Source: Asterias rubens (Eukaryota). Taken from it: a DNA stretch of 64,000 nucleotides. Position numbers and translations under genes: made by a program. Below are positions 1 through 64,000 of the stretch, one piece after another. Below the pieces are notes generated by a model, which searched no databases, was not told the origin of the DNA, and saw only the letters and a program-made list of their open reading frames with translations. The stretch is from contig NC_047081.1 of assembly GCF_902459465.1 (NCBI RefSeq), positions 620,001 to 684,000 on the forward strand, in the 5' to 3' direction. Numbering within the stretch: the first letter of the stretch is position 1; every line of letters starts with the position of its first letter.

Positions 1-367
1 GCGATCAATATAAAATATATTGATTTTGTATTATGAAGATTGAGTATTAATACATTGATACTAAATCAAATTTGACCCGGAGTGTACAGATAATTAAATG
101 TTTACTTCTCTTGTCAGTAATGGTTAGAGTTTATTGAGTCATTTACATTTTCTGATGACGGATGGCCAAGCGAATAAATAAGAAAAGGGAAAACATGTTG
201 GCAATCATTTGTCAAAATACAGTATCATGGCTTTGTGTGTGACTCTAATAATTATTAAACAAACCAGTGAAAGCATGTCACGAGAAAAAAGTGAATATTA
301 ATTTTTGAAGGGACTGGCAAATGTTTCTTGAGTTCCAATTTTCTTAAGATAAGTTTAGGTATCGCGC

Positions 368-696
368 TTAAGGTAGGCGCACACTAAAGCTAATTGTCAA
401 AGACCAGTATAATTTTATGTGCCTTCAGTAATGGAATAAGAAACAAGTATTATGTCTAAGCTCAAGGCAGACATCAAGTTTGAACAAAAGTGAAAACCAT
501 ATCATTTTTCAGACTTCGTGTTTTGGACTCGCAAGATCACACAAATTTTACTCTACTGATTTCTTATAAGTAAAGGCATTTCAGGCAAACTTTAAATCAA
601 AACAAATTTTCCATCACGGCCATTTTGTTACGCCAGGCGGCAATGAGCAAATCTGAATAATATTATTGTGACTTTTATGTTGTGCACACCCTTTAA
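368..696. mobile_element. Kolobok-like MITE, divergent copy
   Basis: TTAA at both ends; imperfect TIR AGGTAGGCGCACAC / GTGCACACCCT; contains TAATTGTCAAAGACCAGT shared with the main MITE family. Confidence 0.65.
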
Positions 697-2014
697 ATTC
701 AAGTTAATTTATAAATTAAACAAATCAACCATACCTAACGATTGCATTTCCTGATTACCACCGAATTCATTTCATGTTTTCAAAGAGAATGAATTAAAAA
801 CAGAAGCAGAAACCGGAACAGGGGAATACGTGTAAGACATGACAGGGGGAAATTTGCGGGTTGTTCATTAAAATTCCCAAATGAAATACATCCCCTTTGC
901 TTTATTTGTTCAATGTGTGAGTTGTGCCACAGGGCACGGTGCTTCAGCTCCCCGTTGGCTATTCAGGAAGTTCTGGTAAACGAACAGTTACATCGTAATA
1001 GAACGACAATTGGCCTAAATGGGTTATGTTGAAGTTCCGGGGCAGCAACACTACATCACGGCAGAGCCACCTTTTTAGTAATTATCACGATACTAGTGCA
1101 GTGAACCTTCAATGCGACCATGGACTTTGCTTATGCAACCAAGTTCTGACATAACCGTGACTTTGCGAATTGGAAATAACTACCCCACGTGAAAGGAGTT
1201 CTTACCCAATAAAACTATCGCACCTAAAGATCACGGAGGGCATTCTACTGCCATTAAAAATAATAATTGGCAATTTCTCGTACTTGGGTTTACAATTCGA
1301 GAAATTATAAGTGCCTATTTTCATTTCGAAGTGTTCCGGTCTCGAATTAAGAGAACTTCGGGAGGGGTTTTGAGGGTGGGGGACGGAATTTAGATCAACG
1401 TCCCTCGGGGATGTACACCCATGGAAGGACCGAATCAAGTTGTACAATTGTAGATTTTAATTAAATTGTACAATTGTATCATCGCCTTGGTTTAATTTGT
1501 TTTGATACTAGGCATGAACTTTGCTTTCTTTAACTTAATCAGATTTACGCTATTTTGCCCGCAAATCTTCTTGAACTGAAAAAAAAGTGGTGAGGATTGC
1601 CAAAGTCATCAACGGTTCTATTTTTAACCAGGGAAAAATTTAAGGCAATATACAAATGGATCATGTGACCCAAGAAAAGAGCAATGAGAGCCCGCTAAGA
1701 TGGTGGGATTTAATCTGATTGGTTAAGACGCTCAGCCGATTAACACTGCGGGTTCGTCGCATAATTTGCGATAATTGTTCTTTTGTCAGCTCAAAGGGTT
1801 TTCTGTGTTGCAATTTTGTGGGGAAATTCTTATCCACTTTCGGGAGGGATGGGTTGGTTCTTAAAATAACAAGTAAAGTCCACTTCTTAAGCCGTAGAAG
1901 TTGCTTGACAATTACTCCAAGGGAATGTGTGTTTGACTCACAGAGCGCTCTATTTAAGTCTTCGAGCCTTCGTTTGTAAAAGGGCTTTACATTTTAAATA
2001 TGAAGATCATTGAC

Positions 2015-2160
2015 TCATCGAATTGATTTGAGTATCGAGTCAATATCGACTACCTAGTGATTGATAAAGGTAACCATCTATAGTATTTTGAACTATTGGG
2101 TTGATTTGAATATCAACTCAAAATCGACTACCTGTTGACTGAAAGAGGTAATTGATAAAT
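2015..2160. repeat. Two-copy ~85-bp degenerate direct repeat
   Basis: TTGATTTGA.TATC.A.TCAA.ATCGACTACCT..TGA.TGA.A.AGGTAA occurs twice. Confidence 0.7.
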
Positions 2161-3671
2161 CGTGCTTTGAGTTATTGATATTTGTTTTATTTAAAAGGAT
2201 CATGTTGAACATGAAGTAAATTAACACCCAGATAGGGGGTCTCCTTTATGCTTCACCTCGCCGTGAATTCGACCCTGACCCAATCTGAACTCATCGCTCC
2301 TCCACCGAAAAAAACATTATACCAAAAGAACTAAGCAAACACCCTTCCGTATCTATCAGCCTATGGAGGCCAAAGATTTCTCCGGTGTTAAGTCGCCCGG
2401 GGTGCGGCCTCCCCTCACGGGGCCAACGCGCCGATGCGCCCCCTGACTCTCGAAGAAAGATGTCCTCATTCCCCCCATGCTGTCCGGAAGCTAGAACTCC
2501 TTCTGTGTCTGAAATCAGACCCTTTTCTTTTTCCTTCTAATATTTTGTCCCCGTCCTCCATAAGCCCAGCGGGGAAAGTCGATGACGGACGGGGGTAGAA
2601 TTCTAAAGAGGTAGTGGGATCATTGGTTTCCGACGGGGGTCAACCGGCTTGCAGGGCCCGGTGGGACTACCCAGTCTGAACCCGGTGAAACTTAACAGTT
2701 CCACGGAGTTCCAACAAAACGGGTGTGAGATGAGGCTCGCCGTGGTGGGGGGATTTTACGGGTGAGCTCGCTACGAATGCTAGACAAATTTGTCCTAATC
2801 CACTGGCTCATTGTAACATCACCGCTGACATGTGTACAATTTTTAAGGGCTAGAGCGGCTAGCCAAGGGATTTGGGACGGCAACATTGTTCCTTTGACAG
2901 AGTTGGTTGTACAAATTGGACGTAAACACGTTTTTAGTTTCACCCCAGTATATGGTGCGAATAAATCGGTTTAGCAGACGGATTCTAGCCAAGTAAACTA
3001 CAAGCAGGCTAGTAGGGTCAATATAGGGCTGATAGTGGATGGGAATTACCTTTGATACTACAAGCTTGTAAGTTTTTGGCAAACAGTCAGCTTATATCAT
3101 GGCTAAAGGGCCATCATCACAGATTTGTGCTTGTCAAAAGGACAAACTCTCATTTATCGCCACTCTAGACACGCATTTTCAATACCATTATAGAGACGAA
3201 ATTGATTTTTGAAACTGCATATAAAAACATTGAAACTTTAGACTACTTTTGAGAAACATTATGCCAAGTCCAACTGCATTTTTGATATTCTGCAAACTGC
3301 AGTTTTTATGACTTTTTTTGATGGGTTAACCATCTTTATAAACGGTGTCTGAATGCGATTTGGTAACTCACACTGTAAGGGGAAACATAACTCTATTTGC
3401 TGACAGAGAAAGACTGAAAGGTTTTGTTGCCTGAGGCAAGTTTTACGCGAAGCGGAATTCGTGGTATGAGAAGGGTTACGGTTCACGAGAAACCAGTCCA
3501 GCAACAGTTTGGTGGCACAGTGACACGAGAGGGCGGTGCAGTAGCGCCAGTTTACACGAAAACAACCTACAATAGTCTGGTTAAGTTATTACAAACCTGC
3601 ATGTGGACAATAAAACTAGTTTTAATATTGAACGCATGTTCACAAAGTATTTCTTGCTGCAGAATGTTGGT

Positions 3672-3865
3672 CTTAATGGATGGGTGCAACAGTCGAGTTG
3701 GTCATGACCAACTCGACAACTGACATTGATTGTACATTGGCCAATGGTCACTACAACCATAGCATACAGCTGTAATACTTGCTGCATAACACTGGTCTTA
3801 TGGATGGGTGCAACTGGTCGAGTTGGTCGTGGCCAACTCGACCTCGGACATTGATTGTATATTTT
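3672..3865. repeat. Two-copy ~125-bp-spaced direct repeat, each containing a palindrome
   Basis: ATGGATGGGTGCAAC..GTCGAGTTGGTC.TG.CCAACTCGAC....ACATTGATTGTA occurs twice; 3692-3717 is a perfect 26-bp palindrome. Confidence 0.85.
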
Positions 3866-6800
3866 CCTATGTATAGCGACTACTGCTAGGCGCACACAAG
3901 GCAACATACATTACACTTTTGGTGACAAACCACGTGACCATAATATCGTATCACAGTAAACCCCTTGGCAAGATAAAAAAAAGTCTTGATTACTTCTGCT
4001 CAAATAAATTGTAATCATTTCACATTGTCACAAACAAATCATAACTAAGAAAAACCTTACCTTACTGACGTTTGTCTTGCAAAGTTATCCCTAAGTTCAA
4101 AAGATAGAGAACCAAATCCAAAACATCCGAAGTTGGACTGAACAATTCAAAATCTGGCTTGACGTTCAGAATGTCCGGAGTCTATGTCCAAATTGCACAC
4201 GCATTCACAAGTCACTCAAAGCTAACACCAGGGAAGGGGAAAGAGTAGCTGGCTAGCTCGGCCGTCTAAAGCTGTCTGTGAACGGTACAGCAGAGTCCTC
4301 CAGGTGCGCCTCTCACATCACCGTCAAGTGTCACACTCAAACGCCGTAAAGCAGCGGGCGGCATTTTCACAGTGACAACTGGCTATGGTGTGATTGCGTG
4401 ACAAGATCGACAACCTAAACTGCGGAATAGAAGAAAAAAAAACAAGAAGACAAAACCAACTTCCGTTTAGTTTTTTTTCTTTTTCAAATAGTCTCTGAGA
4501 TGATAAAGTAGGGCTTGTCACTACTTGATAGATGTATTTAAGTACCCACTGCTTCAAACAGTGGGGTTGCTGCCACTTTTATTTTGGCTGTTTCGACAAC
4601 TCTTGTATGTAAGAAAGCAAAGGTGGGCCTCATTTGTTTCCGATCGGTATTTAAATCACATGATATGTTGTTTGGAAACTTGTATTGGTGTCACGTCATG
4701 AATTCATCGATCACTTCCTTTTGGCGTAAAGTATTCATTTTGCCCGGACACGCATACCAACATTGTGTTACATATTTTGACTTTAAACTTTGAATTGTAT
4801 GGTTGACATGGGTCTTGATGTAGGCCTACTCGTCGTTCGAGGGCAGTTGTTACACTTTTGTATTTCCCATGGCAATCCATTTCATGTATCATAACACATA
4901 AGTAAAATATAAAAGGGTTCATAATTAAATATAAAGAAATGAATAGATTGATGTTAAAACAAACCCACAAACAAAACTGATGAAAAAACCCACAAACACA
5001 CGCAGCTCTGTGTTGAAGTCAATCCGTGGGCATCCCTTTGTTCTGTATAATGAAACAACGTATTCTTCATGTGTGGACGAGTGGAAGTTCACATAGTGTT
5101 TCAAGTCCAAATAATAATGTGGAACTCTTTTGTTTTCAGGTGCCAATTCGTATTACGAAAGCTTTAAAACACAAACAAGCAAAAAAAAAAATAATAATTA
5201 TAAGTTGCATTATTATAAATGTGCATCTGGATTTTTTTTATAATATTTGTTTTTAATTATTACTATTTAGCAGTATTTTGAACTTTAATCATGTGGAATT
5301 GATGTAGTGTTGTTTGTTAGTTGTAGTTGCTGTTGGATGAATGAAACTGAGATACCTCGAATCAAGAAAGAAAAAAACCATTTATTTATTGATTACTGTT
5401 TTAATAGCAATAATTGGTCTCTAATTAATGTGGAAAATGATGTATAAATGTTTATTTCTTGTTAAATAAATAAATACAAGCTTCAACAAAAATTACACTT
5501 AAAAAGTACAAGAGCATAGTACGTCTGAGTAACATTCGTGTATCTTCAAAACCTCCTCTTCCCACGCCTTCGGAGTTCAGCTCAACCAGCCCTCACCTGC
5601 TTCTCCCTTCCATCGTCTCGATCCGTTGGCACCAAGCGATCTCTTGACAGCAGCCCCGCTCTAAATCACTCCGTGATCGGTGGAGGTTACAAGTAAGGGG
5701 CACAGCAACCGTCACGCAATGTACCACAGGATTTTCTTGCGTAAACCGCGGCTGTATAACTTAATTTTGTAACTTTTTTTTCTCTTATAAATTTCCCCTC
5801 TCTCCAAAGACCAATCGCAAAGGATTAAGGACTTTAAGGTAGCCAACAATGGATGATTTGGTCCGAGAAGGAAACACTTGGCAAAAGTACTTTCAACTTT
5901 AACGTCTGGAGAAGAAAAAACGGGAACCGATGCAGAGTTAAGACTTTCAATTACATGTGGTATTTATCCTAAATCTGAGCAAGTTATTTTGGCTAATTTC
6001 AATCCATCGTCGAAACAAAGACACAGATTTCAATTATCACTGGTCATGTTGTGGAAGGTTTGGCAAAAACAAAACACTCTCCCAAATACTCTCCCAAACT
6101 CGGAACATTTTGTTATTTCGGATGCTTTATTTTCTACCATGGTTTCTTACTTTGCACGATAAATTTCCAGATTTAAAAATTTTGCCAGACTAATGGGTTG
6201 TGATATTTTGTGATTGAAATTTAGATGACATAATATTCCATTAAAACCAGAAACTAACAAGAAACAAAAATAAAGCTTTGAGGACCGTGAGAGAGATCAA
6301 ATAAACTGAAACCCGAAAGAAAGAAAGAAAAAAAGAAAAACTAATAAACAATGTTAATAAAATATAAATAAATAACAACATATTTAACTAAATCAACTTT
6401 CGTGAAATTGAGTAAATAAACAAAATTTATGTATCACAAGGTAAAACAAACAAACAAACACACAAACAAACAAACTAAAAACTGAAGCCATGAGTTAGCA
6501 GGAAAAGTTTTACAAAATTCCTAAAAAGACAGATTTCCAGAAATAATTATTTTAAGAACTGACATAATTCCAGACTCTCCGTAAATATCATATTTTTGTT
6601 TGTCCTTTCGATGGCTTAGAAGTCAACTTTAAGACCGGGGTAGAAAACTTACACTCACTCAACAACATCGAAGGTAATGCCAGCTTTACAAAATCCAAAA
6701 TGTCAAACCTAAATATACGATTGCTTGCTCAATCGCCAACATGTTCCAACCATTTGCTTTGATTTCTTGTTCCCCTTCTTTGTATGTATTTGTGGTTTCA

Positions 6801-7111
6801 CAGACACAGTTGAAATGTAAGAAAAATAGTACTGCGAACTTTCTTTCTCGCGACTACCCACATGTCATAACTCAAACTGATGTCAGATTTCTCGTAACGG
6901 GGCGATATGTCACAGACTGTGAAGACTTTCTTTTGTAGACTTCCTACACAAACGCTGTTCGACTTCATGTTAATTAAATCGCCTTCCTGTAAACTTGTCA
7001 CCAACTTCGGATGTTTTTTGTCACAAATATTAGTTTTCCTTCTTTTCTAGACGGGGACAGAAACTGGTGTGACTCTCGACACGAAAGTCGGCTTCAATCA
7101 ATTCCACACAT

Positions 7112-7491
7112 TTAAGACAGTGGACACTATTGGTAATTGTCAAAGACCAGTCTTCTCACTTGGTGTATCTCAATATGTGCATAAAATAACAAACCTGTGA
7201 AAATTTGAGCTCAATCGGTCGTCGAAGTTGCGAGATAAAAAATGAAAGACAAAACACCCTTGTCACACGAAGTTGTGTGCTTTCAGATGCTTGATTTCTA
7301 GACATCAAAATCTAAATATATTATAAGGTCTCGAAATCAAATTCGTAGAAAATTACTTCTTTCTCGAAAACTACGTTACTTCAGAGAGCGAGCCATTTCT
7401 CACAGTGTTTTATACTATCAACCTCTCCCCATTACTCGCTACCAAATAAGGGTTTATGCTAATAAATATTTTGAGTAATCACTGCCTTTAA
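7112..7491. mobile_element. Kolobok-like MITE family A, right TIR partly deleted
   Basis: TTAA-GACAGTGGACACTATTGGTAATT ... GAGTAATCACTGCCT-TTAA; body aligns to the other family A copies. Confidence 0.85.
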
Positions 7492-7814
7492 TGTTACTCA
7501 AGACTGAGATTTCTTCGATGAGTTCGAGAACTTTTATTTTATACAAAATTGTCAAGTGACAAGTTGCGTATTTCTTGTCAATTATCGTTTTTCATGTTTG
7601 GGTTCAGTTGTCTAAATGTCCGTCAATTGTTGTTTCCTGTCCAATACTGTTGTATTCATCAATTATTTTTTTTTTTTATTTAATTACTAGTTGTTTAGTT
7701 ATTTATATATGTTGTTAATTTTAGCTATAAATTGTTATTTAGTTAAATATTTAGTTAAACATATATTTAGTTAGATAGTTTTCACTATCTAACTATCTAA
7801 CCAATTAAAATTGG

Positions 7815-7923
7815 TTATTTAGTTATTAAATTATTTAGTCAAGTTAATTATTTATTTAGTTATTAAATTATTTAGTCAAGTTAATTATTTATTTAGTTAT
7901 TAAATTATTTAGTCAAGTTAATT
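7815..7923. repeat. AT-rich 37-bp tandem repeat x3
   Basis: Unit TTATTTAGTTATTAAATTATTTAGTCAAGTTAATTAT starts at 7815, 7852 and 7889. Confidence 0.9.
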
Positions 7924-8675
7924 GTGTATTTATTTATTTATTTATTTAGTTAGTTATTTAGCTATTTTATGTATTTAAGTTTAAGAGCACCATACATAAT
8001 TTCAACTTTCTTCATTCTGTAGTCATTATCAAACTCCATATTGTTTTAGTTAATTACAGAGAGTCGCGTTGCCAAATGACACAACGTTCACCCCAAATAA
8101 ACATCCACATCCATCACCGAAGTCCAAGAAATTCGCCCAAGGTGCTCCACCAACTCCGCCACCGTTCAAAACAACAGCTACGACCCGCTAAACCTTGAAC
8201 CTCGTCTCGGTAAAAAAAAAACAGCAACCAACAGCAGACGCTCCTCGTGGGCTGGTATGTCATCGCCACAGAGAACCCACCAATGACGTCACGACACCCC
8301 CCCCCCCCAGTCACTAACTGGTAACCCACATGGTATGTCTTGTTGATTAATGCATCCGACCCTTCTCCAAATCATACGAGGAGGGAACCACAAGCACGCC
8401 AGGTGAACAACAAAAAGAACTGACAAGGTCACCAGCACTTTTTTCCTGGTATTTTTCAACATCTGAGGTAAAACAAAATGCCATCAATTATAGTAAGGTG
8501 TACTTTTTGGACGTCCCGTCACACAATGATTAATTATATAGGGTTTTACGCAGGCAGCACCATTCCATCCAGCACTGCGTTAAAGCAAGGACTCGCAATC
8601 GGTCAATAACATATTTATTGGAGCGTTTTCTGTAATGACATCACTCACTGCAGTTACCACCTCGGCAAGGCTACA

Positions 8676-9052
8676 TTAAAGGCACTGGACACTATTAGTA
8701 ATTACTCAAAATAATTGTTAGCTTACAAACTTACTTGGTAGCGAGCAATAGTGAGCTGTTGATAGTATAAAACATTGTGAGAAACGGCTCCCTCTGAAGT
8801 AACGTAGTTTTTGAAAAAGAGGTAATTTTTCACTCAAATATTAAAAGACTTTAGGCCTGAAGCCCTTTTTAGGCAGATGAGAGCACACAAGTTTGTGCAG
8901 CATGGGTGTTCTTCTTTCAATAATAATTCTCTTTCATCTTAATGACCAATTAAGTAAAAATTTTCACATATTTTTTATTTAATGCATAGTTTGGATACAC
9001 CAAGTGAGAACACTGGTCTTTGACAATTACCAAAGATGTCAAGTGCCTTTAA
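8676..9052. mobile_element. Kolobok-like MITE family A
   Basis: TTAA-AGGCACTGGACACTATTAGTAATT ... AATTACCAAAGATGTCAAGTGCCT-TTAA; TTAA target site with purine-purine/pyrimidine-pyrimidine termini. Confidence 0.9.
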
Positions 9053-10144
9053 AGAAGTGTGGAAACTTTCCAGAGTGATTGACCGGTCGAAAGGGTCTTT
9101 TGATTGGAGGATATTGATTATGTAACAGCTGAAGTGGGCGTGGGTTATAATTGATTGACAATGACGTCAACAGACAGCTGATGTCAAGTCGTAAACAACT
9201 TTTTCTGTTTCTCATTTTGAAACGAACTCACTCAGAAATTTGAGTTAACACACAGAAGAAAGAGAAAATCGAAGTTTTCGCAAACTGCTTACCAATCAAA
9301 ATGACCTTAAAATGCAAACAGTAAAATGCAAACAGTAAATGGACTGATGTTTCAACCAAGCGTCTTTCTAAAAGGATAGTTGGACAAAGAAAGACAAACA
9401 AAAACATGCTACAAGAAACAAACACTTGTTTAGTTAAACTATTAATGAAGAACATTTGTTTATTTTTGTTCCAATGCTATAAATGCTCTAATTCTAAAAG
9501 GTCGAGTCCCTTTTTTAGACTTTAGTGAAGACATAACACAGTCGAGGTCTACGCGGAAACTACGGCTTGGGGAACAATTCTCAAGGGGGCCGTCAATGGA
9601 TCTTGGTACATGCCACGGAGCAAGTTCAAGCTGGCTTTCTAGCCTCGGGTGTTGTTTGCTGGAACTACGGGGGGAAAGTGCACCGTGTAAAGTGACGGGT
9701 CGCCCTCGCCAGGGATGTGTGTTGAAACACAAGGATAGATGTTCATCGGAAAGTGACATTGTGGGAGACAAGACAATGTGGTATGGGTGCAAGTTTCGCT
9801 TTTTGTTCCATGACTTTCACTTCTATGGACTTCGGTTCACATCCAGTCTCATGCAATAACCCTGCAGGCGGTGGGTGGGGTTTTCAGTTTCTACCAATGG
9901 CTATTTTTCAACCCAACCCCACACTCCAACAATAACAAGAACACACAAAAATGAATGAGAAAATAAGAACAAGAACAATTGTAAGAACAATACAAGAAAA
10001 AAGACCAAGAAAAATAACAGGAACAATAATTGAGAAGAGAGCAAGAACTCAGTGAAAACTGATTTGGGATAACAACCCAAATTAACTGCCACCTACTCCT
10101 AGGGTTGAAACTGGGTTCCCCGTCACAGTCCATGATGATGCAGG

Positions 10145-10265
10145 CATAGTTTTCAAAGTGCCTTGCTCCAGGGCACAAGTGTCATGACCAAGAATCGAAC
10201 CCCCACTCTGCGGCTGACATCACCAGAGCTGGGGTCTGGTGAACTAGACCACTCAACCACGACAA
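10145..10265 (-). mobile_element. tRNA-derived SINE 5' head fragment
   Basis: Minus strand has an A-box-like TGGTTGAGTGG, a B-box GGTTCGATTC, then CATGACACTTGTGCCCTGGAGCAAGGCACT, matching 63835-63890 and 39700. Confidence 0.75.
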
Positions 10266-10314
10266 GCTACAATCAAAGGACTTTAAAAGGACCATGCTGT
10301 CTTGTCTATAGGAC

Positions 10315-10490
10315 CTGCCGTCGATTTCACAAAACTTTTCCAAACTTAGGATTAATCCTAGGACTTTAAGACGAGATAAACGCTAGGACGCACTGGACCC
10401 ATCCTATAACTAGTCATAACTCAAGATGGGGACTAATTCTAGCGTCAAATCGACTGCTCTACCCACGGGGCCCAGATTGTGTAAATTCTA
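10315..10490. mobile_element. MITE of the (G)TSGATTTCACAAA / CTAG-AGGAC-rich family
   Basis: Starts GTCGATTTCACAAAAC with internal TAGGAC/GTCCTA-type motifs, as at 28238 and 63900. Confidence 0.5.
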
Positions 10491-10964
10491 GGAGACTCTA
10501 AACTTTACTTTTGTCATGTAACAAAGTTCAATTTCTGCTTAGTAATGGTACTCGTGCTTTGACCTCAAGCTGCTGAAGGAAGGAGCTGGGGACGAAGCTG
10601 GAGAGGGGGGCCTCGACTGAAGAAGGGTGAGTTTCTATTCCTGTTTCAAAATTAACTTCTACCGACAGTCCAAGTTTCTCCATGACGCACATTCCCCCCA
10701 GGTCCCCGTTCCTATTAGGAACTCCCAGCCTGTTGTAAAACGCTCACTCGCATCGAGACATCTGGCTTGACAGTTCCCGGATGCTAGCGTGTTATGGTTT
10801 TTCCCGCGCGCCCAGATGAGTTTTGACGGGAAAGTGATACGAGAGAACAGGCTGCGCGGGAAAAGAGTGTAAAGGTTTGAGCGGTGAGGAGATGGGTTTG
10901 GACAGAAACAAGGTTTGGGGTTCGTCTGCTCCGCTCTGATGACCTTTCGCGGCTGTGTATAGTC

Positions 10965-11345
10965 GGTCTCATCACTTGGATTCCATGTGATGTTCTTCGA
11001 AGCAAGAACAAGAATTATTTAAGACGTAGAACAATCCATCTCGAGTAAGTCATGGAACCAAGAAACAAATGTCTAACCTTAGGGAGTTTAGAGAGACTAA
11101 AACGAATGTAAACATCACAGTTTTTCCGTAAAGTTTGTAGAAAGTTGGTCTCGTCACGAAGATTCCATGTGATATTCTTCGAATGCGGAACAAGACTTCT
11201 TTAAGAATTTAAGTCCAAGACGTCTCAACATGTAACCTTCCAGAGCTCATGGAACCAAAAAACAAATGTCCAGCCTTCTTGGAAGTTTGGAGGGACCAAA
11301 AACGTATGTTAACATCACAGCATTTCTGTAAAGTTGGTAGACAAG
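10965..11345. repeat. 182-bp tandem duplication, 2 diverged copies
   Basis: GATTCCATGTGAT.TTCTTCGAA at 10979 and 11161; CATGGAACCAA.AAACAAATGTC and AACATCACAG...GTAAAGTT.GTAGA recur at the same spacing. Confidence 0.9.
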
Positions 11346-12058
11346 TAAATTCTCAATAACTCAGTTATAAATTGGCAGATAAACCTCATGCGGTGTTAAG
11401 GTTTCTCAATTTTGCAAAGTTCTGCCAAGCCCCAAACCGCTCATTTCCCGACAAATAATTTTACATGACATCATGAGGTGCCAGTTAATGCCTGTCCCGA
11501 TCCCATGGTTTATCGGCTCAGCTCCTTGTTTGAGCTAAGCTCCTTGGTCAAGCTATCTTTTAATATAAATTCAAATCTCCTTACAACACAAAGTTTATCT
11601 CGATTGGCCAACAAAGCATTAACTTCGAACCAAACGGATGCAAATTGACGGGTCTTTACGCAAAGGCGCCCGGTGGCCATTTTGAATCTTATAAACTTGC
11701 AACATAAAAAACTTCGGTTACTTCATGCTTGATGACGTCACAAGTATCGAATTTATTTGTTCGCTTGCCACAGTACTAGTCGGCCAATTTGTTCTATTCA
11801 TTTAGGCATTTGCAACCCATGAGGTTGTACCATAAACCATCGAAAGAAAGCATCAGTACGCTGACGTCGCAGTGTGACGTCACTAATGGTACAATTGAGC
11901 GGTTTTGGTGCAATAATAGTATTACATAGCATAGATATTTCAAACCACAATGTACTTTTGAACATGATTCAAATACAATAAACAAGTATGACCAATCAAA
12001 TGAAATGAGGAGAGCCAAATGTTGACTATACCAACAGCATGGATTATTTGACTATCAC

Positions 12059-12205
12059 CAGCCGCCAATTTCAAGAAACTTTACGCAGCTGCATTAATCA
12101 CTCTTTTGCGCAACATTTATTGCGTAAGTTTTGCACCATTTCCACAATAAATATTGCACAAGTGGAATTTCGCAGTTGCGTAAAGTTTCGTAAAATGGGC
12201 CGCTG
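12059..12205. mobile_element. Short MITE with CAG...CTG termini
   Basis: TIR CAGCCGCCAATTTCAAGAAACTTTACGCA / TGCGTAAAGTTTCGTAAAATGGGCCGCTG; a partial copy lies at 21301-21367. Confidence 0.75.
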
Positions 12206-14413
12206 AATTTTGTTTATGTTTACAAACTCAAAATAAAGCAAACAAAGATTGAAAAAACAATGTTTTTATACTTGACTAGTTAAGATGTTTTTAAATCTAT
12301 TTTGGTGGTTGGGGTGTTGGGCTTAAACATCCCCCTAATAAAACCACTGTAAGCCGATGACTCTACAGTGGTGAGGTGGCTTTTCGATCGCTAATTTTAA
12401 ACAAAATTATTCATGCCTAGGTGTTAAGAAGTTGCCAAATGGGTTTAGGTTTTGTAAAGACCGGGGCTTTCCGTGTTTGCGGTGCGCAGTTTCTTCCCAG
12501 GTGCTGTGCGGGGTCTGTGACTCGTTTGAAGGCCCAACCCATCGGATGAGTTACGCTGAGGTCATAAAAAAATAGACTAATGATGTTCACGCAATGAGTG
12601 GTTTAAAGGTGTTTTACTTTCAGAAATTGTGGAAACGAGGCTGAAACGACAACTCAAAGTAGTCTGGCCCCTCTTCTTGTGACAATGATCACTGAAATGA
12701 TTTTTACTGCACACGGGGAACACGACCAAGATGGCAGGAGCATTTCCAAGGAGAAAGCTCAAAGGTGGTTGGTTGAATTGCTCCTCGCTGCACCAATCAG
12801 CATCCCTGAGTCAAAACTTGCAGAAATTTGCAAGAGGTTCGAATCCCACCCGAGTAAAATGCCTGTGATTTGTTTTCACAGAGCTCGGGAAAGTACTGAG
12901 TATACAGTGCTAACACACATCGGTGTTAAATGGGTAAAACCAAAATATTTGAAAAAGAGAGAGAGACAAAGACGATAATAAACAACATCAAAAACAACTC
13001 TGTTGTAAAGGATGCTTTTTGCTTAACCTCGTTCTCTATTTGCAGACCTTCTCTCAGCTGCTAAGCCCCGATCTCTCTCCCAATCATCGCCCCAATAGCC
13101 CTCCCAATCCCCAAGAAGTACTAACGGAAGCTACATGCCATCGTTGATCAAACCTTAGCGGTAAAATCCGAGACGTTCGGACAAGTGCAAGGGGCAGGGC
13201 CCGGGCGGGGACCGACGGGGGGCTAAACGGGAATCACACGGGCTAGACAGTGCGATGGTTTAGAGGAGTTTCCGGAGCAAGAATCACAGGGTTGTTAAAA
13301 AGGAAAGGAAAGACTGCTACAGATAGTGATTCAGTAGGTAATCCATGAAGGGTTTTGGCTACTAATGGTGAGGGGGTATAAATGGAGGGGTAATTTCTTT
13401 CAACAGTTTCAGATTGATAGTTTTTTGGGGAGGGGAGGGGGTAATGGGGATGTGTCACTGATGAGTGTACTTTGGGGTAATGGTTTGGAGGGTAATTTGG
13501 CAAGTGTTTAGGAATGATACTGAGGCAATTACAAATTGACTTGTGATTAATGGGTATTACTTCGACATGGCGCGATTGGCACGCGCAGCATGCTGAGTTT
13601 CAGTACTTTTGTATTCATAGACGGAGTGGAGCAATTAAGGGTCTGTTTTTGAATCCAGGACGGGACATTTGATGTCTAGTCTCGATGATGTATTTGAATT
13701 GAAAAGGGCGGGGACTTGTTGTACACTTTATCCTTGAACTGTCTAAAACAGTCGGTTTGTAAGGTTAATTGTTTTTGAGAAGGGTGTAGAAGGGGGATTG
13801 GTTTAAGCCAATCATGCTATGGATGTATATTTTTAAAAGCAATTAAATAAGACCAATAAAACGTAAGCTATAATGTTTCAAGCCTGGATAAAATAAACGC
13901 CCTCTCCAGTTTGGAGTTCATAACTTAATGGACTCGCGAAAAATTATGGCTTCGAGAAAATTATGCAAAATTGTACCGTGTCAAAATAAATTAAAATTAT
14001 ATTATATATTATTCTTTTTTTCCTGTAAGAGCACACCTTTAAATGGGATGCCAAGAGAGGAAGTCATGTGATAACTCGCAATGGACATTATTACCAATGC
14101 ACAACACCCCAACTGTTGTTCTTTATTTATAAAAGTACTAGACCTGCGTCTAGCACAAGGGAGGAAGTCGAAGTCATTCTGGACAAATTGGACTTACACT
14201 ACATGCCATCAGTCATTAAATGATGAGACTGCAACAGTTGGGACACCTTACCACAACGGCAGCTGTGAAATTAACCTGACAGTATGGATATCTGTGAATC
14301 ATATCCGAATCATCTTTTTAGAACTGTCCATTTCCCCATACTGTTTATTGTTGTTTTGTTTTTCATTTCTTGAAGTTCACGGACGTTTATATCCACTCAT
14401 GGGTTCGATGTCA

Positions 14414-14789
14414 CCAAAGGCAGTGGACACTATTGGTAATTACTCAAAAATATTATTGCCATAACACCTCACTTGGTGACGAGTAATGGGGAGAGGTTGG
14501 CAGTATAAATCATTGTGAGAAACGGCTCCCTCTGAAGTGCCATAGTTTTTGAAAAAGAAGTAATTTTCCACGAATTTGATTTCGAGACCTCAGATTTAGA
14601 ATTTGAGGTCTCGAAATCAAGCATCTGAAAGCACGTGCAATTGTGTTTTATTCTTTCATTGTTATCTCGCAACTTCGACGACCAATTGAGCTCAAATGTT
14701 CACAGGTTCGTTATTTTATGCATGAGTTGAGATACACCAAGTGAAAAGACTGGTCTTTGACAATTACCAAAAGTGTCCAGTGTCTTTAA
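14414..14789. mobile_element. Kolobok-like MITE family A
   Basis: AGGCAGTGGACACTATTGGTAATT ... AATTACCAAAAGTGTCCAGTGTCT-TTAA; internal GATTTCGAGACCTCA...TGAGGTCTCGAAATC hairpin. Confidence 0.9.
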
Positions 14790-16883
14790 GATTACCCTAA
14801 AGATGATTTGGCAAAATCAACATAGTGATTAGTATTTCTGACATCACACTTTGTTCAGCAATTACGATTGATACAAATATTATTCAGATCAATCTAAGGT
14901 CTCTGTGGAATCGGTGTCTGGTGCGACAAATCCGCGAATTTGTTCGTTAATTGCGAAAACCATCAAAACTGTACTCGGGTGTGAACACCGAAAACGAGTA
15001 CCGACTACCTAGCACTCAACACTGGAGCATTAAGTACCACTGACTCGCAAATAGCTCATATTTTTGCTTCCCCACAAACATTAAAAAAAAAAAAAAAAAT
15101 CGAGGACTGCAACAATGTACAAGATCATACGAATGAAAACAACCTGACTATCATCCCGTCAGTGACGTTGTGACTTCAAACATAACTGGAACTCAGTAGA
15201 CAGTGAAATCATAACATTTTCACATAATCAACAACAACATTTTTAAGGTTCCTCGTTCCTGAATATGTCACAAGAAGGAACAATCAAGCAAGCAAACAAA
15301 CATCAAACAAATAGACGCTGCTCTAGCCTGACATTCAACTTTGGATGCGACCATTTTGGTTTCTTCAGCGCCTACAAGAGATATATAACAAACATTCGAA
15401 CGAAACGGACAAATCAACAACCCCCCAAAAAACTAAGTATCGCCAGACACTTTCAGCTAATCCGAACTGCATCGAACCATCCAGACAGACTTATTAACAG
15501 CTTTCAAACAGACCTCATTCCTTAAACTGATCACAAGTTATTTTCCAGTAAATCGAGGATTACAACCAAACCGAGCGGTAAACCACTCAAGGGAAACACT
15601 CACTTCATCTTCACTATTTTCACTCACTCTGCAGTGAAACGTGTGAGAACTTACAATTACTGACATGAACTGTATGTTGGATTATGACTCTATGATCCGC
15701 TTCCCCTGGTACATCCAATAAGCAAGAAATGGATTAAGTTGATCCTAGCTCTTAAGCTCTCACTAATCCCCTATGTTGTAATTGAAGTAATTAAAAGTGT
15801 TCATTATCCGCAGAGTTGTTCGGTGAGGGCGGGCTTTGTGACAGGATCTCGCTGGTTTTCGGTTTCTGCAATGGTTTCTGTAGGCGAGTTGTTTTGTTAC
15901 CAGTGGGCTCAGGACTAAGCTGAAGGGGTTTGTTTTCCGAATAATCATAAGGTGATACCATGGGTTCAACTGGCAAGGTAGTGCTATAGTTTGTGCAAGT
16001 TGCCCTCTGAATAGGTCTCGTTATGTCAGTTCTTCCCGTGGAATAAACACAGGTTTATCTTAAAGCTCCATATATCCTACATGCCGAGTGGAAATACCCT
16101 CTCTTAAATTCCATTAAAATTCAACTCCTACATTTGCCAACAACCTCCCCGCGACTCATTCCCAAAATGACCAGGATGTTTTTCCTGTTATCCCCGGCTC
16201 TGGGTAAGTTACTCTGAGCTCATCTCGATGAAGCCGGGGCAGATGTATTTCTTGGACGGCGAAGATTACGAGATGAATTTGGCTTCGATTGTGGACTTAG
16301 GACTATATTGTAATAAAGCGGGCTCGCGGTGCTACGGTGTCCCCGAACGGCCATGATCAGTTACAGTCTAAGAAGACAGAATGACATTTCAACACGTCAA
16401 TAAACAAAAGGCTTTGAGTTGTACTCATTTAAAGGACTTAGACGAGGCAGGGGATGCCTCGGAATAGTCTGGTTTCTTAGCAAATAAAAGTGATATCCTC
16501 AAATAGGGAAACAGAAATAGTTTTTGTAAAGGGTTAGCTGTGAAGGTCTTTTTAAACGTTTGTATCACAACTTATCAAATTTAATGCTGAAACATTGGCG
16601 TTAGCCTTTGTCCTGTGTATTCATGGGCACCCTATAGTGCGAAACCATACTAGTCCAGAAGTGTTTATCCCAGTAGGCGATCAAACTGACTTTATAAAGT
16701 AACAATTAGCTCCTGTCGAACATGAGCTAAAAGTATCACCGAATGATTGTGCACTTCAAATACACATAGTATTGGTGTTCATGTTCACAGCTGACATAGA
16801 GCGCGTGTACAGCAGCGCTTGGCCTTTGCTTAAGAGAGTTGCAACAACTTGGGATTAGAAGCTTACAGTCCCACTAAAAACTT

Positions 16884-17015
16884 ATGGACGTAAAAGGGTG
16901 CCAGACTAGACTGCACAATATATGCAGTGTTACCGCAAACCTAACCTAATGGACGTAAAAGGGTGCCAGACTAGACTGCACAATATATGCAGTGTTACCG
17001 CAAACCTAACCTAAT
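16884..17015. repeat. Exact 65-bp tandem duplication
   Basis: ATGGACGTAAAAGGGTGCCAGACTAGACTGCACAATATATGCAGTGTTACCGCAAACCTAACCTA at 16884 and 16949. Confidence 0.95.
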
Positions 17016-18055
17016 TACACTCCTATCAAGCACAGTTTCAAATCCTACTTTAACAGGAATAAATAGCAGACAAACTTCCAAAGCTGACAGTCATTTCTAG
17101 GCCTCCATACCTTTCCGTCTAACCGCCCTGGGCTTGGGAAGTCGTTGCCGATATGTAATGTAACCTAGCATCACATGAAGACTCAAGCAAGAACCTGTTA
17201 TTAGTGTTTGGCCGGGATTGGGTCCCTTTAGCCCCGGGGATGCAGACCCAGCTGCTCGCTGCTGAACAATCCCCTCAGTCTTCACCCAACCAATGTCTTA
17301 CTTTCTAGTATTGTGTTTCTTACTCCGAATCTTATTTTTTCCTCCTCAGTAACTGTTGGTCGCCGCAATGGCTGTTTGCTATTCTTCACAGCAGCTGTGT
17401 ATTTGAGCAATTGCAGAAACATGCTACCAAGAAAAAAAATCACCTTTTTCGTTTATTTTACTCCTTTTCAGAGAGGGGCAGAAAAAAAATCAGACGTAGA
17501 AAAACAATGTCAAAGGGCGAGGATGGAAAGTACAAGGGGCCGGTTTGTCTAAATGTTGGTAGAGAGATCTATGTTTGTTCTACGGCTTCATTCTGGTTTT
17601 CAACACCGTGGAGATGTGGAAGGGGGGTACTGGAAAATACCGGGGCTGCTGGTGAAATGGCGAGTGTAGACTGTGGGTGAATCGGAGGTTATTTCAGAGT
17701 GTCATCGGCGCGGTGTGTGGTACTCGACGACCGGTTGGGACAAGATGGAAAAGGGAAATTGGCAGAAGGGGTATTTTTCTAAAACCTGGGGTGAAATAAA
17801 GGCTGGAAAGAGGCCTTGACTTCCGGACAACACGTTGGAAACCTTTGTGTGTGTTCTGTTAAGCCAGCTAAGATAAGGGAAATGAATTCAGTTTGAAGTT
17901 AAAAATATGGTGTGGAATGATTATCAGTTTGTCTTGTTACTCATATGAAACACTATCAACTGTCTTTTTTGATAAGCTATACTAACTTCTAAAACAAATA
18001 TCTCTCAACGTCAATGACAAGTAAGAAGAACTCGTATTAGAATTCCCATGAGACT

Positions 18056-18423
18056 TTAAAGCCTTTAGACCCTTTCGGAACAGAAAACAAATTAAAAGTT
18101 CACAGATTTACAAATAACTTACAGGGTTTACAGAAGGTAATGGTGAAAGACTTCTCTTGAAATATTATTCCATGAAATGCTTTACTTTTTTAGAAAAGAT
18201 TAAAACAATATAAATTCTCGGTATCGAGAATTACGGATTCATTTTAAACACATGTCATGACACGGCGAAGCGTGCGGAAACAAGGGTGGGCTTTACGGTA
18301 TTTTCTCCCGATGACAAATTGAGCTTAAATTTTCACAGGTTTGTTATTTGTTGCATAAGTTGTTATTACACGAAGTGTGGGCCTTAGACAATACTGTTTA
18401 TCGAAAGTGTCCAAAGGCTTTAG
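18056..18423. mobile_element. Kolobok-like MITE family B
   Basis: TTAA-AGCCTTTAGACCCTTTCG ... CGAAAGTGTCCAAAGGCT; reverse-complement copy at 53929-54273. Confidence 0.85.
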
Positions 18424-18877
18424 AACTAAAATTTGCTCAACCACAAAGAGCTACTACGCCCCGAAAGATTACTAACACTACGTGAATATGACTGTTATAT
18501 ACCTGACTACTAACACTCATAGTTTCCTACACAATGCAAAGCTTCAAAATCAGTTCCTTTTTGATTAAACAATTGCCGTATTTTGTCGTACGTAAATTGT
18601 TAAAGACTGGGTAGTGTAATAAGCAATTTCACTCAATCATGCTCTTAGAAATTTGAGCTTGAATAAAGATAAAATATCTTAATTTAAAACAAATGGTATT
18701 AATAGTAAAAATTAACTCACATAAAACACATGAATTTGTGCTCGGTTTGACCGAAAGAGATATTTACAACTGGAATAGTGTCAAGTGCCCAGACAGTACA
18801 ACATTAAATAGTTGCGCAACAACTAGCCCTGGTGGCCTTACACTTTCGTATTGTACTACAGTGACGTCCTGGACATC

Positions 18878-19461
18878 AGGGTCCATTTCTGGGGCGGAAA
18901 ATGTTTACAGCTTCATAACTCAAATCTTACCTCCAAGAAAGCACCAATTTCAACAGATTCACATTCTATGGCAGCATATATTTTTCTGCGGTGGGTTTTG
19001 ATCGTCATATATTCTTCACAAATCCGTCATTTTCATGAAATAATGCAGCTCCTAACGTTAAGGAATTCCCATTTGTGTTCGTACTCTCACAGTCTGCCGT
19101 GTGTACGCAAAACGCACGACGCGCAAATTTTGAATTGTGTTGTTAACGCTGTGCAGTCAAGATACGGTGACCAAGAATTCATGCGTCTAAGCTTGCATCG
19201 TGCGTCTTGCACGCGAATGTATACGCGTACGCACGACAACAGACAACACTGTGAGAAAACGATCGAAACGGGATTTTTTTAACGTTGGAAGCTGCATTAT
19301 TTCACGAAAATGACGAATTTGTGAGGAAAATATGAGGACCAAAACCCACCGCAGAAAAATGTATGCCGCCATGGAATGTGAATCTGTTGAAATTAGTGGC
19401 TTGTTGCAGGTAAGATTTAAGTTATGAAGCTGTGAAATTTTTCCGCCCCAGAAACTGGCCT
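18878..19461. mobile_element. Foldback/MITE with long inverted arms
   Basis: 18878-19061 is the reverse complement of 19279-19461, and weaker pairing continues ~50 bp inward; both strands give the MAAYIFLRWVL peptide in the ORF track. Confidence 0.9.
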
Positions 19462-21198
19462 CAATAGTTAGGACTCTGTTCTTGTGACGTGTACAGAGAA
19501 AGAGTCCTATATAGGGCTACGCAACAACCTGCTTTTGACCAGACGCCATAATGTCGTCGTGTTCCCTGTGTTGCATGCTAGTACATTATAAAACTGATTA
19601 TCATCCTCCATATTAGGTACCAGACCACTGCCTGTACGGGCAGTTCTCATAAGGTGTGTCAGTTTGTTTTAGTTTTTTTGACCGTTGTTTAGTTATAATA
19701 TTTCAGAGAAAGACTCTTGCGTACAGATAGTTTTGCTAAACAGTTGTTTCGTACATAAAACCCCAAAACCATCTTATATGGACCAGATTTGCTATTGTCG
19801 GGAAAAATATTAATGAAACAAAACACTCTGCTTAGAGGAGGGACAAAACACCAGGAACCGATCTCAAAAAGCTGTTGAAAGCACAAAACATATTGCATTT
19901 GGCAAGATAAAAATGTGCTAAGCAAATTGTTGTGTTTAATTCCTATGTTTACATAGGAATTAAGTTAATGTATGTGTACTCTTGCCGGCACAGATTTTGA
20001 TTTGATGGCAAGCAGGTCGCTTAGCGCGTCCCTGTGAAATTTGAACCAATTGAAATCAACCAAATCCAGCAACGGTAAATATTAAACCCTACTAAACAAT
20101 CTTCTTTCATGGGGGGGGGGGATCATGATATAGCTCATGCGATGCTTTATAGTGACAAAACATATTCCAGTTCAGGCTAAGGGCCCCATGAAGAGTTTGT
20201 ACGGGGAAAATTGACGAGCTACCCATTTGGAAAGTTTACCGATAAGCTGCACGGAGCTGAGATCATGTAGCGGGGATTTACAAAAGGCCGGCCCGGTCCT
20301 TTGCGCGGATTTCACGGTAGGGTTGAAGTGACGACAGCATGAACCACGGACTCTTCACCTTGAACTTCTGGAAGCTGTGCTGGAAAATATGGATTGGTTT
20401 TGGAGTGTTGGGTTGTAATGCTTGATAAGTGATAGGGGCTAGGCGCAGAGGGAGCGTGATGAGCTGGGAATGTGATGGGGGGAAGACGGTGATAGTCCCC
20501 GCTTGATGGATCAGAGAAAAGACCTTTTTGTTACTTACTGGATTGGTTTATCGAGGGAGTTGTTGGTAATACTCATGTTGTAGGAGATGAGTTTTAAATC
20601 CTTCAGCTGAGTGCACATTTAATAAACAACTGTATAATTGGTTTATGGAATATAACAGTTAATCGTGGTGTAACCCAGATAAGACAAGACAAATGCAATG
20701 TATTCAAAGTTTATCAGCCTCCACAGAAGTAGTACAACATTTACAATTCACAAACTGATGGATTGTGTTTTTAAATTTTCCTTTCCTTCCAAGCAATCCA
20801 TTTAGGTCTCTACGTGTAACGTTTAACCCCGTCCCGTTTGGACCATCATGTCAACGGATAGCTATTTCAAAGATGAAATTTCAAACTCATTCACAGAGGC
20901 CTGTCAACGATTTCAAACTTAATTACATCAAGGAAGAAAAAAAATCATAAAAATACAACAAATATTGGCCCAACTCACTCATCTAAAACCCAAGTCACGG
21001 AAACACGGTTCAACTTAACGCCATGGATGTGCCGGAATAGTTTACCGTGATTAAGGTACTCCCCTCCCCGTCAGCCGACCGCGGGGTAACCCCCTTGAGC
21101 CCGACCCAGCACCGGCCTCCGGCGCTACATACCTTCCACGCACCGCCTTAACACACAGAGGTATTAACCAATATTTACTCTCCCTAATTTTAGCAAAG

Positions 21199-21776
21199 TT
21201 AAAGGAACATTACAGTATTTGGGTTTTTTTGCTAACAAAACAGTTGCTGGCAATGTAAGCACCTTATGTTATCCATCAATTACATAAACTGACAAACCTG
21301 CAGCCGATTTCACGAAACTTTACGCAACTGCGTAAGTCCACTTGCGCAACGTTTATGGCGCAACCTGCGGCCATCTGGGTCTCGAGAAAATAGTGAAAAA
21401 CTGCTTACACATTTTTGCATGACATCGATTAAAGTAACATTATAGAATTGGTAAGACAAAAACTCGTCTGCATCAAACTTACACGGTCTAATGATGATGA
21501 TAGTAGAAAACATCCCTTGAAATATTTCTATCTGAAGTGTAATAATTGATAAGAGATAAATAAAACTAATGTCCGCTGACTGAGCCCTTTTATTCATTTT
21601 TTATTTAAATCGATGTCATGCAAAATGTGTAATCGGTTTTTCACTATTTTCTTGTGACCCAGATGGCCGATCGGTCTCAAACTTTTACAGGTTTGTCAGT
21701 TTATGTCTATGGTGGGTGCTTACACTGCCAGCAACTGTTTTGTTATCTAAAAAACAATTCTGTAATGTTCCTTTAA
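21199..21776. mobile_element. Kolobok-like foldback MITE with ~220-bp arms
   Basis: TTAA-AGGAACATTACAG ... CTGTAATGTTCCT-TTAA; arms are reverse complements except a foreign insert at 21301-21367. Confidence 0.85.
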
Positions 21777-23117
21777 GTTTGTGTTTGTATTCAAACTGCT
21801 GCTTTTGATCGCAGAAACAGGTAGTGATTATAACGCAATTACCCCCGTCATCCCAACACGACAACATGGTTTTGTATCAAGTTTGCGATTAATGAAAAAC
21901 ATACTTTCGAGTTAACATTTGGGCATAGATTTCCAAAGGTTAAAATGGTTTTATTTTACGTAAATATACATTCACATCCTCTAAAGTATCGTATGACCAA
22001 AACCTCGTAATGTCAAAGACATAAAAAATAATCTCGTTATCAACAAAACAAGGTGGTTAACGTTTCATGATTTGCTCGCTAGACCATTGGATACAAGATG
22101 TATACAACGTCTTCTTACGAGTCCATCTACTTTGAAACGTTTGGTCGGGATTGGACGCATCTCACATCTCAAACTACTGAAGTTTGTCAAGTACAAGATT
22201 TTCACGAAGTTATTCTAATTTTCTGCAAGATTCTTGTTTTCCTAATGCTTTCTAAACAAAAGAAGTTGCACCTAAAAGTTCGGCTGTCCAACAATATCGG
22301 TAGCTTCCGCAGGTGGGGGTTTGCACCAGTATAAGTGCAATCAATTGACACAGTAAATTGCCAAGTGGATGAGCAATACAGCTCATTAGCAAATTGTCGT
22401 AACCCAATTAGAGAAGGGTACATGCAGGTGGCATAATTACGCACGCGAAGGGCAGGAGGTAACATCTTTAATAATAAGAGGATCACTTCTCAAATGAGGT
22501 CATAGTGGACTATCTTTATTACTGGCATGGCCCAGAGTGAAAGAAGGTAAGACCAGAGTGATCTTGAAGGGATTATGTAAGCATTGTTGTCAGGTTTTAA
22601 GATGACATCTAGAATGGCAGTGATGGTGGGCTGGTCTAAGAGGATCTGACGGGGGATTTCCCTCCACGGTACTACCCCCCTTCTTGGTCACCGTCGATGA
22701 GTCACTCCACCAAGCCCTGTTTCCGGAAGAATCATTTCACAAGAAGGAGGGGGGTAATGGGTGGGTCACTTTGGAGTTGTCAGTTTTAAGAGGGTATGAT
22801 ACCCTCTCGCCCTTCCCGATTGAAGACAATTAAAATTGAGTGGAGTACGATTTGGAAAGGGCGCTTGGTATACGATTAAGAGAGACAACTGAATTCTCGT
22901 GACAGAGTAGGGTGTATGTGGACCACTTGGGTGGGTTGTCTCTCGAGGTTAGTTCCCAAAATACTTAGAGTAAATGGAAAGGGATTCATGGCTTTACTTG
23001 AAGGAGGTGGTGGTTAACAGACAAAGTAAGGTCGAGTTGGGTCTCGAGAAAAACTCGGTTTCTCATGAAGATCTGTTCAGAAGTTGTGATTGCCTCTTGT
23101 AAGAAGAGGTGACTCAA

Positions 23118-23350
23118 GAACCAGAGTTGAATAATTGTCTATAGGGAACTAAAGTTGAGTTGTCAAGAAATAACCAGAGTAGGGCTGTCTAGAAAGAACC
23201 AAAGTTGAGAACGGGTAGAAAGAACCAGGGTTGTCAGACAGGCACTTGGCTGGCTTCTCTAGAAAGAACCAGAGTTGAGATGTCTAGAAATAACCAGAGT
23301 TGGGCTGTCTAAGAAGAACCCAAAGTTGAGTTGTCTAGAAAGAACCAGTG
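23118..23350. repeat. Degenerate ~25-bp minisatellite, about 8-9 units
   Basis: Recurring AACCAGAGTTGAG(T)TGTCTAGAAAG. Confidence 0.85.
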
Positions 23351-25404
23351 TTGACTTGAGCCTCGAACCGTGCACTTTGTGTCGAATACCAACCGAAGAC
23401 AGTGCGCGAAACGTCACGACCCTAACAAGGGAAGACTTTTGTAGAGATTGCATATAGTTTATTTACTTAGTATTTTGTTTATATCTCTTATTTTAGGCTG
23501 GGTTGTGTGTGTTTACAGTTTATTCCGAAACCAACCATTTTTTTCTTTAAAACGTAGCCCATCGTGGTTTGTCAAGATACTTTAAGGTAATAAAGCATAA
23601 TCAAGCAACACCGGCTTAAAGTTTGAGTGAACAAACCGAACAATTTATATATATTTTTAACTAACATTGCAACAATATTTCCATCCAAGCATTAAATATA
23701 AGATATTTTTTACTTTATCTTTATCAGATGTTGAATTTTGAAAACGTATCACTCCCAGTCAGTTACATCTTGGTTTTATCAGCAGGGTATACAGTTGCAA
23801 ACAGTGAGGAAGGTAAATTAAATAAATGTGAAAAACTTTCTGATAAACATCAGTCCCTCGCCGGAAACGCCCGCCACAAACCCCAGAACAAAACTAAAAT
23901 CCACGTGTGTGTAACGTTCCCGGTAAGACCTAGTTTCCTACATTTAAGTCAAGACATGGGTTTCAAATACTGCCCAATATCTTTGTTCCATAAATACCTG
24001 ATTTGTTCAATGTGTACTCTTCGGCTTGTTGGTCCTTTTTTGAAAAAAATCTGTCCCGGACCGAGGACCGTAAAGCCATTTGCTCTCTCAGCGGGCAAGG
24101 TACGCCGAGCTGTCAGCACTTTGGACGGCAGGAAATCCAGGTAAGACGCGCTATGTCTGACAAACCGCGTCATCACCGGGCGGGGAGGAGGCGGGGGACA
24201 GACTAGCCATGTTGAGATGCAGGCAGGTAAAAAGATTAAACTCTGAAAGAAACGATAATAGAAGATAATATCAACTCTCTGTATATAGTACAGGAGGAAT
24301 ACCTCACAATATTGTAGCACTGAGTACTTTTAGCTTCGAAAGTCAACGTTGGTGGCGCTGTTGATGTTTACCTAAGAAAAGAAAATAGCATATATTCTCC
24401 ATTAGTTTCGTTTAGTAATTAGGCCTATCATATTCATGAATTCAAAAGCGATGACGTCAACATTTTCACTACAGTCTTAGAGAAAAATTACATTTTATTT
24501 TATCCAAAACAAAACTTTTAAAAGCAGACACAAATCAAAACATTTTAATTTGAAACAGCGCCATTTTCGAATGGCTTAAAGGGAGTTTGTAAGGCGTTGA
24601 GTCCAATAAACATAACAAAACAGTCCAAAGTATCAATAGTTCAGGTCTCCGGTTTTCAAAATGGTTGCAAACGTGGCAAACGTAAGTTAATTTGAAATAA
24701 ATTGTATAAGTAAAAGCTTAAACAGAAAATTTGTTACAAATTTGAATGCATAATATTTTAAAGCTTCATTTTTCATCGCGAACAATCTGCTCAAATTGAT
24801 TAGGGCCTAAATCTTCCGTAAATCATCAGGTATCAACGAATTAGAAAAACGCAATATGGAGAATTAATTCCAAATTACTCCATAATGCGAATTTCATTGC
24901 TTCAGCACAAGTCGCGCAGCTCACCACTGCGCAAGTCAGAGACATTAATTCCTGGAAATACAGACGCCTTCCTCCATACGGACAAAATATAATTTATGCA
25001 TCTCGGTCAAATTAATTTCCAATTTCCAAGCCTAATCCCTGAGATCAAAACAACAGTGAGTTTGTATTCTTACTTATTGGCACCCCCTCCTCCTTTGCAA
25101 CTAAAAATAAAACCTTTTCCCCCTGCAGGTAGTGTTCACCGCACTCTATTAGCTAATTAAGTACCTGCGAAAATAAAGTACTGGTCACTCCCGAAGTACG
25201 GTGTGTGGTGATGGACGGTGGCCGAGGGGGCCGGGGGAAAAAGCGGTCAAAATGACCCATAAACCCGGTAGGGTTGACCCAGTAAACGACAGGGGGAGAC
25301 ACGGACAAAACTCCAGGTCAAAAGGACACGACCAAATTGTCAAAAGTTTCCCTACTATGTTTTGACAAATTTTGAGGCATCTTTTAGTAAAAATGAGTTA
25401 AGAT

Positions 25405-25535
25405 GGATGTGCACTTATTCTTTTGATAAAGCGAGTCCGAATATGTTCATGACGTCTGAATGTACACATATTTTTGACGGCGTATCCGAAAGTGCAATTC
25501 ATGTCATGACGTCTGAATGTGCACATCTTTTGATA
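25405..25535. repeat. ~59-bp direct repeat, about 2.3 copies
   Basis: CATGACGTCTGAATGT.CACAT.TTTTGA occurs twice, plus an upstream partial copy. Confidence 0.75.
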
Positions 25536-25545
25536 ATAATATTGT

Positions 25546-25913
25546 TTAAAGGCACTGTACACGTTTGGTAATTGTCAAAGACCAGTCTTCTCACTTGGTG
25601 TATCCCATCATAAGCATAAAATAACAAGCCTGTGCAAATTTGGGCTCAATTGGTCATCGAAGTTGGGGAAAAATGATGAAAGAAAAAACACCGTTGTTGG
25701 ACGAAATTGTGTGCTTTCAGACAGGAATAAAATACTTCTAGCGAGAAGTCTTTTAGTGAGAAATTACCTCTTTTTAAAAAACTACAATACTTCAGAGGGA
25801 GTCGTTTCCCACAATGTTTTATTCTATCAACAGCTCCCCAATGCTCATCACCAAGTCAGTTTTTAAGATTATATTTGTTTTGAGTAATTACCCAACGTGT
25901 ACCTTCCCTTTAA
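25546..25913. mobile_element. Kolobok-like MITE family A, variant TIRs
   Basis: TTAA-AGGCACTGTACACGTTTGGTAATT ... AATTACCCAACGTGTACCTTCCCT-TTAA. Confidence 0.9.
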
Positions 25914-27908
25914 AGAAATTTAAACAAACAAAATAAATACACAATTATATCAATACAAGATTCATTTAGAGCCACAAGATACTGTTCTGGTCAATAATAC
26001 TAATATATCATACTGGGTATAAGAGTGACAGGCTTAAGAAAGTGGAAAGATTTTTATCCACAATCTAAAAAAACAAAAGTCTACAAAACCCAAGTCCTAC
26101 AAGTTCTTCCTTTCTGTGGTCATGTGGTTTTATTTTCAAAATTATTATAGAAAGCTACAACTTATTTAATTCACATGAACGAAGGATTATGAAAAAAATA
26201 CTAATTAGGTCAAATATCAGCAGGATATGATAAAAACGCTCTCCCAAAACCAATACAGCAATTTCTTAATTAAAGCAGTACACCGATCCCAATCCAGAGG
26301 GTAAAACTGCAGACATTAACACTCGTATTGTTTTCAATGGAAACAAAAATAGCGGATATTATTCCACTCCCCTTGGAGAACAAAGTGCAAGTTGTGATTA
26401 CGTTCTTGGTGGTCACGTTTGATCACCTCTTGATTAGTTTCGAGCAAAATCTCATGGCTCGACCCCTGACCTGAAGTTCTACTTTTCAACAATGAAAAGG
26501 AGGTCAAGTCAAGAAAAAATAAAAAGGGTGTTCTCGTAATGATTCTTTCATTGATTAATGTTGCCCCAAAATAAAAATTTAAATTTGATACCCTGCATCT
26601 AGGTTGATCCAGAATTCCAATCTGTCAAACCTGGAACTTTTAGGGGTTTTATATTTTTGATGGGTTTCGATAAAATAATTTGCGGTTTGCGTCAGCTTGA
26701 TCCAGTTTTAAGGCATTCGAATTGAGCTGACTTGTGACGGCGGCCATTTTGAATTGCCCTTTTATCGCAGTCATTTTTTTTATTCCTTGATTAATTATTC
26801 ATGTATTTATTTATTTCGTAAGCTAATATAAGAGAATCAATACTTCTTTGAGTCAAATGTACCTTTTTACAATGCTTGCAATATGTAAGGGATTTCAAGT
26901 TTTCTTACGTGCATGTTATCACTTTTGCGTCTGAATCAAATATTCAGATTAATGCCCGGATGAAGAAAACAAATTACAATTGTTTTCCGTTCGTCTTTTT
27001 TTCATCTCTTGAGGTAAGGACCGCAGCGGCTCAAGACATCAAAGACCGAAGTTTGCACAATTTAAAGTACAGATAATACCTACTAATCTACCCCTGACAG
27101 ATACAGCGCACAGAGGACGGGCCGACCATCCCGGAATTCCCGACCCGTGTTCTAGATCTTTACGTTCGGCCCACGTCCTCACAGACAGTAGGTCCCAAAA
27201 CATGTCATCAAATACACCCGCGAAGAAAGCAATACATGAAGAAACTGGGTCTTGAGCAGTCAGGCAACTGACCAGTAAGTGTGTGTGTTAAGTAGGAGAA
27301 GAGGCTGGGGGCTAGACATCTTAAGATGAGACCGTGAGATACATGCAACTAGGTCGGACATGGCGGAAAGTCATCACCGGGGTTGAGGGCTGTCATCACG
27401 CCGTGCTTGGCGGATCAATCACGGCAGAGGGGGAAGCCAGAAAACGCATCCAAGTTCACCGCATAAAGCGTACTTTTTTCTTTCACTCGTACCAGACAGG
27501 CAGACAAAACTTGTCTGTTAAAACCGAACGGGGAATCTGATTAGGTTATGTAAAGTTAAGCAATGAGACCAATGTTAACAACACCGAAGTGTTTGTTAAC
27601 ATGACTAGTGCACAACCGATTCAGGTCCAATTCGGAATGTGATGATGAATGCATGTGTCTGTTCCTCAACAACGTTCTGAACGGTTCAGCACAACTTTTG
27701 TTTATAGTGACTTACACTAATTCTCATCCAATTCGTCAAAAAAGAGTTGGTGGTGGTGGTGGTGGTGGAGGGGTGGCCATTGATATGGCTCTTACCTAAA
27801 TACAATTGAGTTATTATATGGAGTAAATTAATTTACCCACACCCGACATGGTTAAAAAAAATTAGTTATTACGTGTATTGAGTTTATATACCCTCAAATG
27901 CATGGACA

Positions 27909-27962
27909 AGTATCACCGAGCATCAACGGATATCACCGAGCATCAACGAGCATCACCGAGTG
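27909..27962. repeat. Short tandem repeat (ATCACCGAGCATCAACG)x~3; (GGT)7 lies nearby at ~27748-27768
   Basis: Direct reading of the sequence. Confidence 0.8.
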
Positions 27963-28237
27963 GTACCGAAGCTTGGATTTCGATTGCCGAATGCCAGCTT
28001 TGTACAACAGACAGTTGAAGCCGGGTAAATCGTTTGAACACAGAATGTGTGAAACAATTCATGTGACGTCACAAGCAACCAAGACTTTTAATAAGAAATT
28101 GTAGATTGGAAACGAGTAAGCTCTTTACAAGTCAGACAAATGGTGTGGTACAGTTTTCTACAAAATTAATGGACTTTCTAAAACATACTTGTAACATTTT
28201 CAAAGTCGTACATCGAGCATCGAGAAAGAGTTCCAAA

Positions 28238-28378
28238 GGGGTCAATTCACAAGGAGTTAGTACTACTTATAACTTAGGACTGGTCCTAGGAGATAATAAA
28301 GAACTGAAGGCTAGTCCTATTAGTAAAAGGACGAAACTCGTCCTAACTCGAGATTCGAAACACTTTTGAAATCCACCC
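28238..28378. mobile_element. MITE with GGGGTSRATTTCA-type TIRs
   Basis: GGGGTCAATTCACAA ... TTGAAATCCACCC; right arm matches 63900-63950 in reverse complement. Confidence 0.7.
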
Positions 28379-28836
28379 AAGGCCTACGTGGTAGCGTTAT
28401 ATAAAACACCACCCAAAGCTGAGGGCTACGTCATCGGACATGATTAAGTGTGAAAACAGCCTCCATAGACATTCCATGGTGACTTGCCGCACGCATACCG
28501 CGTTAGTCGGCCTGAACGATGAGGGCCCGGGACGCCATTTACCAGGATGTGGAGCAAACATTGGTCTCCCGAAAAGAGAATTTCTGTCATTAACCTGTAC
28601 CTCGCATGACTTGTACTTTGATGAGATACTCGGATAAATGGAACCAGGTATACGGGTTTAATGAGAGACATCTACATTAGACGGGTATTCAACATTACTT
28701 CGACATCTACCCTTGAGCTTATTACAAGATACACATTGTTGGGTATTTTTTGGTGAGGAACTGTACTTGTGGGTGCTTTTTATTGTGGGGTTTACCCCAC
28801 AATGTTTTCAGCTGGAAAGATTGTAGAAAAGGAATC

Positions 28837-29079
28837 ATATGGAAAGGTTTGCGGTAGCACCATGTTATGACTAGCTCTTAATGAGTTGGGGTGGTTCTAA
28901 AAAGAACCGCTGGTTTCAACTCGACTTTTCGATCAGTATGCTCTGATCGTCTTCTTTCTCCAGAAGACTTTTAGAGCATACTGATCGAAACGTCGAGTTG
29001 AAACCAACGGTTCTTTTTAGAACCACCCCAACTCATTAGAGATAGTCATTACATGGTGTTACCCCAAACCTTTCCATAT
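28837..29079. mobile_element. Inverted pair of Penelope-like pseudo-LTR fragments with degenerate hammerhead motifs
   Basis: ~110-bp arms are reverse complements; centre carries GAAGAC-GATCAG-AGCATA-CTGATC-GAAA(C/A)GTC-GAG on opposite strands; a single-arm copy lies at 61347-61433. Confidence 0.7.
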
Positions 29080-29149
29080 CGTATTTCCACCATGCAAAGG
29101 TTGAAATCCTACTTAAAAGGAATAATGACAACACCATGGGTAAAGCCCA

Positions 29150-29215
29150 CAATGTGCCTTGAACACCCAGCAGGGTGGATATGTGCGCATTACAAGTCTT
29201 ATTATTATTATTAAT
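29150..29215 (+). mobile_element. L2-type LINE/SINE 3' tail fragment
   Basis: GCCTTGAACACCC...GGATATGTGCGCATTACAAGTC(TTA)n, resembling the tail at 39960-40032. Confidence 0.55.
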
Positions 29216-32200
29216 GTCACTCTTAACAAATCTGATTTAAATAATTGACGGAGGATCCGAAAGTGCAATATTACTTTGTAGCTTTCTTACTTCAGTGTCT
29301 CTGTTTGTTTGTTTGTTTGCAATGACATTGTTAGTGACATTATTAGCACTAGCGTCGCCCTCTAGTGACAGGTTGAAAAAAGAAGAGAAACAAAATATGC
29401 TATTTCAATATTTTCCCCCTACATAACTATCTTATAGGCATACAAATAAGTTGTATGACAATGTGTGAAAGCAAACTGAACTGCATGCCATGGGTTAAAA
29501 ACACAAAATTACATTTACTTCGACCGAGATAACGCAGTTTTCTGTCTTCGCCGGTAACTGTTTCATGGTTAGATGTTTTATATTGCAAATTGAGTGTACA
29601 AAATTCGACATGAAATAGTAACCGTAATGACAAACGTATGTGTATACGTGTTATAATCATTTCGATATCAGCTAGTGTAACAAACATGTATCAAATTGGC
29701 GCGGGACTAGGGTGTTTCCAAAGTGACACATTTTGAGTCATTTTTTTCTAGCCATAATGTCCAGAAATCTCGTCAAATGAAATAAAGGTAAAGTTCCGTA
29801 TCCAGCCACCACTTTTCATTCGATATAAATTATAATGTAGTATTATTTACCTCAACGAGATATCCCTGTTTGTAAAAACGAGTTGTAGAGTGGTGGCGTG
29901 ATGCACAAAGTTACCCCTCGGTGTTGCTGGACAGGTATGATAGGCAACATACACCATAGCACCATGTAAACCATTATACATGGTGCTATGAGAAGGAAAT
30001 GGCATCATGTACCACAAATGTAACTCCATACTTGCAGGATAAAATACTGAATGCTTTGATACCACCACCCACCCCCCCCCCCCTTCCAGGGGTGTGATTA
30101 AAACACTAATAAGAACGAAGTTTTATTTATTTATTAATTTATTTAGTGGTACAGAGTACAATATTCAGGTTGACTTCAACATGCGGCCATTACCTCCTCA
30201 ACTAACCATTTCATTTCAAGGTACTGTATATTGGACGTAGGACAGAAAGCAGACAAGAAGTCTCGTTTCGTTTTATATGTAGCATAAAAAAAACTGAATG
30301 AAAACTGACTATTTACTCACTTTAGAATGATTTCAATCCGTTGAACAAGTTGTCGTTCAAGTTGGCTGTCGTGCATGGTCCAATATCCATATATTCTGTG
30401 ACTCCCACAAAAAGAAACGACCCTCCACTCCCACTCCAACCAAATGACGAAACAATTGTCCACGTTTGTGATGTAACCCTTTATGTTTAATTCACTGACT
30501 TTTGTTCGTATGGAATCTTCTATTGTTATGTTGGAAGGCTTCATAATTGAATGGGTGTACCTCAAAACCGTATACGGTTCACTTACAAAGCACACCCCCC
30601 GCCCTTTGCAGCCTCTCTTCAAGGGGCGTGGCTTTCAGGCATCTGAATTTCCTGAATACTTCAGTGGATTTTCGAGCCTGGGGTACCCCCCCCCCCCTTA
30701 TATAGGAAGACCAGCGTTTCCCTTTTGTAATACAGAGGTACCTACCCCCCCCCCCCTCAAACGTAGCTGTGTATTGAAAGATTTGACACATGGAATTTGT
30801 GGTTGTTGGACGCCATTTAAAGTCCGAATACACTGCATCACAATTCAATAATATGCAGTCTAGTCTGGCACCCTGTGTGCACACATGCGGATTTGTTTTT
30901 GCAACAAAATTTGCGTTTAATCAAACAGTGTCTCATGAGGCTCTGGCATAATCAGATTGAAGTTTCTGCTCCTCTGGAAATTAAGAAAGTTTGAGGAATG
31001 GTCGAATTATGACCGCTGAGCATGGATATGTTGTTGAAGCCCCTTGATTATATAAGAACGTACTGATATTATGCAAACAGTAAACAAAAAAAGATAATAA
31101 ACGGTCGACAAAGGTCATTATAATCAAGAATTTGTTTATTCACAAGAATCAATTTGTTCAAACTAAAAAATAAAAACAAAATAAAATTAATTAAGAGGTG
31201 AAGATATCATAGAGTGCAAAACAACGTGAACCGTTTAAACAAGGTAAAATGTAGAAGTTTGAATTAAAAGAAACATAAATGAAGAAGTCCCTCTTGGTGT
31301 TGTTTAATGCGTTTCCTAAAGACAAGCAGAATATAGTAAACGAAACGTCGTGAACAGAACCCAATGCTCTTAGAGATAACCCTCCTTCCAAGTAAGACAT
31401 TCAGTGGATGTACCCGTAGAAATACTGACCAGAGAAATAATGACTAGTTATTCTTTCAAGCAAAAAGAAAAAAGTAAACTAGTTGTGAACAAACTTCACG
31501 GATTGTTTCAGCCTAGTTCATAGAACTCTTTTGCGAAAAAGGTAAAAAAAAAATCAAATAATAGCCTCAGTCTTTATAAGAAGTATGTATGTAAGCAGAA
31601 AATACTGCTTTTTGGCGGCCGTTGTTCGGCAGACATAAGTATATTATTACTACTGTAGCAGTGAGAAGTTTTTAACCAATCACAACTACTTGACATAAAT
31701 TATGATATACGGTATTTTGTGCTTGTAATATTTTAGTCTGCTAAGAGCTATTGATCAGATTAGTTCTGTGTCTAAGCAGATTAATGAAAAGAGACAAGTT
31801 CAGTCCCTGGTTTATAAACAGTTCGTCTCAACCATGTTATTGTATTGCTACTACTGAAAGTGAAATACTGACTGGTTAATCTTTCTAGCAAACTGAAAAC
31901 AATTTGTTCGTTATTTATTTAATAAAAAATTAATAAATAAATAATTAATAATAAATCTTACGGTTAAAAAGTCCCCATTGGTCACCTTTCCTGTACACGC
32001 ACGTAAGATTACAAAGCCGATGGCGAAATGAGCCAACCTATTTGTAAACACACCGAGATTGGTTTAATCACGTGATAGTGTTGGTAAAGTGAACATGGTT
32101 GCCTTTTGTGACACGGAGGTATTTGGGGGAAAGTTATTGAGGTCTTTAGCGGGGTGCATGTTTTTAAATTAAAAAGAAAAACAGTAGATCAGTTCCGAGA

Positions 32201-33394
32201 ATTATAAAATCGAAAACAAATTTTTAAAAAGTTTTTAGTTGTTCTCATTATGATAAACAAGGTTAAAAGAATTTAAAAACTAACTTTTTTCTGTATTCTT
32301 GCCTTTTCCGTTTTAAAAGGATGGACAAAATAAGCACAGAAAACATTCAAAGCCGACAAAACAAACAGACAATGTTTTTAAAATGTAGACAGAAAAGAGC
32401 AACCTTAAATAATTATCTTAATAAATTATAATTTCTGCTCCGATAAAGTAAACCCTGTTTGTTGACTTATATACACAATGAAAACAGATTTGCTTCTTAA
32501 ATTTTGACAGAAAAACATTTTTCAATCAATTTAATAATGATTTTTTTAACCGTTTCTTTCCAATATATAGAAACTTTGACATCTAATTACATACAAACCT
32601 TTTATACTTCTATCAAATCCTTTGGCGATTAAAGTACAATTGATTTTCGTCACAAGAAAAACGAAAAGATATGTCATTAAATGTACACCCTAAAACCGTT
32701 CCCGGTCATAAATATTGATTATGTGTTTGAATATTTTCCTTGCCGTAATTTCACGTAAGTAAACACATACCATTCACTCAATGGGCATGGTCCATTGTAA
32801 AATTCTTCGCTAAAATTTCACAATCGCAGGGAAACACCAAACAGCGGAGCATCCCATGTGAGAGTACGAATGTTTGTGTTTACTTTTGGCTTATGACTTA
32901 TTTATCAGTGTCTGTTTACTTTTGGTTATTATTTGATTATTGTTTGTGTTTACTTTTCACTTTTGATTATTATTTTAGCAGTATAGGGTAACAAGCTTTC
33001 CCTTTTTTCCGTCACGGAAATACATAAAGTTCTTACAAAATCAGATTGTGATGCTTAACTTTGATACATACAAAAAATCTGTGCTCAAAATCTTTGGGAT
33101 AATGTGACCTTTTCTGTTGTATTTATACTGTGGTGCCAAAAAAAAAAAAAAAAACCCAACTTGCAATAATTTGTTCTGGCTGAAATACCAACAAATGTGT
33201 TAGAGTGATGGTTTTGTATTTGCACATACAGCAAGAAAGCAACTTCTTCCAGTTGTATTAATATTCAAGATGGCTCCCCTCCATAGCATCGCTGCTTGAC
33301 CAATCGCAAAACAGGACGTGATGACGTCATAGCCAACCTCTTAAAAATAGCAGACGACAATAGTCGGCGTACAATAAGTCCCGATAACACCCGA

Positions 33395-33400
33395 TTTATT
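33395..33400 (-). terminator. Candidate Pitx polyadenylation signal AATAAA (alternative at 31914-31919)
   Basis: First minus-strand AATAAA after the stop codon; no transcript evidence. Confidence 0.3.
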
Positions 33401-33534
33401 TATACCAAACTTATTTTGTTTGTGACCATATCAAGGGCTGAATACTGTTTGCACATCACCTTCAAAAGCCTCTCATAAACCTGAATTGAAAGCCAGATGA
33501 GGATAAAGTTTGTTTGGTTCAGACTTTATCTCAT

Positions 33535-34062
33535 TCATGCTGGGCCGTTGAGTCCGGCATACTGACACGCTGATAGAGTTGGTGATTGCCGGACGGGGTA
33601 GCTAAATCCACTCATTGATGTCGAATGTTGCTTGGCTTTAAGGCGAAGGGAGGCAATACTACTCGAGCAAGGCTCCCGGTAGACGTACGGAGAGGCCGGT
33701 ACTGATGCGTACGGGCACGCCGCAGCCCCGGGTGAATTGTTCAGGTTCTGATGGCTCATCACACCGTTCACCGGTGAGGAAGGGAAACTAGAACTCATCG
33801 ACGTCTGAGAGTTGAAACACATGGGTTGGTTTGATACTCCGGCAAGGGGATTGACGGAATTCAGCGACCATGGAAAGCTCTTCGCTCCGAGGGGGTTTGA
33901 GGCGGACTTAGCGGCCCAGTTGTTGTAGGAGTACCCGGAGTAGAGCCCGTCATCGAATGGTTGCATCAAGCCGTTGAATTGAGCGCCGAACCCGTTCTTC
34001 AACTCGTTCATGTGATTCCTTTCTCGTTTACGCCATTTTGCACGACGATTCTTAAACCAAAT
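33535..34062 (-). CDS. Pitx: Pitx last coding exon: homeodomain helix 3, Pitx motif, OAR domain
   Basis: Acceptor TTCTTGTTACAG|ATT at 34063; [14 protein letters not shown] (K50), [39 protein letters not shown] and LSACQY; stop at 33535-33537. Confidence 0.97.
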
Positions 34063-35542
34063 CTGTAACAAGAAAAAAACATGAAAAGAATTTATCAATT
34101 AATAATATAAAAACATAAACTATGTCAAAAATGGTAAAATCAAGCATTGTACTGCTTTTAAGTGCCACTGATAACCCCAAAATAAACAACAATACAAAGT
34201 AAAGAAAGTACGCTATAAAGTCAGCACTTTCATATAGGCCAAACTAGTGCCGACATGTTCAGCAAAAAAAAGAAGCGAAAAACACAAACACTTATAAATT
34301 GGTCGAAATTTTTTCGAGCATGAATAAAACAGTGACTATCATGAGCAAAATAATATTTGATTTGGGGTTAAATAAATAAAACAAAAGGTACACTTTACAG
34401 ATCAGTGTGAGTTGTATGAAAGAGTCGTTTGTAAAACTTAAGGTTAAAGTTGATACAACTTGTCTTCTCAACAAATTGACCTCACTCAGTATTTGAACAC
34501 ACAATTATACAAAATAGTCGTTTGCTCTGTAACACATGAACAGTTCAAGGATGAAAATGTTTGTGTTTCTTTTATAATGTACCTCCAATCAGTATTTTAG
34601 TTGTATCATTTAAACCTGCATAAAAGAGCCGTCTGCTTCCCTAAATTTCAACAGTTGGAGTTAAGTAAATTTAGTTTTCTTAAAACCATCGCCTCTGATT
34701 TTCCTCTAACATAATTTCCACACAAGTCGAATGTATTCTGGAAACACATGGGCTAACTCTATGTACATTATACAACACATCAGAGCATTGTGAGTCATAC
34801 AACCGCTTAGCAGACGACCCCCGTACAAAGTTTCACTCAACAGTTTCTCATCTTTTCCCGCCCGATGAGCCGTACGGAACGGAATTGGCGGGAAATGACA
34901 ACCTTGGCAACCCTTCACAATTTCCCTACACCGTGTGTGGGTAAAGAAAGAGAGAGAGAAGGGGGGGGGGGGGTGAAGAGAATGTCTTCGGAACACCAAG
35001 ACGCGCTAGCTTCAGCGTGCCTTCCCATTTCTTGCCTCCGCGTACACATCCGTCCAGACCCTAGTTTTCCTCATAAGCTCCCGATGAGAGATCTAAGGCC
35101 GACAGTTCATTCGGTATCTTCGAGTCTTTAATCATGTATATGGGTCTCAGGAACGTCTTAAAGTCACCCTGCCAGTCGAAGAAGACATCTAAAGGCAGTT
35201 GCAGGAAAACTTGATTTGTAAAGGTTAACACACTGTTGTTTGTCACTTTGTTTCGAGAGCGTGACGAATGAGATTTTGGGAGTCAACGACAGATTTTTTT
35301 TAAAGAGTTTAAGAATTTCCCTATGGGGGAAAGTCTTACTAGTTATATGACTCCAACAAAGCCAGGGTAGAAGTTTTAATTACTTGCTTGTTATTTTATT
35401 ATCAGTTAGGGATGTTTAAATCAAGGCCTGGCTGTATTACGATGCAGTAACCATTGTTCAGTCTAATGATAATACAGGCATGGGATTTGAATTGACACAC
35501 TGTCAGTCAGAATGAGACATTGTGTGTCATGAAAAAGATATT

Positions 35543-36029
35543 CAGCAATTCGGCAGTAGCAGCCACAATTCAGCAATGGCAGCCACAATTCGGAAACGAC
35601 AGCCACAATTCGTCAATATAAGCCACAATTCAGCACTAGCAGCCAGAGTTCGACAAGAGCAGCCACAATTCGGCAATGACAGACAAAAGTCTAAAACGGC
35701 AGCACCAAATCGGCAATTACAGCCACAATTCGGCAAGCCAGCCAAAGTTCGGCAATAGAAGCCACAATTCGGCAATGACAGCCACAATTCGGCAATAGCA
35801 GCCAAAGTTCGGCAATGACAACACAATTCAGCAATAGCAGCCACAATTCGGCAATGACAGCAAAAATTAGGCAATAACCGCCACAATTCGGCAATAGCAG
35901 CCAAAATTCGGCAATGACAGCCAAAATTAGGCAATAACAGCCACAATTCGGCAATAGCAGCAACAATTCGGCACTAGCAGCCACTATTCAGCAACGGCAG
36001 CCACAATTCGGCAATAGCAGCCTAAATTC
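35543..36029. repeat. 20-bp minisatellite, ~24 units, in the last Pitx intron
   Basis: Unit CAGCCACAATTCGGCAAT(AG/GA); three units give the 20-aa period in the minus-strand ORFs. Confidence 0.95.
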
Positions 36030-38192
36030 CTCCAAATATTTCCCAAATCGGCCGAACTCAAAACAAAATTCACTACTTAACTCTGAACTTAATATTCCCG
36101 TCGTCAATTCATTACTGCCCTCAAACAATAAGCTGCCCAGTTTCTAATTAGTGGAGAAACAAAGCCAGTCATTCGACCGTTACCAATAGGGTCCTTGATT
36201 CTACTCTACGTCTTAGACTTTCTCGTCTGTTTTTACAAAACAGTTGCACTACTCCTTGACCCAGAAATGTCCAGAGGATCGAGAGAGTGAGTGAGAGGAG
36301 GAATGGTATGTAGTTTCTTAGTGGCAGTTGCCCCACGGCAGGAATTACCCATGCATGGATAAACCTTCTGTCATAGTTGTCATGTTTGGGAAGATGGTAC
36401 TTTTTTTATTGTCAAACAGATTTATTGAGCGCAAGTACAGCGATGTTGCTTGTCATTCGAGTGTATTTCGTACATTGTCCATAGCATATACAAAAGTTTT
36501 TTTTTTTCTTTTTAAACAGCACCATTCCTTCAAACAAGAAATTATGCAAATTAATACTCCTGATTAGGTTTCTGATTAGGCTCAAGCTTGGAGTCGGAAT
36601 AGGCTCAGGTTTAGACTCCGTCAGTAAACATCTTAAAGACGAACACTTTGGTCACATGGCTTACAACAGGCAGATACATGCCTGAAGACGGAGCCTCTGG
36701 GTGCATACAACGAGATTTCAAAAGTGACCAGGGAAAAAAATCTCTAGAGTTAATATGTTTATCTGTGGTTTTGTATATATGCGGCAAAACACCATACGTA
36801 AATAATACCAATGATTGTGGATTATCATTTGTAATTTTCCCCACACTTTCTCTAAAGCGTTTCAGATACCCTAACGTGTCTACCTACCTGACTACACCCC
36901 CCCCCCACACACACACATTGATGTCAACACTACCATGTCAACTATCCTGCACTTTTCTTCATATATTTTATGATTATGATTTTTTCTTCAAGACGGTTCA
37001 AGTTCCCGCCTATTTTCATCATCATCAGCGACCCTCGAAAAACGGTTCATCTGAACCGTCTGATGGTTTTACCACGTCGTGGCACCTTCAGCGGAATCTG
37101 CAATTGCGTCTACCCGGAAACGTGTGAATTCATCTCCACCACGGCCCATCATCTTTAACTTCTTTCACACAAACCCATGTGTGTGGTGGTGTGGTCAGAC
37201 GACTGTTTTATGTCTGGTTTATATTTTCGCATTTCAGCAAGAAAATGAGGCGGTCATCTTGCACATTCACCAGGGATTATTTGCACTGTCATTATTTACG
37301 TGCAGTAAGCACCGGAAGGTAAGCATGCCTTTGAGTGTGCTTACGGTTAACATTGCTTGGAAACAAAATCGCACAGTAAGCACACAATCAGCCTTTATAT
37401 AAGCAGATCTATGACGTTAGGCACTGGTATTTACAGTGTGACATGAAACAGTCATTGACGATCATCAGATCCAGAAAGCAGATAATAATAGGCAGAAGCG
37501 GTAAACCGGGCGAGTACCGACTGGGTGCTCCAGCGCCGCATGGACCGCTGCTACCGTTGAGTGACGATCACCGACAAGGCAGCACTTTTTTTTTCTCTCC
37601 AAACAATTTTCTCAACAGACGCCGACCGGTCTCGTCAACGCAGGTGTCACAAAGTGTACGTTAAGAGTCTGCATTTTAGATAAACCTGAATATAACACCC
37701 GTAGGGTTTTGAGACTTAATAACTTTGGCAGACTTCTGTTTTTGACGAACAAGGGGGAATTAATAATAATAACAAGCGATGTTTTTTCATTTATTTATTC
37801 ATCTTTGCCCTTTTCCTTTCCAAACAAATTCCTGTTTTGTTTTTTACGCCTAAAATATCAACAACTTGTAAAGTTCATTCATTTCTTTTTAATATGTATT
37901 GCAACTTATGGATTGCCTGTTTTCTATTCATCTGTTCTTGGAGCATACATTTATTTTTCTTAGTTCAGTTCCTATTTAGGAATTTGTTTTCATAGAGTCT
38001 CAATTTCAAAACGTTTCAAATTTTATCAAAAGTGACGTGAAAAATCTCTTCCTCATGCCAAGTGTTCCCATCAAAGCGCTTTTTTTTCAATCAAGCCTCA
38101 AGTGTCAAAACTCCTTGAGAATACGCAGCACCGTTTATTCAACCAAACTTCATCAATATAATTAGTTTTGACCCTAATTCAACGGTGTGTAC

Positions 38193-38577
38193 TTAAGGCA
38201 GTGGACACTATTGGTAATTACTCAAAATAATTATTATCATAAAACCTTTCTTGATTACAAGTAATGGGGAGAGGTTGATAGTATAAAACATTGTGAGAAA
38301 CGGCTCCCTCTGAAGTAATGTAGTTTTCGAAAAAGAAGTAATTTTTCACGAATTTGATTTCGAGACCTCAGATTTAGAATTTGAGGTCTCGAAATCAAGC
38401 ATCTGAAAGCACACAATTTCGTGTGACAAGGGTGTTTTTTTCTTTCATTATTATCTCGTAACTTCGACGACCGATTGAGCTCAATTTTCACAGGTTTATT
38501 ATTTTATGCATATGTTGAGATACACCAACTGTGAAGACTAGTCTTTGACAATTACCAATAGTGTCCACTGTCTTTAA
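38193..38577. mobile_element. Kolobok-like MITE family A
   Basis: TTAA-GGCAGTGGACACTATTGGTAATT ... AATTACCAATAGTGTCCACTGTCT-TTAA; very similar to 62265-62650. Confidence 0.92.
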
Positions 38578-38611
38578 GCACCGTTTACTTGGTATTTTCC
38601 CGAAATATGAA

Positions 38612-38690
38612 AGAAATCCCCAGACAAAATTACTCCAGTGGGATTCGAACCCCGACCTTTGCATTGCTAAAGCAGATGTCTTACCACAGA
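38612..38690 (-). mobile_element. tRNA-derived SINE head fragment
   Basis: Minus strand TGGTAAGACATCTGCTTTAGCAATGCAAAGGTCGGGGTTCGAATCCCACTGGAG contains a B-box but no complete cloverleaf. Confidence 0.6.
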
Positions 38691-39699
38691 TGAGGACGTT
38701 CGAATCATGTTGGTAGGGCAGCGGGTATCGCAATGATTCAATACTTGTTATTTTCGAATCAGGGATAACAATAATTTGTTTGTACCCTTTCCCGAGTTCT
38801 GTGTAGAAGAACAACATCCTAAGGCAATAAAACAACATCAACAAAATAATGTCAACTCAACCTTCCTCCTTCCCTCCCTAGTAGTCCCTGCCCTACAGTG
38901 GATACTTAAGACTTTTAAAGACATCTCAGAAGAAAGGGACGGTAAAGATAAGATGTTTTAGCAAATGGGAACAAGATGAAGATATTCTCCTTGACGAAGA
39001 AGAAAACCCTGAAGGCTAGATGTTAAAAGTATCCGGTCCAATATCCATTCTCAAGTCTTGTGTTACACGGCATAGGTCATCGGGTGAAGTACAGTTACAC
39101 TAAGCAATCAAAAGAATGATTTCTGTCTTGGTTTCCCCCCCCCCCTAAAAAAAAAAAAAAAAAATCAGAATTTCATCCAATCGCTCTACTGTAACCAATA
39201 TCTTGATTTCTTTCAACGATTGCAGCGTGGAGTAAAAACCTATAATTGGAAATTTTCCGGTGGAAGTATTGCCGTCACACCATGATCAATTTCCTAAATT
39301 AAAACACAAAGGTGAACAAAAATGCCTATGGTTAAATTCCTCTGCCTAATTCTGTGAAACGAAAGTCCACAATTGCTTTGTAGTACACGTGAGTACCAAG
39401 CATCACAGTTAATGACTAGTCTTAATTCGTTGACTTATAAGCAGTTCTAGTACTCTTGAGTATATGAGAGGTCAATTTGTTGCAAGTTTACGTCTTAGAC
39501 AAAGACTAAGGTTGAGTTCACGTGACCTTTTGGCCACACACGATTGGTTAGTTCTTTAATTTATTACAAGTTATAGTATAACATGAGAAGCTGACTAGTA
39601 CGTTTAGATCAGTTTTGGGTGAACAGATACAAAACTTGAAATGCGTATAACAAATGATAGTCAAGATTTAAACTGTGTAAGTAGTTCTAAAGTTCAGTT

Positions 39700-40032
39700 T
39701 TGTGTCCTTGAGCAAGACACTTAACCATTGCTTCGTCCTTCGGATGGGACGTAAAGCCGTTGGTCCCATGTGTTGTGTAACGCATGTAAAAGAACCCAGT
39801 GCACTTATCGAAAAGAGAAGGGGTTCGCCCCGGTGTTCCTGGTTGTGGCTGCTTAATGCGCCGTAGCATCTTGTAAACCCTTATAAGGTGCTAAATAATT
39901 GGGTCTCAGAATTCATCACTGCAATAACCTATCTTTCTGAAAGTTTGTATATACTCAGCGTCTTGAGTACCTTGTTTGGTAGATACGTGCGCTATATAAG
40001 ACTTCGATATTATTATTATTATTATTATTATT
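39700..40032 (+). mobile_element. 5'-truncated Deu-domain SINE (DeuSINE-like) with (TAT)n tail
   Basis: GTGTCCTTGAGCAAGACACTTAACC, then CGTCCTTCGGATGGGACGTAAAGCCG...GCACTTATCGAAAAGAGAAGGGGTTCGCCCCGGTG, which resembles my recollection of the AmnSINE1/SINE3 Deu domain; ends GTGCGCTATATAAG and (ATT)n. Confidence 0.75.
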
Positions 40033-41575
40033 AGTTTGGTTAAATGGTTGGATTTGTGTCAAGATGTTTATGGTTTTAAGATCATGTAATTATCTGTGTG
40101 TTCAATAATAATAAATGGCTGCTCAAGCCACTCAGTACAAACGAAAGGTTTATAATTGTCGTATGTGGTAATATATAGGTATCATTGGTTTAAACAGACG
40201 TAATACGTGTCTGTTATAGTTTTTTCTGTAATGTATTTACTTTCTGTTTTTTTTATGGATGTTCATCCGTTCTTCCTTTGAGGGGGGGGGGGGGGGGTTC
40301 GGGTGTTGATCTAGAACCATAATTAGTCTTCCACCGAGCCGATGTACTCTCCATGCAACCCAATCTCTCCAGCCCGTCTCTCCGCGCCGATCATCGGTAT
40401 GGTATCACCGAGCGAGGGGAAGGACACGGCCGATGAATTTGAAACCAAACTCCCCCCTTCTCTGTTTCCCTTCAATGGTTTCAAGAAATTAATTTGTGTT
40501 TATTCGAGACAGGGTGATCTCTGCGAATGAGACCGAGATCGGATTGCAAACCGGACTCTGAAGGAAGGAAAATGTGGAGGAATTTGAGAATGAAGATGTG
40601 TCGTATTTACTTCTCTGTTGACAAATGATTCTGATTTCAAAGGGGAATTGCAGCGAACTTGAAACATCTTCATAGAAATTTTATACGACAGTTTAATTGA
40701 AAACTTTGTTCTCGGGATGTAAATAAGCTATTTGAGTTGTTGTCATTAGGGAATGGGATGTTTTGACAGAGAGTAAGTTCAGAGAAGAATAAACAAATAA
40801 ATTTATAAATAAATAAATGAATAATTTAATCAATTAAATAAATAAATAAAATAGCAGTCAGGCACGATCTCATCACATCATAATTAAAAATGGGCACACT
40901 GGTCAACAACTTGTAAATATATATTTTGTTTATCAGATCAAAGGACAGATGAAGAAACAAATGGTCAAAAGTGAATCCCACATGCAATAAAATACCACAA
41001 GTCTGGCTAGTCAATGGTAAAGAACGGAGTATAGGATTTCATGGAACTTGGTAATAATTTCAAAGCGTAAACTAATTATAATCACCACCCCCCCCCCCCC
41101 CCGGCAGTCAAGTTTGGGAATAATCTGTATAGATTAATCAATATTAGGCCATCCTTTCTTCTTATGCTATAGAGGTTTTTATTGGAAACGATTACACAAG
41201 GTAATATGGTGCTTAAAGAGTACAGAGTTGATTATTAATGAAAAAGTCATCTGTCGGAAATACAGTACCCAGTTACAGCACTTTCAGCAAATCAGTAAAC
41301 AAACCGTGACGTCATCATTGGATTGGGGGGGGGGGGCTAGCTAACCATCCCACAACTTCCGCAAATTAACATTGGGTTCATTAATTCCTGCGTACGAACA
41401 CCACTCGGTCAAAGTAAACTGTGTCACCTACTCCAAATGGTTCCAATATTGCTTTACCAGATGGGTGCACGGTGGGCTAATTGAGGGGTACATGTTTATG
41501 CGCAACCTCCCTCAACAGGGGTGTCATTTAAGTTCAAGGAATACACTCGGAAGGGGGGACAACAAATGTTCTAGC

Positions 41576-41861
41576 TTAAAGGCACTGGACACCTTTGGTA
41601 ATTGTCAAAGACCAGAACTCTCAGTTGGTGTATCCAATATATGCATAAAATAACAAATCTGTGACAACTTTGACGCAGTAATTTGTCATCGAAGTAGCAA
41701 GAGAATAATACAACCAGAAACACCCTTGTTGTAGAAATTGGTGGGCTTTCAGATTGCTCACAATGTTTTATACTATCAACAGCTCTTCATTGCTCATTCC
41801 AAGTAAGTTTTTAAGCTAACAATTATTTTGAGTAATTACCAATAGTGCCCAGTGCCTTTAA
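41576..41861. mobile_element. Kolobok-like MITE family A, internally deleted
   Basis: TTAA-AGGCACTGGACACCTTTGGTAATT ... AATTACCAATAGTGCCCAGTGCCT-TTAA. Confidence 0.88.
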
Positions 41862-42306
41862 ATTGAACACCGTGGTCAGGGAGGGATGTCATAGTACACA
41901 TGTACTCTGTGCTACTTCAGTGATTTTTATGTCCAGACTTTTTTTTGTAGATTGAAAAGATTGCTGACCTTCGACAAATTGCCAATCCAATAGAAATCGA
42001 TGTAATTTGGATGATTGTATTTCCATATTTCTAGGTAGAGAAGAGTTGCTTGTTCAGACTGTTGGACTTGTTATAAACCATGAAGCCATATTAACTCAAT
42101 ATTCACAGCGAGGACATAGAAACACATTTCGTCATTAAATGCTCAACCACCGCAACATAGAGTCGAACCAGTAACTAGCGTGGTTCCTCATTGGTCACTG
42201 TACATTCTCCACAGTCGTCTAGTTTGACTCTTCACACCATGCTACAACAATCTGTTAAACATCATCAGATACGGCGGCCATGTTGTCTACAAAATAGTGT
42301 CTTCAA

Positions 42307-42512
42307 GCAGCAGTTTAACATTCTGTTTCTGTGTTGTCTTTTACAGCAGTTTAACATTCTGTTTCTGTGTTGTCTTTTACAGCAGTTTAACATTCTGTTT
42401 CTGTGTTGTCTTTTACAGCAGTTTAACATTGTGTTTCTGTGTTGTCTTTTACAGCAGTTTAACATTCTGTTTCTGGGTTGTCTTTTACAGCAGTTTAACA
42501 TTCTGTTTCTGT
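42307..42512. repeat. 36-bp tandem repeat x~5.7, no spacers
   Basis: CAGCAGTTTAACATTCTGTTTCTGTGTTGTCTTTTA repeated head to tail with near identity. Confidence 0.95.
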
Positions 42513-43333
42513 GGAGCATTTTTACTCAAGTCTTGTTTTGGACTCTAGTCTTGCACATGGCGGTATAACAATCGATATCCTTTCACAGCAAATGTCTTAC
42601 TGGTATCAAATCCATCAAGTATAATGTTTACCCAATAAACAATTAACTTTCATAAGTGGTTATTTTCGGTGCTAGTGAACTAGTGGGCATATTTGAAGAC
42701 ATCTATGGCACAATAAGTAGCCTACGCAATGACAGTTCCCTATTCACCTTTTCACTGTGGCTTTTTACGTTCAACTTCCCTAGGGAAGGGCCGCCGTATT
42801 TACTTATCGCGCGCTTTGTAAAAGACAACAGTTAAATAATTACGCCATTACAGGGAAGTCGATTCCTTGTTCCTCGTTTACTGTTATATATTTACACTTC
42901 AAGGAGTTGGTTAACCCCAGTGTTTCTGGTTCACTTCGTAAGCACCCTTGTTTACAGGTTTCATCGTGCTTGTGAGCTACAATGATTAAGTTCACTTATA
43001 AGGCATCTTTAGTTTCACTACCAGAAACATGTACTAATAATAACCACATCATGGTAGAGTAAGATTGGTTCAACTGGTTTAGAATATCACTTCAATTATA
43101 GTGAGGAATTGAATTGAAAATAATACAAGCTAATATTTCAAACTGATGTTGAATCAAGAGGAAATGATTTGATTTGGATCAAATGATATAACATTCAAAT
43201 ATTTAAGATTGCTTTGTTTTCAAGTGATGTCATCCCTACGACGATGGGTTCAATTGGTTCTTAGCTTCTGATGTTCGGATTTCTTTGTCTTGCTACGTCA
43301 CTCATGACAGTTAGTGTTGGGAATGTCCTTCTA

Positions 43334-43765
<432 letters not shown>

Positions 43766-46092
43766 TTAGTCCGGGGTATGTCAAGTTTGAGTGTCTGGAC
43801 ATACAGAGCAAAACACTCATATCACTGTGTCTGTATCGCCGAACGAAATCTTATGACGATGGGCCGGGAAAAGTAACCCGTGTCACATCGGACAATGGAC
43901 AGTTTAGAATTGAAAGGAAAAAACAAGATAACAGTTCAACCAACGTCCACTTTAGAACAAAGTAAAGTGTTGTTTAAGTATCGATAAATAAATGTTGAGG
44001 TTCAGTCTGAAATCGTCGTCACCGATTCGATTTTTTATATCAGTTGGCTACCTATACAAGGTGATATCATTTGGTGTCAGAAAAAAAAATTAAAGTCAAA
44101 AAATAAGTATCTTTAAATCTTATAAATCACTAATTTTGGAATCTGCATTTTCCTGACAAAACTGTTTTTCTTCAGCCAAACGGGAGCTGCTTTTTCATGA
44201 AATTGTTTCAGATATCTAAAAATGGAAGTCTAGAGGATGAGAATTAATTCACCCTAATCCCTCTAAAAACAATGAAAGTTATTTTAAATAATGAGTGTCT
44301 GTCTCGAGCGCTGATATCCAGCAAGAAAAACCTGAAGATAATTCAAGATTCGTTTCATTTTGTTTCCTGGATCATTACTAATCTAAAGTGAATTAAATTA
44401 ATTTCAGTTATATAAATACATTTTAAAATTATTCACATATAAAAGTCAACAAACGTATACTTCTTTAACTCCAAACCTGTTTCTAAGCATAACAAAAATC
44501 AACCATCAATATAAGACCAACTTAAGATTTAACTTTTCCAAAACGTAGGTAATATATTTTTCCTCTGTTATGTAACAAGTCGTATGAGAGACAAATTTGT
44601 CTAGAATTTGACTCAGTGACGTCATTATATGTTTTTATTGCAATAATATAAACCAACCCGAAGGGGCAGAGAAAGGTCGATCTGAAATTGAATTTTAAAT
44701 GCTATTTATTCCCTTAATTCCAGGACGTCCATCGATTTAATTGGCTCTGTTCGCGGACTTAACTCTGGCTTATTGAAAGACGTAAACATATTTATAAAAG
44801 TCTCCAACAATTCCACTCAGACGACAATGTAAAAAAAGTTGAGTGGATAGAATTCTAAATATAAGTGCGATTATACCTGAACCATAAGGGGGTAGAAGTT
44901 TGGGTGGGTTCTACCTTACAGCAAACCTGTAAAATTGAAAACATTCTCCGTGCGTTATGTGACATTTCCGATCCCTGGATTTCCTTGTGTTTTTGAGGTA
45001 GCAATCGCCCCCAGACTAAGGGTGCACTTGCAAGACGCATTTTGTGAGGAATATGAAATGGGACGGCGACTGTGAACAAGTTTTTTGTTTTAAAATATAT
45101 GTATTCAGGGAAACATATATTAGATTTCTTTAACAACAGTTTTCTTAAAATAATAACAATAAATTAATTCAAAGATTTACTGCCGAGATATCCATGAAAC
45201 TACCCCCTTTTTAGTTTATATTCGTTTAACTGCCGGTGCTCAAATTATAGTATAATATATTGGTATCACTGTTGTATCACTGAAAGGGTGACTGTTAGCT
45301 GTTGATAAACTCTATACAGTAACTTATTGGGTTCATATTCTTTTGGGGAAATTAGTTGACAAGCAATCTTCAAGAAGAATAACACTTTTAGATTTCGTTT
45401 TACAAATAATTTGCCTGTGGGTTTGTTAGACAAAACAGTATGCTGGTGCAACCAAAAAGGGTTCCAAATGCATTCCGTGCAGTTGTTTGATTCCAAATAA
45501 ACTGATTTGACCAAATACCCTCGTGTGAGACAGTCTTGTAGTATTAGTAACGCTCGTCTTAGATCCTCGATTACCGGAAGCAGACATCCCCTAACAGTTA
45601 TCATCGACAGTTAAGTTAGAAGGTAAATTCAATATCAGATACTACTGAAAATCTGACACTTAAATCTGCAGACCATTCACGATAAGTCACTCTGGGCTTG
45701 AGAACATTTCAATGTTTCGACGAAATATAAAGGAACCCAATATCAGATATTATTAATAATTGGACACAACAGTCTGCAGAGCATTCCTAATAAATCACTT
45801 TGAACTGTTGAACTTGTCAACCTATTGACGAAGTATAAAGGATTTGTGTTCATTTATAAGAAGAGCGGAAATGCAATGTTGAATTTCGTCATTTGAATGA
45901 TTTCTTGTATTAATGCAATACAATACTGATAACCGAATTCAACAACTGTACAACTGTCTACCTTCTTGTTCTTTGTTACTGGGGTGAAGTTACAAACTAC
46001 AGGGAAAACTGGCCGGGTAAATGTGGAGCTAATTTTCATGAAACATCGACTAGATCAGGATCTGAACCTGTAGCCTCCGTGTTGACAGTATA

Positions 46093-46483
46093 TTAAAGGA
46101 ACACATTGCCTTGGATCGGTCGAGTTGGTCTTTGAAAAGCGTTTGTAACCAAGTTGTTCTAAAATGCATATGATTAGAAAGGTTTTTTTAAAGTAGAATA
46201 TAATGATGCACACAAGTATCACTCGAAATTGCGTGGTTTTCCTTTTACCTCGTCGACTAACACGGTCGGCCATTTTTGAGAGTCACATTTTTGACTCCCA
46301 TAAATGGCCGACCGTGTTAGTTCGCCAAGTAAAAGGAAAACCACGCAATTTCGAGGCAAATTTGTGTGGATCATTGTATTGAACTTTGAAAACATCTTTC
46401 TAACCATATGTATTTTATAACAAACGGTTACAAACGCTTTTTAAAGACCAACTCGTCCGATCCAAGGCAACGTGTTCCTTTAA
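46093..46483. mobile_element. Palindromic Kolobok-like MITE family C
   Basis: TTAA-AGGAACACATTGCCTTGGATCGGTCGAGTTGGTCTTT ... AAAGACCAACTCGTCCGATCCAAGGCAACGTGTTCCT-TTAA; arms run almost to the centre. Confidence 0.9.
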
Positions 46484-46951
46484 CAGAGCGATGGGTTGGT
46501 TTTGATAGTCCTGTATTACATCGAAAACAGGCAGCGGTTTTAAGTGATGGAATCAGTCTGTATTCAATATAGCTGCTCCTTAATTTATAAAATCAGCAAA
46601 ATATAAAATCACACCATGAAGAAACAAGTGGAAACTCTCGTTACGGACGCTAGAGAAAGCAACTAAAAGGGTGTTGTGTGCAATCAAACACTTAATGGTA
46701 GGGCAAGTGGTGGTAAACTGTTTTATAATTTCGATTAATTTTAGTTACGGACGCTAAAGAAAGCAATAAAAATGTGTTGTGTATATTAGAATCCACGTAT
46801 CACACAAGATCGCACCATGCATAACAAGTGGAGCAAAGTTACTGATGCTTTAGAATTAGCAACACAAAGATGTTGGGTACAATCCAAACATACAAGGTGG
46901 GCAAGTGGGGGTAAATTGGTTGGAAATTACGCTGACAAGGGTTGTTCATAC

Positions 46952-47147
46952 CATGTGTGTCCGCGGATAGTCTAGTACAGCCAAGAGAAGACACGACGCT
47001 AGGGGTAGTCCGGCTGTACCTTGATACCGATGATTCGGCTCCAGCAGCGGCGGTCATACTGATCAGAGCCCCGGTCGGATTCCTCGAAGACGACTCGGCA
47101 CTCACAAGGTCCTCTAACGTAGCAAGTGGATCACTGAGTCCGTTCAT
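46952..47147 (-). CDS. Pitx: Pitx proximal first coding exon (MNGLSDPLATLEDLV..., 65 codons + 1 nt)
   Basis: ACC-ATG context with an in-frame TAA two codons upstream; Ser/Thr-rich N-terminus; donor CATG|GTATGA is phase 1 and matches the homeobox exon acceptor (G+AA=Glu). Confidence 0.8.
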
Positions 47148-47699
47148 GGTTTACTTATCAATCAGGGGAAGAGTCCGGAACAAGATTGGATGCGGTGTGT
47201 GTTTATCCGGTTGAGTCCGGTTGTTCCTGCTTGCTGTTGTTGATGACGATGAGCCCGAAATGGATTTACCTAAAAATGATGATTAGGTCTATGTGACGAA
47301 GCCGAGGAGAAAAGTGGGACGGACTGACGGGAATCCGGGGGGACAAACACGGAGCCTAGCAGAGTCCAACCAGATTTGAAAGCTGTGTGGTGACAGGAAC
47401 AGCCTCGTGTGTTGTGAGCCTATCTGAAGACTACTCACCCGGACTATCCAAGTTTAGTGTGAGGATAGGACTGGGTTGAAGCAGAAATCCTGGTTTGGAT
47501 TTAGGTTTAGCCGGATTTGGTTTCTGCTATTCAGCTTTTGGTTGATTCAATGAAGAGAGCTCCCTACCAAAGCTTGATGTCTAACCCCGTAGCGCGTTGA
47601 TGCATTTATCCACCTTCACACGGGAGGAAATCTGCTTAAGGGACGGCACCGTCAGCTCGCTAAAACAGCCGCAGCGTCCACTAAACCCGGCCCGTTATC

Positions 47700-47905
47700 A
47701 CCTTTGCACAGGGACTGCTTTTAAGACCAGCGATATAGAGAGACACTCCTTACAGATAATAAAGTAGCTCAATGGACGGTACCTATTGAAGGGATTGCCT
47801 TTTTGGTATAGACAGTTCTTAACTCATTCACTACGCCGTAGTGGTGTATCAGTGAGTGACGTCACGGATGAGGTGGGGTGGGCGTGGTTTAGCTCGACCA
47901 ATGAC
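47700..47905 (-). promoter_or_regulatory. Putative proximal Pitx promoter
   Basis: TGACGTCA at 47857-47864, GGGGTGGGCGTGG GC/KLF box at ~47875-47887, CCAAT at 47898-47902, TTAAAA TATA-like on the minus strand at ~47720. Confidence 0.55.
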
Positions 47906-49428
47906 AGACTTGGGATCCCGTGTCAGTTTAGTGACATCCCCTCCTCGATCAAACTGCGCCATTTAATTCTCATCGCAGGTGAATTTCTACAAAACTCTGG
48001 TAATTGTCTTTCGGTTGGAGGTAGGGGGGGCATATCCCGGGACTCGTATCAATTTTAATATTAGCTCTGGTTGAAATTGTACAAGTTTTAACTTTAAATG
48101 ATGTATCATAGTTCCAATTGTGTTTTTAGGCTGCGTAGACTATTGTGACTAAACCATTTATCTGTCTATCTATCTATCTTTCTAAAATGTTAAAGTTTGA
48201 ACAGTGACAAAAAATTGTTAAAAAAAAAAAAAGACTATATTTTTTAGATTGAATGCTAGAACAAACAGTAAGCCGTAAGCATTTCATGCATACTACTATC
48301 TTCATAAGCTTTGTGCTTAGCAGAGCCCTTAGTGGTAGCCTTACTTTAATAATAACATGTGTGTTGAAGTGGAAGCACATAATAATAATAAATGGAGACA
48401 CTCTATGTTTTGAGGTAGAATTACCAAAATAGATGAATAGATAATAAACAAAACGAAGCTCATTATGAACCGAGTATTCCTCATTGAGTTTTATATTACT
48501 AAGTAAAAGTTAAGACATTGAATGAAACAAAACGGCCTACGTTACAGCGCTAAAATATCTTGAAATAAGACAAATTCAGACAATTGTTATGATAAAAGTT
48601 TAAATTGCTTTATGCAAGAAACAATGCCCATTTAAACAAAAAGTAAAGGTTGAAACGTGACTGTTAATATTACTCCATTTTCAAAGGGCAGCTCGTTGAT
48701 TTGTCTAGATCCATTTATTCTAAGGTGTATTTGATTATTTTTTTTTTAAACAAAGACACGGCTTTAATTACAATCAAATTGTTGAATTAAATTATTTAAT
48801 AGCAAGTCAGGATGGGTGTATCACTCCAAATTTAACCCCGTCTTATGTGAACTACAAACAGTTTAGAGTCAAAAAGTCACCACCATTCGTGTTGTGTGTA
48901 CATGTATCACGCGACAACTACCTTATACAATTGCGTTTGTTAACACGATCAGTGTTGTTACACTGTACGGCCAAATAAATCAAAGTTTACAACAGATTTT
49001 CTTTTTAGAGTACGATTAGTGTGTCCATGCAAATGCCTCTATCGTTCTCCATGCTTGGGAAGCTTGCGTGAGAAGTCTTTTAAAGGAATGTGTAACTCTT
49101 CTGTGCAGAAGTTGTTGCTCTGACAAAAGTATTAAGCATGATTGATAATATTCTCAAAATGAGATTTTAGTTTACTATGTTATGATACACTAATGATTAT
49201 TAACGTGAACAAAACCTCAATGTTGTGTTAAGCCTGTGTAACTTGGGTTGATCTTTTTGGGGTGAAGATTATCTGCAAACGAAATAATGTAAATCCTTGC
49301 TTGATTTGAGGAAATCAAAACCAGGATTATCAACAAAGAATATCAAAGCTTGTTTTTTTCGCCCAACCATTTGTATTTTAAATTAAATAGTAGTTCAAGG
49401 ATACCACCCGAAATAAACTTAACTTATA

Positions 49429-49722
49429 CAGGGAAAACCCAAATGGGAACTCAACTTCCATTCAACATTCAAGGCTAATGTATGAGATGGGATTGGAACC
49501 GGGGTCAACAGAGGTGAAATACAGGGACAGAAACATGAAGGTTTTTGACCCGTAGATCCGATACTTTGAAAATACGTAAAGATATTGAAAAAAAAAACTG
49601 TTTTACCAGGGAAAACCCAAACGGGAAGTAAAGCACCAATCCACATTTCAATGTTCTGGCCTGAGGTGTGATTCGAACCGGGGTCAACAAAGGTGAAAGA
49701 CAGTCAAAGAAACATGAATGAT
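49429..49722 (-). mobile_element. Two tandem diverged tRNA-SINE fragments, 178-bp spacing
   Basis: CAGGGAAAACCCAAA at 49429 and 49607, each followed by GATT(C/G)GAACCGGGGTCAACA.AGGTGAAA (B-box on the minus strand). Confidence 0.7.
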
Positions 49723-49954
49723 TCACCTATAGGAGGCCTAAAGCCAGGTTCGTACTTTTGTGGTCCTGCTGGCTGGTACAGTGTTTAAAACCGTCTCTAT
49801 TTATGAAATATGGACAAATTATTATGGACGTACGGGCAAGTGAAATGACACGATTACTGCTTTGTTTGTATATCTTTTCATGCTTGTAAGGGTTTAATGA
49901 AACTCCTATTTACGTTTTCAGTTGTTTTATACTTTGCGGCATGTGAATTGGCTT

Positions 49955-50022
49955 CTTGCTTTACTTCTGTGAAGCACTTTGAGCGTCTTTTAGGCGGATT
50001 CTGGTGCTATATAAACACTATT
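49955..50022 (+). mobile_element. L2-type 3' tail fragment
   Basis: GTGAAGCACTTTGAGCGTC...GGTGCTATATAAACACTATT. Confidence 0.45.
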
Positions 50023-52677
50023 CAGTATGTCATGCAGGTTGGTCACTGAAAAGGTTAGGACAAAACATTACGGTCATTAAGAAAGGATAGCGAAGGTGAA
50101 AATAAATAAACATAGAGCTAACAAAATAAACACTCTTTCAGATAATCTGATAATCATCTGGAGTAATTAAGACCACTCCCTACTGATTTTGTCTTCTCGA
50201 AAATAAACCTCATAGCACTTATTTTATACTGAGCAGTAGTCAATACAAATGTGCTATCTGTAACTACACACGAATCGTTTTACTGAGTTGAATTCAGCAA
50301 TCCCAGTCGATCAAACCGAATTGTGGTTTATTTCCATGGCGTCATTCCTACTCCAACGTCAATGAAATACTTTACCTAGATACATCCTAAAAACTAGTTC
50401 AGCACAAATCCACTTTTTCATACAAATCGCCTATTTTTCCAGCAAAACTGGAACGAAGCTTATGCTGAAGATTTGGCCAATTTGTTTACTGGATTTCCCG
50501 GATCGAACGATGCCTCGTTTCCTTTTAGTCGAAGGATTCATTTCAAATCTTCACTGCTCTTCCTCTAAGCCGTTGCATCGAAATTTGATAATGTCGCGTA
50601 CAGGTAGATTGAAGGTAGGTAGAACTAGATAATGGAGCCCGGTTTTCGCTGTAGATAAATCTCGCAAACCTGACTTGATCTTGTTTGCCGCTGGATGAGA
50701 GCGTCCAAGCTCCAGGGACGATCGCTTCAAACAAAATATGAGCCGGAGCGGTGTTTACTTGGTTTCGTGTCATTTTTCCCGCGCTTTTTCCGGTGTATAA
50801 TTAATGGCGCGAAAGAAGAGAGAAATGCAAAACATTGGCTTAGAGGTATGCACGGAAGGTTTACCAACCAAACAAAATCGGATGCATGCTCATCAGACGT
50901 GGATTAGCGGCGCTCGAAATGGAAATTGCATTTCGGGGGTCCAGCGAGACAGCGCGCGCGAACAGCGGGCCAAAGCACGAGCCTTGAGGGACCCGTGTGC
51001 CCATGAATTTCAAATAAGCCAGAGCTTTAAGAAGATGGCTTAGTGGTATCATTCGCTTGTGTCATGCATGTATCTCTATTCTAAAAGGATCAAGTAGGAT
51101 TTACAGGCAATTCCACGTTCTCTCAGGATTTTTTCGGGAAGGGGAAGGAAAAGAAGTAAAGTGTGGGAACATAACGTATATGAACTGAGGTGGAAAAACT
51201 TAAGCATGTTTGTAACGCGGAGAACAAACCACTAGAATCGCGGTAGCTCGAGTCAGTGTTTTTGCGCTGCTTTGCCCCCGTAATCCGCGGCGGTCCCCCT
51301 GACGATCGCAACCCGGCCTGAAATTAAAACTCACAAAATCAAGCCGTTGATGTTGAGAAAACAGCCCAGTAGAGGGAAAACACAGCGGGGAACGAAAGCC
51401 AATTTCTTTGTTGTCACTCAATATTTTGCTGGTAAGCCTCATGAATTCACGGGGCTAAATATTCGTATGCTTGCAAAGCCTAGCGTAAGACCCGTATGCA
51501 TTACGAACGGGGTAGAAATGATATGCGAGATGCTGCATGGCGAAGAATCTACTCTGGATTATTTCATGGCTTCGTGGAATAAAATGAAGCTATTCTCTTT
51601 CAGTTGTAATATTTTCTAAGGCGTGGGTTTTTTCTTTTCCACGGTCTTCGTCTTTTAAATGATTCTTCATCGGATTATGCTATAATTATTGGAAACCAAT
51701 AAACCATTTTTGTAAACAAAAAAGGGTAACGTGAAAGATTTGTCCTGAGTAAAGGATTTAGTTGTCGATCTGACGGACGATTTGGAGCGACCAACACAAG
51801 ATTGTAGTTTGCTCTTTAATCAATCCCGCCTTCGTAAACTCTGATATGGATAATGGGTGACTAAATAAATGTTTATTCTTGGGATACTAGAAGTGAGGTC
51901 GAGGCTAATGTATGCAAAAATCTTCACCTATGGGTCTTTGACTTCTGCTTTCCCATTTCCATGTCATCTGTTCTTCTTTTTCTTCATTGAGGTCCTTTTG
52001 ATGTTTTTTTCGTAAAATTATGTCCGTAAAAATATTTGTGCAGATACATAATAAATATTAAGGGGAAATGTACATTTGATTACTTATAAGCGTGGAATTT
52101 ATCTAGCTGTCTATTAAAAGGACATCCCGGATTTGTGTTTTGGAAAAAATCGGGTAGAATAGTAAGACATTTTGAAGATTTCATTAGTTCAACAGCAACA
52201 GCAAACAGCAGAAACAGTGACAATCTAACCAAATTAATGCAAACATTTATAAACGGAAATTATTAATTACAAAATACGTTTGAAGCAAGATTGTGAGAGT
52301 TAGCGAGTGCCAACATCTCAAAAAATAGTTAAAATATCAACATTAAATAATAATTTGGGAGGCTAACCATCCTTACTCACGGCTGATAAGTTGATATGAA
52401 AAGAACGCAACCTCAAATTGAAAGTTGTCCATATAGGGGGTACACACCAAGTCAGGAGAAAAACCACTTGTGTCATAAACAGGCCGCAGAGCACAACTAT
52501 AAAATAAGTATTGCCTTAGACGGGACTCGAACCAAGGGCCACATGTAGTTGGCCCGGAGAAAAAAACCTGGCATAGGAAACGTCCAACGCACACTCTGGT
52601 ATCATCGTATGACATAGGACGGGAAACGAACCAGTTGTGAGAGATGAGTGCTTTACGCACCCGCATGTAACCTTGCC

Positions 52678-52977
52678 CTTGGTATACAAGCAATGGAGAG
52701 CCATGATAGTATAACAACATTGTCAAAAATTGCTCTGAAGTAACCTAGTTTTTATGAAGAGGTAATTTATCACTCAAATAATAAAATACTTCAGATGAAG
52801 CCGTTTATAATGCGTCTGAAAGCACACAAAGTAATGCAACAATGTTTTTTTTTGTTCTTTCATTATTCTCTTGCAAATTCAATAACCGATTGAAAGTTAA
52901 CATTTTCACTGGTTTGTTGTTATGCATGAGTTGTGATACACCAAGTGAAAACACTGGGTTGTGTCCAGTGCCTTGAA
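52678..52977. mobile_element. Kolobok-like MITE family A, left end not recognisable
   Basis: Body aligns to 8730-9050; ends GTGTCCAGTGCCTTGAA. Confidence 0.75.
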
Positions 52978-53700
52978 TAACTTAACTCATAATACCTTGT
53001 CCTCTGCTCGCAATCCCCTTCCCTCGCAAAGGCTCTAAATCAGTAAGCTTCAGCACTCCAATCTCATCCATCCCAGGAACAAACGCCGCTGCCTCTACCA
53101 CCATAGTAGTCTGCATGATTCAACCGCTTAAACCTAGCGGCTAAATTTCCTGATAACAACTCGGTAAAAGAGGTTGGAGTTTTGGAGAGAAAACTTGCCT
53201 AGAAACCTTCGTTCCCACAGATTTGTCTAGAATTAACTCCCGATTATATTTTCGCCACCTTCCACAGCATGTAACCTTCTGCCAACTCGTGAGAACTCTG
53301 GCTTGGTCTGTCTTCCCTCCTTTAGGGCGTATAGGTGCACCACAAAGGTGATTATTTCACCATAGATATCATTTTTCATTCTTCTTTTCTAAAGAAAGCC
53401 CGAAGAATTGACAAATGTTCTACTCATGGTCGACACGGTTGGAGGTCCTTGCAGAGCCCCAGAGACCATTGTTACGTATTGAAGACCAAAGATACAATAG
53501 GTAATAGAAAGAAGAAAAATGATCGTTCGCTGTGTCATCTTCTAGTGACAAATATTTCCGATAAAATTCACAAAATGAGAAAATAAAATTAGCTTTTGCA
53601 AGCTTCTTACAACCAACAGGACCAATGGCATAAATGCAAAGCGAAAAATTAGTAGACTGGCGTTTTGACCCGGTGACCCTATATCTGAGCATTTCTCGAA

Positions 53701-53741
53701 GCCTGCGAGAAACACTCTTCTTAAGGGTCGAAACGTCAGAC
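53701..53741 (+). ncRNA. Degenerate Penelope-type minimal hammerhead motif
   Basis: CCT-GCGAGAA-A-CACTCT-TCTTA-AGGGTC-GAAA-CGTC-AG; roughly 75% identical to the 58765-58805 motif, including downstream flank. Confidence 0.45.
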
Positions 53742-53928
53742 ATTTCACTATTGTAAGATGTTTGTAAATAAGAAATGAATGTCTACTAAGATTGGTTGTA
53801 TAACAGGTAAGATGTCACTTATTGCAAAGACTTGGCCAACGTTTGAAAGTAATTCTTGCTGTACTTTTCTGGTATAATCTAAGGCTGAAAAAAAATCTAC
53901 TATTAGGCTGCGTGGGCCACCCTTATTT

Positions 53929-54273
53929 AAACAGTATTGTCCAAGGCCCACACTTCATGTATCACAACTTCTATATCAAATAACAAACCTGTGGAAATTT
54001 AGGCTTAATCAGTCATCGGAGTCGGGAGAAAATAACGGGAAAACTCACCCTTGTATCTGCACGTTTCGCCTTGTTATGACATGTGGTTAAAATAAATCCG
54101 TAATTATCGATATCGAGAATTGATATTGTTTTACTGTTTTCTCAAAAAGGAAAGCATTTCATGGAATAATATTTCAAGAGAAGTCTTTCACCACTACCTT
54201 CTGTAAACCCTGTAAGTTATTTGTAAATCTGTGAACTTTTTTTTTCTGTACCGAAAGGGTCCAATGGCTTTAA
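53929..54273. mobile_element. Kolobok-like MITE family B, reverse copy, left TIR degraded
   Basis: Reverse complement of 18056-18400; ends CCGAAAGGGTCCAATGGCT-TTAA. Confidence 0.85.
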
Positions 54274-55943
54274 AAATGGTTTAATTAAAATTAAATGAAA
54301 CATGCGCAGAACAATACATTTTGTTTGACTCAACAGTAGCTTTTCACAAAGCATGTGTTTTTATACGGACCCGCACGTAACCGTGCTCATCCTTTACAAA
54401 GCATGTCGTTAAAAGAAAGGGAAAATTAAAACGTTTTGATCGATTGTTTGTCTGTCTGAGCAGACAAAGAAAATGCCTGCAACTTTTTCAGTTGGAATAC
54501 ATTATAAATAAATCGATTTTAAAAATGGAAAATTTCAGCATCGATGACCTAGAAATAAACAACCTTTCCACAGAAAGGAAAAACCAATCCCGGTTTATGA
54601 AACTGAATCAGCATTCAACGTTTGAAAGGAGTAATTTAATTTCACGAGTTTAGCATTCACTGGTCAAAAAAGATCATTCAAATTATTAGGTCGCAAAGAT
54701 CATTTATATATGGGAATTTATGCATTGCATGGTGAGGTAGCAATCTATATTTGGTTTGCGGTAACACCATGTGTGTATTTACTTGCAGTGTAGATTATGT
54801 TCTTTTGAGAATTTGTCATGCTTTATACTTAAACTACAGCGGAGTAATTTGGGGGGAAATCGGGAGACTTCTCAATTTCGCCAAAAAACAGAAGCAAGAG
54901 GCTCGTCAACCATTTAGTTTCATAAATTGCTAGTATAGGATACTAGGCATTGAATTTAAAAAGTTCATCGTGGGTTTCTACTACAAAATCCTACCCATAA
55001 GGACTTTTATTCTTTACAAACTTATGGTAAAATAACCTTAGTTTTGAGACCAGAAACCTCGAGGTCTGGAAGTCGAGTAAGGGCACACTTGGTGCTGACA
55101 GACAACCGGAGGTTGCGACCGTTCATACCCGTAACCCAACCACGACCAACACGCTCAACAATTACCGCTTGACAACAATCACTTCTCTATAGAACACTAA
55201 CAGAAGAAACCCTGTGTCGGAATGGAGACAATTTGCCAAAAGATTTCCCAAAGTAATTGAGAGGAAAAGAATGGACTTCCCAGTCCTCTATCTGGAAACA
55301 TAAATACCCCACGCTGGTGGCTCACACACAACGGTGGAATAGTAAGAGAAAGGCACCCAACCAGGCCTGGCCTTGCTGGTATGGTCCGATGGGGGGCTTC
55401 GGTGAGAAACACGGGCGAGGTCATTCTGCCTAAACACGCTGGAATAACTCCCCTGGTAAACGGTCGCAACTAACAAGTACAATGCCTCTAATTGGATAGG
55501 TGTGGACAGGGATTTGAGGATTTTCAAGACGGCGAATGACAATTTATATTGTTATGATACGTCGGACTTGCTAATAATGCATCCTACAGTACACTCAACT
55601 CGGCAGCAATTTAAAGAAAATATTATATCACTTTTTGTAATAGTACTAATTATGGTTATGAATATACTGGTAGACTTAATCCCACAGAAAATATCTACTT
55701 TCAAATTATGTATAATTTTTTAGGGTGGAAGCTTATGATTGAATCCCTGTAATATGTAATTGTGCAATCATGTATAATCCATATAAGTGTAGTACATGCC
55801 CGCAGGTACTTGTCAATTAGTTTGTTCATATCTGTATGTTTAAATTAGTTCTTGTTAATACCATGTGCATTGAGAAGGGTTGTTGTAGCCTCCATGTGGT
55901 ATGGTCGCAGACGGCATCCTTTCTATTGTCTACAAGCTTTGCG

Positions 55944-56240
55944 TTGAAAGCCACTGGACACCTTTGGTAACTATCAAAGACCAGTATTCTCACTTGGTGT
56001 ATCTCACCAATTTGAGCTCAATTGGTCGTTGAAGTTGCGAGAGAATGAGGAAAAAACACCCTTGTTGCAAAAAAAGTGCTTTCAGATGCCTAATAAAATG
56101 CTTCAGGCCTGAAGTCTTTTAGTATTGAAGTGAGAAATTATCTCTTTCGATAAAACGACAATACACTTCAGGAGCAATTCCGCACAATGTTTTATACTAT
56201 ATTATCAGCAGCTCTCCATTGCTCATTAAGTTTGAGAATT
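55944..56240. mobile_element. Kolobok-like MITE family A, right end lost
   Basis: Starts AAGCCACTGGACACCTTTGGTAA; body aligns to other copies until GCTCTCCATTGCTCATTA. Confidence 0.75.
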
Positions 56241-58764
56241 AATTGACTCTTCCTCCAAAACATTGACAGAAATCCCTGTAAAAAGAATTCCTTACTGACA
56301 CTTGACCAAAACCAATTCATCCCAGATGTATCGAATTATGCTCTGCCGGTTCACTTGTCTTCAAAGTCAACTCCCAATCCATCCAAATCTTGATATTGCT
56401 AATTTTGACAGACTTATCGGTGGTGAAATTTCCACAAATCCTTGTCGACAATAATAATATTTTGTCTTTGTTTAAAGGATTCACAGCTGAAACTACACCC
56501 TTGTAACCAACTATTATCACCGTAAATAATAATTCTTTAAATCCAAGTCAAAACCATGTTCATCTTTTGTCGAGGTTTAAAAGATTCAACGATCGAAACT
56601 CATGAATCCCCTTCGATCCAAGAGTACGAGATCTGGTTTATGTTGGGCGCATCGTCTGATAAATCCGACGGGTTAATCTGCCGAAATCGCTCCGGTCCTG
56701 TCCCAGGCTTAGCCCTGGCTTAGCCCGGCTGGTGCCTCCACATCCTTGGTAAAATCTTATCTGAAGAAAGGGCACTTATTCACACAAATTTAATCCCCTG
56801 CGGTTTTCTAAATTGCCCACTACAGAAGTTATGTTTGTGTGGGGTTGGTGGCTGGAACCACCCTGCGCGGACGACATTTCTCGACAACACTCACAAGTGT
56901 CATTTTTTGCCGCCACAAAAGTTCTGCGTTCGATCAATGTCTTGTTTCAGCCACTTACGAACGATTTGTTGGCGGTTTATTTTGCCTTGTGATAAGTCCG
57001 AAAATAACCATTACGTTTTTCTCTGATGATAAGGCTCGAATAACCATTACGCTGTTCCACGTTTGAAGGCAATAACTGCCAATCAGTTTGTTTTCATCGA
57101 TTTGAAATGATTTTAAAGGAATTTATAAATAAATTTAAAGGTCGAGTACACAATATAGAAACTGAGAATGTGGCTGTTTCGTTACATAGGGCTCTTGGCT
57201 GAAACATGTCTTACTGGAGACGAGATGAACAAACCGCATGAAACGTTGAGAGAATGTTTGAAGTTTTTGCTCTACACGGAACCCTCACTTAATGGGAAAA
57301 AAAATAACATATAATGCCCTTTTTCAAATGTGTTTGTAGAAAAAGGGTTTCTTCATTACATCAAACCAAATTACTTTTTTTTATCTGCTACCTTTTTTTT
57401 AGGTTTTGTTGAAATTCATTTTAGGGTGAAATCCACAGCTTCAAATCTCACTCAAAAATCATTAACAGTCGTTCGTTGGATATGACCTTCAAGAATATTT
57501 GGGTTATTTTTCACTTATATTTTTTTGTGGGGGGGGGGTCCTTGTTTACGTCACTTGGTATCCATTAGTAACTGGATTCATATTTCGCCTCGGGGTATAA
57601 CGGATGTTATGGTAACTATCAGAAAAAATGTTTACAATAATCGTTTGTGTTTGTTGTTTACCATTCTGTGTTGCAGTTGACAGATCAGATAGGGGGGGGA
57701 TTGTTTTAGATAGAGAGGGGCTTGACAGCATACATGGGTTCTATCACAGTTTTGGTTAAAAAAAAAATAAGTTTGTGTTGTTCTCGTGTGTTTCTGGGTG
57801 TTTATTCTGATCCCATGTCGGGATTAAGATCATTCTTACAAAGGCACTACTGAGTCTCTAAACTGGTTGTAATTGTCGCTTGGTGTAGTTGTAGTCCTAC
57901 ACATAAAGAAAAACACATCAACTTGGGGTTAAAGTAACCTGCTTTCCACACATAGAGTGGATATACTCGAAACAAACAAAAAACGATTATGAAAGGTATT
58001 TAAGAAAACGAAGACATGAAACAATAAGAAAGCTGTCAGTGAACGTAACAGTGACGTAAAATTGCGCCCTCTATTGGTTGTTGTTTCTTTTGTTGGACAC
58101 GCGCTCACGTATTAAACAATTTGAAGAAAGAAACGCTGAAGTTAAAATGTAGATAAAAAGTGCCTAATTATGAAGTTATTTACACTCATTCACTAATCCC
58201 AACAGAGCTCGATGCGAAAAGAGTGACCTCAGAGAGACGAAATATCCTAGTAAAATTACTAACGCTGATGAACATGAGTCTTTATTTCCTAAAGAGTCAT
58301 ATGCTATCATGTTTCACCCTAACACCGATGTATATTACAAAACTGTATACTCGGTCCTGTCCCCGCGGTTCTGTGAACAAAACTCACAGGGACAAGCACG
58401 AATTATGTTACTGAAAACCTCCCCCCCCCCCTCATAACATTAATCTATTATTTCCATAGTGCAAACCCAGGTGCTTTCGTGTCTTACCATAAAGAATATA
58501 CGAATAATACAACTTTCAAAAAGCATTATTCTATACAACAATGTCATGTATAGAATGTTGCTTTTTGAAAATTGAATTATTCGTGGTTAGAAGAATACAC
58601 CCAATAGATTAATAAGACTTCAAACCCATTGAATATGTGTCATTGTGTCTTATTTTCACACGGTTACAAAGTTTAGATATATAACACTCCATTTGTCGGC
58701 AAACCTTGTTCTAGTTTGTGTGCTACTCATCAGTAATACGCTGTAGTGTGAAAAATAGTTTAAT

Positions 58765-58805
58765 GTCCTGACGTTTCGACCTGAGCAGAGTCTTTCTCAA
58801 AGGCT
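58765..58805 (-). ncRNA. Penelope-type minimal type I hammerhead ribozyme motif with U3-A8 covariant core
   Basis: Minus strand CCT-TTGAGAA-A-GAC(TCTGCTCAG)GTC-GAAA-CGTC-AGG: stem I CCT/AGG, stem II GAC/GTC, palindromic ACGT stem III, GUC cleavage triplet. Confidence 0.6.
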
Positions 58806-58819
58806 AAAATTACAACAAA

Positions 58820-59625
58820 ACAAACAAGAACAGATATACATTTCGTCGCAGACCTGTCGCCACAAGTATTTGCAAAGCTTGTAGCTTCGGTATCGCTTGG
58901 AAAGCCCCAATACCCTGTTCTCCACCTCCATGGACCTGGTTCGAATCCCACCTCTCAGACAAAAAGCATTGTATCAATCCCCTCCCCCATCAACTGTCAG
59001 AGTTTACGATCCTCCCTCCCAAATCAACAACTAAACATTTTCTTCGTAGACCTGTCGCCATCTGCAAAGCTTATAGCTTCTGTGTATCGCTTGGACAGCC
59101 CCAATACCCTGCTCTCCACCTCTGTGGACCTGGTTCGAATCCCACCACAAGCTGAAGCTTCGCATTCAATCACTCCCAACATCAGTGTATAGGATTCTCC
59201 CTACCAAATCAACAACTAAACATTTTGTCGCTAACCTGTCGCCACGAGTATCTGCAAAGCTGATATAGCTTCTGCATCGATTGGAAAGCCTCAGCATGTT
59301 GCTCACCTCCGTGGACCCAGTTCGAACCCCAACTCAGTAAAGCATATCTTTGTACCACTCTCCCAACCAGGCAGTGTCTGTGTTTAAAATTCGCCCTCCC
59401 AAATCGACAACTGGACATTTCTTAGCAGACCTGTTGCCATGCTGCAACGCCGGATAGCTTATTTACCACTTGGAAAGCCTCAGCATGCTTTTCACATCCA
59501 TGTGCTCAGACTCGAGTCTCGCATTGCATGAGTCCCCACCAAGCCTCCCTCTCAAATCATCAACTAAACATTTCTTGGCAGACCTGTCGCCACAAGTATC
59601 TGCTAAGCCTGGTAGCTTTGTTTCA
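58820..59625 (+). repeat. Tandem array of ~150-200-bp units containing a tRNA-SINE head (about 4.3 units)
   Basis: CATTT...AGACCTGTCGCCA...GCAAAGCT at ~58838, 59036, 59221, 59416 and 59569; GGTTCGAATCCCA B-box in units 1-2 and a degenerate form in unit 3. Confidence 0.85.
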
Positions 59626-61346
59626 TCACCAGACACAGACATCAATAAATATAAAAACAAATTGGTCTTTGATCAGAGCTTACAGGTTTTAATTAAGACT
59701 TAGGGACGATCCACCGGACTTAAAGCCATCGGCTCAACTTTAACGAGATTTGAGACATTATCCGTGAAATTAAATTATTTTAAAAAGACATTAGGTATCC
59801 TGAAAATGGTTTGGAAATTATAATGGCATACCCGTAGGAATTGGAATGAACATGTTACGCTTGATTGATTCTGTGTCCAATTGTTAGTGTGCGATAATAA
59901 TGCGGGTTGCCTTTGTGAGATGGAACATGGAAGGTTTTTATGCGTGGGAATTTAAAAAGAAGAAAACAAAATTGTGTGAAGTCAACAGTGTATTTAACAT
60001 GTATATTGCGTGTCTGTTCCTGAAATGTTTTGATCGGCAGACTTAACCTTTAGGTTATTTGACAGTTTACATTCCCTCCTTAGTATTGCCTTCTTATCTT
60101 TTTTATGTGTAGTTTTTATGAACTTTAGGGGAGAAATAAAAAAAAAATATAAATAGCACTGTGAGACCGTACTTTTTCATAGTAGTTTTTAGCGATTTCG
60201 TTTTTCAGTTCTAAATATTAGTTTTTTTTACTTTTCTGACTCGTTGCAATTGTTTGTGTGGTGTTTCATTTGTATATTTTTTTTATATTTCGATGTTATC
60301 ATTTTTGGTATTATTGTTTATTTCGTCATTTACCTACTTACTTGTTTAATTATATGTTGTTGGTTTTTTTACTATTCATTTATTCATTTTATTTAATATA
60401 TAGTTATTTATTAAATAAGTTAATATTTTTAAAATGCTATTTTGCTTATTGGCGCCAAACATGTTCCTTTGACATTATTTTTAACTATAAAGTTTGTGAA
60501 AATCAGGCTCGGATGTACGAACTTACAAACAAAAGTGTAAATTCGTCACAATGTTTAATTGAAAAACTCGACAAAATCATTACTAATTTGTTGTGTTTTT
60601 ATTATTTCTTTAATATTTTTCCTCTTTGGAAGGTGAAAAAAAAACTACTTACTTTACGATTCGCCTTATGTAGCTTTGCCAGACCATTGCAATTTAAAAA
60701 GCAATTAAAGGCCGTATGGTCTCTAAATTGAAGATTTAATCGGCAACTATGATCTCTCTTTTAGGGCTGAGCTCCATTTTAGTCTTTTCATTCTCTGAAG
60801 GCGCAAATAAATTATTCCTGCATTTATTCACACACGAAGGACTTGTGTGGGTTTAGTTTTATGGATGGATTTTCAATTGGAAAAGATTATGTTGAACCGC
60901 GTTGAACTTTAAGGGTAGAGTACTATTTGATCTCAGTGAATAGAAACAAATCATCATTTGAAATCAATAATATAGACACTGTAAACTGGGGATATTTTAT
61001 TTAAAAAAATTCCTTTTGAGTAATACTTTCGTTCTTTTAAAATGTCGATGATTACGATCCTTTAAATGTAGATAATACAATGAACTTAACCTGTCCTCTC
61101 GCGTTTGTTAGTCATCGCCGACAATCCGTAGCGAATTATGTCCATGCACGAAGAATAATCCCTAATAGGAATACACAATCTTAGAATAGAAGCGTTGGGG
61201 GATACGTTTTTCAATTTCAAATTTTTGATACGAAAAACTGATACCTTTTCCCACAATCACATACATTTCTAAGTGGAATGGTTCTCAAAATGCTTTATCC
61301 TATTTAAAACCTGCTAGGCTTCTTTCTATCCAATAGTCTTATAGAC

Positions 61347-61433
61347 TCGAGTTGAAACCAACGGTTCTTTTCAGAACCACCCCAACTCATTAGAGATAGT
61401 CATTACATGGTGTTACCGCAAACCTTTCAATAT
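61347..61433 (+). mobile_element. Penelope-like pseudo-LTR fragment (same family as 28837-29079)
   Basis: Near-identical to 28993-29079. Confidence 0.8.
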
Positions 61434-61609
61434 CTTATAGACTGCGCAAGTCTCGCGCATATCGGGACGCGAAAGCACATCAAACGAAAAACTTCATTCT
61501 TTCTAAAGTCAAATCTTTGCTTTGAATTATAGTTAAAATGAATTTCAATAGTGATTACCAAACATACTGCAAGATGTGTGAGTTGAAAATGATTGGGCTC
61601 AAAACTCAC

Positions 61610-62045
61610 CACTTCTCTTTTCCATTTTGGTTTTCGAAAACTCTGTTAACTGTTCAACAGCCGTGCCAATATGGTCACTCAGTTGCTTTCCAAGGTGCTC
61701 CTCCATTGGACTCAACGCGGACCTACCAACTCCATTGCTCGATTGAGGGCGCTTTGCTACTTCCCCAGACGACACCGAACTCGTTTGGAATCCAGTGTAA
61801 GGGGGAGCCGCGCCCCATGAGGCGTTAGACGTCGTTTCTCCCTGGTAGTGGAACGCGTCTTGGTTGGTGTGTTTCTTGGGGCTGGAGCTACTCATCTTCA
61901 GGCAGCTCTCTGGGTTGGGTGAGCCCTTTGGTGATGGGAGAGTTTTCATTCCGTAGAGTGAGTAGGTGGGGTTCATCTGATCTGAGGTCAGTCCGGGTGT
62001 CTTGGGCTCCAAGTGACCCATGGATGAATCGGCAAGTCGGAACAT
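61610..62045 (-). CDS. Candidate distal alternative first coding exon of Pitx (145 codons + 1 nt, Ser/Pro-rich)
   Basis: Longest non-repeat ORF outside Pitx; T-rich tract and AG acceptor at 62054-62053 upstream of the ATG; GTG|GTGAGT donor at 61609 is phase 1, in frame with the homeobox exon. Confidence 0.5.
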
Positions 62046-62264
62046 TATTCTCCTTCAAGACAAAAAAATCCAAAAATATTACAATCAACTGATAATAAGC
62101 TGGTTGATATTGCACGAAGCTAATAGATGCGGGTGACTACATAACCGTATCCATTTATTGGTAAAGGATTCGAAAGCTAGAAACTTTTATGATCGGTGGT
62201 TACACTCGTTTGTTTCGACACCTTACTCGGGCACCCCTATAGTAAACAAAGATGTTATAGATAT

Positions 62265-62650
62265 TTAAAGGCAGTGGACACTATTGGTAATTACTCAAAA
62301 TAGTTATTAGTATAAAACCTTTCTTGGTGACGAGTAATGGGGAGAGTTTGATGGTATAAAACATTGTGAGAAACGGCTCCCTCTGAAGTGCCATAGTTTT
62401 CGAGAAAGAAGTAATTTTCCACGAATTTGATTTCGAGACCTCAGATTTAGAACTTGAGGTCTCGAAATCAACCATCTAAACGCACACAACTTTGTGTGAC
62501 AAGGGTTATTTTTCTTTCATTATTATCTCGAAACTTCGACGACCGATTGAGCTCAAATTTTCACAGGTTTGTTATTTTATGCATATGTTGAGATACACAA
62601 ACTGTGAAGGCTAGTCTTTGACAATTACCAATAGTGTCCACTGGCTTTAA
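62265..62650. mobile_element. Kolobok-like MITE family A
   Basis: TTAA-AGGCAGTGGACACTATTGGTAATT ... AATTACCAATAGTGTCCACTGGCT-TTAA. Confidence 0.92.
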
Positions 62651-62929
62651 CATTTCAAATCTTTCTGGTCTAAGGTTCGAATCCAACCAACAAGAGTTGT
62701 TGCTGTTCCGGTGGACAATCCATATTAACGGTAACACGAGACGTGACAAAGGAAGGAACTCGCACAGGAAATTATAAATTAAAGAACCTGTGTTTAGACA
62801 AGTAGACTTCACCAAGTCCTTCTGCGTAACTGTGTTGTGATTGACACGACCACAATTAGCATCACCTTTACTAGTCATTGGATTAAGTGTAATCTTAAAG
62901 GATTTATTCAACCACAGTCAGGCGACTGA

Positions 62930-63010
62930 AAAGGGTTGGCGAAAGACACGCCCAATGTTGCCGCGTGAGATTGGCTAAAAAGAGAACTTGCTACGTCATC
63001 ATAACTTAAA
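62930..63010 (-). promoter_or_regulatory. Candidate distal promoter
   Basis: CACGCCCAAT (GC box plus CCAAT), ATTGG and CRE-like CTACGTCATC within 60 bp, ~900 bp upstream of the candidate exon. Confidence 0.35.
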
Positions 63011-63834
63011 GGGAGGATCTTTGATAGTCGTTCAAAAGTAAATGACCATTATACTAGCTAATAAAATGCAATTGAAGAGCTGTTGACATGAAGAGACCCT
63101 GTTTGAGACAATCCCTGTTGAAGTAATGTAGTTTTAGAGAAGGAAGTATTTGTTTCACCAAACAATAATTAGAGGAAGGCTTTCAAGGCACGAAGCCTTT
63201 CTAACCCAGAGTGGTGAGCTAAATGGTACCCTACAAGGCAATTCTTTCGAAAGGGGAACAATACAGCAACAATAACAGGACCCCACAAAGAGGATCCGTA
63301 AATATGTGTGGATGCTTTCGTGTACAAAACAATGAGGAAACAAGAGGTGTCCTCAGATTACACCAATGTGAGTAGGTGTATACATTCAAACCGGAGACCT
63401 ATAACAAAAGAGGACAATAGAGTACACGGTTCAGGAAAGGTCCATAGTTGGAAAACGTGTCAAAACCAAAGGGAGCTGTTTCATTATAAACAAAAGAGAG
63501 ACAATAGGAGGTCCACGGTTGCAGGCGTATACACTTCCGTGCGTGGTTTTCTTCGTGTGAGGTTTTGGGGGAGGGGGGTCCATCTTGGGGGGAAAAAAAC
63601 TAGAAAAAACCCACAACAAACATAAAGTAAAGAGAGATCTAATTTTAAATGACTTTGATCCGGAAGGTGTTAATTACAGCTTATCTGACGAGTAGCAACC
63701 ATCCATGTTGTATCACATTAACGAATTGCTACCGGTGATTGTAGCGAGCAACGCCCAGGGGGAACGGCACGCTGGCACGGTGCAGGAAGACGCCGAGGTG
63801 ATTCGGCGAAACCTTCGGAATGTTGGATGGTCAT

Positions 63835-63890
63835 CAGGGCGTGGGTTCGACTCACAGTCATGACAGCTGTGTCCTTGAGCAAGACACTCA
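63835..63890 (+). mobile_element. tRNA-SINE head fragment
   Basis: GTGGGTTCGACTC...CATGACAGCTGTGTCCTTGAGCAAGACACT. Confidence 0.7.
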
Positions 63891-63899
63891 AAGGCACCA

Positions 63900-63985
63900 G
63901 GGGTGGATTTCTCAAAGAGTTAAGACTCGTCTTATCTCGAGTTAGGATGAGGTACTCGTCCAAGCTTAGAAATAGCCTTAAGTTT
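63900..63985. mobile_element. MITE fragment, same family as 28238-28378
   Basis: GGGGTGGATTTCTCAAAGAGTTAAG...ATCTCGAGTTAGGATGAG. Confidence 0.65.
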
Positions 63986-64000
63986 TGTAATAATAATAAT

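What the first reader, a model, noticed from the sequence alone, without database searches (positions are those of the whole stretch)
61610..62052. Unannotated distal exon that splices in frame to the Pitx homeobox: alternative N-terminus
Seen: a 145-codon Ser/Pro-rich frame (MFRLADSSMGHLEPK...KMEKRS) bounded by a T-rich acceptor and a GTGAGT donor placed 1 nt into a codon, the same phase as the homeobox exon acceptor. An ~17.9-kb intron would give ~393 aa versus 313 aa. The proximal exon has an in-frame stop before its ATG, so the two would be mutually exclusive first coding exons. Known: vertebrate Pitx2 (a/b versus c) and ascidian pitx use distal and proximal promoters with distinct N-termini. 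Inference: the same two-promoter design in an echinoderm.
Basis: partly seen in the sequence, partly recalled or inferred. Interest (0 to 1): 0.7.

Follow-up and report, generated by a model that had tools for sequence, protein, structure and literature searches.

The report
Starfish Pitx distal exon, already annotated
The flagged stretch is a real, transcribed and conserved alternative first coding exon of a starfish (Asterias rubens) Pitx homeobox gene, giving a 393-aa protein instead of 313 aa, but public annotation already lists exactly this isoform, so it is ordinary.

Summary
On the minus strand, 62052..61610 is a 443-nt exon with an AG acceptor, an ATG at 62045, 145 codons and a G|GTGAGT donor in phase 1. 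Joined to the homeobox exon (43677..43460) and the last exon (34062..33535), it gives an open 393-aa frame. The proximal exon (47147..46952) gives 313 aa.

The window is Asterias rubens chromosome DNA. My 393-aa product is letter-for-letter RefSeq "pituitary homeobox x-like isoform X1" (XP_033644073.1/074.1), and the 313-aa product is isoform X2. So "unannotated" is wrong.

Independent support:
- RNA-derived contigs from four runs end exactly at the exon's two splice sites. One continues into a non-coding exon 4.6 kb further upstream.
- The frame, acceptor and donor are kept in A. amurensis (393-aa models, same exon layout) and two more distant sea stars (dN/dS about 0.27; indels all multiples of three).
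- The tandem Pitx paralog 41 kb downstream has the same distal/proximal design.

I did not see the donor's partner exon directly; it rests on the RefSeq models and on phase.

The proximal N-terminus (MxxLxxPLSTLEDLV) is the widely conserved one. The distal one evolves fast and was found only in sea stars.

Verdict: real, mechanistically as proposed, already known. Low interest.

The parts
61610..62052 (-). Distal alternative first coding exon of Pitx (443 nt). It has 7 nt of 5' UTR, an ATG at 62045, and 145 codons plus 1 base. It encodes the isoform X1 N-terminus.
   Evidence: ORF and signals. RNA contigs X4 rec17 and X5 rec25 lie on 61610..62051 with 0 mismatches and run on elsewhere at both ends; X1 rec2 and X2 rec9 stop at the same acceptor. 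Residues 1-145 of RefSeq XP_033644073.1 (P0173) are identical.
62053..62095 (-). Polypyrimidine tract and AG acceptor of the distal coding exon (..tttttggatttttttgtcttgaag|G).
   Evidence: Sequence. The AG is kept in A. amurensis, L001 and L005. Contigs break here in four runs.
61602..61609 (-). Donor GTGAGTTT following the phase-1 G at 61610.
   Evidence: Sequence. G|GTGAG is conserved in A. amurensis, L001, L005 and in the paralog's distal exon. Contig pieces X4 rec17 and X5 rec25 start exactly at 61610.
43678..61609 (-). 17,932-nt intron removed in isoform X1. It contains the proximal first exon, which X1 skips.
   Evidence: Follows from the exact identity of the spliced translation to P0173. 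The A. amurensis locus L007 has the same layout, with a 19.7-kb intron. I did not see the junction itself in reads.
46952..47147 (-). Coding part of the proximal alternative first exon (65 codons plus 1 base; donor G|GTATGA). It encodes the isoform X2 N-terminus MNGLSDPLATLEDLV.., the widely conserved Pitx N-terminal motif.
   Evidence: P0003 (RefSeq isoform X2, 313 aa) is identical to the conceptual product. The motif is shared with urchin, brittle star, crinoid, hemichordate and amphioxus proteins.
43460..43677 (-). Shared exon encoding homeodomain residues 1-46 (acceptor ttttccag|AA, donor AGG|GTAGGT).
   Evidence: Pfam Homeodomain E=3.8e-23 on P0173.
33535..34062 (-). Shared last coding exon: homeodomain residues 47-60 ([15 protein letters not shown]50), C-terminal region with the OAR motif, stop TGA.
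   Evidence: Pfam OAR E=7e-10.

Best explanation
The stretch is the distal alternative first coding exon of an Asterias rubens Pitx gene (RefSeq 'pituitary homeobox x-like'). Transcripts that begin at a distal promoter beyond the window carry one or more non-coding exons. They then splice into this exon at 62052, start translation at 62045, and leave it at 61610. They skip the proximal first exon and join the homeobox exon at 43677. The result is the 393-aa isoform X1. In it, a 145-aa Ser/Pro-rich, fast-evolving N-terminus with no recognisable domain replaces the 65-aa conserved PLSTLEDLV-type N-terminus of the 313-aa isoform X2. The homeodomain (K50) and the OAR region are identical in both isoforms. 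Shown here: the exon's signals, its transcription and splicing at both ends, coding constraint, and exact identity with the annotated isoform. Inferred: that the donor's partner is the homeobox exon, that two promoters are regulated separately, and that the N-terminus modulates activity or partners, as in vertebrate PITX2 isoforms.
For: The exon's signals and phase match the homeobox exon, and both products are open frames of 393 and 313 aa. P0173 (XP_033644073.1/XP_033644074.1, A. rubens isoform X1, on a contig of the same length as the window's, 12,664,855 bp) equals the conceptual distal product exactly; P0003 (isoform X2) equals the proximal product. RNA-derived Logan contigs support the splicing. 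X4 rec17 (548 nt) and X5 rec25 (777 nt) cover 61610..62051 with no mismatch and continue elsewhere at both ends. X5 rec25 continues into a non-coding exon 4.6 kb upstream that ends in CAG|GTAGGG. X1 rec2, and X2 rec9 from another species, stop at the same acceptor. A. amurensis has 393-aa models and the same four-exon layout. The only hits to the exon peptide in 1.84 and 5.8 billion proteins are sea-star ORFs at 62% and 49% identity with the donor kept. dN/dS is 0.26-0.28 and indels are multiples of three. Conservation is confined to the span from acceptor to donor. The tandem paralog has a distal exon of 150 codons with an acceptor and a phase-1 G|GTGAGT, and also has X1 (393 aa) and X2 (309 aa) isoforms. 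There is a hint of separate regulation: some runs hold one first coding exon and were not listed for the other. X5, X6, X2 and X3 hold the distal exon; X15, X12 and X13 hold the proximal exon.
Against: I did not see the 61610/43677 junction directly. The link therefore rests on RefSeq/Gnomon models, on phase, and on the same model in related species. One X1 contig (rec1, 510-639 of L003) crosses the donor unspliced, so some unspliced RNA or DNA is present in that run. The run kinds are guesses; that they are RNA is inferred from the spliced contigs. Neither transcription start was mapped. The difference in run holdings is weak evidence, because the tool warns that a run not listed is not a run that lacks the sequence.
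Confidence: 0.9

Rival explanations
1. The exon is transcribed and spliced, but its donor mainly joins some other exon, such as a non-coding or frame-breaking one. In that case the 393-aa protein would be an annotation construct rather than a real product.
For: The partner of the donor was not seen. Gnomon models can chain compatible exons.
Against: Coding constraint on the frame up to the donor, with phase and the G|GTGAG kept in four species and in the paralog. Independent gene models with the same join exist in A. amurensis, Acanthaster and Patiria. No other conserved frame lies between 61.6 kb and 47.5 kb.
Confidence: 0.06
2. The exon belongs to a separate upstream gene or a non-coding RNA that merely overlaps the Pitx locus.
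For: Further exons lie upstream, outside the window, and the peptide has no Pfam domain.
Against: No protein other than sea-star Pitx long isoforms and bare genomic ORFs carries this peptide. The same exon sits upstream of Pitx in A. amurensis. The paralog repeats the arrangement.
Confidence: 0.03
3. It is a chance open frame in intergenic DNA.
For: None beyond its low-complexity composition.
Against: Spliced RNA contigs, purifying selection, and exon-shaped conservation.
Confidence: 0.01

Closest known systems
RefSeq Asterias rubens 'pituitary homeobox x-like' isoform X1 (XP_033644073.1, XP_033644074.1) and isoform X2
   Same: Identical: the 393-aa and 313-aa conceptual products equal P0173 and P0003 residue for residue.
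   Different: Nothing in the protein. My reads evidence adds that the distal transcript has at least one further non-coding exon 4.6 kb upstream of the coding exon.
Chordate Pitx2a/b versus Pitx2c (vertebrates) and Pitxa/b versus Pitxc (ascidian, amphioxus), as summarised in PMC8377849
   Same: A distal transcription unit with extra 5' exons and a proximal first exon both join the same homeobox exon and give different N-termini. The sea-star proximal N-terminus (MNGLSDPLATLEDLV) resembles the amphioxus isoform X3 N-terminus MDTLNDSLSLEQLV.
   Different: The distal N-terminus shows no detectable similarity to anything outside sea stars, nor to the paralog's distal exon. Homology of the distal units is therefore unproven. 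Left-right or other isoform-specific expression is untested in sea stars.
Tandem paralog in A. rubens (XP_033644070.1/071.1 isoform X1, 393 aa; isoform X2, 309 aa) and Patiria miniata 394-aa protein
   Same: Same orientation and the same exon plan. The distal coding exon is about 150 codons, starts MF+F, and is entered by an acceptor and left by a phase-1 G|GTGAGT. The proximal exon starts MNSISEPLSTLEDLV.
   Different: The distal peptides are not significantly similar (BLASTP E=0.85).

Membership tests
Pitx (paired-like, K50 homeodomain with OAR) | Homeodomain present | tested here: met
   Pfam PF00046, E=3.8e-23, residues 174-230 of P0173.
Pitx (paired-like, K50 homeodomain with OAR) | Lysine at homeodomain position 50 and the paired-class intron between positions 46 and 47 | tested here: met
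   Counting from QRRQRTHF gives I47 W48 F49 K50. The exon boundary is ..ARVR|IWFKNRR.
Pitx (paired-like, K50 homeodomain with OAR) | C-terminal OAR motif | tested here: met
   Pfam PF03826, E=7e-10, residues 348-366.
Pitx (paired-like, K50 homeodomain with OAR) | Closest relatives are named Pitx proteins | tested here: met
   Hundreds of 'pituitary homeobox' hits from echinoderms to vertebrates.
Pitxa/b-Pitxc type two-promoter design | Two alternative first coding exons joined to the same homeobox exon | tested here: met
   Both conceptual products equal RefSeq X1 and X2 exactly, and both exons end in phase 1. I did not see the distal junction itself in reads.
Pitxa/b-Pitxc type two-promoter design | Separate transcription starts, with the distal one carrying extra 5' exons | tested here: inconclusive
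   Distal transcripts continue into a non-coding exon 4.6 kb upstream. Neither start was mapped. Runs that hold only one of the two exons give a hint.
Pitxa/b-Pitxc type two-promoter design | Proximal N-terminus homologous to the Pitxc-type N-terminus | tested here: inconclusive
   The motif MxxLxxPLSTLE-LV is seen by eye in echinoderm, hemichordate and amphioxus X3 proteins. It was not tested statistically or against vertebrate Pitx2c.
Pitxa/b-Pitxc type two-promoter design | Distal N-terminus homologous to the chordate Pitxa/b N-terminus | tested here: not met
   phmmer of the 145-aa peptide against 1.84 billion representatives found one sea-star ORF only. The word-based search found two.
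Pitxa/b-Pitxc type two-promoter design | Isoform-specific expression (proximal form asymmetric) | not testable with these tools
   Needs in situ hybridisation or staged, annotated RNA-seq.

The most novel reading that the evidence does not exclude
The distal/proximal Pitx promoter pair of sea stars is homologous to the chordate Pitxa/b-Pitxc pair. It would then date to the deuterostome ancestor, and both tandem sea-star paralogs would have inherited it, with the distal N-terminus evolving too fast to be recognised. No paper I could find describes this for echinoderms.
Probability: 0.3. Interest if true: 0.4.

Novelty: already known. Interest (0 to 1): 0.15.

Why it matters
Little for discovery: exactly this isoform is in RefSeq for A. 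rubens and A. amurensis. It has modest value for evo-devo. Sea stars have three clustered Pitx genes, and at least two of them keep a distal, fast-evolving N-terminal exon alongside the conserved proximal one. That mirrors the chordate Pitx2a/b versus Pitx2c layout. Isoform-specific probes could therefore test whether only the proximal form responds to Nodal-dependent left-right signalling in an echinoderm.

Tried and rejected
- The single read-laying run was limited to 6,000 letters and could not hold both the distal and homeobox exons. The loose-end table was swamped by an abundant repeat at window 62.2-62.8 kb, so the letters beyond the donor were not shown.
- The look-up of encoding contigs for the exact 393-aa protein failed once and then found nothing on record.
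- The exon peptide alone could not reach full-length relatives in the search for homologous proteins because of the length rule. I got there in two steps, through the last exon and then through P0003.
- Pfam found no domain in the distal peptide.
- BLASTP of the distal peptide was not significant against the paralog's distal peptide or Acanthaster's. The alignment shows only MF+F and a few scattered positions.
- The 5' boundary of the upstream non-coding exon is unresolved. X1 rec8 matches up to L003:5800 and then diverges, but the nearest AG is at 5797-5796.
- The 105 nt of X5 rec25 between the two placed exons was not located.
- Literature searches found the chordate isoform work but nothing on echinoderm Pitx isoforms.
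- Earlier scan notes held nothing relevant.

Full report
**What is in the sequence**

On the minus strand there is an open frame of 148 codons, 62045..61599, starting MFRLADSSMGHLEPK.
- Seven bases upstream of the ATG lies an AG preceded by a T-rich tract (..tttttggatttttttgtcttgaag|GAGAATAATG).
- After codon 145 the sequence reads AGT G|GTGAGT. A donor here leaves one base (G, 61610) of a split codon.
- The Pitx homeobox exon starts at 43677 after ttttccag and needs exactly one base to complete its first codon, so G+AA = Glu.
- The proximal first coding exon (ATG 47147) also ends G|GTATGA in phase 1 at 46952. It has an in-frame TAA two codons before its ATG.
- The last exon runs 34062..33535.
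The intron is 17,932 nt.

**Identity of the locus and of the isoform**

The window is G000:C21:620001-684000 of a 417.6-Mb assembly. Contig C21 is 12,664,855 bp long.

A search with the last exon returned P0003, a 313-aa protein named 'pituitary homeobox x-like isoform X2 [Asterias rubens]', on a contig of that same length. A second search with P0003 returned a 393-aa cluster. Its members are:
- A. amurensis XP_071808306-309;
- P0173, 'pituitary homeobox x-like isoform X1 [Asterias rubens]', XP_033644073.1 and XP_033644074.1.

P0173 equals my conceptual distal product exactly, and P0003 equals the proximal product exactly.

P0173 carries a homeodomain (E=3.8e-23) and an OAR motif (E=7e-10). 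Homeodomain position 50 is Lys. The first 146 residues match no Pfam family.

**Transcription and splicing**

Runs that hold the exon were found, and four were laid on C21:681001-687000 (L003; locus position + 61000 = window position).
- X4 record 17 (548 nt) and X5 record 25 (777 nt) match 61610..62051 with no mismatch and continue at both ends with sequence that is not adjacent DNA.
- X1 record 2, and X2 record 9 from a different species (3 mismatches), stop at the same acceptor.
- The one-base offset (62051 rather than 62052) is what an aligner gives when the first exon base G can also be read as the G of the upstream donor.
- X5 record 25 places its last 134 nt at L003:5663-5796. That exon ends CAG|GTAGGG. 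A further 105 nt lie between the two pieces and were not placed.

The flagged exon is therefore an internal exon of a transcript that starts at least 4.7 kb further upstream, outside the window. It is the first coding exon, not the first exon.

These spliced contigs also show that the runs are RNA. One X1 contig (L003 510-639) crosses the donor unspliced, so some pre-mRNA or DNA is present in that run too.

The letters beyond the donor (96 nt in X5 record 25) were not printed. I therefore did not see the partner exon directly.

**Conservation**

HMMER against 1.84 billion representatives found one relative of the 145-aa peptide: P0001, 62% identical. It is a bare ORF on a 1,070-bp contig that reads through the donor (..KTKMEKKPGEV). 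The word-based search added P0002 (49% identical..KMEKRPGEL), also a read-through ORF.

DNA alignment shows that similarity starts at the acceptor and fades after GGTGAG. The AG acceptor and G|GTGAG donor are present in A. rubens, A. amurensis, L001 and L005. Against L001, dN/dS is 0.26-0.28 at dS about 0.6. Third codon positions change most, and all four indels are whole codons.

The A. amurensis locus L007 has the same order:
- distal exon 9994-10436;
- proximal exon ending at 26590;
- homeobox exon 30123-30340;
- last exon 39835-40362.

Acanthaster planci has a 383-aa isoform starting MFQFADPA. It also has a 430-aa isoform in which the frame extends upstream of that Met, and a 321-aa isoform with a third N-terminus. 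Its distal peptide is barely alignable with that of Asterias. The distal N-terminus is thus constrained between near relatives but evolves fast.

**The paralog and the wider picture**

Searching the genome with P0125 shows a tandem paralog on the same strand:
- distal exon C21:611928-612377;
- homeobox exon 595667-595894;
- last exon 588199-588720.

A third Pitx gene lies on the other strand at 525-533 kb.

The paralog also has a 393-aa X1 isoform (MFKFDNRR..) and a 309-aa X2 isoform (MNSISEPLSTLEDLV..). Its distal exon is entered through ttttcccaagcag| and left through AAT G|GTGAGT in phase 1. This is the same plan as in the window, although the two distal peptides are not significantly similar.

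The proximal-type N-terminus (MxxLxxPLSTLE-LV) recurs in sea urchin, brittle star, crinoid, hemichordate and amphioxus X3 proteins and in further unnamed transcript-derived Pitx proteins. It is the old one. The MF+F distal type was seen only in sea stars.

**How it most likely works**

Two transcription units share the homeobox and C-terminal exons.
- The distal unit starts beyond the window, carries non-coding exons, enters the flagged exon, skips the proximal exon and joins the homeobox exon.
- The proximal unit starts just upstream of 47147.
- The DNA-binding and OAR parts are the same in both. Only the N-terminus differs: 145 aa, Ser/Pro-rich and domain-free, versus 65 aa and conserved.

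By analogy with chordate Pitx isoforms (PMC8377849; PMC2330153, title and abstract), the main consequence is probably separate transcriptional control, with a possible effect of the N-terminus on activity. That part is inference.

There is a weak hint of separate control.
- Runs X5 and X6, and X2 and X3 of another species, hold the distal exon but were not listed for the proximal exon, or held next to none of it.
- Runs X15, X12 and X13 show the reverse.
- The tool warns that a run not listed is not a run that lacks the sequence.

**Comparison with what is known, and verdict**

The gene meets every Pitx membership test I could run. The layout matches the Pitxa/b-Pitxc design described for vertebrates, ascidians and amphioxus. 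Homology of the distal unit is not supported by sequence.

I found no paper describing Pitx isoforms in echinoderms. Because the exact protein is in RefSeq for two Asterias species, the finding is already known. It is a correct reading of raw sequence, of low interest as a discovery, and a reasonable starting point for isoform-specific expression work.

Noticed in passing
G000:C21:525000-687000 (window = 620001-684000): There is a three-gene Pitx cluster. The window's gene and a tandem paralog lie on the minus strand; the paralog's distal exon is at 611928-612377, its homeobox exon at 595667-595894 and its last exon at 588199-588720. A third Pitx gene lies on the plus strand (homeobox exon 525172-525408, last exon 532430-532954). 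Both minus-strand genes have the distal and proximal N-terminal exons.
   Followed up: partly
L003:5663-5800 (= C21:686663-686800, 2.7 kb beyond the window's end): This is a non-coding upstream exon of the distal Pitx transcript, with donor CAG|GTAGGG. Its 5' boundary is unclear: one contig matches to 5800 and then diverges, while the nearest AG is at 5797-5796. A further 105 nt of the same RNA contig were not placed.
   Followed up: partly
window 62200-62911; also 38255-38844 and 41372-41653: An interspersed repeat family lies just upstream of the distal exon, with ORF fragments such as ..DTIGNCQRL.FTV.VSQHMHKI.NL and ..CAFR.LISRPQ.LNLRSRNQIR.KLLL. It has k-mer depths in the millions in all four RNA contig sets, and it swamped the loose-end and joint tables.
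   Followed up: no
window 42191-42568: A tandem repeat lies in the intron between the homeobox exon and the last exon. It reads as repeated QQFNILFLCCLL in one frame.
   Followed up: no
L006 (GCA_014845345.1 contig JACSEG010043412.1, 1096 nt): A contig filed in a genome assembly of another sea star carries the proximal, homeobox and last Pitx exons joined without introns (86-89% nucleotide identity to the window's exons). It could be cDNA in the assembly or a retrocopy. Contig L001 from the same assembly carries the distal exon with intron-like flanks.
   Followed up: partly
P0004, P0178 (Acanthaster planci); P0017 (S. purpuratus); P0031 (Glandiceps); P0128 (amphioxus X2): Other deuterostome Pitx genes are annotated with further alternative N-termini. 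Acanthaster has a third one (MVRCSGLIV..) and an upstream extension of the distal frame. The S. purpuratus protein starts MSHRIAAF.. instead of the PLSTLEDLV type.
   Followed up: no
window 61510-61639 (L003 510-639): One contig of run X1 crosses the distal exon's donor unspliced. This suggests pre-mRNA, intron retention or DNA in that run.
   Followed up: no
window 58765-58805: An earlier first-stage note (s1-151418) places a minimal hammerhead ribozyme here. The site lies inside the 17.9-kb intron of isoform X1. I did not examine it.
   Followed up: no
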